A stretch of DNA of 64,000 nt from Pristiophorus japonicus (lineage: Eukaryota), in the NCBI RefSeq assembly GCF_044704955.1, contig NC_091977.1, forward strand, positions 11,160,001 to 11,224,000, written 5' to 3'. A program made the translations under genes and the position numbers. Below, piece by piece: positions 1 through 64,000 of this stretch. The notes under the pieces were generated by a model, which did no database searches, was not told where the DNA came from, and saw nothing but the letters and a program-made list of their open reading frames with translations. How positions within the stretch are numbered: the first letter of the stretch is position 1; each line of letters begins with the position of its first letter.

Positions 1-1
1 T

Positions 2-2527
2 CAGTCTGGTGAATCTTCGCTGCACTCCCTCAATAGCAAGAATGTCCTTCCTCAAGTTAGGAGACCAAAACTGTACACAATACTCCAGGTGTGGCCTCAC
101 CAAGGCCCTGTACAACTGTAGCAACACCTCCCTGCCCCTGTACTCAAATCCCCTCGCAATGAAGGCCAACATGCCATTTGCTTTCTTAACCGCCTGCTGT
201 ACCTGCATGCCAACCTTCAATGACTGATGTGCCATGACACCCAGGTCTCGTTGCACCTTCCCTTTTCCTAATCTGTCACCATTCAGATAATAGTCTGTCT
301 CTCTGTTTTTACCACCAAAGTGGATAACCTCACATTTATCCACATTATACTTCATCTGCCACGCATTTGCCCACTCACCTAACCTATCCAAGTCACTCTG
401 CAGTCTCATAGCATCCTCCTCGCAGCTCACACTGCCACCCAACTTAGTGTCATCCGCAAATTTGGAGATACTACATTTAATCCCCTCGTCTAAATCATTA
501 ATGTACAATATAAACAGCTGGGGCCCCAGCACAGAACCCTGCGGTACCCCACTAGTCACTGCCTGCCATTCTGAAAAGTCCCCATTTACTCCTACTCTTT
601 GCTTCCTGTCTGACAACCAGTTCTCAATCCACGTCAGCACACTACCCCCAATCCCATGTGCTTTAACTTTGCACATTAATCTCCTGTGTGGGACCTTGTC
701 GAAAGCCTTCTGAAAGTCCAAATACACCACATCAACTGGTACTCCTTTGTCCACTTTATTGGAAACATCCTCAAAAAATTCTAGAAGATTTGTCAAGCAT
801 GATCTCCCTTTCACAAATCCATGCTGACTTGGACCTATCATGTCACCATTTTCCAAATGCGCTGCTATGACATCCTTAATAATTGATTCCATCATTTTAA
901 CCACTACTGAGGTCAGGCTGACTGGTCTATAATTCCCTGCTTTCTCTCTCCCTCCTTTTTTAAAAAGTGGGGTTACATTGGCTACCCTCCACTCGATAGG
1001 AACTGATCCAGAGTCAATGGAATGTTGGAAAATGACTGTCAATGCATCCGCTATTTCCAAGGCCACCTCCTTAAGTACTCTGGGATGCAGTCCATCAGGC
1101 CCTGGGGATTTATCGGCCTTCAATCCCATCAATTTCCCCAACACAATTTCCCGACTAATAAAGATTTCCCTCAGTTCCTCCTCCTTAATAGACCCTCTGA
1201 CCACTTTTATATCCGGAAGGTTGTTTGTGTCCTCCTTAGTGAATACTGAACCAAAGTACTTGTTCAATTGGTCTGCCATTTCTTTGTTCCCCGTTATGAC
1301 TTCCCCTGATTCTGACTGCAGGGGACCTACGTTTGTCTTTACTAACCTTTTTCTCTTTACATACCTATAGAAACTTTTGCAATCCGCCTTAATGTTCCCT
1401 GCAAGCTTCTTCTCGTACTCCATTTTCCCTGCCCTAATCAAACCCTTTGTCCTCCTCTGCTGAGTTCTAAATTTCTCCCAGTCCCCAGGTTCGCTGCTAT
1501 TTCTGGCCAATTTGTATGCCATTTCCTTGGCTTTAATACTATCCCTGATTTCCCTAGATAGCCACGGTTGAGCCACCTTCCCTTTTTTATTTTTACGCCA
1601 GACAGGAATGTACAATTGTTGTAATTCATCCATGCGGTCTCTAAATGTCTGCCATTGCCCATCCACAGTCAACCCCTTAAGTATCATTAGCCAATCTATC
1701 TTAGCCAATTCATGCCTCATACCTTCAAAGTTACCCTTCTTTAAGTTCTGGACCATGGTCTCTGAATTAACTGTTTCATTCTCCATCCTAATGCAGAATT
1801 CCACCATATTATGGTCACTCTTCCCCAAGGGGCCTCCCACAATGAGATTGCTAATTAATCCTCTCTCATTACACAACACCCAGTCTAAGATGGCCTCCCC
1901 CCTAGTTGGTTCCTCGACATATTGGTCTAGAAAACCATCCCTTATGCATTCCAGGAAATCCTCCTCCACCGTATTGCTTCCAGTTTGGCTAGCCCAATCT
2001 ATGTGCATATTAAAGTCACCCATTATAACTGCTGCACCTTTATTGCATGCACTCCTAATTTCCTGTTTGATGCCCTCCCCAACAGCACTACTACTGTTTG
2101 GAGGTCTGTACACAACTCCCACTAACGATTTTTGCCCTTTAGTGTTCTGCAGCTCTACCCATATAGATTCCACATCATCCAAGCTAATGTCTTTCCTAAC
2201 TATTGCATTAATCTCCTCTTTAACCAGCAATGCTACCCCACCTCCTTTTCCTTTTATTCTATCCTTCCTGAATGTTGAATACCCCTGGATGTTGAGTTCC
2301 CAGCCCTGATCATCCTGGAGCCACGTCTCCGTAATCCCAATCACATCATATTTGTTAACATCTATTTGCACAGTTAATTCATCCACCTTATTGCGGATAC
2401 TTCTTGCATTAAGACACAAAGCCTTCAGGCTTGCTTTTTTAACACCCTTTGTCCTTCTAGAATTTTGCTGTACAGTGGCCCTTTTTGTTCTTTGCCTTGG
2501 GTTTCTCTGCCCTCCACTTTTCCTCAT
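2..2527 (-). CDS. CR1 ORF2 (apurinic-like endonuclease + reverse transcriptase), open to the window edge
   Basis: Translation includes LCLNARSIRNK, ITETWL, VVYRPP, MGDFN, SDHN, KSPGPDG, NYRPVSLTS, QHGF, LDFQKAFDKVPH, GVPQGSVLGP, KFADDTK and RPHLEYCVQFW. The frame is open from 2629 (first ATG 2527) and is the same at both ends. The ORF track shows no stop-terminated ORF in this frame. Confidence 0.9.
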   Translation of the reverse strand, partial: MRKSGGQRNPRQRTKRATVQQNSRRTKGVKKASLKALCLNARSIRNKVDELTVQIDVNKYDVIGITETWLQDDQGWELNIQGYSTFRKDRIKGKGGGVALLVKEEINAIVRKDISLDDVESIWVELQNTKGQKSLVGVVYRPPNSSSAVGEGIKQEIRSACNKGAAVIMGDFNMHIDWASQTGSNTVEEDFLECIRDGFLDQYVEEPTRGEAILDWVLCNERGLISNLIVGGPLGKSDHNMVEFCIRMENETVNSETMVQNLKKGNFEGMRHELAKIDWLMILKGLTVDGQWQTFRDRMDELQQLYIPVWRKNKKGKVAQPWLSREIRDSIKAKEMAYKLARNSSEPGDWEKFRTQQRRTKGLIRAGKMEYEKKLAGNIKADCKSFYRYVKRKRLVKTNVGPLQSESGEVITGNKEMADQLNKYFGSVFTKEDTNNLPDIKVVRGSIKEEELREIFISREIVLGKLMGLKADKSPGPDGLHPRVLKEVALEIADALTVIFQHSIDSGSVPIEWRVANVTPLFKKGGREKAGNYRPVSLTSVVVKMMESIIKDVIAAHLENGDMIGPSQHGFVKGRSCLTNLLEFFEDVSNKVDKGVPVDVVYLDFQKAFDKVPHRRLMCKVKAHGIGGSVLTWIENWLSDRKQRVGVNGDFSEWQAVTSGVPQGSVLGPQLFILYINDLDEGIKCSISKFADDTKLGGSVSCEEDAMRLQSDLDRLGEWANAWQMKYNVDKCEVIHFGGKNRETDYYLNGDRLGKGKVQRDLGVMAHQSLKVGMQVQQAVKKANGMLAFIARGFEYRGREVLLQLYRALVRPHLEYCVQFWSPNLRKDILAIEGVQRRFTRL

Positions 2528-2604
2528 CTCCTTTCTGTCTTTTGCTTTTGCCTCATTTTTGTCTCCCTCTGTCTCCCTGTATAGGTTCCCATCCCCTTGC
2601 AATA

Positions 2605-3551
2605 TTAGTTTAACTCCTCCCCAACAGCACTAGCAAACACTCTCCCTAGGACATTGGTTCCGGACCTGCCCAGGTGCAGACCGTCCGGTTTGTACTGGTC
2701 CCACCTCCCCCAGAACCGGTTCCAATGCCCCAAGAATTTGAATCCCTCCCTGCTGCACCACTGCTCAAGCCATGTATTCATCTGCGCTATCCTGCGATTC
2801 CTACTCTGACTAGCACGTGGCACTGGTAGCAATCCCGAGATTACTACTTTTGAGGTCCTACTTTTTAATTTAGCTCCTAGCTCCTTAAATTCTTTTCGTA
2901 GGACCTCATCCCTTTTTTTACCTATGTCGTTGGTACCAATGTGCACCACGACAACTGGCTGTTCTCCCTCCCATTTCAGAATGTCCTGCACCCGCTCCGA
3001 GACATCCTTGACCCTTGCACCAGGGAGGCAACATACCATCCTGGAGTCTCGGTTGCGTCCGCAGAAACGCCTATCTATTCCCCTCACCATCGAATCCCCT
3101 ATCACTATCGTGCTCCCACTCTTTTTCCTGCCCTTTTTGCAGCAGAGCCACCTACGGTGCCATGAACTTGGCTGCTGCTGCCCTCCCCTGATGAGTCATC
3201 CTCCCCAACAGTACTCAAAGCAGTGTATCTGTTTTGCAGGGGGATGACCACAGGGGACCCCTGCACTATCTTTCTTGCACTGCTCTTCCTGCTGGTCTTC
3301 CATTCCCTATCTGGCTGTGGACCCTTCTCCTGCGGTAAGACCAACTCACTACACGTGATACTCACGTCATTCTCAGCATCGTGGATGCTCCAGAGTGAAT
3401 CCACCCTCAGCTCCAATTCCGCAACGCGGACCGTCAAGAGCTCGAGGCGGATACACTTCCCACACACGTAGCGCCCAGGGACACCGGAAGTGTCCCCGAG
3501 TTCCCACATGGTACAGGAGGAGCATATCACATGGCCGAGCTCTCCTGTCAT
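2605..3551 (-). pseudogene. CR1 ORF1 (zinc finger/leucine zipper + SGNH esterase), split by one frameshift near 3105-3140
   Basis: ORF 3105..3551 has CSSC...CGKC and LTVRVAELELRVDSL. ORF 2605..3105 has IGDSMVR, PGA, VHIGTND and DGLHL. The two are in different frames and join across an A-rich run. Confidence 0.85.
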
Positions 3552-3606
3552 GTCTTAACCTTAGATACCCTTAAATTGGTAATAACAATAAAAAGAAAAG
3601 AAAAGC

Positions 3607-3655
3607 TACTCACCAATCACCAGCCAATCACTTACCACATTGGCTGTGACGTCAC
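3607..3655 (-). promoter_or_regulatory. Putative CR1 internal promoter: three CCAAT boxes and a palindromic CRE, plus two minus-strand splice-donor consensus sites
   Basis: CCAAT 3613-3617 and 3624-3628, ATTGG 3639-3643, GTGACGTCAC 3646-3655. Minus-strand GGTAAGTG (3629-3636) and GGTGAGTA (3607-3614). Confidence 0.45.
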
Positions 3656-3712
3656 TTTTTGATTACTTTCTACTTCTATTTTGCTTTCTCTCCCGCTGTA
3701 GCTGTACCGGTA

Positions 3713-3926
3713 CGCTGGCTCTCGATCTCCCGCTGGGCTTTTGACAGGTCGCTCCCCTCTCACCAACTGCCGCTGGCTCTCGATCTCCCGCTGGGCTTTT
3801 GACAGGTCGCTCCCCTCTCACCAACTGCCGCTGGCTCTCGATCTCCCGCTGGGCTTTTGACAGGTTGCTCCCCTCTCACCAACTGCCGCTGGCTCTCGAT
3901 CTCCCGCTGGGCTTTTGACAGGTCGC
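3713..3926. repeat. 58-bp tandem repeat (~3.7 copies) at the CR1 5' end
   Basis: CGCTGGCTCTCGATCTCCCGCTGGGCTTTTGACAGGTCGCTCCCCTCTCACCAACTGC starts at 3713, 3771, 3829 and 3887 (partial); copies are nearly identical. Confidence 0.9.
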
Positions 3927-6900
3927 ACCAGATGGTGGTGTGGTTTGTTTAGATGGTGGAGTGGTTTGGTTAGACGGCGGTGTGGATTGGTTAGATGGCA
4001 GTGTGGTTTGGTGAGATGGCAGTGTGGTTTGGTGAGATGGCAGTGTGGTTTGGTTAGATGGTGGTGTGGTCTGGTTAGATGGCGGTGTGGTTTGGTTAGA
4101 TGGCAGAGTGGATTGGTTAGATGGTGGTGTGATTTGGTTAGATGGCAGTGTGGTTTGGTTACTGGTGGTGTGGTTTGGTAAGATGCCAGTGTGATTTGGT
4201 TAGATGGCAGTGTGGTTTGGTTAGATGGCAGTGTGGTTTGGTTAGATGGCAGTGTAGTTTGGTTAGATGGTGGTGTGGTTTGGTAAGATGGTAGTGTGAT
4301 TTGGTTAGATGGTGGTGTGATTTGGTTAGATGATGCTGTTATTTTGTTAGATGGCAGTGTGCTTTGGTTAGATGGCAGTGTAGTTTGGTTAGATGGTGGT
4401 GTGGTTGGTTAGATGGCAGTGTGGTTTGTTTAGATGGTGGTGTGGTTTGGTTAGATTGCAGTGTGGTTTGGTTAGATGGTGGTGTGGTCTGGTTAGATGG
4501 TGTGGTTTGGTTAGTTGGCAGTGTGGTTTGGTTAGATGGTGGTGTGGTTGGTTAGATGGCAGTGTGGTTTGTTTAGATGGTGGTGTGGTTTGGTTAGATT
4601 GCAGTGTGGTTTGGTTAGATGGTGGTGTGGTCTGGTTAGATGGTGTGGTTTGGTTAGTTGGCAGTGTGGTTTGTTTAGATGGTAGTGTGGTTTGGTTCGA
4701 TGGCAGTGTGATTTGGTTGGATGGTGGTGTGGTTTGGTTAGATGATGCTGTGGTTTGGTTAGATGGCAGCGTGCTTTAGTTAGATGACCGTGTAGTTTGG
4801 ATGGATGGTGGTGTGGTTAGTTTAGATGGTGGTGTGGTTTGGTTCGATGGCAGTGTGGTTTGGTTAGATGGTGGTGTGTTCTGGTTAGATGGTGTGGTTT
4901 TGTTAGATGGAAGTGTGGTTTGGTTAGTTGGTTGCGTGGTGTGGTTAGCTGTCAGTGTGGTTTGGTTAGATGGCAGTGTGATTTGGTTAGATGGCAGTGT
5001 GGTTTGGTTCGGTGGCAGTGTGGTTTGGCTAGATGGTGGAGTGGTTTGGTGAGATGGTAGTGTGGATTGGTTAGATGGCAGTGTGGTTTGGTGAGATGGC
5101 AGTGTGGTTTGGTTAGATGGTGGTGTGGTCTGGTTAGATGGCGGTGTGGTTTGGTTAGATGGCAGAGTGGATTGGTTAGATGGTGGTGTGGTTTGGTTAG
5201 ATGGCAGTGTGGTTTGGTTACTGGTGGTGTGGTTTGGTAAGATGCCAGTGTGATTTGGTTAGATGGCAGTGTGGTTTGGTTAGATGGCAGTGTGGTTTGG
5301 TTAGATGGCAGTGTAGTTTGGTTAGATGGTGGTGTGGTTTGGTAAGATGGTAGTGTGATTTGGTTAGATGGTGGTGTGATTTGGTTAGATGATGCTGTTA
5401 TTTTGTTAGATGGCAGTGTGCTTTGGTTAGATGGCAGTGTAGTTTGGTTAGATGGTGGTGTGGTCTGGTTAGATGGTGTGGTTTGGTTAGCTGGCAGTGT
5501 GGTTTGGTTAGATGGCAGTGTGATTTGGTTAGATGTTGGTGTGGTTTGGTTAGGTGGCAGTGTGGTTTGGCTAGATGGTGGAGTGGTTTGGTGAGATGGT
5601 GGTGTGGTTTGGTTAGATGGCAGTGTGGTTTGGTGAGATGGCAGTGTGGTTTGGTTAGATGGTTGTGTGGTCTGGTTAGATGGCGGTGTCGTTTGGTTAG
5701 ATGGCAGAGTGGTTTGGTTAGATGGTGGTGTGGTTTGGTTCGATGGCAGTGTGGTTTGGTTAGATGGTGGTGTGGTCTGGTTAGATGGTGTGGTTTGGTT
5801 AGATGGCAGTGTGGTTTGGTTAGATATCAGTGTGGTTTGGTTAGATGGCAGTGTAGTTTTGTTAGATGGTGTGTGGTTTGGTTAGATTGCAGTGTGATTT
5901 GGGTAGGTGGCTGTGTGGTTTGGTTAGATGGCGATGTGGTTTGGTTAGATTGCAGTGTGGTTTGGTTAGATGGTGGTGTGGTCTGGTTCGATGGTATGGT
6001 TTGGTTAGATGGCAGCGTGCTTTAGTTATATGGCCGTGTCATTTGGATGGATGGTGGTGTGGTTTGTTTAGCTGGTGGTGTGGTTTGGTTCGATGGCAGT
6101 GTGGTTTGGTTAGATGGTGGTGTGGTCTGGTTAGATGGTGTGGTTTTGTTCGATGGAAGTGTGGTTTGGTTAGATGGTGGTGTGGTTTGTTTAGATGGTA
6201 GAGTGGTTTGGTTCGATGGCAGTGTGGTTTGGTTAGTGGTGGTGTGGTTTGGTAAGATGTCAGTGTGATTTGGTTAGATGGCAGTGTGGTTTGGTTAGAT
6301 ATCAGTGTGGTTTGGTTAGATGGCAGTATAGTTTTGTTAGATGGTGTGTGGTTTGGTAAGATGGCAGTGTGATTTGGTTAGATGATGGTGTGGTTTGGTT
6401 AGATGATGCTGTGATTTGGTTAGATTTCAGTGTGCTTTGGTTAGATGGCAGTGTAGTTTGGTTAAATGGTGGTGTGGTTTGTTTAGATGGTGGTGTGGTT
6501 TGGTTAGATTGCAGTGTGGTTTGGTTAGATGGTGGTGTGGTCTGGTTCGATGGTGTGGTTTGGTTAGATGGCAGTGTGGTTTGGTTAGATATCAGTGTGG
6601 TTTGGTTAGATGGCAGTGTAGTTTTGTTAGATGGTGTGTGGTTTGGTTAGATTACAGTGTGGTTTGCGTAGGTGGCTGTGTGGTTTGGTTAGATAGCGAT
6701 GTGGTTTGGTTAGATTGCAGTGTGGTTTGGTTAGATGGTGGTGTGGTCTGGTTCGATGGTGTGGTTTGGTTAGATGGCAGCGTGCTTTAGTTAGATGGCC
6801 GTGTCGTTTGGATGGATGGTGGTGTGGTTTGTTTAGATGGTGGTGTGGTTTGGTTCGATGGCAGCGTGCTTTAGTTAGATGGCCGTGTCGTTTGGATGGA

Positions 6901-9900
6901 TGGTGGTGTGGTTTGTTTAGATGATGCTGTGGTTTGGTTAGATGGCTGTGTGCTTTAGTTAGATGGTCGTGTAGTTTGGATGGATGGTGGTGTGGTTAGT
7001 TTAGATAGTGGTGTGGTCTGGTTAGATGGTGTGGTTTTGTTAGATGGAAGTGTGGTTTGGTTAGATGGTGGTGTGGTTTGGTTAGCTGGCAGTGTGGTTT
7101 GGTTAGATGGCAGTGTGATTTGGTTAGATGTTGGTGTGGTTTGGTTAGGTGGCAGTGTGGTTTGGCTAGATGGTGGAGTGGTTTGGTGAGATGGTGGTGT
7201 GGTTTGGTTAGATGGCAGTGTGGTTTGGTGAGATGGCAGTGTGGTTTGGTTAGATGGTGGTGTGGTCTGGTTAGATGGCGGTGTGGTTTGGTTAGATGGC
7301 AGTGTGGTTTGGTTAGTGGCGGTGTGGTTTGGTAAGATGGCAGTGTGATTTGGTTAGAAGGCAGTATGGTTTGGTTAGATATCAGTGTGGTTTGGTTAGA
7401 TGGCAGTGTAGTTTTGTTCGATGGTGTGTGGTTTGGTAAGATGGCAGTGTGATTTGGTTAGATGATGGTGTGGTTTGGTTAGATGATGCTGTGATTTGGT
7501 TAGATTTCAGTGTGCTTTGGTTAGATGGCAGTGTAGTTTGGTTAAATGGTGGTGTGGTTTGTTCAGATGGTGGTGTGGTTTGGTTAGATTGCAGTGTGGT
7601 TTGGTTAGATGGTGGTGTGGTCTGGTTCGATGGTGTGGTTTGGTTAGATGGCAGTGTGGTTTGGTTAGATATCAGTGTGGTTTGGTTAGATGGCAGTGTA
7701 GTTTTGTTAGATGGCGTGTGGTTTGGTTAGATTGCAGTGTGGTTTGGGTAGGTGGCTGTGTGGTTTGGTTAGATGGCGATGTGGTTTGGTTAGATTTCAG
7801 TGTGGTTTGGTTAGATGGTGGTGTGGTCTGGTTCGATGGTGTGGTTTGGTTAGATGGCAGCGTGCTTTAGTTAGATGGCCGTGTCGTTTGGATGGATGGT
7901 GGTGTGGTTTGTTTAGATGGTGGTGTGGTTTGGTTCGATGGCAGCGTGCTTTAGTTAGATGGCCGTGTCGTTTGGATGGATGGTGGTGTGGTTTGTTTAG
8001 ATGATGCTGTGGTTTGGTTAGATGGCTGTGTGCTTTAGTTAGATGGTCGAGTAGTTTGGATGGATGGTGGTGTGGTTAGTTTCGATAGTGGTGTGGTCTG
8101 GTTAGATGGTGTGGTTTTGTTAGATGGAAGTGTGGTTTGGTTAGATGGTGGTGTGGTTTGGTTAGCTGGCAGTGTGGTTTGGTTACATGGCAGTGTGATT
8201 TGGTTAGATGTTGGTGTGGTTTGGTTCGGTGGCAGTGTGGTTTGGCTAGATGGTGGAGTGGTTTGGTGAGATGGTGGTGTGGTTTGGTTAGATGGCAGTG
8301 TGGTTTGGTGAGATGGCAGTGTGGTTTGGTTAGATGGTGGTGTGGTCTGGTTAGATGGTGGTGTGGTTATGTTAGATGGCAGAGTGGTTTGGTTAGATGG
8401 TGGTGTGGTTTGGTTAGATGGCAGTGTGGTTTGGTTAGTGGCGGTGTGGTTTGGTAAGATGGCAGTGTGATTTGGTTAGAAGGCAGTATGGTTTGGTTAG
8501 ATATCAGTGTGGTTTGGTTAGATGGCAGTGTAGTTTTGTTTGATGGTGTGTGGTTTGGTAAGATGGCAGTGTGATTTGGTTAGATGATGGTGTGGTTTGG
8601 TTAGATGGTTATGTGATTTGGTTAGATGGTGGTGTGGTTTGGTTAGATGATGCTGTGATTTGGTTAGATTTCAGTGTGCTTTGGTTAGATGGCAGTGTGG
8701 TTTGGTTAGATGGTGGTGTGGTTTGTTTAGATGGTGGTGTGGTTTGTTTAGATTGCAGTGTGGTTTGGTTAGATGGTGGTGTGGTCTGGTTAGATGGTGT
8801 GGTTTGGTTAGATGGCAGTGTGGTTTGTTTAGATGGTGGTGTGGTTTGGTTAGATGATGGAGTGGTTTGGTTAGATGATGGTGTGGTTTGGTTAGATTGC
8901 AGTGTGGTTTGGGTAGGTGGCTGTGTGGTTTGGTTAGATGGCGATGTGGTTTGGTTAGATTGCAGTGTGGTTTGGTTAGATGGTGGTGTGGTCTGGTTAG
9001 ATGGTGTGGTTTGGTTAGATGGCAGCGTGCTTTAGTTAGATGGCCATGTCGTTTGGATGGATGGTGGTGTGGTTTGTTTAGATTATGGTGTGGTTTGGTT
9101 TGATGGCAGTGTGATTTGGTTGGAAGGTGGTGTGGTTTGGTTAGATGATGCTGTGGTTTGGTTAGATGGCAGCGTGCTTTAGTTAGATGGCCGTGTAGTT
9201 TGGATGGATGGTGGTGTGGTTTGGTGAGATGGTGGTGTGGTTTGGTTAGCTGGCAGTGTGGTTTGGTTAGATGGCAGTGTGATTTGGTTAGATGTTGGTG
9301 TGGTTTGGTTAGGTGGCAGTGTGGTTTGGCTAGATGGTGGAGTGGTTTGGTGAGATGGTGGTGTGGTTTGGTTAGATGGCAGTGTGATTTGTTTAGATGG
9401 CAGTGTGGTTTGGTTAGATGGCAGTGTGGTTTGGTTAGATGGCAGTGTCGTTTGGTTAGATGGTGGTGTGGTTTCATAAGATGGCAGTGTGATTTGGTTA
9501 GATGGTGGTGTGGTTTGGTTAGATCATGCTGTAATATTGTTAAATGACAGTGTGCTTTGGTTAGATGGCAGTGTAGTTTGGTTAGATGGTGGTGTGGTTT
9601 GTTTAGATGGTGGTGTGGTTTGGTTAGATTGCAGTGTGGTTTGGTTAGATGGTGGTGTGGTCTGGTTAGAAGGTGTGGTTTGGTTAGATGGCAGTGTGGT
9701 TTGTTTAGATGGTGGTGTGGTTTGTTTAGATGGTGGTGTGGTTTGGTTAGATTGCAGTGTGGTTTGGTTAGATGGTGGTGTGGTCTGGTTCGATGGTGTA
9801 TTTTGGTTAGATGGCAGTGTGGTTTGTTTAGATGGTGGTGTGGTGTGTTTAGATGGTGGAGTGGTTTGGTTAGACAGCGATGTGGATTGGTTAGCTTGAG

Positions 9901-12900
9901 GTGTGGTTTGGTTAGATGGCTGTGTGGTTTGGTTAGATGGTGGTGTGGTTTGGTTAGATCGAAGTGTGGTTTGGTTAGATGGTGGTGTGGTTTGGATAGA
10001 TGGTGGTGTGGTTTGGTTAGATGGCAGTATGGTTTGGTTAGATGGTGGTGTTGTTTGGTTAGATGTGATGTGTTTTGGTTCGATGATGGTGTGGTTTGGT
10101 TAGATGCCAGTATGTGGTTTGGTTCGTTGGTGGTGTGGTTTGGTTAGAGTGCAGTGTGATTTTGTTCGATGGTGGTGTGGTTTGGTTAGATGGCAGTGTG
10201 GTTTTGTTAGATGGCAGTGTGGTTTGGATCGATGGTAGTGTGGTTTGGTTAGATGGCAGTGTAGTCTGGTTAGATGGTGGTGTGGTTTGGTTAGATGGCA
10301 GTGTGACTTGGTTGGATGGTGGTGTGGTTTGGTTAGATGGCAGTGTGATTTGGTTAGATGGTGGTGTGGTTTGGTTAGATGATGCTGTTGTTTTGTTAGA
10401 TGGCAGCGTGCTTTAGTTAGATGGCCGTGTAGTTTGGATGGATGGTGGTGTGGTTTGTTTAGATGGTGGTGTGGTTTGGTTCGATGGCAGTGTGGTTTGG
10501 TTAGATGGTGGTGTGGTCTGGTTAGATGGTGTGGTTTTGTTAGATGGAAGTGTGGTTTGGTTAGATGGTGGTGTGGTTTGTTTAGATGGTGGAGTGGTTT
10601 GGATCGATGGCAGTGTGATTTGGTTAGATGGCCGTGTAGTTTGGATGAATGGTGGTGTGGTTTGGTTAGATGGCAGTGTGATTTGGTTGGATGGTGGTGT
10701 GGTTTGGTTAGATGGCCGTGTAGTTTGGATGGATGGTGGTGTGGTTTGGTTAGATGGCAGTGTGATTTGTTTAGATGGTGGTGTGGTTTGGTTCGATGAC
10801 AGTGTGGTTTGGTTAGATGGTGGTGTGGTCTGGTTAGATGGTGTAGTTTTGTTAGATGGAAGTGTGGTTTGGTTAGATGGCGGTGTGGTTTGGATAGCTC
10901 GTGGTGTGGTTAGGTTAGGTGACAGTGTGGTTTGGTAAGATGGCGTTGTGGTTTGGTTAGATGGTGGTGTGGTTTGTTTAGATGGCAGTGTAGTTTGGTT
11001 AGATGTTGGTGTGGTTTGGTTAGATGGCAGTGTCGTTTGGTTAGATGGTGGTGTGGTTTGGTTTGATGGCTGTGTGGTTTGGTTAGATGTTGGTGTGCTT
11101 TGGTTAGATGGCAGTGTGGTTTTGTTAGATGGCAGTGTGGTTTGGATAGATGGCAGTGTGGTTTGGTTAGATGGTGGTGTGGTTTGGTTAGATGGCTGTG
11201 TGGTTTGGTTAGATGTTGGTGTGGTTTGGTTAGATGGTGGTGTGGTTTGGCTAGATGGTGGAGTGGTTTGGTGAGATGGTGGTGTGGTTTGGTTAGATGG
11301 AAGTGTGGTTTGGTTCGATGGCAGTGTGGTTTGGTTAGATGGTGGTGTGGTTTGGTTAGATGGTGGTGTGCTTTGGTTAGATGGCAGTGTGGTTTAGTTA
11401 GATGTTGGTGTGGTTTGGTTAGATGTCGGTGTGATTTGGCTAGATGGTGGTGTGGTTTAGTTAGATGTTGGTGTGGTTTGGTTAGATGGTGGTGTGGTTT
11501 GTTTAGATGGTGGAGTGGTTTGGTTAGATGGCGGTGTGGTTTGGATAGCTCGTGGTGTGGTTAGGTTAGGTGACAGTGTGGTTTGGTAAGATGGCAGTGT
11601 AGTTTGGTTAGATGGTGGTGTGGTTTGTTTAGATGGCAGTGTCGTTTGGTTAGATGGTGGTGTGGTTTGGTTTGATGGCTGTGTGGTTTGGTTAGATGGT
11701 GGTGTGCTTTGGTTAGATGGCAGTGTGGTTTTGTTAGATGGCAGTGTGGTTTGAATAGATGGCAGTGTGGTTTGGTTAGATGGTGGTGTGGTTTGGTTAG
11801 ATGGCTGTGTGGTTTGGATAGATGGCAGTGTGGTTTGGTTAGATGGTGGTGTGGTTTGGCTAGATGGTGGATTGGTTTGGTTCGATGGCTGTGTGGTTTG
11901 GTTAGATGGTGGTGTGGTTTGGCTAGATGGTGGAGTGGTTTGGTGAGATGGTGGTGTGGTTTGGTTAGATGGAAGTGTGGTTTGGTTCGATGGCAGTGTG
12001 GTTTGGTTAGATGGTGGTGTGGTTTGGTTAGATGGTGGTGTGCTTTGGTTAGATGGCAGAGTGGTTTAGTTAGATGTTGGTGTGGTTTGGTTAGATGTTG
12101 GTGTGATTTGGCTAGATGGTGGTGTGGTTTGGTTAGATGGTGGTGTTATTTTGTTAGATGGCAGTGTGGTTTGGTTCGATGGCAGTGTGGTTTGGTTAGA
12201 TGGTGGTGTGGTCTGGTTAGATGGTGTGGTTTTGTTAGATGGAAGTGTGGTTTGGTTAGATGGTGGTGTGGTTTGTTTAGATGGTTGAGTGGTTTGGTTA
12301 GATGGCAGTGTGATTTGGTTAGATGGCCGTGTAGTTTGGATGGATGGTGGTGTGGTTTGGTTAGATGGCAGTGTGATTTGGTTGGATGGTGGTGTGGTTT
12401 GGTTAGATGGCCGTGTAGTTTGGATGGATGGTGGTGTGGTTTGTTTAGATGGTGGTGTGGTTTGGTTCGATGACAGTGTGGTTTGGTTAGATGGTGGTGT
12501 GGTCTGGTTAGATGGTGTAGTTTTGTTAGATGGAAGTGTGGTTTGGTTAGATGGCGGTGTGGTTTGGATAGCTCGTGGTGTGGTTAGGTTAGGTGACAGT
12601 GTGGTTTGGTAAGATGGCGTTGTGGTTTGGTTAGATGGTGGTGTTGTTTGTTTAGATGGCAGTGTAGTTTGGTTAGATGTTGGTGTGGTTTGGTTAGATG
12701 GCAGTGTCGTTTGGTTAGATGGTGGTGTGGTTTGGTTTGATGGCTGTGTGGTTTGGTTAGATGTTGGTGTGCTTTGGTTAGATGGAAGTGTGGTTTGGTT
12801 CGATGGCAGTGTGGTTTGGTTAGATGGTGGTGTGGTTTGGTTAGATGGTGGTGTGCTTTGGTTAGATGGCAGTGTGGTTTAGTTAGATTTTGGTGTGGTT

Positions 12901-15900
12901 TGGTTAGATGTTGGTGTGATTTGGCTAGATGGTGGTGTGGTTTGGTTAGATGGTGGTGTTATTTTGTTAGATGGCAGTGTGGTTTGGTTCGATGGCAGTG
13001 TGGTTTGGTTAGATGGTGGTGTGGTCTGGTTAGATGGTGTGGTTTTGTTAGATGGAAGTGTGGTTTGGTTAGATGGTGGTGTGGTTTGTTTAGATGGTGG
13101 AGTGGTTTGTTTAGATGGCAGTGTGATTTGGTTAGATGGCCGAGTAGTTTGGATGGATGGTGGTGTGGTTTGGTTAGATGGCAGTGTGATTTGGTTGGAT
13201 GGTGGTGTGGTTTGGTTAGATGGCCGTGTTGTTTGGATGGATGGTGGTGTGGTTTGTTTAGATGGTGGTGTGGTTTGGTTCGATGACAGTGTGGTTTGGT
13301 TATATGGTGGTGTGGTCTGGTTAGATGGTGTAGTTTTGTTAGATGGAAGTGTGGTTTGGTTAGATGGCGGTGTGGTTTGGATAGCTCGTGGTGTGGTCAG
13401 GTTAGGTGACAGTGTGGTTTGGTAAGATGGCGTTGTGGTTTGGTTAGATGGTGGTGTGGTTTGTTTAGATGGCAGTGTAGTTTGGTTAGATGTTGGTGTG
13501 GTTTGGTTAGATGGCAGTGTCGTTTGGTTAGATGGTGGTGTGGTTTGGTTTGATGGCTGTGTGGTTTGGTTAGATGTTGGTGTGCTTTGGTTAGATGGCA
13601 GTGTGGTTTTGTTAGATGGCAGTGTGGTTTGGATAGATGGCAGTGTGGTTTGGTTAGATGGTGGTGTGGTTTGGTTAGATGGCTGTGTGGTTTGGTTAGA
13701 TGTTGGTGTGGTTTGGTTAGATGGTGGTGTGGTTTGGCTAGATGGTGGAGTGGTTTGGTGAGATGGTGGTGTGGTTTGGTTAGATGGAAGTGTGGTTTGG
13801 TTCGATGGCAGTGTGGTTTGGTTAGATGGTGGTGTGGTTTGGTTAGATGGTGGTGTGCTTTGGTTAGATGGCAGTGTGGTTTAGTTAGATGTTGGTGTGG
13901 TTTGGTTAGATGTCGGTGTGATTTGGCTAGATGGTGGTGTGGTTTAGTTAGATGTTGGTGTGGTTTGGTTAGATGGTGGTGTGGTTTGTTTAGATGGTGG
14001 AGTGGTTTGGTTAGATGGCGGTGTGGTTTGGATAGCTCGTGGTGTGGTTAGGTTAGGTGACAGTGTGGTTTGGTAAGATGGTGGTGTGGTTTGGTTAGAT
14101 GGTGGTGTGGTTTGTTTAGATGGCAGTGTAGTTTGGTTAGATGTTGGTGTGGTTTGGTTAGATGGCAGTGTCGTTTGGTTAGATGGTGGTGTGGTTTGTT
14201 TAGATGGCAGTGTAGTTTGGTTAGATGTTGGTGTGGTTTGGTTAGATGGCAGTGTCGTTTGGTTAGATGGTGGTGTGGTTTGGTTTGATGGCTGTGTGGT
14301 TTGGTTAGATGGTGGTGTGCTTTGGTTAGATGGCAGTGTGGTTTTGTTAGATGGCAGTGTGGTTTGAATAGATGGCAGTGTGGTTTGGTTAGATGGTGGT
14401 GTGGTTTGGTTAGATGGCTGTGTGGTTTGGATAGATGGCAGTGTGGTTTGGTTAGATGGTGGTGTGGTTTGGCTAGATGGTGGATTGGTTTGGTTCGATG
14501 GCTGTGTGGTTTGGTTAGATGGTGGTGTGGTTTGGCTAGATGGTGGAGTGGTTTGGTGAGATGGTGGTGTGGTTTGGTTAGATGGAAGTGTGGTTTGGTT
14601 CGATGGCAGTGTGGTTTGGTTAGATGGTGGTGTGGTTTGGTTAGATGGTGGTGTGCTTTGATTAGATGGCAGTGTGGTTTAGTTAGATGTTGGTGTGGTT
14701 TGGTTAGATGTTGGTGTGATTTGGCTAGATGGTGGTGTGGTTTGGTTCGATGGTGGTGTTATTTTGTTAGATGGCAGTGTGGTTTGGTTCGATGGCAGTG
14801 TGGTTTGGTTAGATGGTGGTGTGGTCTGGTTAGATGGTGTGGTTTTGTTAGATGGAAGTGTGGTTTGGTTAGATGGTGGTGTGGTTTGTTTAGATGGTTG
14901 AGTGGTTTGGTTAGATGGCAGTGTGATTTGGTTAGATGGCCGTGTAGTTTGGATGGATGGTGGTGTGGTTTGGTTAGATGGCAGTGTGATTTGGTTGGAT
15001 GGTGGTGTGGTTTGGTTAGATGGCCGTGTAGTTTGGTTGGATGGTGGTGTGGTTTGTTTAGATGGTGGTGTGGTTTGGTTCGATGACAGTGTGGTTTGGT
15101 TAGATGGTGGTGTGGTCTGGTTAGATGGTGTAGTTTTGTTAGATGGAAGTGTGGTTTGGTTAGATGGCGGTGTGGTTTGGATAGCTCGTGGTGTGGTTAG
15201 GTTAGGTGACAGTGTGGTTTGGTAAGATGGCGTTGTGGTTTGGTTAGATGGTGGTGTGGTTTGTTTAGATGGCAGTGTAGTTTGGTTAGATGTTGGTGTG
15301 GTTTGGTTAGATGGCAGTGTCGTTTGGTTAGATGGTGGTGTGGTTTGGTTTGATGGCTGTGTGGTTTGGTTAGATGTTGGTGTGCTTTGGTTAGATGGAA
15401 GTGTGGTTTGGTTCGATGGCAGTGTGGTTTGGTTAGATGGTGGTGTGGTTTGGTTAGATGGTGGTGTGCTTTGGTTAGATGGCAGTGTGGTTTAGTTAGA
15501 TGTTGGTGTGGTTTGGTTAGATGTTGGTGTGATTTGGCTAGATGGTGGTGTGGTTTGGTTAGATGGTGGTGTTATTTTGTTAGATGGCAGTGTGGTTTGG
15601 TTCGATGGCAGTGTGGTTTGGTTAGATGGTGGTGTGGTCTGGTTAGATGGTGTGGTTTTGTTAGATGGAAGTGTGGTTTGGTTAGATGGTGGTGTGGTTT
15701 GTTTAGATGGTGGAGTGGTTTGTTTAGATGGCAGTGTGATTTGGTTAGATGGCCGTGTAGTTTGGATGGATGGTGGTGTGGTTTGGTTAGATGGCAGTGT
15801 GATTTGGTTGGATGGTGGTGTGGTTTGGTTAGATGGCCGTGTAGTTTGGATGGATGGTGGTGTGGTTTGTTTAGATGGTGGTGTGGTTTGGTTCGATGAC

Positions 15901-18900
15901 AGTGTGGTTTGGTTATATGGTGGTGTGGTCTGGTTAGATGGTGTAGTTTTGTTAGATGGAAGTGTGGTTTGGTTAGATGGCGGTGTGGTTTGGATAGCTC
16001 GTGGTGTGGTTAGGTTAGGTGACAGTGTGGTTTGGTAAGATGGCGTTGTGGTTTGGTTAGATGTTGGTGTGGTTTGTTTAGATGGCAGTGTAGTTTGGTT
16101 AGATGTTGGTGTGGTTTGGTTAGATGGCAGTGTCGTTTGGTTAGATGGTGGTGTGGTTTGGTTTGATGGCTGTGTGGTTTGGTTAGATGTTGGTGTGCTT
16201 TGGTTAGATGGCAGTGTGGTTTTGTTAGATGGCAGTGTGGTTTGGATAGATGGCAGTGTGGTTTGGTTAGATGGTGGTGTGGTTTGGTTAGATGGCTGTG
16301 TGGTTTGGTTAGATGTTGGTGTGGTTTGGTTAGATGGTGGTGTGGTTTGGTTAGATGACGGTGTGGTTTGGATAGCTCGTGGTGTGGTTAGGTTAGGTGA
16401 CAGTGTGGTTTGGTAAGATGGCGTTGTGGTTTGGTTAGATGGTGGTGTGGTTTGTTTAGATGGCAGTGTAGTTTGGTTAGATGTTGGTGTGGTTTGGTTA
16501 GATGGCAGTGTCGTTTGGTTAGATGGTGGTGTGGTTTGGTTTGATGGCTGTGTGGTTTCGTTATATGTTGGTGTGCTTTGGTTAGATGGCAGTGTGGTTT
16601 TGTTAGATGGCAGTATGGTTTGGATAGATGGCAGTGTGGTTTGGTTAGATGGTGGTGTGGTTTGGTTAGATGGCTGTGTGGTTTGGTTAGATGTTGGTGT
16701 GGTTTGGTTAGATGGTGGTGTGGTTTGGCTAGATGGTGGAGTGGTTTGGTGAGATGGTGTTGTGGTTTGGTTAGATGGAAGTGTGGTTTGGTTCGATGGC
16801 AGTGTGGTTTGGTTAGATGGTGGTGTGGTTTGGTTAGATGGTGGTGTGCTTTGGTTAGATGGCAGTGTGGTTTAGTTAGATGTTGGTGTGGTTTGGTTAG
16901 ATGTCGGTGTGATTTGGCTAGATGGTGGTGTGGTTTAGTTAGATGTTGGTGTGGTTTGGTTAGATGGTGGTGTGGTTTCTTTAGATGGTGGAGTGGTTTG
17001 GTTAGATGGCGGTGTGGTTTGGATAGCTCGTGGTGTGGTTAGGTTAGGTGACAGTGTGGTTTGGTAAGATGGCAGTGTAGTTTGGTTAGATGGTGGTGTG
17101 GTTTGTTTAGATGGCAGTGTCGTTTGGTTAGATGGTGGTGTGGTTTGGTTTGATGGCTGTGTGGTTTGGTTAGATGGTGGTGTGCTTTGGTTAGATGGCA
17201 GTGTGGTTTTGTTAGATGGCAGTGTGGTTTGAATAGATGGCAGTGTGGTTTGGTTAGATGGTGGTGTGGTTTGGTTAGATGGCTGTGTGGTTTGGATAGA
17301 TGGCAGTGTGGTTTGGTTAGATGGTGGTGTGGTTTGGCTAGATGGTGGATTGGTTTGGTTCGATGGCTGTGTGGTTTGGTTAGATGGTGGTGTGGTTTGG
17401 CTAGATGGTGGAGTGGTTTGGTGAGATGGTGGTGTGGTTTGGTTAGATGGAAGTGTGGTTTGGTTCGATGGCAGTGTGGTTTGGTTAGATGGTGGTGTGG
17501 TTTGGTTAGATGGTGGTGTGCTTTGGTTAGATGGCAGTGTGGTTTAGTTAGATGTTGGTGTGGTTTGGTTAGATGTTGGTGTGATTTGGCTAGATGGTGG
17601 TGTGGTTTGGTTAGATGGTGGTGTTATTTTGTTAGATGGCAGTGTGGTTTGGTTCGATGGCAGTGTGGTTTGGTTAGATGGTGGTGTGGTCTGGTTAGAT
17701 GGTGTGGTTTTGTTAGATGGAAGTGTGGTTTGGTTAGATGGTGGTGTGGTTTGTTTAGATGGTGGAGTGGTTTGTTTAGATGGCAGTGTGATTTGGTTAG
17801 ATGGCCGTGTAGTTTGGATGGATGGTGGTGTGGTTTGGTTAGATGGCAGTGTGATTTGGTTGGATGGTGGTGTGGTTTGGTTAGATGGCCGTGTAGTTTG
17901 GATGGATGGTGGTGTGGTTTGTTTAGATGGTGGTGTGGTTTGGTTCGATGACAGTGTGGTTTGGTTAGATGGTGGTGTGGTCTGGTTAGATGGTGTAGTT
18001 TTGTTAGATGGAAGTGTGGTTTGGTTAGATGGCGGTGTGGTTTGGATAGCTCGTGGTGTGGTTAGGTTAGGTGACAGTGTGGTTTGGTAAGATGGCATTG
18101 TGGTTTGGTTAGATGGTGGTGTGGTTTGTTTAGATGGCAGTGTAGTTTGGTTAGATGTTGGTGTGGTTTGGTTAGATGGCAGTGTCGTTTGGTTAGATGG
18201 TGGTGTGGTTTGGTTTGATGGCTGTGTGGTTTGGTTAGATGTTGGTGTGCTTTGGTTAGATGGCAGTGTGGTTTTGTTAGATGGCAGTGTGGTTTGGATA
18301 GATGGCAGTGTGGTTTGGTTAGATGGTGGTGTGGTTTGGTTAGATGGCTGTGTGGTTTGGTTAGATGTTGGTGTGGTTTGGTTAGATGGTGGTGTGGTTT
18401 GGTTAGATGACGGTGTGGTTTGGATAGCTCGTGGTGTGGTTAGGTTAGGTGACAGTGTGGTTTGGTAAGATGGCGTTGTGGTTTGGTTAGATGGTGGTGT
18501 GGTTTGTTTAGATGGCAGTGTAGTTTGGTTAGATGTTGGTGTGGTTTGGTTAGATGGCAGTGTCGTTTGGTTAGATGGTGGTGTGGTTTGGTTTGATGGC
18601 TGTGTGGTTTGGTTAGATGTTGGTGTGCTTTGGTTAGATGGCAGTGTGGTTTTGTTAGATGGCAGTATGGTTTGGATAGATGGCAGTGTGGTTTGGTTAG
18701 ATGGTGGTGTGGTTTGGTTAGATGGCTGTGTGGTTTGGTTAGATGTTGGTGTGGTTTGGTTAGATGGTGGTGTGGTTTGGCTAGATGGTGGAGTGGTTTG
18801 GTGAGATGGTGGTGTGGTTTGGTTAGATGGAAGTGTGGTTTGGTTCGATGGCAGTGTGGTTTGGTTAGATGGTGGTGTGGTTTGGTTAGATGGTGGTGTG

Positions 18901-21900
18901 CTTTGGTTAGATGGCAGTGTGGTTTAGTTAGATGTTGGTGTGGTTTGGTTAGATGTCGGTGTGATTTGGCTAGATGGTGGTGTGGTTTAGTTAGATGTTG
19001 GTGTGGTTTGGTTAGATGGTGGTGTGGTTTGTTTAGATGGTGGAGTGGTTTGGTTAGATGGCGGTGTGGTTTGGATAGCTCGTGGTGTGGTTAGGTTAGG
19101 TGACAGTGTGGTTTGGTAAGATGGCAGTGTAGTTTGGTTAGATGGTGGTGTGGTTTGTTTAGATGGCAGTGTCGTTTGGTTAGATGGTGGTGTGGTTTGG
19201 TTTGATGGCTGTGTGGTTTGGTTAGATGGTGGTGTGCTTTGGTTAGATGGCAGTGTGGTTTTGTTAGATGGCCGTGTAGTTTGGATGGATGGTGGTGTGG
19301 TTTGTTTAGATGTTGGTGTGGTTTGGTTCGATGACAGTGTGGTTTGGTTAGATGGTGGTGTGGTCTGGTTAGATGGTGTAGTTTTGTTAGATGGAAGTGT
19401 GGTTTGGTTAGATGGCGGTGTGGTTTGGATAGCTCGTGGTGTGGTTAGGTTAGGTGACAGTGTGGTTTGGTAAGATGGCGTTGTGGTTTGGTTAGATGTT
19501 GGTGTGGTTTGTTTAGATGGCAGTGTAGTTTGGTTAGATGTTGGTGTGGTTTGGTTAGATGGCAGTGTCGTTTGGTTAGATGGTGGTGTGGTTTGGTTTG
19601 ATGGCTGTGTGGTTTGGTTAGATGTTGGTGTGCTTTGGTTAGATGGCAGTGTGGTTTTGTTAGATGGCAGTGTGGTTTGGATAGATGGCAGTGTGGTTTG
19701 GTTAGATGGTGGTGTGGTTTGGTTAGATGGCTGTGTGGTTTGGTTAGATGTTGGTGTGGTTTGGTTAGATGGTGGTGTGGTTTGGTTAGATGACGGTGTG
19801 GTTTGGATAGCTCGTGGTGTGGTTAGGTTAGGTGACAGTGTGGTTTGGTAAGATGGCGTTGTGGTTTGGTTAGATGGTGGTGTGGTTTGTTTAGATGGCA
19901 GTGTAGTTTGGTTAGATGTTGGTGTGGTTTGGTTAGATGGCAGTGTCGTTTGGTTAGATGGTGGTGTGGTTTGGTTTGATGGTTGTGTGGTTTGGTTAGA
20001 TGTTGGTGTGCTTTGGTTAGATGGCAGTGTGGTTTTGTTAGATGGCAGTATGGTTTGGATAGATGGCAGTGTGGTTTGGTTAGATGGTGGTGTGGTTTGG
20101 TTAGATGGCTGTGTGGTTTGGTTAGATGTTGGTGTGGTTTGGTTAGATGGTGGTGTGGTTTGGCTAGATGGTGGAGTGGTTTGGTGAGATGGTGGTGTGG
20201 TTTGGTTAGATGGAAGTGTGGTTTGGTTCGATGGCAGTGTGGTTTGGTTAGATGGTGGTGTGGTTTGGTTAGATGGTGGTGTGCTTTGGTTAGATGGCAG
20301 TGTGGTTTAGTTAGATGTTGGTGTGGTTTGGTTAGATGTCGGTGTGATTTGGCTAGATGGTGGTGTGGTTTAGTTAGATGTTGGTGTGGTTTGGTTAGAT
20401 GGTGGTGTGGTTTGTTTAGATGGTGGAGTGGTTTGGTTAGATGGCGGTGTGGTTTGGATAGCTCGTGGTGTGGTTAGGTTAGGTGACAGTGTGGTTTGGT
20501 AAGATGGCAGTGTAGTTTGGTTAGATGGTGGTGTGGTTTGTTTAGATGGCAGTGTCGTTTGGTTAGATGGTGGTGTGGTTTGGTTTGATGGCTGTGTGGT
20601 TTGGTTAGATGGTGGTGTGCTTTGGTTAGATGGCAGTGTGGTTTTGTTAGATGGCAGTGTGGTTTGAATAGATGGCAGTGTGGTTTGGTTAGATGGTGGT
20701 GTGGTTTGGTTAGATGGCTGTGTGGTTTGGATAGATGGCAGTGTGGTTTGGTTAGATGGTGGTGTGGTTTGGCTAGATGGTGGATTGGTTTGGTTCGATG
20801 GCTGTGTGGTTTGGTTAGATGGTGGTGTGGTTTGGCTAGATGGTGGAGTGGTTTGGTGAGATGGTGGTGTGGTTTGGTTAGATGGAAGTGTGGTTTGGTT
20901 CGATGGCAGTGTGGTTTGGTTAGATGGTGGTGTGGTTTGGTTAGATGGTGGTGTGCTTTGGTTAGATGGCAGTGTGGTTTAGTTAGATGTTGGTGTGGTT
21001 TGGTTAGATGTTGGTGTGATTTGGCTAGATGGTGGTGTGGTTTGGTTAGATGGTGGTGTTATTTTGTTAGATGGCAGTGTGGTTTGGTTCGATGGCAGTG
21101 TGGTTTGGTTAGATGGTGGTGTGGTCTGGTTAGATGGTGTGGTTTTGTTAGATGGAAGTGTGGTTTGGTTAGATGGTGGTGTGGTTTGTTTAGATGGTTG
21201 AGTGGTTTGGTTAGATGGCAGTGTGATTTGGTTAGATGGCCGTGTAGTTTGGATGGATGGTGGTGTGGTTTGGTTAGATGGCAGTGTGATTTGGTTGGAT
21301 GGTGGTGTGGTTTGGTTAGATGGCCGTGTAGTTTGGATGGATGGTGGTGTGGTTTGTTTAGATGGTGGTGTGGTTTGGTTCGATGACAGTGTGGTTTGGT
21401 TAGATGGTGGTGTGGTCTGGTTAGATGGTGTAGTTTTGTTAGATGGAAGTGTGGTTTGGTTAGATGGCGGTGTGGTTTGGATAGCTCGTGGTGTGGTTAG
21501 GTTAGGTGACAGTGTGGTTTGGTAAGATGGCGTTGTGGTTTGGTTAGATGGTGGTGTGGTTTGTTTAGATGGCAGTGTAGTTTGGTTAGATGTTGGTGTG
21601 GTTTGGTTAGATGGCAGTGTCGTTTGGTTAGATGGTGGTGTGGTTTGGTTTGATGGCTGTGTGGTTTGGTTAGATGTTGGTGTGCTTTGGTTAGATGGCA
21701 GTGTGGTTTGGTTCGATGGCGGTGTGGTTTGGTTAGATGGTGGTGTGGTTTGGTTAGATGGTGGTGTGCTTTGGTTAGATGGCAGTGTGGTTTAGTTAGA
21801 TGTTGGTGTGGTTTGGTTAGATGTTGGTGTGATTTGGCTAGATGGTGGTGTGGTTTGGTTAGATGGTGGTGTTATTTTGTTAGATGGCAGTGTGGTTTGG

Positions 21901-24900
21901 TTCGATGGCAGTGTGGTTTGGTTAGATGGTGGTGTGGTCTGGTTAGATGGTGTGGTTTTGTTAGATGGAAGTGTGGTTTGGTTAGATGGTGGTGTGGTTT
22001 GTTTAGATGGTGGAGTGGTTTGTTTAGATGGCAGTGTGATTTGGTTAGATGGCCGTGTAGTTTGGATGGATGGTGGTGTGGTTTGGTTAGATGGCAGTGT
22101 GATTTGGTTGGATGGTGGTGTGGTTTGGTTAGATGGCCGTGTAGTTTGGATGGATGGTGGTGTGGTTTGTTTAGATGGTGGTGTGGTTTGGTTCGATGAC
22201 AGTGTGGTTTGGTTATATGGTGGTGTGGTCTGGTTAGATGGTGTAGTTTTGTTAGATGGAAGTGTGGTTTGGTTAGATGGCGGTGTGGTTTGGATAGCTC
22301 GTGGTGTGGTTAGGTTAGGTGACAGTGTGGTTTGGTAAGATGGCGTTGTGGTTTGGTTAGATGGTGGTGTGGTTTGTTTAGATGGCAGTGTAGTTTGGTT
22401 AGATGTTGGTGTGGTTTGGTTAGATGGCAGTGTCGTTTGGTTAGATGGTGGTGTGGTTTGGTTTGATGGCTGTGTGGTTTGGTTAGATGTTGGTGTGCTT
22501 TGGTTAGATGGCAGTGTGGTTTTGTTAGATGGCAGTGTGGTTTGGATAGATGGCAGTGTGGTTTGGTTAGATGGTGGTGTGGTTTGGTTAGATGGCTGTG
22601 TGGTTTGGTTAGATGTTGGTGTGGTTTGGTTAGATGGTGGTGTGGTTTGGCTAGATGGTGGAGTGGTTTGGTGAGATGGTGGTGTGGTTTGGTTAGATGG
22701 AAGTGTGGTTTGGTTCGATGGCAGTGTGGTTTGGTTAGATGGTGGTGTGGTTTGGTTAGATGGTGGTGTGCTTTGGTTAGATGGCAGTGTGGTTTAGTTA
22801 GATGTTGGTGTGGTTTGGTTAGATGTCGGTGTGATTTGGCTAGATGGTGGTGTGGTTTAGTTAGATGTTGGTGTGGTTTGGTTAGATGGTGGTGTGGTTT
22901 GTTTAGATGGTGGAGTGGTTTGGTTAGATGGCGGTGTGGTTTGGATAGCTCGTGGTGTGGTTAGGTTAGGTGACAGTGTGGTTTGGTAAGATGGCGGTGT
23001 GGTTTGGTTAGAAGGTGGTGTGGTTTGTTTAGATGGCAGTGTAGTTTGGTTAGATGTTGGTGTGGTTTGGTTAGATTGCAGTGTCGTTTGGTTAGATGGT
23101 GGTGTGGTTTGTTTAGATGGCAGTGTAGTTTGGTTAGATGTTGGTGTGGTTTGGTTAGATGCCAGTGTCGTTTGGTTAGATGGTGGTGTGGTTTGGTTTG
23201 ATGGCTGTGTGGTTTGCTTAGATGGTGGTGTGCTTTGGTTAGATGGCAGTGTGGTTTTGTTAGATGGCAGTGTGGTTTGAATAGATGGCAGTGTGGTTTG
23301 GTTAGATGGTGGTGTGGTTTGGTTAGATGGCTGTGTGATTTGGATAGATGGCAGTGTGGTTTGGTTAGATGGTGGTGTGGTTTGGCTAGATGGTGGATTG
23401 GTTTGGTTCGATGGCTGTGTGGTTTGGTTAGATGGTGGTGTGGTTTGGCTAGATGGTGTAGTGGTTTGGTGAGATGGTGGTGTGGTTTGGTTAGATGGAA
23501 GTGTGGTTTGGTTCGATGGCAGTGTGGTTTGGTTAGATGGTGGTGTGGTTTGGTTAGATGGTGGTGTGCTTTGGTTAGATGGCAGTGTGGTTTAGTTAGA
23601 TGTTGGTGTGGTTTGGTTAGATGTTGGTGTGATTTGGCTAGATGGTGGTGTGGTTTGGTTAGATGGTGGTGTTATTTTGTTAGATGGCAGTGTGGTTTGG
23701 TTCGATGGCAGTGTGGTTTGGTTAGATGGTGGTGTGGTCTGGTTAGATGGTGTGGTTTTGTTAGATGGAAGTGTGGTTTGGTTAGATGGTGGTGTGGTTT
23801 GTTTAGATGGCAGTGTAGTTTGGTTAGATGTTGGTGTGGTTTGGTTAGATGGCAGTGTCGTTTGGTTAGATGGTGGTGTGGTTTGGTTTGATGGCTGTGT
23901 GGTTTGGTTAGATGTTGGTGTGCTTTGGTTAGATGGAAGTGTGGTTTGGTTCGATGGCAGTGTGGTTTGGTTAGATGGTGGTGTGGTTTGGTTAGATGGT
24001 GGTGTGCTTTGGTTAGATGGCAGTGTGGTTTAGTTAGATGTTGGTGTGGTTTGGTTAGATGTTGGTGTGATTTGGCTAGATGGTGGTGTGGTTTGGTTAG
24101 ATGGTGGTGTTATTTTGTTAGATGGCAGTGTGGTTTGGTTCGATGGCAGTGTGGTTTGGTTAGATGGTGGTGTGGTCTGGTTAGATGGTGTGGTTTTGTT
24201 AGATGGAAGTGTGGTTTGGTTAGATGGTGGTGTGGTTTGTTTAGATGGTGGAGTGGTTTGTTTAGATGGCAGTGTGATTTGGTTAGATGGCCGTGTAGTT
24301 TGGATGGATGGTGGTGTGGTTTGGTTAGATGGCAGTGTGATTTGGTTGGATGGTGGTGTGGTTTGGTTAGATGGCCGTGTAGTTTGGATGGATGGTGGTG
24401 TGGTTTGTTTAGATGGTGGTGTGGTTTGGTTCGATGACAGTGTGGTTTGGATAGCTCGTGGTGTGGTCTGGTTAGATGGTGTAGTTTTGTTAGATGGAAG
24501 TGTGGTTTGGTTAGATGGCGGTGTGGTTTGGATAGCTCGTGGTGTGGTTAGGTTAGGTGACAGTGTGGTTTGGTAAGATGGCGTTGTGGTTTGGTTAGAT
24601 GGTGGTGTGGTTTGTTTAGATGGCAGTGTAGTTTGGTTAGATGTTGGTGTGGTTTGGTTAGATGGCAGTGTCGTTTGGTTAGATGGTGGTGTGGTTTGGT
24701 TTGATGGCTGTGTGGTTTGGTTAGATGTTGGTGTGCTTTGGTTAGATGGCAGTGTGGTTTTGTTAGATGGCAGTGTGGTTTGGATAGATGGCAGTGTGGT
24801 TTGGTTAGATGGTGGTGTGGTTTGGTTAGATGGCTGTGTGGTTTGGTTAGATGTTGGTGTGGTTTGGTTAGATGGTGGTGTGGTTTGGCTAGATGGTGGA

Positions 24901-27900
24901 GTGGTTTGGTGAGATGGTGGTGTGGTTTGGTTAGATGGAAGTGTGGTTTGGTTCGATGGCAGTGTGGTTTGGTTAGATGGTGGTGTGGTTTGGTTAGATG
25001 GTGGTGTGCTTTGGTTAGATGGCAGTGTGGTTTAGTTAGATGTTGGTGTGGTTTGGTTAGATGTCGGTGTGATTTGGCTAGATGGTGGTGTGGTTTAGTT
25101 AGATGTTGGTGTGGTTTGGTTAGATGGTGGTGTGGTTTGTTTAGATGGTGGAGTGGTTTGGTTAGATGGCGGTGTGGTTTGGATAGCTCGTGGTGTGGTT
25201 AGGTTAGGTGACAGTGTGGTTTGGTAAGATGGCGGTGTGGTTTGGTTAGATGGTGGTGTGGTTTGTTTAGATGGCAGTGTAGTTTGGTTAGATGTTGGTG
25301 TGGTTTGGTTAGATGGCAGTGTCGTTTGGTTAGATGGTGGTGTGGTTTGTTTAGATGGCAGTGTAGTTTGGTTAGATGTTGGTGTGGTTTGGTTAGATGG
25401 CAGTTTCGTTTGGTTAGATGGTGGTGTGGTTTGGTTTGATGGCTGTGTGGTTTGGTTAGATGGTGGTGTGCTTTGGTTAGATGGCAGTGTGGTTTTGTTA
25501 GATGGCAGTGTGGTTTGAATAGATGGCAGTGTGGTTTGAATAGATGGCAGTGTGGTTTGGTTAGATGGTGGTGTGGTCTGGTTAGATGGTGTGGTTTTGT
25601 TAGATGGAAGTGTGGTTTGGTTAGATGGTGGTGTGGTTTGTTTAGATGGTGGAGTGGTTTGGTTAGATGGCAGTGTGATTTGGTTAGATGGCCGTGTAGT
25701 TTGGATGGATGGTGGTGTGGTTTGGTTAGATGGCAGTGTGATTTGGTTGGATGGTGGTGTGGTTTGGTTAGATGGCCGTGTAGTTTGGATGGTGGTGGTG
25801 TGGTTTGTTTAGATGGTGGTGTGGTTTGGTTCGATGACAGTGTGATTTGGTTAGATGGTGGTGTGGTCTGGTTAGATGGTGTAGTTTTGTTAGATGGAAG
25901 TGTGGTTTGGTTAGATGGCGGTGTGGTTTGGATAGCTCGTGGTGTGGTTAGGTTAGGTGACAGTGTGGTTTGGTAAGATGGCGTTGTGGTTTGGTTAGAT
26001 GGTGGTGTGGTTTGTTTAGATGGCAGTGTAGTTTGGTTAGATGTTGGTGTGGTTTGGTTAGATGGCAGTGTCGTTTGGTTAGATGGTGGTGTGGTTTGGT
26101 TTGATGGCTGTGTGGTTTGGTTAGATGTTGGTGTGCTTTGGTTAGATGGCAGTGTGGTTTTGTTAGATGGCAGTGTGGTTTGGATAGATGGCAGTGTGGT
26201 TTGGTTAGATGGTGGTGTGGTTTGGTTAGATGGCTGTGTGGTTTGGTTAGATGTTGGTGTGGTTTGGTTAGATGGTGGTGTGGTTTGGCTAGATGGTGGA
26301 GTGGTTTGGTGAGATGGTGGTGTGGTTTGGTTAGATGGAAGTGTGGTTTGGTTCGATGGCAGTGTGGTTTGGTTAGATGGTGGTGTGCTTTGGTTAGATG
26401 GCAGTGTGGTTTAGTTAGATGTTGGTGTGGTTTGGTTAGATGTCGGTGTGATTTGGCTAGATGGTGGTGTGGTTTAGTTAGATGTTGGTGTGGTTTGGTT
26501 AGATGGTGGTGTGGTTTGTTTAGATGGTGGAGTGGTTTGGTTAGATGGCGGTGTGGTTTGGATAGCTCGTGGTGTGGTTAGGTTAGGTGACAGTGTGGTT
26601 TGGTAAGATGGCGGTGTGGTTTGGTTAGATAGTGGTGTGGTTTGTTTAGATGGCAGTGTAGTTTGGTTAGATGTTGGTGTGGTTTGGTTAGATGGCAGTG
26701 TCATTTGGTTAGATGGTGGTGTGGTTTGTTTAGATGGCAGTGTAGTTTGGTTAGATGTTGGTGTGGTTTGGTTAGATGGCAGTGTCGTTTGGTTAGATGG
26801 TGGTGTGGTTTGGTTTGATGGCTGTGTGGTTTGGTTAGATGGTGGTGTGCTTTGGTTAGATGGCAGTGTGGTTTTGTTAGATGGCAGTGTGGTTTGAATA
26901 GATGGCAGTGTGGTTTGGTTAGATGGTGGTGTGGTTTGGTTAGATGGCTGTGTGGTTTGGTTCGATGGCTGTGTGGTTTGGTTAGATGGTGGTGTGGTTT
27001 GGCTAGATGGTGGAGTGGTTTGGTGAGATGGTGGTGTGGTTTGGTTAGATGGAAGTGTGGTTTGGTTCGATGGCAGTGTGGTTTGGTTAGATGGTGGTGT
27101 GGTTTGGTTAGATGGTGGTGTGCTTTGGTTAGATGGCAGTGTGGTTTAGTTAGATGTTGGTGTGGTTTGGTTAGATGTTGGTGTGATTTGGCTAGATGGT
27201 GGTGTGGTTTGGTTCGATGGTGGTGTTATTTTGTTAGATGGCAGTGTGGTTTGGTTCGATGGCAGTGTGGTTTGGTTAGATGGTGGTGTGGTCTGGTTAG
27301 ATGGTGTGGTTTTGTTAGATGGAAGTGTGGTTTGGTTAGATAGTGGTGTGGTTTGTTTAGATGGTGGAGTGGGTTGGTTAGATGGCAGTGTGATTTGGTT
27401 AGATGGCCGTGTAGTTTGGATGGATGGTGGTGTGGTTTGGTTAGATGGCAGTGTGATTTGGTTGGATGGTGGTGTGGTTTGGTTAGATGGCCGTGTAGTT
27501 TGGATGGATGGTGGTGTGGTTTGTTTAGATGGTGGTGTGGTTTGGTTCGATGACAGTGTGGTTTGGTTAGATGGTGGTGTGGTCTGGTTAGATGGTGTAG
27601 TTTTGTTAGATGGAAGTGTGGTTTGGTTAGATGGCGGTGTGGTTTGGATAGCTCGTGGTGTGGTTAGGTTAGGTGACAGTGTGGTTTGGTAAGATGGCGT
27701 TGTGGTTTGGTTAGATGGTGGTGTGGTTTGTTTAGATGGCAGTGTAGTTTGGTTAGATGTTGGTGTGGTTTGGTTAGATGGCAGTGTCGTTTGGTTAGAT
27801 GGTGGTGTGGTTTGGTTTGATGGCTGTGTGGTTTGGTTAGATGTTGGTGTGCTTTGGTTAGATGGCAGTGTGGTTTTGTTAAATGGCAGTGTGGTTTGGA

Positions 27901-30900
27901 TAGATGGCAGTGTGGTTTGGTTAGATGGTGGTGTGGTTTGGTTAGATGGCTGTGTGGTTTGGTTAGATGTTGGTGTGGTTTGGTTAGATGGTGGTGTGGT
28001 TTGGCTAGATGGTGGAGTGGTTTGGTGAGATGGTGGTGTGGTTTGGTTAGATGGAAGTGTGGTTTGGTTCGATGGCAGTGTGGTTTGGTTAGATGATGGT
28101 GTGGTTTGGTTAGATGGTGGTGTGCTTTGGTTAGATGGCAGTGTGGTTTAGTTAGATGTTGGTGTGGTTTGGTTAGATGTCAGTGTGATTTGGCTAGATC
28201 GTGGTGTGGTTTGTTTAGATGGTGGAGTGGTTTGGTTAGATGGCGGTGTGGTTTGGATAGCTCGTGGTGTGGTTAGGTTAGGTGACAGTGTGGTTTGGTA
28301 AGATGGCGGTGTGGTTTGGTTAGATGGTGGTGTGGTTTGTTTAGATGGCAGTGTAGTTTGGTTAGATGTTGGTGTGGTTTGGTTAGATGGCAGTGTCGTT
28401 TGGTTAGATGGTGGTGTGGTTTGTTTAGATGGCAGTGTAGTTTGGTTAGATGTTGGTGTGGTTTGGTTAGATGGCAGTGTCGTTTGGTTAGATGGTGGTG
28501 TGGTTTGGTTTGATGGCTGTGTGGTTTGGTTAGATGGTGGTGTGCTTTGGTTAGATGGCAGTGTGGTTTTGTTAGATGGCAGTGTGGTTTGGATAGATGG
28601 CAGTGTGGTTTGGTTAGATGGTGGTGTGGTTTGGTTAGATGGCTGTGTGGTTTGGTTAGATGTTGGTGTGGTTTGGTTAGATGGTGGTGTGGTTTGGCTA
28701 GATGGTGGAGTGGTTTGGTGAGATGGTGGTGTGGTTTGGTTAGATGGAAGTGTGGTTTGGTTCGATGGCAGTGTGGTTTGGTTAGATGGTGGTGTGGTTT
28801 GGTTAGATGGTGGTGTGCTTTGGTTAGATGGCAGTGTGGTTTAGTTAGATGTTGGTGTGGTTTGATTAGATGTCGGTGTGATTTGGCTAGATGGTGGTGT
28901 GGTTTAGTTAGATGTTGGTGTGGTTTGGTTAGATGGTGGTGTGGTTTGTTTAGATGGTGGAGTGGTTTGGTTAGATGGCGGTGTGGTTTGGATAGCTCGT
29001 GGTGTGGTTAGGTTAGGTGACAGTGTGGTTTGGTAAGATGGCGGTGTGGTTTGGTTAGATGGTGGTGTGGTTTGTTTAGATGGCAGTGTAGTTTGGTTAG
29101 ATGTTGGTGTGGTTTGGTTAGATGGCAATGTCGTTTGGTTAGATGGTGGTGTGGTTTGTTTAGATGGCAGTGTAGTTTGGTTAGATGTTGGTGTGGTTTG
29201 GTTAGATGGCAGTGTCGTTTGGTTAGATGGTGGTGTGGTTTGGTTTGATGGCTGTGTGGTTTGGTTAGATGGTGGTGTGCTTTGGTTAGATGGCAGTGTG
29301 GTTTTGTTAGATGGCAGTGTGGTTTGAATAGATGGCAGTGTGGTTTGAATAGATGGCAGTGTGGTTTGGTTAGATGGTGGTGTGGTCTGGTTAGATGGTG
29401 TGGTTTTGTTAGATGGCAGTGTGGTTTGGTTAGATGGTGGTGTGGTTTGTTTAGATGGTGGAGTGGTTTGGTTAGATGGCAGTGTGATTTGGTTAGATGG
29501 CCGTGTAGTTTGGATGGATGGTGGTGTGGTTTGGTTAGATGGCAGTGTGATTTGGTTGGATGGTGGTGTGGTTTGGTTAGATGGCCGTGTAGTTTGGATG
29601 GATGGTGGTGTGGTTTGTTTAGATGGTGGTGTGGTTTGGTTCGATGACAGTGTGGTTTGGTTAGATGGTGGTGTGGTCTGGTTAGATGGTGTAGTTTTGT
29701 TAGATGGAAGTGTGGTTTGGTTAGATGGCGGTGTGGTTTGGATAGCTCGTGGTGTGGTTAGGTTAGGTGACAGTGTGGTTTGGTAAGATGGCGTTGTGGT
29801 TTGGTTAGATGGTGGTGTGGTTTGTTTAGATGGCAGTGTAGTTTGGTTAGATGTTGGTGTGGTTTGGTTAGATGGCAGTGTCGTTTGGTTAGATGGTGGT
29901 GTGGTTTGGTTTGATGGCTGTGTGGTTTGGTTAGATGTTGGTGTGCTTTGGTTAGATGGCAGTGTGGTTTTGTTAGATGGCAGTGTGGTTTGGATAGATG
30001 GCAGTGTGGTTTGGTTAGATGGTGGTGTGGTTTGGTTAGATGGCTGTGTGGTTTGGTTAGATGTTGGTGTGGTTTGGTTAGATGGTGGTGTGGTTTGGCT
30101 AGATGGTGGAGTGGTTTGGTGAGATGGTGGTGTGGTTTGGTTAGATGGAAGTGTGGTTTGGTTCGATGGCAGTGTGGTTTGGTTAGATGGTGGTGTGGTT
30201 TGGTTAGATGGTGGTATCATTTGGTTAGATGGTGGTGTGGCTTGGTTAGATAGTTGTGTGTTTTGGTTAGATGGTGGTGTGGATTGGTTAGATGATGGTG
30301 TGCTTTGGTTAGATGGCCGTTTAGTTTGTTTCGATGGTGGTGTGGTTTGGTTAGATGGTGGTGTGGTTTGGTTAGAGGTTGGTGTGGTTTGGTTAGATGG
30401 TGGTGTGTTTTGGTTAGATGGCAGTGTGGTTTGGTTAGATGGCAGTGTGGTTTGGTTAGATGGTAGTGTGGTTTGGTTAGATGGTTGTGTTGTTTGGTTA
30501 GATGGCAGTGTGCTTTGGTTAGATGGCAAAATGGTTTGGTTCGATTGTGGTGTGGTTTGGTTAGATGACAGTGTGGTTTGGTTAGATGGCAGTTTGCTTT
30601 GCTTAGATGGTGGTGTGGTTTGGTTAGATGGTGGTAGGCAATGGTTAAATGGCAGTCAATTGGTTAGATGGTGGTGTGGTTTGGGTAGATAGTGGTGTGG
30701 TTTGGGTAGATGGCAGTGTGGTTTGGTTAGATGGCAGTCTGGTTTGGTCAGATGGCAGTTGATTTGGTTAGATGGTGGTGTGGTTTGGTTAGATGATGTT
30801 ATGGTTCGGTTAGATGGTGGTGTGGTTTGTTTAAATGCTGGTGTGGTTTGTTCAGATGGTGGTGTGGTTTGGTTAGCTGGCAGTGTGGTTTGGTTAGATG

Positions 30901-32441
30901 GTGGTGTGGTTTGGTTAGATGTGGTGTGGTTTGGTTAGATTACAGTGTGGTTTGGTTCGATGGTGGTGTGGTGTGGTTAGATGGCAGTGTGATTTGGTTA
31001 GATGAAGATATGATTTGGTTAGATGGCAGTTTGTTTTGGTTAGATGTCAGTGTAGTTTTGTTAGATGGCAATGTGGTTTGGTTAGATGGTGGTGTGGTTT
31101 GGTTAGATGGCACTGTGGTTTGATTAGATGGCGGTGTGGTTTGGTTGGATGGCAGTGTAGTTTGGTGAGCTGGTGGTGTGGTTTGGTTAGATGGCAGTGT
31201 GGTTTAGTAAGATGTTGGTGTGGCTTGCTTCAATGACAGTGTGGTTTGGTTAGATGGTGGTGTGGTTTGGTTAGATGGTGTTGTGATTTGGTGAGACAGT
31301 TGTGTGGTTTGGTTAGATGGTGATGTGGTTTGGTTAGATTGCAATATGGTTTGAGTAGATGGTTGTGTGATTTGGTTAAATGGCATCATGGTTTGTTTAG
31401 ATGGCAGCGTGGTTTGGTTAGATGGTGGTGTGGTTTGGTTAGCTGGCAGTGTGGTTTGGTTAGATGGTGGTGTGGTTTGGTTAGATGTGGCGTGGTTTGG
31501 TTAGATTACAGTGTGGTTTGGTTCGATGGTGGTGTGGTTCGGTTAGATGGCAGTGTGATTTGGTTAGATGAAGATATGATTTGGTTAGATGGCAGTTTGT
31601 TTTGGTTAGATGTCAGTGTAGTTTTGTTAGATGGCAATGTGGTTTGGTTAGATGGGGGTGTGGTTTGATTAGATGGCGATGTGGTTTGGTTAGATGGTGT
31701 TGTGGTTTCATTAGATGGCAGTGTGGTTTGGTTAGATGTTGGTGTGGTTTGGTTAGATGGCAGTGTGGTTTGGTTAGATGGTGGTGTGGTTTGGTTAGAT
31801 GGTGGTGTGGTTTGGTTAGATGGCAGTGTGGTTTGGTTAGCTGGTGTTGTGGTTTGGTGAGACAGTTGTGTGGTTTGGTTAGATGGTGATGTGGTTTGGT
31901 TAGATGGCAGTATGGTTTGGGTAGATGGTTGTGTGGTTTGGTTAAATGGCAGCATGGTTTGTTTAGATGGCAGTGTGGTTTGGTTAGATGGTGGTGTGGT
32001 TTGGTTAGATGGCAGTGTGGTTTGGTTAGATGTTGGTGTGGTATTGTTCGATGGTGGTCTGGTTTGTTTAGATGGCGGTGTGGTTTGGTTAGATGGTGGT
32101 GTGGTTTAGTTGGGTGGCAGTGTGGTTTGGTTAGATGGCAGTCTAGTTTGGTTAGCTAGTGGTGTGGTTTGGTTAGATGGTGGTGTGGTTTGGTTAGAGG
32201 GCAGTCTGGTTTGGTTAGATGGCAGTGTAGTTTGGTTAGATGGTGGCGTTGTTTGGTTAGGTGTCAGTGTGGTTTGTATAGATGGTTGTTTGGTTTGGTT
32301 CGATGACGGTGTGATTTGGTTAGATGGCAATGTGGTTTGGTTAGATGGTGGTGTGGTTTGGTTAGATGGCAGTGTGGTTTGTATAGATGGCAGTGTGGTT
32401 TGGTTAGATAGTGGTGTGGTTTGTTTCGATGGCAGTGTCGT
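3927..32441. repeat. ~28.5 kb 21-bp satellite array (GGTTAGATGG[CA/TG]GTGTGGTTT, with 18-bp variants) with higher-order repeats
   Basis: Continuous tandem units are directly visible (roughly 1350 monomers). Diagnostic variant units recur at 651, 813, 1023 and 378 bp spacings. Confidence 0.98.
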
Positions 32442-32737
32442 TGCTTATGGCACAATGGGATTGTTGGTGACAGCATCAGTTTAGAGCATTTCAGTGATAA
32501 TATGATTGGTTCAATGATGTCACAAAGGGTATGAATAAATTAATGACATAGGAACTAGCGGAGGCCATTCAGCCAGGCGAGTCATACCACCATTCAATCA
32601 GATCATGGCTCATCTGTACCTCCCCACTATTTTCACCATTAGGGCAATGACCAACAACATCTCGGGGGAGTGCAATCCAGAGGACATCCACCTAGAGGAG
32701 GGATCAGACAATGGGCAAATGCAAGGCAGTCTAAAAT

Positions 32738-32916
32738 GGGTTTGCAGTGCATGTGCGTAAATGCCCAGAGCGGGTAAATAGGGTGGTGAGTTGTGGCATA
32801 AGTCACCACATGGGACTGTGATGTCATGGCAAAACAGAGACCTGGCTCAAAGAAGGGATAGATTGGGAACTTAATATTCCTGGTTACAAAGGATTCATGA
32901 AAGATAGGGAAGGGAA
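32738..32916 (+). mobile_element. Old CR1 ORF2 endonuclease N-terminal fragment, interrupted by a younger CR1 and resuming at ~35083-35105
   Basis: Degenerate CMCVNAQS...ETWLKEGIDWELNIPGYKGFMKDREG; continues as GRVEVAVL after the inserted element. Confidence 0.55.
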
Positions 32917-35082
32917 AACATAGAAACATAGAAATTAGGTGCAGGAGCAGGCCATTCAGCCCTTCAAGCCTGCACCGCCATTCAATAAGATCATTGCTGG
33001 TCATTCAACCTCAGTACCCCTTTCCTGTTTTCTCTCCCTATCCCTTGATCACTTTGGCCATAAGGGCCACATCTAACTCTCTTTTTGAATATATCTAAGG
33101 AACTGGCCTCAACAACTTTCTGCGGTAGAGAATTCCACAGGTTAACTATTCTTTGAGTGAAGAAGTTTCTCCTCATCTCATCCTAAATGGCTTCCCCCTT
33201 ATTCTTAGACTGTGGCCCCTGGTTCTGGAACTCCACAGCAATGGGAACATTTTTCCTGACTCTAACCTGTCCAATCCCGTCAGAATTTTATATGTTTCTA
33301 TGAGATCCCCTCTCATTCTACTAAACTCTAGTGGATACAAGCCCAGTTGATCCAATCTCTCCTCGTATGTCAGTCCTGCCATCCCGGGAATCAGTCTGGT
33401 GAACCTTCACTGTACTCGCTCACTAGCAAGAACACCCTTCCTCAGATTAGGAGACCAAAACTGAACACAATATTCCAGGTGTGGCCTCACCAAGGCTCAG
33501 TACAACTGCAGTAAGACCTCCCTGCTCCTATACTCAAATTCCCTAGCTATGAAGGCCAACATACCATTTTCCTTCTTCACCGCCTGCTGTACCTGCATGC
33601 CAACTTTCAATGACTGATGTACCATGACACCCAGGTCTCGTTGTACCTCCCCTTTTCCTAATCTGTCACCATTCAGATAATATTCTGTCTTTCTGTTTTT
33701 GCCACCAAAGTGGATAACCTCACATTTATCCACATTATACTGCATCTGCCATGCATTTGCCCACTCACCTAACCTGTCCAAGTCACCCTGCATCTGCTTA
33801 GCATCCTCCTCACAGCTCACACCGTCACCCAGCTTAGTGTCATCTGCAAACTTGGAGATATTACACTCAATTCCTTCATCTAAATCATTGATGTATATTG
33901 TAAATAGCTAGGGTCCCAGCACTGAACACTGCGGCACCCCACTGGTCACTGCCTGCCATTCTGAAAAGGACCCGTTTATCCCGACTCTCTGCTTCCTGTC
34001 TGCCAACCAGTTCTCTATCCATGTCAATATATTACCCCCAATACCATGTGCTTTAATTTTGCACACTAATCTCTTGTGTGGGACCTTGTCAAACGCCTTT
34101 TGAAGTTCTAAATACACCACATCCACTGGTTCTCCCTTGTCCACTCTACTAGTTACATCCTCAAAAAATTCTAGAAGATTTGTCAAGCAGGATTTCCCTT
34201 TTATAAATCCATGCTGACTTGGACCGATCCTGTCACTGCTTTCCAAATGCGCTGCTATTTCATCTTTAATAATTGATTCCAACATTTTCCCCACTACTGA
34301 TGTCAGGCTAACCGGTCTATAATTTACCGTTTTCTCTCTCCCTCCTTTTTTAAAAAGTGGTGTTACATTAGCTACCCTCCAATCCATAGGAACTGATCCA
34401 GAGTCAATAGAATGTTGGAAAATGATCACCAATGCATCCACTATTTCTAGGGCCACTTTCTTAAGTACTCTGGGATGCAGACTATCAGGCCCTGGGGATT
34501 TATCAGCCTTTAATCCCATCAATATCCCTAACACAATTTCCTGACTAATAAGGATTTCCTTCAGTTCCTCCTTTTTGCTCGACCCTCGAACCCCTAGTAT
34601 TTCCGGAAGGTTATCTGTGTCTTCCTTCGTGAAGACAGAACCAAAGTATTTATTCAATTGGTCTGCCATTTCTTTGTTTCCCATTATAAATTCACCTGAT
34701 TCTGTCTGCAAAGGACCTACGTTTGTCTTCACTAATCGTTTTCTCTTCATATATCTATAGAAGCTTTTGCAGTCAGTTTTTATGTTCCCTGCAAGCTTCC
34801 TCTCAAACTGTATTTTCCCCCTCCTAAATAGACCCTTTGTCCTGCTCTGCTGAATTCTAAATTTGTCCCAGTCCTCAGGTTTGCTGCTTTTTCTGGCCAA
34901 TTTATATGCCTCTTCCTTGTATTTAACACTATCCCTAATTTCCCTTGTTAGTCACGGTTGAGCTCCCTTCTCCTTTTTATTTTTATTCCAGACTGGGATG
35001 TACAATTGTTGAAGTTCATCCATGTAATCTATAAATGTCTGCTATTGCCTATCCATCGTCAATCATTTAAGTATCATTTGCC
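32917..35082 (-). mobile_element. 5'-truncated CR1 LINE, same subfamily as the element at 1-3926
   Basis: (TTTCTATG)n-type tail at 32917-32933. RT fragments in ORFs 33908..34900, 33497..33820 and 33173..33382. Colinear with 1-1690. Confidence 0.95.
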
Positions 35083-35107
35083 AGGAAGGGTCGAAGTGGC
35101 TGTATTG

Positions 35108-35222
35108 TGTACCACACGGACTGCAGCGGTTCAAGCACCACCTTCTCGAAGGCAATTAGGTTTGGGCAATAAATGCTGGCTTTGCCAGCGACGCCTATAT
35201 CCCGTGAATAAATATCTTTTTT
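35108..35222 (+). mobile_element. Short LINE/SINE 3'-tail fragment
   Basis: GGGCAATAAATGCTGGC..GCCAGCGACGCC..ATCCC followed by an AT-rich tail resembles a common elasmobranch retroposon 3' end (recalled, not searched). Confidence 0.45.
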
Positions 35223-35660
35223 TTAAAAAGCACATAGATAATATGGAGCCAAAGGATGGGCCCTTGGAGTGATTCCAGAGGTGAAAGAGTGAGCGAGGGA
35301 AGGGAAGCCATTGCTGGAGATGTGCTGCCTGTATCGGTGTCTGGTGGGTAGAGGTGGAACCAAGCCAGGGCAGTCCCACGGGCAGAAACAGGACAGAGGA
35401 GAGGCGATGAAAGAATTTGGCACAGTCAATGGTGTCAAATACTGCCGAGAGCACAAGGAGTGATAATGCAGAGGACATCATTTGGGACTTTAGCCAGGGC
35501 GTTCTCAGTGGGTGAGAAGGGAGCAAACCAGACTGGAGGCTTTCCGACAGTGAGTTTCAGGACAGATTAGTACAGAGCTGAGCCAGAACACATGTACTGA
35601 CCTTACAGAAGGGAGGTTAGAGCTGGGGCGATGAATGGGGAGGCGGGTGGTGATTTGGAT
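35223..35660 (-). mobile_element. Degenerate L2-clade LINE RT fragment
   Basis: SALSLLVLSAVFDTID...RLSS, GTALAWFH-like and PQG..LG-like motifs across shifting frames. Confidence 0.7.
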
Positions 35661-35759
35661 GAGATTAATGATGCCGCTAATTTCATTGGGCGGGTTCAGT
35701 ACTGGCACGGCCCAGTTTGGGACGGCACAGATTGTTTGCACTGGTTCAGTGATGGTACG

Positions 35760-36228
35760 TGAAGAGGTAAATTACAATTCTTTATAATATTGTGCCATTT
35801 TAAAATGGAACCTGCAGGCTACAGACTGTGAGAACATTCCCATGAGAAGCCAACGCTCCAGTTCACAGACCAAAAACCTTGGAGGGCAAGAGAACAGAGA
35901 GATAACATAGAAACTGAACTAACTAACAAGATAAGGATAGAAGGGAAATGCAAACTATAGCAACTGTCCGGAATTACCATTTAAGGCATATGGAAGCCAG
36001 ACTGAAGGAAGCGCTGTATCAAGCATCATGTATTAATTGTAACTTGTATAATTACGTAATGACTTAATCTGAAATCTGAAATTGTACAAAGGAAAATGCC
36101 TCCAGCCATTTCTTTGAGCGTTCCTTATGGAATAGCTCCCCTGCTAGCTTGTATTAATTAATTAATAAAAATTGCATTTACTTTTAGGCTAATGGACTTT
36201 AAGTGGTGGTTTGAAGTTAACCCTTACA
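35760..36228 (+). mobile_element. Solo LTR (469 bp) with 5-bp target-site duplication
   Basis: TG...CA termini (TGAAGAGGT...ACCCTTACA, imperfect inverted). GTACG direct repeat at 35755-35759 and 36229-36233. AATAAA near 36164. Interrupts a 21-bp minisatellite. Confidence 0.75.
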
Positions 36229-36348
36229 GTACGGACTGGTTCAGTGATGGCACAGACTGGCTCAGTGATGGTACGGAGTGGTAAGTTATGGCACAGACTG
36301 GTTCAGTGATGGCACAGACTGGTTCAGTTATGGCACGGACTGGTTCAG
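36229..36348. repeat. Short 21-bp minisatellite (GGTTCAGTGATGGCACAGACT); also present at ~35692-35759 on the other side of the LTR
   Basis: About 5 visible copies to the right of the LTR and degenerate copies to the left. Confidence 0.7.
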
Positions 36349-36769
36349 GCTCTCTCCAGTGCTGATCCAGCTGATACCAGACTGGAAACTGGAGGAGTGG
36401 CAGCATTGGGCTTCAGGACCGGGCCTGGCTGTGATGTCCCCACAGCTGAATAGCCTGCAGGCACCCACTGCCTGGGCTCAGGCATGAGGAATGCCCAGTG
36501 AGGTCAGATCTGGGAAAGTGAATGGTGCTCGTAGAGCCTGCGCCCAGTACCAGACAGCAACACCCTGAGAGAAGGGATGAAAACATTTGGGAAAATATAG
36601 TCATTATAGATCTGAGAATCATTTCAACAAGGCAGGGTCTGTGTGCGGAGAGGGACGAGGGTTCAACAAACCAGCTGTCCAGCACCAAACAGCCTCCAAA
36701 GCAGAACAACCCGACTCAGAAAGGTGACAAGTGAATGGAATAGAAAACAGCAGAGGGCGCTCTTCTCTG

Positions 36770-37344
36770 TTTGTGGGACAGTGCAGAGGGAGCTTTACTC
36801 TGTATCTAGCCCGTGCTGTACCTGCCCTGGGAGTGTTTGATGGGACAGTGTAGAGAGAGCTTTACTCTGTATCTAAACCGTGCTGTACCTGCCCTGGGAG
36901 TGTTTGATGGGACAGTGTAGAGGGAGCTTTACTCTGTATCTAAACCGTGCTGTACCTGCCCTGGGAGTGTTTGATGGGACAGTGTAGAGGGAGCTTTACT
37001 CTGTATCTAAACCGTGCTGTACCTGCCCTGGGAGTGTTTGATGGGACAGTGTAGAGAGAGCTTTACTCTGTATCTAAACTGTGCTGTACCTGCCCTGGGA
37101 GTGTTTGATGGGACAGTGTAGAGAGAGCTTTACTCTGTATCTAAACCGTGCTGTACCTGCCCTGGGAGTGTTTGATGGGACAGTGTAGAGAGAGCTTTAC
37201 TCTGTATCTAAACCGTGCTGTACCTGCCCTGGGAGTGTTTGATGGGACAGTGTAGAGAGAGCTTTACTCTGCATCTAACCCTGTGCTGTATCTGCCCTGG
37301 GAGTGTTTGATGGGACAGTGTAGAGAGAGCTTTACTCTGTATCT
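36770..37344. repeat. 67-bp tandem repeat (GTGTTTGATGGGACAGTGTAGAGGGAGCTTTACTCTGTATCTAA-CCGTGCTGTACCTGCCCTGGGA), left block
   Basis: About 8.5 copies; period 67 (TGGGACAGTG at 36841 and 36908). Confidence 0.95.
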
Positions 37345-37830
37345 GGATCTCCTGATCGTTTTCATCAAACCAGTCCTGATATTTTCTGGTTGAGTAACCA
37401 AGTGTCTCTTCACAGGCTCTGGTTATAGAGGCCTGGAAGGCAGACCAAGCGCTGTGAGCATTGAGCATCTCAGGGTCACCAAGGCACGCCAGATTGGCTG
37501 TGAGGCACTGGCTGCATACGGCTCTCTTAGCTGGTCATTAAGTGCCCCGGTATTAACATTCTGCAGCACTGTTTCTTCTGTCCTCCCTGCTTTGGGGCTA
37601 TGTTAATGTTGATGACGGATTGGATTAGGCGATGTTCCGTCCAACAGTCATCAGCTCCTGTCATGGCGCAGGTGATGCGCACAACCCTGCGATCCCTGGA
37701 TCGGACAATGACATTGTCGAGCAGGTGCTAGTGTTTGGAGCGAGGGTGTTGCCACGATGCCTTGTATTTGTCCCTCTGATGGAACAAGGTGTTGGTGATG
37801 AGAGTTCATGTTCTAGACATTTTGTCAGGA
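37345..37830 (-). mobile_element. RTE-clade LINE endonuclease/post-EN fragment, inverted relative to the 3' part
   Basis: Minus strand: LLTKCLEHEL, WQHPRSKH, CEETLGYSTRKYQDWFDENDQEIQ. Confidence 0.8.
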
Positions 37831-38122
37831 GTCTCTTGTCAACCCCACGATGGTTGGGGGCAGGCATTGAGAGGGTCAGCGGTCCGCTGGAGTTCAGTGT
37901 GGAAGGTCAGAGTGGTCACAGCCATAGTACTCACCACGTGCTGGGGGAGAAGAGGTCAGGTCACCAGTGGGGACGGAGAGGCGCAGTCGTCGCTGAAGGG
38001 GAGGCAGCCCGATCACCATTGAGGAGGTGCGGTCCAGCCGCCATTGAAGGAGGAGGCCCAATCTCCGCTGGAGTGGAGCAGCTGAGTCAGCCACGTGAGG
38101 TAAGCCTGTGGGGCTCGTGGGG

Positions 38123-38893
38123 GGAGCCTCTTGTCAACAAAGGCAGACTTTGATGCGGAGATTCAACAATGCCTCCAGTGCGCCAGTGCAGCCTTCGGCC
38201 GTCTGAGGAAAAGAGTGTTCGAAGACCAGGCCCTCAAACCTACCACCAAGCTCATGGTCTACAGGGCTTTAGTAATACCCGCCCTCCTGTATGGATCGGA
38301 GGCATGGACCATGTACAGAAGACACCTCAAGTCGCTGGAGAAATATTACTAACGATGTCGCCGCAAGATCCTGCAAATCCCCTGGGAGGACAGACGCACC
38401 AACATCAGTGTCCTCGCCCAGGCCAACATCGTCAGCATTGAAGCACTGACCACACTCGATCAGCTCCGCTGGGCAGGCCACATGCGAGACTCCCAAAGCA
38501 AATGCTCTACGCAGAGCTCCTTCATGTCATACGAGCCAAAGGTGGGCAGCGAAAACGTTACAAGGACACACTCAAAGCCTCCCTGGTAAAGTGTGACATC
38601 ACTACTGACACCTGGGAGACCCTGGCCGAAGACCACCCTAGGTGGAGAAAGTCCATCCGGGAGGGCGTTGAGCTCTTCGAGTCTCAACGCAGAGCGTGAA
38701 GAGGTCAGGTGCAGGCAGCGGAAGAAGCGATCAGCAAATCCGTCCCACCCCCCCCTCCCCCATTTCTCCGACAAATGTCTGTCCCACCTGTGACAGTGTC
38801 TGTGGCTCTCGTGATGGACTGTTCAGCCACCAAAGAACTCACTTTAAGAGTGGAAGCAAGTCTTCCTCGATTCCGAGGGACTGCCTATGATGA
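38123..38893 (+). mobile_element. RTE-clade LINE 3' part (post-RT domain, C-terminal C2H2 finger, short TGA-repeat tail)
   Basis: STKADFDAEIQQCLQCASAAFGRL...LLYGSEAW..., RAKGGQRKRYKDTLK, CPTCDSVCGSRDGLFSHQRTH; ends CTGCCTATGATGA. Confidence 0.85.
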
Positions 38894-38897
38894 GGGG

Positions 38898-39925
38898 TAA
38901 CTAACTGCTGCACCTTTCCTGGGAGTGTTTGATGGGACAGTGTAGAGAGTTTTACTCTGTATCTAACCCCGTGCGGTACCTGCCCTGGGAGTGTTTGATG
39001 GGACAGTGTAGAAAGAGTTTTACTCTGTATCTAACCCCGTGCGGTACCTGCCCTGGGAGTGTTTGATGGGACAGTGTAGAGAGAGCTTTACTCTGTATCT
39101 AACCCCATGCTGTACCTGCCCTGGGAATGTTTGATGGGACAGTGTAGAGGGAAATTTATTCTGTATCTAACTCGAGCTGTACCTGCCCTGGGAGTGTAGA
39201 GGGAGCTTTACTCTGTATTTACCCCCGTGCTGTACCTATCCTGGGAGTGTTTGATGGGACAGTGTAGAGGGAGCTTTACTCTGTATCTAAAACCAAGCTG
39301 TACCTGCCCTGGGAGTGTTTGATCGGACAGTGTAGAGGGAGCTTTACTCTGTCTCTAACCCGTGCTGTACCTGCCCTGGGAGTGTGTGGTGGGACAGTGT
39401 AGAGGGAGCTTTAGTCTGTATCTAACCTGTGCTGTACCTGCCCTGGGAGTGTTTGATGGGACAGTGTAGAGGGAGCTTTATTCTGTATTTACCCCCGTGC
39501 TGTACCTGCCCTGGGAGTGTTTGATGGGGCAGTGTACAGGGAGCTTTATTCTGTATTTACCCCCGTGCTGTACCTGCCCTGGGAGTGTTTGATGGGACAG
39601 TGTACAGGGAGCTTTATTCTGTACCTAACCCCCTGTACCTGGCCTGGGAGTGTTTGATGGGACAGTGTACAGGGAGCTTTATTCTGTACCTAACCCCCTG
39701 TACCTGCCCTGGGAGTGTGTGATCGGACAGTGTAGAGGGAGCTTTACCCTGTATCTAACCCGTGCTGTACCTGCCCTGGGAGTGTTTGATGGGGCAGTGT
39801 ACAGGGAGCTTTACTCTGTATCTAACCTGTGCTGTACCTGGCCTGGGAGTGTTTGATGGGACAGTGTAGCGGGAGCTTTACTCTGTATCCTACCCATGCT
39901 GTACCTGCCCTGGGAGTGTTTGAGA
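38898..39925. repeat. 67/68-bp tandem repeat, right block (same family as 36770-37344)
   Basis: About 15 more diverged copies resume immediately after the RTE tail. Confidence 0.95.
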
Positions 39926-39968
39926 CAGACACTGTAATGGAAAATGTTGCCTCAGTAGTTGCAGAGTC

Positions 39969-41448
39969 TGTTGGAGTTTTTGAGGACTATAGGGGGTGGT
40001 GTGTGGGGTCAGTTTGCCTTCCCTGACCCAGAGTGGTTGCGAGTCGCTCCCACTTCCTGGTTCTCGAGCCTGGATTTATTAATCAGGGTGTGATAAAGTA
40101 CAGCAGACAACTGTTTTATACAAAGAAATGTATGATTTTTATTCAAGAAGAATGAATACATCTTTTATTAAAACTGAGAAAATTTATCACTTGAGATGAG
40201 ACAAAACATATAATTTTAAATGAGAGAAAACTTATCACTCTAATGGGGAATCCTTTACTCAAACGCAAGAGAATACACAACAGTACAACACCTCCCAGCT
40301 CCCAATTCCCCTATCTAACTAGGTTAGGCTCTGGGGCTTCAGGGACTATGCTCACCAATCCTTCTTTGACAGTCGGTAATGGGTCCCGGTTTTGGGGTGC
40401 GTTGGATTTTGTCAATTCTGCGAGCCGTACCCCGAACATAGGAGAGGACTTCTTGCTGCGTGTTCCTCAGTTGGGTGGTATCCGCTGATGTGGTAGGGCG
40501 CGTATTGGATTTATGGGGTAAGTACCCACTTTCTTCCTTCAGTAGCAGGTTTTAAAATTCTTTTAGGTAATGTTTTACCCGTTTGGTAACGAGATAGCTT
40601 GTAGAGTGGAAACACCTTGCGAATCTCCGGGTTTTCGTCGATTGACTTCGGTTTGGAAATTGTTGGTTGCAGTGGCTCAATATTACCAATTTGGTTGCTG
40701 GTAATAGCTTGGTGGTTGTTCTGTGAGCCTCTTGCTGCCGCAGCGTGCTTGGTGTCCTGGTCGTTTGCGATGCTGTCTTGGTTGATGTTCTGAAGAACCA
40801 GGTTAACGAAGCTTGTGTGCTAGTCTTGAAGTCTGCCAGGTCTGAAGCATACGAAGCTGGTGTAGAAGCCAAGTGCAGTCCTGGCTGTAAAAACAGGCCT
40901 TAATTATACTTTGAGAGACTTCCTTATTTGTCCCCAAATCAACCTTGGTTCTTTGTTTAGGTTTTGCAGCCCAGCTAACTGAAACTTGATTAAGTTTTAA
41001 TCTGGCGTTGATAGACTTTTCTGAGTTGATGAGCTCTTGTCCATTGTGCTAGCTGTTTTTTGTCCCAGAAGTCTGGCCTGAGCCAGGTATTTCGATGCCT
41101 GTTGAAAAGCTGTTGGAATATGTAGGTGACATTTGGGTCCTCTGGGTGGGGTGATAATGTTTCTTCCATGGTCGATTGTTTAAATGCTAATGTTTTCTAG
41201 GGGCAGGTTTCAGGGGGTAACAGTTCCCAGACAATTTGATTAGCTTCAATGTCCAGAGATTGACCCCACCCCTTTTCTTGCAGACCCAACATTCACCTTT
41301 TAAAAATCCCAAACTTGGTTAAAACTCGTAGATTTCTTCCATAAGCATTTTAAGATCCCAAACTTTCTGGTAGATAGTTCCAAAATAAATTTCCTTTCCA
41401 ATGAGTCCAAACTCTGGGGGGTTCTCCCATGAATTTTGCAACTCTACA
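39969..41448 (-). mobile_element. LTR-like element (~1.5 kb, probable solo LTR)
   Basis: TGTTGGAGTT...AACTCTACA imperfect inverted termini with TG/CA. Minus-strand AATAAA signals at ~40140 and ~40165. No clear TSD and no coding similarity. Confidence 0.4.
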
Positions 41449-41510
41449 CGACAATATTTTAACCTATTGCATTATCTCTCATTCTCAATATATGTCTCGC
41501 TTTTCCAGTA

Positions 41511-41614
41511 TATATAAATATCTCTGCTCTTGCTCAACATAAATGGACTTCTCTTTAGCTGCTAAATTCAATAAGGTTGATCAACAGTTTCCACAGAATT
41601 CACAGGAAGTGAAG
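41511..41614 (+). promoter_or_regulatory. Candidate promoter of the Ig-superfamily gene: TATA-like box and ETS/PU.1-type site
   Basis: TATATAAATA at 41511-41520. CAGGAAGTGAAG at 41603-41614 (ETS core, close to an ETS-IRF composite), ~90 bp upstream of the ATG. Confidence 0.4.
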
Positions 41615-41694
41615 AAACACTTCGAGCAACTTCTGCATTTTGTCAGGAGACAAGAAGCAGCGAGGGAGAAGGACAAAACAGCGGAGAGCTGGCG

Positions 41695-41755
41695 ATGAAT
41701 TCTCTCTATGTTTGGCTTCCCACAGTCCTGCTGTCGGTCTCGGTGCAGGGTCACA
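41695..41755 (+). CDS. Siglec-15-like receptor exon 1: signal peptide MNSLYVWLPTVLLSVSVQGH
   Basis: ATG with purine at -3 (GGCGATG), a hydrophobic core, and a phase-1 donor A|GTAGGT matching the phase-1 acceptor of the V exon. Confidence 0.65.
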
Positions 41756-42699
41756 GTAGGTGCTTTCCATTACATTGCCCCTTCTTGATTACCTGATCTC
41801 CTCTCCTCCTTATTGTTCCCAACCCTGGTGGTGTCCAGCACGATGTGCCGTGCCCTTGGCCCCATGGTATCTCAACCTGAGAAAACATTTGGCTTGTCAA
41901 GCAACTATCAATGCAGAATAAGATTGCTGAACTGAAGCAGTACCAGCAGAGCTCGAGAAGCCCATAGAAGCTGAGGGGAACTTTCATGGTGTGAGCGGAG
42001 AAAGAGACCGCTGCAGTCATTGCCCGGTTTTAGGGGAACTCATTGCCCGTCAGATAACGGTGAGGCTAATGGCGCTCACTTCTTATTTCTGGTCCCGCAA
42101 CTTCAGGCGAGGGCCAGACGCGCGGTTATGCGCAGAAATCCAAAAGTTTCTGCTTCATGAAATCGGCATCTCGCAGCCTGGCTCACCGCTGAAATGCATT
42201 GAACGGCGAGGAGTTGCTGTATTTGCGCGGTCGATATGAACTAAACTTAGCGCAGGAAGTTAAGGCTTGTCCATTTCGGTCTAAATGCCCTTTTGACAAT
42301 GTGGTGAGTGTTACTTTGCTGCCAGTCAACCACTCTGGCACTGAAAATGAACTGTTACAAGTGTGGAGTCTCCTTCCTTCAGCTTTTAATTGTTGGTGAT
42401 TTTTAAAAAATGTACCTTTTCTTTTACTTTTCTTCTCTGTCTCTATTTTTTCTTCTCCCTTAATCCAATCTTTCTTCCCCTTTCTTAATTTGTCATTGAA
42501 TTCGCTCACACTTTCTTTCTCAGTCCTTACGCTGTAATGTTACAATCCTCTAATCTGATTGTTTAAGGAGATACACAATTGCTTGTCCGTTTGTTCTCGC
42601 TGTGATGTTATCAACTCGCATCTTCAGCAACTTGACACAGAAAAAATGTAAACGCCTAAGCATACAAGGGCAAGTCCAACTGACGGCAGGCACCATTAG

Positions 42700-43130
42700 A
42701 TACCAAAACTGCATTGAATTGCATCATATTTATAGCACAGAAACAGGCTATTTGGCTCAACTGGTCTATGCCGTTCCACAGGAGTCTCCTCCCACCCTAC
42801 TTAATCTAACCCTCTCAACATATCCTTCTATTCCTGTACATATCCAGCTTCCCCTTAAATGCATCTGTGCTATTCACCTCAACTACTCCATATGGTGGCG
42901 AGTTCCACATTCTCTGGGTAAAGAAGTTTCTCCTGATTTCTTCCTGATTTATTAGTGGCTATCTTATATTTCTGTCCCCTAGTTTTGGATTCCTCCATAT
43001 CTTCTCCAAGTCTATCCTATCGACCCTTTCATAATTTTGAAGACCTCTATCAGATCATCCCTCAGTCTTCTCTTTTCGAGAAGAAAGAGCCACAGCCTGT
43101 TCAGTCTTTCCTGGTAGTTACAACCCTCTC
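42700..43130 (-). mobile_element. Old degenerate CR1 3' fragment
   Basis: Remnant CR1 3'UTR and C-terminal motifs (acagaaacaggctatttgg..., ctctgggtaaagaagtttctcc). Confidence 0.5.
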
Positions 43131-43327
43131 ATTTTTCCCGCTGTATTTTAAATTTTTATCAATGAGTCTAGCTTTGCCAAAACATTTTATTCATTCTCTT
43201 TGCTGCGTAACCTGTCTTTGGGACTGGTGGTCTTGCTCACGAGGTGAGCTGCCTTCTCCACAGTCGTCTTGCCATTTTTGGAGGAGGCATTGTGAGCGAT
43301 CTCGGCACCGTAAGTCCTGTTGCTCAT

Positions 43328-45485
43328 CACTAGAATCATAGAACATTGCAACACAGAAGGAGGCCATTCAGCCCATCATGTCCGTGCTGGTTAAAAAAGA
43401 GTTACCCAGCCTAATTCCACTTTCCAGCTCTTGGTCCATAGCCCTATAGGTTATTGCACTTCACGTACGCAATGAAGTACTTTTTAAATGTGATGAGGGT
43501 TTCTGCCTCTACTACCCTTTCAGGCAGTGAGTTCCAGACCCCCTCCACCCTCTGGGTGAAGAATTGTTTCCTCATCTTCCCGCTAATCCTTCTAATAATT
43601 ACTTTAAATCTATGACCCCTGGTTGTTGACCCCTCTGCTAAGGGAAATAGGTCCTTCCTATCCACTCTATCCAGGCCCCTCATAATTTTATACACCTCAA
43701 TTAAATCTCCCCTCAGCCTCCTCTGTTCCAAGGAAAACAACCCCAGCCTATCCAATCTTTCCTCATAGCTAAAGTTTTCAAGTCTTAGCAACATTCTCGT
43801 AGACCTCCTCTGCACCCTCTCCAATGCAATCACATCCTTCCTGTAATGTGGTGACCAGAAATGTAGTACTCAAGCTGTGGCCTAACTAGTATTTTATGCA
43901 GTTTAAGCATAACCTCCCTGCTCTTGTATTCAATGCCTCGGCTAATAAAGGAAAGCATTCCATATTCCTTTTTAACTAATGTATCGACCTGTCCCCCTAC
44001 CTTTAAGGATCTATGGACATATACTCCAAGGTCCCTCTGTTCCTCCACATTGCTCAGTATCCTCCCATTTAATGTGTATTCCCTTGCCTTGTTGCCCCTC
44101 CCCAAATGCATTACCTCACACTTTTCCAGATTGAATTCCATTTGCTAATTTTCTGCCCAACTGACCAATTCATCGATATCTTCCTGCAGTCTCGAGCTTT
44201 CCTCACTTTCAACCACACCGCCAATTTATGTATCATCTGCAGATTTCTTTATCATGCCCCCTACATTTAAGTCTAAATCATTAATATATACTACAAAAAG
44301 TAAGGGACCAAGTTCTGAGCCCTGTGGAACCCCACTGGAAACAGCCTTCCAGTCACAAAAGCTCCCCTCATCCATTACCCTTTGCTTCCTGCCACTGAGC
44401 CAATTTTGAATCCAATTTGCCCCTCTCCCTTGTATCCCATGGCCTTTTACATTTTTGATCAGCCTACCATGTGGGACCTTGTCAAAAGTCTTGTTAAAAT
44501 CCATGAAAACTACATCAAAAGCACTGCCCTCATCGACCCTCCTGGTTATCTCCTCAGAAAATTCAATCAAGTTAGTCAGAAACGACCTTCCTTTAACAAA
44601 TCCATACTAACTGTCCTTGATTAACCTGTGTCTTTCAAAATGAAGGTATATACTATCGCTCAGAATTGATTCCAGTAATTTGCCCACCACAGAGGTTAAA
44701 CTAGCTGACCTGTAATTGCTTGGTTTATCTCTTCCTCCCTTTTTAAACAATGGTACAACATTAGCAGTTCTCCAATCCTCTGGCACAACACCTGTAGCCA
44801 GGAAGAATTAAAAAATGATGGTCAGATCCTCCGCAATTTCCTCCCTTGCTTCTTTTAGTAGCCTCGGATATATTTCATCCAGTCCTGGTGAATTATCTAC
44901 TTTCAAGAATGCTAAACCCCTTAAAAATTCGTCTCTTATTATGTTAATCCCATCCAATATTTCACCATCTTCCTCATGAACTTTAACGTCGGCATCGTGT
45001 CTTTTGTGAAGACAACTGCAAAGTATTCATCAAGTTCCTTATTCACATCCTCTGCATTCACACATAGATCACCATTTTAGTCCATAACAGGCCCTATTCT
45101 TTCCATAGTTATTCTCTTGCTCTTTATGTAATTGCAAAACATCTTTGGATTTTCTTTGATTCTACTTGCCAGTATTTTTTCAAGCCCTCTTTTTGCTTTC
45201 CTAATTTCCTTCTTAATTTTACCCCTGCACTTTCTAGGCTTTCTGCAGTATTGAGCTCATGATATCTGATATAGACTTCCCTTTTTAGCCTTATCTTACC
45301 CTATATGCACCTTGGATTCCAGGGGGCTCTACATTTAGCAGTTCTACCCTATTTCTTTGTGGGAACATGTTTACCCTGAACTCCAAGTACTTCCCTCTTG
45401 AATGCCACCCACTGTTCTGGCACTGATTTACCTTCAAGTAACTGTTTCCAGTCCACTTTTGCTAAATTACTTCTCAGCCAAGTAG
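43328..45485 (-). mobile_element. 5'-truncated degenerate CR1 LINE (different subfamily) in intron 1
   Basis: ORFs 43444..43833, 43830..44141 and 44226..44570 with FDKVPH, GVPQGS and ADDT motifs; AGAATCATAGAA tail. Confidence 0.9.
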
Positions 45486-46267
45486 AACATCCGGCTCCTT
45501 GATATTGGGGACTGAAAATTTCTTGAATTCCAAGGGCAGCATGTCTTAAATCTTCTTGTTGCTGCCATAACTGATGTTTGGCGTAAGAACCTGACCCTTA
45601 AAGCTCCTGCCAATCGCTCTGGGTTTGTGCCCGTTACGCACCATCTTCACCTTGTGTCAACAACTTTGGGTTTTCCGACTTCAATTCAGTTCAGTGGAAT
45701 ACAGTGGGGATCCCTTTGTATGAGCTGCTGTGATGTCTACGCAGCCAATCAAACAAATGGACAAACTTTAAAAGAAATGTAAAATGGTTTGGAGAAAAGT
45801 TTCATAAAAATTTAAACTTTTATTAAAATGGACCAATTTCACACTGTACAAAATTAAAATAAGCTTTCCAGGCCCTTAACCTTTGTTTAGCAGTGAATAC
45901 ATTGTTAAAACTCTTGGTGTAACAACCTTTAGTGGGGAATTTAACAGCGTGCTTACTGTGGGGGGGGGGGGGGGGGGGCGCGGTGGCAGGCGGAGGTGAG
46001 GAGGGGGAACAGCACAGCCTGTGTCAAAGCTGTCGATGACTGGCAGCAACTTCAGGATTTGCTCATGTGTCAACTCCCAAAGTTGCGGTCAGTTTCAAAG
46101 GCGGAATGACAGTGAATGCTGCTTGTTTACCCAACTGCAAATTCCGGGCAAGGGTTTAGAATATTAGGTCGTGCCTGACAAATCCAGTGGATCTCATTAA
46201 CGAATTCACTTATTCAGTATAGAAGTTGCATGAATTTCAGAAGGCACTGCTTAACGTTCCATATTGG

Positions 46268-49200
46268 AAACATAAGAACATAAGAAATAAGAGCAGGAGT
46301 AGGCCACCTGGCCCCTCGAGCCTGCTCCGCCATTTAATAAGATCGTAGCTGATCTGATTATGGACTCAGCTCCACTTCCCTGCCCGCTTCCCATAACTCT
46401 TTATGCCCTGGTCGCTCAAAAAATCTGTCTATCTCCGTCTTAAATATATTCAATGACCCAGCCTCCACAGCTCTTTGAGGCAGAGAATTGCACAGATTTA
46501 CAATCCTCTGAGAGAAGAAATTCCTCCTCCTCTCAGTTTTAAATGGGTGACCCCCCCATTTTAGTTTCCCCTATGAGTGGAAATATCCTCTCTGCATCCA
46601 CCTTGTCGAGCCCCCTCATTATCATATGTTTCGATAAGGTCACCTCTCATTCTTCTGAACTCCAATGTGTACAGGCCCAACCTACTCAACCTTTCTTCAT
46701 AAGTCAACCCCCTCATCTCCGGAATCAATCTAGTGAACTTTCTCTGAACAGTCTCCAATGCAAGTATATCCTTCCTTAAATACGGAGACCATAACTGTAC
46801 GCATACTCCAGGTGTGACCTCACCAATACCCTGTACAGTTGTAGCAGGACTTCTCTGCTTTTATACTCTATCCCCCTTGCAATAAAGGCCAACATTCCAT
46901 TTGCCTTCCTGATTACTTGCTCTGCCTTCATACTAACTTCTGGTGTTTCATGCACAAGGACCCCCAGGTCTCTCTGTACTGCAGCACTTTGCAATTTTTC
47001 TCCATTTAAATTATAATTTGCTTTTCTATTTTTTCTGCCAAAGTGGATAACCTCACTTTTTGCCACATTATACTCAATCTGCCAAATTTTTGCCCAATCA
47101 TTTAGCCTGTCTATATCCCTTTTCAGATTTAGTGTGTCCTCCTCACAATTTGCTTTCCCGCCCATTTTTGTATCTTCAGCAAACTTAGCTACATTAGAAC
47201 ATAAGAAATAGGAACAGAAGTAGGCCTTACGGCCCCTCGAACCTGCTCTGCCATTTAATACGATCATGGCTGACTCAGGTCCACTTCCCTGCCCGCTCCC
47301 CATAACCCCTTATTCCCTTATCGGTTAAGAAACTGTCTATCTCTGTCTTATTATTATTCAATGACCCAGCTTCCACAGCTCTCTGAGGCAGCAAAGTCCA
47401 CAGATTTACAATCCTCTGAGAGAAGAAATTCTTCCTCATCTCATTTTAAATGGGCGGCCCCTTATTCTAAGATTATGCCCCCAAGTTCTAGTCTCTCCTA
47501 TCAGTGGAAACATTCGCTCTGCATCCACCTTGTCGAGCCCCCCTCATAATCTTATACGTTTCGATATGATCACCTCTCATTCTTCTGAATTCCAATGAGT
47601 AGAGGCCCAACCTACTCAACCTTTCTTCGCAAGTCAACCCCCTCATCTCCGGAATTAACCAATGAACCTTCTCTGAACTTCCTCCAAAGCAAGTTTTGCC
47701 CTTCTTAAGTATGGAAACCAAAACTGTACGCAGTGTTCTAGGTGTGGCCTCACAAATACCCTGTATAACTGTAGCAAGACTTCCCTGCTTTTATACTCCA
47801 TTCCATTTGCAATAAAGGCCAAGATTCCATTGGCCTTTCTGATCACTTGCTGTACCTGCATACCAACCTTTTGTGTTTAATGCACCATGACCCCCAGGTC
47901 CCGCTGTACTGCAGCACTTTGCAATTTTTCTCCATTTAAATAATAACTTGCTCTTCGATTTTTTTCTGCCAAAGTGCATAACCTCAGACTTTCCAACATT
48001 ATACTCCATCTGCCAAATTTTTGCCCACTCACTTAGCCTGTCTATGTCCTTTTTCAGGGTTTTTGTGTTCTCCTTGCACATTGCTTTTCCTTCCATCTTT
48101 GTATCATCATCAAACTTGGCTAAATAACACTTGGTCCCTTCATCCAAGTCGTTAATATAGATTGTAAATAGTTGGGGTCCCAGCACTGATCTCTGAGGCA
48201 CCCCACTAGTTACTGATTGCCAACCCAAGAATGAACCATTTATCATGACTCTCTGTTTTTTGTTAGTTAGCCAATACCCTATCCATAATATATTACCCCC
48301 AACCCTGTGAACTTTTATCTTGTGCGGTAATCTTTTATGTGGCACCTTGTCAAATGCCTTCTGTAAGTCTAAATACACCACATCCACTGGTTCCCCTTTA
48401 TCCACCCTGTACATTACATCCTCAAAGAATTCCAGCAAATTTGTCAAACATGACTTCCCCTTCATAAATCCATGCTGACTCTGTGCCTGACCGAATTTTG
48501 CTTTTCCAAATGTCCTGCTACTGTTTCTTTAATAATGGACTCCAGCATTTTCCCAATGACAGATGTTAGGCCAACTGGCTAACTAGACTAGCTGGGACCT
48601 CCCCAGAATACAGGGATTTTGGTAAATTACAATCAATGCATCCACAATCCCTGCCATTACTTCTCTTAAGACCCTAGGATGCAAGCCATCAGGTCCATGG
48701 GATTTATGCACCCTTAATCCCATTATCTTACTGAGTACCAGCTCCTTTGGGATTGTGATTGTGTTAAGTTCCTCCACCCCTATAGCCCCTTGACTATCCA
48801 CTGTTGGCATATTTTTAACATCCTCTACTGATAAAAAATATTTATTCAGAGTTTCTGCCATCTCCATGTTCCCTATCACTAATTCCGCGGTCTGGTCCTC
48901 TAAGTGACCAATATTTACTTTAGCCATTCTTTTCTTTTTTATATACCTGTAGAAACTCTTACTATCTGTTTTTATATTTTGTGCTAGTTTACTTTCATAG
49001 TCTATCTTCCCTTTCTTGATCATTTTTTTAGTCATTCTTTGCTGGCTTTTAAAAGCTTCCCAATCTTCTGTCCTCGGTCCTTTCATCCAAGTCATCAATA
49101 TAGATTGAGGCCCCAGCACCGATCCCTGCGGCACCCCAATAGTCACTGTTTGCCAACTGGAAAATGACCCATTTATCCCGCCTCTCTGTTTTCTGTTAGT

Positions 49201-49540
49201 TAGCCAATCCTTTTTCCATGCTAACATATTACCCTCAACCCCGTGAACTTTTATCTTGTGCAATATCCTTTTATATGCCACCTTATTGAATGCCTTCTGG
49301 AAATCCAAATACACCACATCCACTGGTTTCCCCTTATCCACCCTGCTCGTTACATCCCCAAAGAACTCCAGCAAATTTGTCAAACATGATTTCCCTTTCA
49401 TAAAACCATGCTGACGCTGCTTGATTGAATTATGCTTTTCCAAATGTCCCACTACTGCTCCTTAATAATGGGCTCCAGCATTATCCCAACTACAGATGTT
49501 AGGCGAACTGGTCTATAGTCTCCTGCTTTCTGTCTGCCCC
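46268..49540 (-). mobile_element. CR1 fragment A (46268-47195 + ~49073-49540) interrupted by nested CR1 B
   Basis: 3' tail ACATAAGAACATAAG at 46268. RT sequence breaks at ...GCTACATT (47195) and resumes CTCGGTCCTTTCATCC (~49073). Confidence 0.8.
47196..49072 (-). mobile_element. Nested CR1 fragment B
   Basis: Has its own 3' tail (AGAACATAAGAAATAGG) at 47196, RT ORF 47791..48465, and pre-RT sequence up to EDWEAFKSQQR. Confidence 0.8.
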
Positions 49541-49814
49541 CATGACACATGAAACAGTTGGAAAAAGGCTGGCATGGTAATAAAGTAGAAAATGACGGTA
49601 AATAGACAAGACTCTGTAGTGAGGGCCCTGAGTGCTGTTCTTCAGACACCTCCTGGTCTCCTGACACAACCGAGAGATTTGAGAAAAGTCTTACGCACAT
49701 TATCAGCGCCAGAAAACGCAGGACCAAACCCACCCTTCAAACAAACAAAGCGACAAAACTTCAAAAACAACAGAGACCTGCAATCTAACCTAGGGAACAG
49801 ATGGTAGTTACAAA

Positions 49815-50560
49815 CCACCCGAACCCCTCGATTAGATTCCAAACTGTAACTCAGTCCCAGGTATCCATTATTGTATATATAGACCTCCCGAACCCCTCGA
49901 TTAGGTTCCAGCCTGTAACTCACTCCCAGGTATACATTATTGTATATATAGACCTCCCGAATCCCTCGATTAGGTTCCAGCCTGTAACTCACTCCCAGGT
50001 ATCCATTATTGTATATATAGACCTCCCGAACCCCTCGATTAGATTCCAGCCTGTAACTAACTCATTTCCAACTATCTATTATTGTATATATATAAACTCC
50101 CCGAACCCTGGATTAGATTCCAGCCTGTAATTCTCCCCCTGATATCCATTATTGTATATATAAATCTCCCGAACCCCTCGATTGGATTCCAGCCTGTAAC
50201 TCAGTCCCAGGTATCCATTATTGTATATATAGACCTCCCGAACCCCTCGATTAGGTTCCAGCCTGTAACTCACTCCCAGGTATACATTATTGTATAGATA
50301 GAACTCCCAAACCCCTCGATTAGGTTACAGCCTGTAACTCACTCCCAGGTATCCATTATTGTATATATAGACCTCCCGAACCCCTCGATTAGGTTCCAGC
50401 CTGTAACTAACTCATTTCCAACTATCTATTATTGTATATATATAAACCCCCCGAACCCTGGATTAGATTCCAGCCTGTAATTCTCCCCCTGATATCCATT
50501 ATTGTATATATAAATCTCCCGAACCCCTCGATTGGATTCCAGCCTGTATGTCACTCCACA
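49815..50560. repeat. 69-bp tandem repeat (~10-11 copies) ending just upstream of exon 2
   Basis: GAACCCCTCGATTAG... at 49821, 49890, 49959 and onward; a multi-unit block is duplicated (~50055 vs ~50400). Confidence 0.9.
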
Positions 50561-50714
50561 GTGTCCGATGCCCATGTATAAACCATCCCAATCTGACCGT
50601 GTGATGTTGTATCTGTTGTCACTATATAACTGACTCAGTATATTGTCTCGCAGTATGTTTTCCAAACACTGAGTCTGACCCAGTGCTGTGTTAATGTTGT
50701 CTCTCTCTCCACAG

Positions 50715-51101
50715 AGCTTTCTGCCAATGGCTGGACAATGACCATCGCGGATGCAGTGAGTGCTGAGGAAGGGAGGTCCGCTGTCTTGCCGTGCAGTTTC
50801 ACCCACCCACCCACTGATCGCCTGCTCACCGGCACTGTGAAATGGTTCAAAGTGCACTCATTGGAAGATATTTTTACCTGCACGTATTCTGGTCTGGGCC
50901 ATTCACAGGGCGAGCTGTGTGAGATTGTGAGGCAGCAGGAAGGCGGGAATCGATTCAGATTCGTGGGGAACCTCAGCAACAACGATGTTTCGATAATGAT
51001 GGAGCGGCTGAGCCAGGCGGACAATGCTGGTTATCGGTGTCGTGTGGAGCTCAATATTGGCAACTTTGGAACATCGAAAGGAACGGATCTGAGTGTGAGA
51101 G
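50715..51101 (+). CDS. Siglec-15-like receptor exon 2: V-set Ig domain 1 with essential Arg
   Basis: Acceptor CTCTCTCTCCACAG|, donor G|GTGAGG, 387 nt, phase 1-1. WTMTIADAVSAEEGRSAVLPCSFTHP...W...FTC...ELC...RFRFVGNLSNNDVSIMMERLSQADNAGYRCRVE matches Siglec-15 D1 as recalled (WSMQVPPEVSAEAGDAAVLPCTFTHP...FRC...ELC...RFRLLGN..YFCRVE). Confidence 0.92.
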
Positions 51102-51388
51102 GTGAGGATCAATGTTCAGGGGCTGTCGCTGCTCCGATAGCTCAGTGGGGAAAGGATCCACCTGGTTCGGTGAGTCTCGGGTTTAAACACCGTTCTTCGT
51201 TGATCTGAAGCAGGAGGCAGTAAGAAGGAAAGGGAGTAGAGACGAGCATTGAAAAGCTTTTAAACGTGTCTCCGATAGTGTGTTTCACATAGCCTCACTG
51301 GTTTGACGTGTTCAAGCTCGCTTCAGTGGTTCTGGGCTGGGGAGCACAAAAAACATCATGGGGGATTCTAGCTCCAAGATTTCTACCA

Positions 51389-51860
51389 AGCTTGATGGTA
51401 TCAGACCCATGTCCTCAGCCAATCGGGGCTCGGGAGGTACCAGCCTCACTACGACCTCAGCCAATGGGGGCTCGATGGTACCATCTATTGGCATTGGCTG
51501 AGGACATGGTGAGGCTGGTACCATCGAGCCCCCATTGGCTGAGGACATGGGGCTGATACCATTGAGCCCCCATTGGCTGAGGACATGGGGCTGGTACCAT
51601 CGAGCCCCCATTGGCTTAGGACATGGGTCTGGTACCATCGAGCCCCCATTGGCTAAGGTCGTGGTGAGGCTGGTACCTCCCGAGCCCCGATTGGCTGAGG
51701 ACATGGGTCTGATACCATCAAGCTCCCATTGGCTGAGGACATGGTGAGGCTGGTATCATCGAACGACCATTGGCTGAGGACATGGTGGGGTTGGTAAATA
51801 CCTAGCCCCCATTGGCTGAGGCCATGGTAGCGCTGGTACATTCCCAGCCCCCATTTGGTG
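51389..51860. repeat. ~38-41 bp CCAAT-containing minisatellite with a 95-bp inverted duplicate at its left end
   Basis: CCCCATTGGCTGAGGACATGG..CTGGTACCATCGAG units; 51389-51483 is the reverse complement of 51630-51724. Confidence 0.85.
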
Positions 51861-52344
51861 TGGCCATGCTGGGATGACTATCATTCCCTTTCCCTCCCCC
51901 CACCACCAAATAACCTGCCAACAGTCGCTGTTTAGGCTCGTCCATGAGGAAGGATTCCTTGGTCCAAGTTCCTAACAACAGTCGGCGACCATGTTAAGTA
52001 GGAAAGAAAATGGGTAACAAACATGCTCCATGGATGGTATAGCTAAGGATGAGGTTGAAAGAGACCCAGGAGGCTTGGGAGACTCGAATCTCAATAAGTC
52101 CAACCAATGCAGAGCACCAATCAACTAAACCAGTAGAGTGCTGAATAATGTTCTCTCTCTCTTCTTTTGGATCCACGGCCTCTTTAAGGGGCTGCGCGGC
52201 CCATTCACAGTTAATTTATATTGAAAAGGCCGGCCCCAGGCTGCGTGGGGACCGCACCTTACCGGAAACGTTGGTGTTGAACTACATAGCCAAAACAATA
52301 AGGTATGAGTCAGGAATTCATGACCAAACTGTACAGTTATCTGA

Positions 52345-52985
52345 AAGAAAGAGAGAACGTGCATTTATATAGCGTCTTTCTCCACCTCATGACATCCCAA
52401 AGCACTTTACAGTCAATAAAGTACTTTTGAAGTGTAGTCACTGCTGTAATGTAGGAAATACGGCAGACAATTTGCGCACAGCAAGCTCCCGCATACAGCA
52501 ATGTGATAATGACCAGATAATCTGTTTTAGTGATATTTCTTGAAAGCTAAGTATTGGCCCAGGACACGGGGAGAACTCCCCAACTCTTGTTTGAATAATG
52601 TTTGTTTGTCAGCCAGTGGTTCGGTTGTTAGCACTCTCGCCTCTGGATCAGAAGGTTGTGACTACAAGTTCCACTTTTGAGCACATAATGCAGGCTGAAA
52701 CTCCCAGTGCAGTACTGAGGGAGTGCTGCACTGTCGGAGGTGCAGTTTTTCCATATGAGACGCTTAACTGAGGCCCCATCTACACTCTAAGGTGGACCTA
52801 TGGCACTATATCCTATGACTTAACATTTCATCCGAACGATGGCAGCTCCGACAGTGCAGCACTCCCTCAGCACTGCACTGGGAGTGTCAGCCTGGATTTT
52901 GTGCTCAAGTCTTTGAAGAGGGACTTGAACCCGCAACCTTCTGACTCAGAGATGAGTGTGCTACCCACTGAGCCACAGCTGATAC
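52345..52985. mobile_element. tRNA-derived (Deu/SacSINE-like) SINEs: a minus-strand copy (~52345-52590 + ~52820-52985) with a plus-strand head (~52610-52790) inserted
   Basis: A/B-box-like head and core CTCCCAGTGCAGTACTGAGGGAGTGCTGCACTGTCGGAGG appear in both orientations; an L2-type tail lies on the minus strand. Confidence 0.7.
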
Positions 52986-53528
52986 ATATGATCAGACCTC
53001 ACCTTGAGTGCTGGCCATTGAGAGAGAAGAGAGCTATTCAAGTACTGGAGCTGGTGGGGAGGAGAGTCACTTGGCGGATCCCTACCCCAGTGTCAGGGTC
53101 TGAGTCCTGAGGAAAGACTGGTGAGATTTGGAATTTTCAGTCTGCAGAGGAGGAGACTGAGAGGTGACCAGGTGACCATGTAGAGGTTTGAAAGATCTTA
53201 AATGACGTAGAAAAATAAATCCGGAGTACTTACTTAAATCAAACTGTGCAAGTAGCACCAGCATCACGTGTTGAAAGCAGTGAAATGCAATGTTAGAACT
53301 GATATCGGGAGGTTCTCCTTCACGCAGAGAGTGAATGGGGGGCGGCATTTTGATCAGGGTGTGTGCTGTAGGGGAATATAAACAGCCTGTTTGGGGCAGC
53401 CCTGGAGAAATATGTCAGTGCAGTTTTTAAGCATTCATTCTATTGTAAAGTTGAAAATTACAAAACAAATTGAATCTAAAAATGATGCAGGTTGATCTGA
53501 CACATTCTGATGTCTGACCTTTCCTCAG

Positions 53529-53876
53529 CTGCTAGTGGAAATGACTCAGTGGTGAGAGGGACCGAGGGAGCTTCGGTTACATTGCCCTGTCTGTTCACAC
53601 CCAGCGACGACACCAACCCAACTGTTACATGGATGAGGAAGGAGCCCTACCAACACTTAGTCACATTTAGAGCCCAATCAAATGGGTCTTGGACAACTGT
53701 AAATGGTGGAAATCGGTACGAGCTCATCGGGAACCCAAAGGAGGGAAACGCTTCAACCAGGATAAAGCAGCTGAGCGTGAAGGACAACCACACTTACCTG
53801 TGTCTGGTGGAGCACAAGCCACGGAACAATTACATAAATCTGAGCCAGACTGAGACATGTCTGCAGCTCGTACATG
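53529..53876 (+). CDS. Siglec-15-like receptor exon 3: second V-set Ig domain (Arg absent)
   Basis: Acceptor CTTTCCTCAG|, donor G|GTAAGA, 348 nt, phase 1-1. EGASVTLPCLF...VTW...RYELIGNPKEGNAS.RIKQLSVKDNHTYLCLVE has V-set spacing and a DxxxYxC motif. Confidence 0.9.
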
Positions 53877-54094
53877 GTAAGAAACCATTCCTACATTCTC
53901 CAGTGTAAAGAGGTTTTCTGTGCACTTTTGATGTTTATTGTATTTCATGTAACTTGCACGTGCTGATTCTGTTAGATGCATTCTGACATTCAGTATTGAA
54001 AGACAATGAACTGAGTGTTAAGTGTGTGTCATTATACCTTCACCAAGGGAATGGGCAGGTTTGTGAACAGACTTCACAGGACCAGAAGCTTCAC

Positions 54095-55330
54095 AAGAAC
54101 ATGAGAATTAGGAGTAGGAGTAGGCCATGCGGCCCCTCGAGCCTGCTCCGACATTCAACAAGATCATTGGTGATCTCTGACCTCAACTCCCCGATCTCCA
54201 TTTCCCTTGATTCCCCTCGAGTCCAAAAATCTATCGATCTCAGCATTGAATATATTCAGAGACTCAGCATCCACAGCCTTCTGGGGCAAAGAATTCCAAA
54301 GGTTCACAACCCTCTGAGTGAAGAAATTCCTCCTCATCTCGGTCTTAAATGACCGACCCCTTATCCTGAGAATGTGCCCCCCGAGTTCTAAAGTCTTCAA
54401 CCAGGGGAAACAATCTCTCCGCATCTATGCTGTCAATCTCCCTCAGAATCTTCTATATTTCAATGAGATCACCTCTCATTCTTCTATACCCCAGAGAGTA
54501 GAGGCCCAATCTACTCAATCTCTCCTCATATTTCAACTTCCCCCTTCATCAGGTTAACAAGGCCATAAAAATGCTAACCAAGCGCTGGGGTTCATTTCTA
54601 GAAACACAGAAACATAGAAAATCAGTGCAGAAGTAGGCCATTCATCCCTTCAAGCCTGCACCACCATTCAATAAGATCATGGCTGATCATCACCTCAGTA
54701 CCCCTTTCTTGCTTTCTCTCCATACCCCTTGATCCCTTTAGCTGTAAGGGCCATATCTAACTCCCTCTTGAATATATCCAATGAACTGGCATCAACAACT
54801 CTCTGCAGTAGGGAATTCAACAGGTTAACAACTCTGAGTGAAGAAGTTTCTCCTCATCTCAGTCCTAAATGGCTTACCCGTTATCCGTAGACTATGTCCC
54901 CTGGTTCTGGACTTCCCCAACATCGGGAACATTGTTCCTGCATCGAACCTGTCCAGTCCTGTCAGAATTTTATATGTTTCTATGAGATCCCCTTTCATCC
55001 TTCTAAACTCTAGTCGATCCAGTCTCTCCTCATATGTCAGTCCTGCCATCCCGGGAATCAGTCTGGTGAACCTTCACTGCACTCCCTCAATAGCAAGCAC
55101 GTCCTTCCTCAGAATAGAATTGAAAAATAGTGACGTGTGTTAAACTTGTATCGAACATTGGTTAGACCCTACTTGGAGTACTGTGCACATTCTAGTCTCC
55201 ATATTATAAAAAGGCTGTAGAGGCACTGGAAAAGATGCAAAAAAGATTTACAAGGTTGATAAGAACATCAGAACATAAGAAATAGGAGCAGGAGTAGGCC
55301 TTTTGGCCACGCAAGCCTGCTCCGCCTTTC
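54095..55330. mobile_element. Cluster of CR1 fragments (minus 54095-54550, 54602-55112, 55262-55330; older plus fragment ~54555-54601/55113-55260)
   Basis: ORFs 54164..54424 and 54825..55049 (RNFFTQRVVNLWNSLP; YEERLDRL) and several CR1 tails. Confidence 0.8.
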
Positions 55331-56280
55331 CTCTCCCAGTATCTAGAGTACAACGGCAGTAGCTATGGGGATTGGCCGGGGGTGAAATCACATCGCCATC
55401 TTAGACACGGGAGTGGACCCCGAAGCACAAGGACTCCAGGTAATGGCACGCGATTATAGATACTGCGCATGCCCTCATTGCTTATTAGAGCAGTGTGTTT
55501 AGTCTGCCATCATTTTTGTGGTCAATATTGTTTCTGTCATAATGGAGGGCTCTTCAGTTCAACCTTGCTGTAGGTGGGGGACCATGATGTCGGTCTATTC
55601 CTGCTTGCTGGGTCAGTATTCATGCTAATTTTAACCTCTGTTGAGTCTGGACTGTGCCGGGCTGATAAAGAGTTCATCATTTTGAGAATAGCTTTGCACA
55701 GACATAGCCTTGAAATCAGATAGCATAATAAGGAACAATGATTCATACATGGGTTACTGGAAATAACATGCAAACGGCCAGCTGCACAGCCAAACATGAA
55801 ACCCCTGTATGTTTTCAAAGACCATGCAGTGTAACTGGTTGGTTTCAAAAGCTCTCACTCAGGGGTGGCCAATTATTTGGGCTGGAGGGCCACTTACTGC
55901 ACACGCAGTGTCTCTCCCAGCAGCAGGGGCTGGTGAGTGGCCTGCGGGGGTATCCTCGCAGATTGGTGTGTGGCCGCGCACCTTAAGGGGAACATTGGTG
56001 TGCGACCCTCGACAGCCCATCAAAACTTGTTAAGTGGCCTTCCAGCCCAAATAACTGCCCACCCCTGGGTTAGGTGAAGTAGGGTAGGAAGAGGCTCGTG
56101 TGGAGCACACACTCAGCGTGGGCCAAATGGCCTGTTTGTTCATTCAATGTAACCCTGCCACATGTCCCGTTGGAGAAGCAGTGGAACCTAAAGGCCCTCT
56201 GGGAACCAGAGCCTTCCACTTCTTTCCACGACAGACCCAAAAACAACTCCACACATCCCCCTGCACATAGTAAAGGAAAG

Positions 56281-56843
56281 AAAGAGCTTTCATTGATATA
56301 GCACCTCTCACATCCTCAGGATGTCCCAACATAGCCAATGAATTACTTTCGAAGTGCAGTAACATTTGTTATGGAGCCAAACGCAGCTGACAATTTCTGC
56401 TGGTTGAGGGATGAATGTTGGCCAGGACACCAGGAGAATTCCCTGCTCTTCTTCGACATGGGATCTTTTGCATCCACCCGACCAGGGAGTCGGGGGCTCG
56501 GTTTAACGTTCCATCCGAAAGACGGCACTTCTGGTAACGTAGCAGTCCCATTCAGTGCTGTATTCGAAGGTTCAGTCTCGATTACATGCTGAAATTATGT
56601 AATGGGGCTGATGGTGGCAAGAATGCCAACAACTGAGCCTGGTCGGGTGGATGCAAAAGATCTCATGTCGAAGGAGAGCAGGGAATTCTCCGGGTGTCCT
56701 GGCCAACATTCATCCCTCAACCAGCAGAAATTGTCAGCTGCGATTTGCTCCATAACAAATGTTACTGCACTTCGAAAGTAATTCATTGGCTATGTTGAGA
56801 CATCCTGAGGATGTAAGAGGTGCTATATCAATGAAAGCTCTTT
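56281..56843. repeat. SINE-derived long inverted repeat: 206-bp arms (56281-56486 / 56638-56843), 151-bp spacer
   Basis: Arms are reverse complements with few mismatches; mirrored ORFs 56338..56592(+) and 56595..56786(-) both start MNYFRSAVTFVME. Confidence 0.92.
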
Positions 56844-56917
56844 GGGGAGTGGCTCAAGGGTGAACACGTCCTGGGTGTGAGACATTGCATATTAACAGTG
56901 TTCGTGCTATTTTACAG

Positions 56918-57028
56918 AGAAGCCCTCTGACCCCACCAACAAAATGACGCCGATCATTGCACTGCTGCCGTTGCTGCTCATCCTCTTCATCCTCTTGATC
57001 CTCTTGATCATATGCAGGAAGAAAGGAG
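56918..57028 (+). CDS. Siglec-15-like receptor exon 4: stalk + transmembrane (EKPSDPTNKMTPIIALLPLLLILFILLILLIICRKKG)
   Basis: Acceptor TATTTTACAG|, donor G|GTGGGT, 111 nt, phase 1-1. A ~21-residue hydrophobic stretch followed by a CRKK stop-transfer sequence. Confidence 0.88.
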
Positions 57029-57299
57029 GTGGGTTCTGGATAGGATGAGGCCAAATAAAACAATACGTTTCTGTGTTTAAAGCAACAACATATGATTACC
57101 CTGGATTATGTTTCCCTCGACAATATTCTCCTCTTCCCCTCCTTTTCTGAAAGAACTGACTTTTCTTTTTGGGGTGTGTGGCCTGTTCCACAAGCAGCGG
57201 GCACCCTCTGGCACCTCAGCCAATTGGTTCTTTTTCAAGAGGAGCTTTTATGGCATCAGTCGGCTTTCAAGTGTCAGGGATTTCACAGCCAAGCTCACT

Positions 57300-57970
57300 C
57301 TATAGAACTGACATGGACCAAACTCCTTCCCATTCACTGTATAAAATCTCAATGGACTAAACCTCTTCCCATTCTTCCCCCACTGTATAGAATCCCAATA
57401 GGCCAAGCCTTTCCTACTCACTACCACTGTGTAGAATCCCAATGGGCCAAGCCTTTCCCACTCACTCCCATGCCTTGATCAGCCATGATCTTATTGAATG
57501 GCGGTGAAGGCTCGAAGGGCCGAATGGCCTACTCCTGCACCTATTTTCTATGTTTCTATGTTTCCATGTTTCACTCCCATTGTATAGAATCCCAATGGGC
57601 CAAGCCTTTGCCACTCACTCCCATTGTAGAGAATCCCAATGGGCCAAGCCTTTGCCACTCACTCCCATTGTAGAGAATCCCAATGGGCCAAGCCTTTGCC
57701 ACTCACTCCCATTGTAGAGAATCCCAATGGGCCAAGCCTTTGCCACTCACTCCCATTGTATAGAATCCCAATGGGCCAAGCCTTTGCCACTCACTCCCAT
57801 TGTAGAGAATCCCAATGGGCCATGCCTTTCTCACTCACTCCCATTGTAGAGAATCCCAATGGGCAAAGCCTTTGCCACTCACTCCCATTGTAGAGAATCC
57901 CAATGGGCCAAGCCTTTGCCACTCACTCCCATTGTAGAGAATCCCAATGGGCCATGCCTTTCTCACTCAA
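57300..57970. repeat. 44-bp tandem repeat interrupted by a CR1 3' tail (~57470-57570, plus strand)
   Basis: TGTAGAGAATCCCAATGGGCCAAGCCTTTGCCACTCACTCCCAT at 57625, 57669 and onward; TTTCTATG tail at ~57545-57570. Confidence 0.88.
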
Positions 57971-58079
57971 GCCCTCTTTGCACTGGCCGCTAATATTAGA
58001 GGGGCGAAGTGCCTTGTGCACGCTGCAGGCCTCAAACTCCCAAGTCCAATAATGTGGATCCCGATGATCTTGAAAATGT

Positions 58080-58416
58080 AAAGTTCTCATCCTTATGTTC
58101 AGATCCCTCGGTGGCCTCGCCCCTCCCTATCTCTGTAACCTCTCCAACTTTCCAAGATATCTGCGTTCCTCCATTTCTGGCCTCAGCCTCCAGCTGCCTA
58201 GGCCCCCAAGCTCTGGAACTCCCTCCCTAAACCTCTCCGCCTCGCTACCTCTCTCCTCCTTTCAGACACTCCTTAAAACCTACCTCTTTGACCAGGCTTT
58301 TGGTCACCTGTCCTAACATGGCTCCGTCAAATTTTTTCTGATGACGCTCCTGTGAAGCACCTTGGGACGTTTTATTACATTGATGGCGCTATATAATTAG
58401 AAGTTGTTGTTGTTGT
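58080..58416 (+). mobile_element. L2-type LINE 3' end
   Basis: CTCTGGAACTCCCTCCCT...CTTAAAACCTACCTCTTTGACC...GTGAAGCACCTTGGGACG...(GTT)n tail. Confidence 0.65.
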
Positions 58417-58704
58417 GGTGCTTAAGTGTATCCAGTGCCCATCATCGGATTAAAGGCAAGTGACATTGATAAAACAAGGAAAGCCTTCGCAACGTTGAGA
58501 CATACGGCCTCGGGTAAGAACAACAACCTTACAGTCTCATGACTAAGAACATTGTGTAATGAGTCTTATCGTAAGTGCTATCAGTGTAGCAGTCATCTTG
58601 CCTAAGTTCCCATAGGGTGACAGTTGCAACATCCTAAGACACGTTCATGTGCGTGAATGACACCTTGGAAAAAGATCTATGTAAACAAGTTGGCTTTTCT
58701 GGGA

Positions 58705-59185
58705 AAATTAGGAGAATGGTTCCAGGTATACGGCTCTTCAGTTATGTGGAGAGATTGGAGAAGCTGGGGTTTTTCTCCTTGGAGCAGGGGAGGTTAAGGG
58801 GAGATTTAACAGAGGCTTTCAAAATCATGAAGGGTTTTGATAGAGTGACTAAGGAGAAACTGTTAGAACTGGCAGAAGGGTCGCTAACCAGAGGGCACAG
58901 ACTTAAGGTAATTGACAAAAGAGCCAGAGGTGACCTGAGGAGAATTTGTTTTACGCAGCAAGTTGCTGTGATCGGAACGCGCTGCCTGAAAGACGGTGGG
59001 AGCAGATTCGATAATAACTTTCGAAAGGGAATTGGATAAATACTTGAAAAGAAAACATTTACAGGTTTATGGGGAAAGAGCAGAAGAGTGGGACTAATAT
59101 CGGATCGATCTTTCAAAGGGCCGGCACAGGCACGATGGGCCAAATGGCCTCCTTCTGTGCGGTATAATCCTCTGATTCTTCTGAA
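58705..59185 (+). mobile_element. CR1 3' fragment
   Basis: RMVPG..FSYVERLEKLGFFSLEQGRLRGDL..TRGHRLK, followed by 3'UTR. Confidence 0.8.
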
Positions 59186-59689
59186 CTGAACAATGAAAGA
59201 TGAACAAGTGTTTTCAGAGGAAGGGGAGTGAGCAAGAACAATACAAAAGCACAGACTAAGAGAGAAGTAGTAGAGGATCGATTTCTGTGGCAGTAAGAGT
59301 AACATTGCTTTTCACTCGGTGTTGGATGGGGTTCCTGCTGCTGGTTTGGTCATTGAGTGATATTGGACTGGGCTATGTTGGGCAGTCTTCAGCAAGAGAA
59401 TTTAGGTACCGTATATAAAACCTGAGACGTTTCCCAATCTAATTCTGCCTTGTGTATATATTGATGAAAGGGGATGGTTTCGCCTGTTACACTTCCACTA
59501 ATAGAGGCTACATATTACAGTTGTCAATACAATATTATCGACACGCTAATGGCAATGTGGAGGAATTAGCGTGCATTTCACACCCACTCCATTGTATAGA
59601 ATTCTAATGCGCTATGTTTTTCACATTCACTTTTGGTACCTAGAATGATATGTACATTGGCTATGGAAGGAGATTAAATTGGTAGGTAG

Positions 59690-60226
59690 AGAGTACATGG
59701 GCTGTGGGAGGGGATTAAATGGATGGGTAGTCAGTGATAGGGGAGCGTGTACATGGGCTGTGGGAGGGGATTAAATAGGTGGGTAGTGTCAGTGATAGTG
59801 GAGTGTGTACATGGGCTGTGGGAGGGGATTAAATGGGTGGGTAGTGTCTGTGATAGGGGAGTGTGTACATGGTCTGTGGGAGGGGATTAAATGGGTGGGC
59901 AGGGTCAGTGATAGGGGAGTGTGTACATGGGCTATGGGAGGGGATTAAATGGGTGGGTAGGGTCAGTGATAGGGGAGTGTGTACATGGGCTGTGGGAGGG
60001 GATTAAATGGATGGGTAGTGTCAGTGATAGGGGAGTGTATACATGGTCTGTGGGAGGGGATTAAATGGGTGGGTAGTGTCAGTGATAGGGGAGTGTGTAC
60101 ATGGGCTGTGGGAGGGGATTAAATGGGTGGGTAGTGTCAGTGATAGGGGACTGTGTACATGGGCTGTGGGAGGGGATTAAATGGGTGGGCATAGTCAGTG
60201 ATAGGGGAGTGTGTACATGGGCTGTG
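59690..60226. repeat. 56-58 bp G-rich tandem repeat (~9.5 copies) with G3 quadruplex motifs on the sense strand
   Basis: TACATGGGCTGTGGGAGGGGATTAAATGGGTGGGTAGTGTCAGTGATAGGGGAGTGTG units. Confidence 0.9.
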
Positions 60227-60321
60227 GCATTGATTACCATATTTTTCCTGCTCTTTCCAATGCACCCGGTGAGGATTTCAGTTATTAAACTAAATATTTA
60301 CTAATCGTTTTATCTCTTCAG

Positions 60322-60361
60322 GGTGTTCGTGGCTAATGGGGTGCACCAGATGTACAAAAAG
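60322..60361 (+). CDS. Siglec-15-like receptor exon 5 (cytoplasmic, GCSWLMGCTRCTKR)
   Basis: Branch point TACTAAT (~60299-60305), acceptor TCTCTTCAG|, donor AG|GTAGGA. 40 nt, phase 1 in and phase 2 out, which fits exon 6. Confidence 0.6.
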
Positions 60362-60904
60362 GTAGGATAGTTGGCTATGAATACATGCGGGGTCACCGAG
60401 TTGCTCTGCTCCAGGGCTGCATTGACCACCCCTTGCTCACAGGTCGAGTGCAGCATGCTGGCGATGTTTAGCTGCTCACATGGTTTATCTGCTGCTCCCT
60501 GGTCACTCGCTGCGGGGAAGTGATGTAAATAGCCCCCGGGGTGAATCACAGGTTCATTGTTACTGAGTAAATATTGCCGGTTGCCAGACGGGTTGTAAAT
60601 CCCTGACTCCAGATCCACCAGCAAGCTTCCTTCGACAAATTACCCCGCACTTCACCGAGTGAGCAATGGCCGTCTTGCTCCTTGTTAATACTTTGGGCAC
60701 TTTGAGATGTAATGAAAGCTTGCTGAATGCTCACTTGGAATGAATGAGTATAATATGGAAGTATCTTGCTTTATGTTAATCGTCTTGGATCCCATTATTT
60801 TCCCCGACCACCCCCCCCCCCCCCCCCCCCCCAAGGAGCTGAATTTCCATTGGGAGGGGAGAGGGCCCCCTGATCGTCCACCATTTTCCAGGGTTAGTCT
60901 GTGC

Positions 60905-61226
60905 GTTGACAAGCTATTCAACTGTTCATTGGCAAGCTATTCAACTGTGGTAATCCCAGACTGTGCATTGTCAAGCTATTCAACTGTGGTAATCCCAGAC
61001 TGTGCATTGGCAAGCTATTCAACTGTGGTAATCCCAGACTGTGCATTGGCAAGCTATTCAACTGTGGTAATCCCAGACTGTGCATTGGCAAGCTATTCAA
61101 CTGTGGTAATCCCACACTGTGCATTGTCAAGCTATTCAACTGTGGTAATCCCAGACTGTGCATTGGCAAGCTATTCAACTGTGGTAAGCCTAGACTGCAT
61201 TGTCAAGCTATTCAACTGTGGTAAGC
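60905..61226. repeat. 39-bp tandem repeat (~7.5 copies)
   Basis: CAAGCTATTCAACTGTGGTAATCCCAGACTGTGCATTGG units. Confidence 0.92.
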
Positions 61227-61418
61227 CTGAGCCCACATCCGCACATGTGCTCTTTCTAGTCGGGGTCGATCGATTAACGCTGTTAATTGCCCTCGGAAAT
61301 CTGTTCGCTGTATAACGTGAGCAGGAAGTTGATATGTACACATACTTTCTCACATTACTGTCACCTTGGATTATGCCGTTCGCTTTCTCTGAATATTTCT
61401 GTTCCGTGTTTTGTTTAG

Positions 61419-61480
61419 GGATGACCCGGGTCCATCCAGCATCGCTGGGACCAATCCTTGCCGCCGGCTGTCAGCACCAG
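61419..61480 (+). CDS. Siglec-15-like receptor exon 6 (cytoplasmic, DDPGPSSIAGTNPCRRLSAP)
   Basis: Long pyrimidine tract and TTTAG| acceptor, donor CAG|GTAACG, 62 nt, phase 2-1 with an open frame. Confidence 0.6.
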
Positions 61481-61589
61481 GTAACGTCTGCACTCGAACT
61501 CACTGATCAAATGCCTTTCAGTGTGCCAGGGAGAGCTGCAAGAGTATCTACAAATAGGAAATACAGGACAGATATTCAGGGGTAGGCTC

Positions 61590-62182
61590 TCACCTTCACT
61601 GCCTGGGTGATCACTGATGGGACGGACTGACTGCCCCTTAAAAGAACCCGTTCGAGTTTGATTCTACTGAAACTCTTTTAGGAGTAAACAAAAAACATTA
61701 AACCGTGCCCCCCCCGATCTGGGGGAAACACCAACATTTACAAGGCCCTTTTTTTATTTTTTTGGTCTTTTTTTTTGGGCACAGAATCAAATTTTTTTCC
61801 AAGTGCCCCCTATAAAAGGGGAGGGGGACACTAAAAGCACCGGCAATTAAAACAAATTAACTTAAAAACATAAAATCAAATTAAAATTTGGTTGCCGGGC
61901 GTGATGATGCACTCCAGTCCCTCCGGTGCCCACCTCTCGCGGAAGGCCGCGAGCGTACCGGTGGACACCGCGTGCTCCATCTCCAAGGACACCCTGGACC
62001 GGATGTATGCACGGAAGAGAGGCAGGCAGTCTGACTGAACGACCCCCTCGACCGCCCGCTGCCTGGACCGGCTGATGGCCCCCTTGTTGATTCTACTGAA
62101 ATCAGGGGAATGAAAATCAGGTGGGTTCTCTCATGGCCGGGTGATCTGACTCACTAGATTATTACCCAGGCAGTGAAGGTGA
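61590..62182. mobile_element. Palindromic MITE-like element split by a Tx1 insertion
   Basis: CACCTTCACTGCCTGGGTGAT (~61591) is the near reverse complement of ATTACCCAGGCAGTGAAGGTG (~62161); further imperfect complementarity lies inside. Confidence 0.55.
61673..62086 (-). mobile_element. Tx1-clade LINE 3' fragment with 15-bp TSD
   Basis: TTGATTCTACTGAAA at 61658-61672 and 62087-62101. Minus strand encodes AISRSRQRAVEGVVQSDCLPLFRAYIRSRVSLEMEHAVSTGTLAAFRERWAPEG. Confidence 0.75.
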
Positions 62183-62470
62183 ACATTGCTCCATGCATTC
62201 GCTGGCTCTGGATGGTTTCACAGACTATGACCATTACCTGAATCCCCGGCTGAATTACTAGCTGAAACTCTCTCGTAGGTGTCTGCTCTCATTCGTGATC
62301 AGCCTGCATGTAGAGCTCAGCAGCTTCTGCACAGGGTAGGGAGGAGAGATCAGTTGGCTGTCAGTCGCCCCCAGTGGGGACTGGCAGGGAGTGAGGGGTG
62401 GTGGGGGGAGTAAAACAGCATTAAACCGAGGCTCATCGCCCATCTCCCGCTCTAACGCTTTCTTCCTCAG

Positions 62471-62532
62471 GATCTGAGAGCTGGGGAGCTCCCCCTCCCC
62501 CTCAGTCTTCCCTTCCTTCCACAGGTTTATGA
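62471..62532 (+). CDS. Possible exon 7 of the receptor (GSESWGAPPPPQSSLPST..., either spliced at 62524 or ending GL*)
   Basis: CTAAC branch point and TTCTTCCTCAG| acceptor with an open phase-1 frame. The donor is weak and the 3' structure is unresolved. Confidence 0.3.
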
Positions 62533-62747
62533 ACCCCACGTGTGGAGTCGCCCAAATGTTACACCTCGATTCACTTCAGTTTTTACAGAGGGTGAGAGTG
62601 GTTCTGCAGGGACAGGGTAAAGAACCACTCCTGGAGGGAAACCTTCAAAACTGCGCTGTGCTTAAAAAGGTTCACAGGGTTTTTGGATGCACCAAAATCG
62701 AAGATATTGGAGGCACTAATTGTTTTACAAAAATATCACCATTCCTT

Positions 62748-63512
62748 TTACTATCCCACCCAGTCTAATCCCACTCTCCCGCTCTCTCCCTGTATCCTTT
62801 AATATCCCACCCAGTCTAATCCCACTCTCCCCTCACTCCCCATACCCTTTAATATCCCAACCAGTCTAATCCCACTCTCCTGCTCTCTCCCTGTATCCTT
62901 TAATATCCCACCCAGTCTAATCCCACTCTCCCCTCACTCCCCGTACCCTTCCATATCCCACCCAGTCTAATCCCACTCTCCCTCACTCCCCATACCCTTT
63001 AATATCCCACCCAGCCTAATCCCACTCTTGCCTCACTCCCCGTACCCTTTAATATCCCATCCAGTCTAATCCCTCCCTCCTGCTCACTCCCCATAACCCT
63101 TTACTATCCCACCCAGTCTAATCCCACTCTTGCCTCACTCCCCGTACACTTTAATATCCCATCCAGTCTAATCCCTCGCTTCTGCTCACTCCCCATACCC
63201 TTTAATATCCCACCCAGTCTAATCCCACTCTCCCTCACTCCCCATACCCTTTAATATCCCACCCTGTCTAATCCCACTCTTGCCTCACTCCCCGTACCCT
63301 TTAATATCCCACCCAGTCTAATCCCTCCCTCCTGCTCACTCCCCGTACCCTTTAATATCCCACCCAGTCTAATCCCACTCTTGCCTCACTCCCCGTACCC
63401 TTTAATATCCTACCTAGTCTAATCCCTCCCTCCTGCTCACTCCCCATACCTAATATCCCACCCAGTCTAATCCCACTCTCCCCCTCACTCCCCACACCCT
63501 TTAATACCCCAC
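62748..63512. repeat. ~50-51 bp C-rich tandem repeat (~15 copies)
   Basis: CCCACCCAGTCTAATCCCACTCTCCCCTCACTCCCCATACCCTTTAATAT units. Confidence 0.9.
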
Positions 63513-64000
63513 TTTCCATCAGTTTTCTAATTCCCTATTAAAAGGGTCTTTACTGCAATCAGAACAAATCAAAGAGTCTGTCTCTACAGATTCCACAGGT
63601 GAGCTTCCCACAACACCAAGACCAGAGGCTATGAAAATGTCCTGTCCCTTTAAGGGGTCACCATGGCGACATTGCAGTTAGGGGCTAAATGTGCCTAAAT
63701 ACATTGTGTGTGCTTATTTAAAGAACAAAAAACATTTTATGATATTAAAAAAGACATATTTCAGATATGTCACAGACCTGTATTTATTACTGCATCGAAT
63801 CCAGGGACCTGGAATGATAATCCATAAAACAGAAGTTCACATTCCACCACAGTAATGAGAGAATATGAAATCTGTTAATAAAGAAGCCCGGAAATAAAAA
63901 TCTGGTATTGGTAAAAGTGCCCGTGAAGCGGTGGGACTGACGTCAAAACCGCACTTATTCACTAACGTCCTTTAGTGAAGGAAAGCTGCCATGCCCTGAC

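Follow-up and report, generated by a model that had tools for sequence, protein, structure and literature searches.

An intact Siglec-15-like gene with two V-set domains in a sawshark, probably the inhibitory type of a paired multigene family of elasmobranchs

This work describes a gene of the sawshark Pristiophorus japonicus that is, with good probability, intact and of the inhibitory type within an elasmobranch-wide, Siglec-15-like multigene family, in which two V-set domains stand in tandem (V-V) and the C2 domain has been lost. The window, i.e., the whole stretch of 64,000 nucleotides that was analysed, holds this single gene plus repeats, in a locus rich in repeats and LINE fragments. What is shown here is how the gene is built, which domains and motifs it has, to which family it belongs and that this family is paired; for this the exons were translated and searched singly, and the whole-protein steps were run on the public protein P0171.

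The gene model comprises six exons on the forward strand, of 61, 387, 348, 111, 40 and 62 nt (1009 nt in sum) and with phases 1,1,1,1,2,1. Exon-by-exon translation gave an own frame without stop in 6/6 of them, and the splice-site check gave a GT donor for all six and, for exons 2-6, an AG acceptor preceded by a pyrimidine tract. The translated exons 2-6 are exact substrings of two public P. japonicus proteins, P0171 and P0229, which also agree with the model in the junction codons (A, E, G and R) joining exons 2-3-4-5-6. The preliminary description of this DNA, which had proposed six stop-free GT-AG exons with matching phases, is thus upheld as to structure; its view of the gene as hidden is not, since the public proteins match exactly under a misleading name, ‘cell surface A33 antigen-like’ (isoforms X3 and X1, respectively, both automatic predictions). 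The 3′ end of the six-exon model is incomplete. Its last piece, exon 6 (61419..61480, + strand; from translation and isoform X3), encodes a cytoplasmic segment and ends in a GT donor leading to further exons, which lie past position 64000 and hence outside the window.

Exon 2 (50715..51101, +) encodes D1, a V-set domain of the Siglec-15 type according to its translation, its Pfam V-set score (2.3e-11) and its PDB match. The best of the PDB matches is human Siglec-15 (7zoz, E 4.6e-15), followed by TIM-3 at 6e-6. The four cysteines of D1, in the motifs LPC/FTC/ELC/YRC, align with those of 7zoz, and YRCRVE falls opposite YFCRVE, which contains the Arg known in human Siglec-15 as R143 of the F strand and essential for sialic acid (PMC7226832). 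Among the non-elasmobranch matches to D1 whose names were looked up, 12 of 14 are called Siglec-15 or SIG15. Exon 3 (53529..53876, +; translation, Pfam) encodes D2, a second V-set domain (7.6e-17) with two cysteines, four N-x-S/T sequons and the motif YLCLVE, i.e., with Leu at the position of the D1 Arg; in the domain tree this Arg-less V-set and the chondrichthyan V2 domains, without exception, share a single starred clade. An AF2 model contains a TM helix and two Ig domains modelled with confidence, and the best Foldseek matches to the whole model are JAML (PDB 3mj6) and scFv-like V-V pairs, not Siglec-15. Matches this generic support the two-V shape and leave the family unaddressed.

Exon 4 (56918..57028, +; translation, AF2 model) adds a short stalk, a TM helix and an RKKG stop-transfer, with zero charged residues in the TM, and exon 5 (60322..60361, +; translation) adds a Cys-rich juxtamembrane cytoplasmic segment, GCSWLMGCTRCTK, which is conserved among ITIM-type genes of other sharks. 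The Siglec-15 four-Cys pattern of D1, the V-set nature of D2 and the absence of charge from the TM, all three claimed in the preliminary description, therefore hold, the Arg of D1 being kept as well and the public isoforms joining the same uncharged TM exon. That description had also allowed for a C2 exon or a Lys-bearing TM exon elsewhere in the real transcript: within the window tblastn with five C2 domains, and peptide and tblastn searches for a Lys-TM exon, returned noise only.

The tail of P0171 (isoform X3) carries two CTYAxI motifs followed by a terminal canonical ITIM, VIYAAV. The ITIM is known from this public protein, matched exactly by exons 2-6; the exons encoding it lie outside the window, where peptide and tblastn searches for them found noise only, and isoform X1 is without it. 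A C-terminal V[IT]YA[AES][VI] is present in 30 uncharged-TM proteins of the family, and the canonical ITIM tail recurs in orthologous forms of more than ten species. The sawshark gene thus shows the features of the ITIM type, the uncharged TM and an RKKGGCSW-type juxtamembrane segment in the window and the C-terminal V.YA.V in P0171. This does away with the earlier suggestion of a decoy. As to the related suggestion, that the receptor cannot signal through DAP12, with an ITIM in its tail the receptor belongs to an inhibitory type and is not merely incompetent to signal.

Two paralogues in the same genome, P0231 and P0006, are 85% identical to the sawshark gene in D1 and 89-90% in D2, and have instead the TM ...CIPLGVKLLAL..., which resembles that of lungfish and mammalian Siglec-15, and a tail of 12 residues. 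Around 100 proteins of sharks, rays and skates belong here, mostly V-V, of which 30 are of the ITIM type and 22 of the Lys type. In the domain trees the sawshark D1 and D2 fall within the two domain clades of the family, each 100/99*, and ITIM and Lys genes cluster by species in all six species (6/6), for D1 and D2 alike. The earlier inference of a paired receptor family, with this gene as its inhibitory arm, is borne out by the Lys-TM paralogues, whereas the label ‘lineage-specific’ is not: members of the V-V family occur in sharks, rays and skates, and a chimaera, too, has the V1-V2 pair. In databases the family is masked by names such as A33 antigen-like, MPZL3, Siglec-10, Siglec-12, pIgR-like and JAML.

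The receptor is a type I membrane protein made up of a signal peptide, D1 with its Arg, the Arg-less D2, an uncharged TM and a tail of ~100 residues ending, beyond the window, in the ITIM. From this makeup we infer what the ligand, the use of phosphatases and adaptors, and expression might be. The Arg site of D1 would bind a ligand, most likely a sialoglycan; the tail tyrosines would be phosphorylated after ligand binding, and the ITIM may then recruit SHP-type phosphatases, whereby activation would be dampened. Its Lys-TM twins, with a near-identical ectodomain and a short tail, would signal through an adaptor of the DAP12/DAP10 type.

In this chain of steps the conserved Arg is the one feature that points to sialic acid. 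It is unlikely that the architecture stands as described while the ligand is something else, such as a protein or lipid, or else a molecule from a pathogen (compare TIM, CD300, pIgR or JAML), the receptor being Siglec-like by ancestry only. The V domains of TIM and pIgR are matched by D2 as well, and less strongly by D1, the whole-model fold matches named above lean the same way, and a cloned zebrafish Siglec-15 bound poorly to the glycans tested (PMC7226832). Many proteins of the family, above all activating ones, have another residue in place of the Arg; the difference in Arg loss between ITIM and Lys forms (Fisher p = 0.003) is a lead rather than a result, because the proteins compared are relatives of one another, perhaps with isoforms among them. 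Against this reading, 24/25 D1 domains of the ITIM type, from sharks and rays alike, keep the Arg, which suggests constraint on the site in the inhibitory forms.

The 5′ end of the gene bears on whether it functions at all. Both public isoforms, X1 and X3, begin at an alternative first coding exon (36247..36280, +; MAQTGSVMVRS, donor G|GTAAGT; from the P0171 and P0229 sequences) that is embedded in a 21-bp minisatellite and whose translation has no signal peptide. Neither contains exon 1 of our model (41695..41755, +), which has a start codon and signal peptide, MNSLYVWLPTVLLSVSVQGH, and a GT donor in phase 1. The signal peptide read from its translation is MNSLYVWLPTVLLSVSVQG, and the exon matches the N-termini of the sawshark paralogues P0185 and P0189 at 95% and 90% identity, respectively, and that of Chiloscyllium P0004 at 71%. 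By its translation and these N-termini, 41695..41755 is probably the true first coding exon, the public models appear to miss it, and the exon 1 of the preliminary description is an improvement on them. If the gene were a copy without function from a multigene family of fast turnover, intact in looks but unexpressed or in decay, its public models could well start in an exon that derives from a minisatellite and lacks a signal peptide, and its locus be as crowded with repeats and LINE fragments; a search of sequencing runs for 50715..57028 also listed no RNA run. Such a copy is nevertheless very improbable here, as each of the seven coding pieces lying in the window has an open frame and canonical splice sites, no conserved Cys, Trp or Arg has been lost, and the signal-peptide exon is both intact and conserved.

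The chondrichthyans also have a second subfamily, of V-V-C2 architecture (e.g., Heterodontus P0266, Callorhinchus P0034 and Pristis P0228). It shares with the V-V family the V1- and V2-type domains, the two V2 clades being sisters (100/99*), and it likewise has both Lys-TM and ITIM members. It differs from the sawshark gene in having kept the C2 domain and in its distinct TM (..MLCLIPLVKFLLLL..), and its Lys-type members mostly have Leu where the V1 Arg stands. With its conserved Lys TM it looks nearer to true Siglec-15 than the V-V family does. That the sawshark gene is the Siglec-15 orthologue itself, activating and DAP12-coupled, with a C2 or Lys-TM exon missed, can hardly be believed. Siglec-15 does come out nearest to D1, in the solved structures as in the named proteins; but the gene is V-V rather than V-C2, the window is without any C2-like or Lys-TM exon, the public isoforms repeat the uncharged TM exon, the tail ends in an ITIM, and the V-V-C2 subfamily offers the better candidate, all of which largely refutes the idea.

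Beyond the single gene, we lean slightly towards a wider interpretation, in which the cartilaginous fish made of the Siglec-15 lineage, seen in bony vertebrates as conserved and activating, a multigene paired system, with V-V ectodomains homogenised within species and activating copies repeatedly losing the Arg, a much older and independent analogue of the CD33-related Siglecs in which the window gene would be a sialic-acid-competent inhibitor. The same V-set recurs in dozens of shark and ray genes, joined here to an ITIM tail and there to a Lys TM, in contrast to the conserved and activating Siglec-15 (PMC7226832). If this interpretation is correct, paired receptors of the sialic-acid type arose in the chondrichthyan Siglec-15 lineage independently of the mammalian CD33-related Siglecs, and would provide a second, ancient test case for why such pairs evolve, namely pathogen mimicry of self sialic acids and activating ‘counter-receptors’ that lose their Arg. 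The family has been obscured by automatic database names, and we found no papers on shark Siglec-15-like or paired receptors in a literature whose coverage left out the Siglec-evolution reviews of subscription journals.

Siglec-15 is treated as conserved, activating and DAP12-coupled, its TM Lys and its Arg being kept from fish to mammals (PMC7226832). Mammals, birds, frogs, teleosts and lungfish have orthologues of it. Siglec-15 has the same kind of V-set as D1, with the four Cys and the Y.CRVE Arg, and shares the TM motif ..LG.K.LL.. with the Lys-TM paralogues of the shark family. In the sawshark gene, however, a V-set stands in place of C2, the TM carries no charge where Siglec-15 has the Lys that recruits DAP12, and the tail is long and bears an ITIM; the family to which the gene belongs has many genes per genome rather than one. 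The tandem V-set domains on a TM are also found in JAML (3mj6), but at 18% identity and without the Siglec-type Cys/Arg pattern, so that the likeness is one of architecture and not of family. Cartilaginous fish are already known to have multigene activating and inhibitory V-set receptors, the MDIRs, named from skate and zebrafish (PMC3031540). The V domains of these are by description like those of CD300, TREM and pIgR; the sawshark D1 matches Siglec-15 by at least nine orders of magnitude better than pIgR and TIM. The closest parallel to the pairing comes from primates, where Siglec-5/14 and Siglec-11/16 likewise combine ITIM and charged-TM genes with near-identical ectodomains that group by species, a pattern ascribed to gene conversion (PMC5701461, PMC4042635). 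A further point in common is Arg loss, which in the shark family appears to be commoner in the activating forms. The primate pairs differ in their building blocks, having a CD33-type V-set, a V-C2n architecture and an activating TM Arg, whilst those of the sharks have a Siglec-15-type V-set, a V-V architecture and a Lys.

All six exons of the gene proposed in the preliminary description (forward strand, 41695-61480) are present with the splice sites and phases claimed for them: an AG after a pyrimidine-rich tract stands before exons 2-6, a GT follows all six, the lengths are 61, 387, 348, 111, 40 and 62 nt, and the phases are 1,1,1,1,2 and then 1. Each exon, translated and searched singly without joining, has a stop-free frame. 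Exon 1 (41695-41755) encodes a signal peptide, exon 2 (50715-51101) a 128-residue V-set domain (D1; Pfam, 2.3e-11), and exon 3 (53529-53876) a 115-residue domain (D2) that is, as suggested, a second V-set (Pfam, 7.6e-17). Exon 4 (56918-57028) supplies a stalk and a transmembrane (TM) helix in which the predicted absence of charged residues holds, with RKKG at its end, and exons 5 and 6 (60322-60361 and 61419-61480) are short cytoplasmic pieces. Neither a C2 exon nor a Lys-TM exon was found in the 64-kb window.

The gene is not hidden, as had been thought; its model is already public under the misnomer 'cell surface A33 antigen-like'. Searching with the D1 exon alone brought up shark proteins under the name Siglec-15 together with a single protein from Pristiophorus japonicus, and a full-length relative used as query retrieved P0171 (A33 antigen-like isoform X3, P. 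japonicus, 385 aa). Both P0171 and isoform X1 (P0229), which are automatic models, contain the exon 2-6 translations as exact substrings and agree at the four junction codons (A, E, G and R), so that public annotation arrived independently at junctions 2-3-4-5-6 and the DNA of the window is that of the Japanese sawshark. Beyond exon 6, P0171 carries two CTYAxI motifs and then, at its C-terminus, the canonical ITIM VIYAAV; coding sequence for any part of this tail is absent from the window, and the gene therefore extends past position 64000. Isoform X1 ends differently, without an ITIM.

At the 5′ end, X1 and X3 share a first coding exon of 34 nt (36247-36280) with a strong donor. Since it yields no signal peptide, this exon of the public models is likely to be an annotation artefact or to belong to the 5′UTR; it lies inside a 21-bp minisatellite (36247-36330) in which MAQTGS is encoded three times. 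A typical signal peptide is specified by the exon at 41695-41755, which shares 95% and 90% identity with the N-termini of two paralogues in the sawshark and 71% with a bamboo-shark relative. From these sequence comparisons we judge it to be probably the real first coding exon, and the preliminary model to be better than the public one at this end.

The surroundings of the gene are rich in repeats. Directly upstream of the locus, a 28.5-kb satellite (3930-32432; 21-bp unit, about 1364 copies, 81% matches) shows strong strand asymmetry (GC skew about +0.85, AT skew about -0.53). Two arrays of one related 67-68-bp unit (36768-37344, 8.6 copies; 38918-39923, about 11 copies) sit between the two candidate first exons, and six minisatellites with periods of 38-69 bp lie in introns (49814-50557, 51492-51873, 57571-57969, 59693-60227, 60921-61224 and 62739-63512), one of them stopping about 160 bp upstream of the D1 exon. 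Reverse-transcriptase-like LINE ORF fragments (33497-34900, 43444-44570 and 46776-49733; minus strand) occur upstream of the gene and within intron 1, and two neighbouring ORFs of 166 and 148 aa (2605-3551, minus) resemble retroelement ORF1-type proteins.

The closest solved structure to D1 is human Siglec-15 (7zoz; E 4.6e-15), followed by TIM-3 (6e-6) and CD33 (1.2e-5). The four-Cys pattern of Siglec-15 read in D1 is borne out by the alignment to 7zoz (LPC, F.C, ELC and Y.C), where the Arg of YRCRVE also meets that of YFCRVE. At E <= 0.001, D1 has 184 matches among 1.84 billion representatives, and 12 of the 14 named non-elasmobranch matches looked up are called Siglec-15 or SIG15, from mammals, birds, frog, teleosts, gar and lungfish. 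The top match of D2 is also the Siglec-15 V domain (3.3e-8), with TIM-2 roughly equal; D2 has two Cys only and Leu at the position of the D1 Arg (YLCLVE). When P0171 is modelled with AlphaFold2 from an alignment of 40 family sequences, two beta-sandwich domains come out with confidence, a TM helix spans residues 262-291, and the tail is disordered. The top Foldseek matches of the whole model, JAML and scFv-like V-V pairs, fit the tandem V-V shape but do not identify the family.

Protein searches brought together about 100 elasmobranch relatives from >20 species, automatically named Siglec-15, Siglec-10, Siglec-12, pIgR-like, JAML, A33-like, MPZL3 and HAVCR1-like, among others, and a motif census of them separates two types. 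The ITIM type (n=30; both V domains, V1+V2, in 19) has an uncharged TM and a tail of about 100 residues ending in V[IT]YA[AES][VI]. The Lys type (n=22, plus two missed by the regular expression; V1+V2 in 21 of the 22) has the TM ..ILCIPLG[VL]K[LT]L.., similar to those of lungfish (..LILCSALGIKLLLF..) and mammalian (..LGALGLKVLLLV..) Siglec-15, and a tail of 10-50 residues. The suspicion of a paired family is thus upheld, as both types run across the family and Lys-type genes, P0231 and P0006, occur in the sawshark too; their D1 and D2 are 85-90% identical to those of the window gene, with Gly in place of the D1 Arg. This Arg is retained in 24/25 ITIM-type against 12/21 Lys-type proteins (Fisher p = 0.003, for proteins that are not phylogenetically independent). 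As its substitutes differ (H, C, Y, G, K, S), the losses, concentrated in the activating Lys-TM forms (9/21 versus 1/25 ITIM forms), suggest that it disappeared repeatedly and independently.

The retention of Arg in nearly all ITIM-type D1 domains makes it plausible that D1 binds a sialoglycan through this site; the ITIM would recruit SHP-type phosphatases, and the Lys twins would couple to a DAP12/DAP10-type adaptor. The roles assumed here for the Arg (R143 in human Siglec-15) and for the TM Lys are those given in PMC7226832. Poor binding of zebrafish Siglec-15 to the glycans tried, noted in the same paper, keeps a non-sialic ligand a live rival.

For all the likeness of its D1, the window gene has no C2 domain, no TM Lys and no activating tail, each of them a defining feature of Siglec-15, and for this reason it is not classed here as Siglec-15 itself. 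It belongs to a paired elasmobranch family of V-V layout, C2-less and derived from Siglec-15, of which a search of the literature outside subscription-journal reviews found no description. A third protein search retrieved a second subfamily from sharks, rays and the chimaera Callorhinchus, of V-V-C2 layout and mostly named Siglec-15, with a conserved Lys-bearing TM of its own (..MLCLIPLVKFLLLL..) and an ITIM in some members; this is the likelier true orthologue of Siglec-15. Proteins of this subfamily are P0259, P0262, P0263, P0265-P0267, P0270 and P0034; its Lys TM is highly conserved (..MLCLIPL[VI]KFLLLLITGIILF..), and its Lys-type members mostly have Leu at the V1 Arg (Y.CLV[DE]) where the motif is readable; Callorhinchus P0034 retains the Arg. 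In unrooted maximum-likelihood trees of single V domains, without a non-Siglec outgroup, the D1 domains of the family fall into a single starred clade (100/99), its D2 domains likewise (100/99), and the V domains of bony-vertebrate Siglec-15 into one of their own (96/88, starred). A single starred clade (100/99) unites all chondrichthyan V2-type domains, those of the second subfamily included. Since this clade includes Callorhinchus, the V1-V2 pair would be older than the holocephalan/elasmobranch split, and since C2 is shared by bony-vertebrate Siglec-15 and the sister subfamily, it was presumably lost in the subfamily of the window gene. Multi-V Siglec-15-like proteins also exist outside cartilaginous fish (P0008, P0021, P0022, P0023 and P0031): lungfish has one with seven V domains plus C2 and another with V-V-C2 plus a TM Lys, gar a V-V, newt a V-V with ITIM, and a characiform a V-V-C2. 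Within each, the V copies are most closely related to one another, which suggests that the duplications were independent.

Within the subfamily of the window gene, in all six species compared (sawshark, Heterodontus, Hemiscyllium, Scyliorhinus torazame, Hypanus and Leucoraja), the ITIM and Lys genes of a species are mutual nearest relatives for both domains, 11 of the 12 pairings being starred. That they are isoforms of one gene is rejected, as the sequences differ within each pair; they are separate genes. On the evidence of these trees, the pattern is that of paired receptors whose signalling halves stay distinct as their ectodomains evolve together, through gene conversion or repeated duplication, and the same pattern is described in PMC5701461 and PMC4042635 for Siglec-5/14 and Siglec-11/16.
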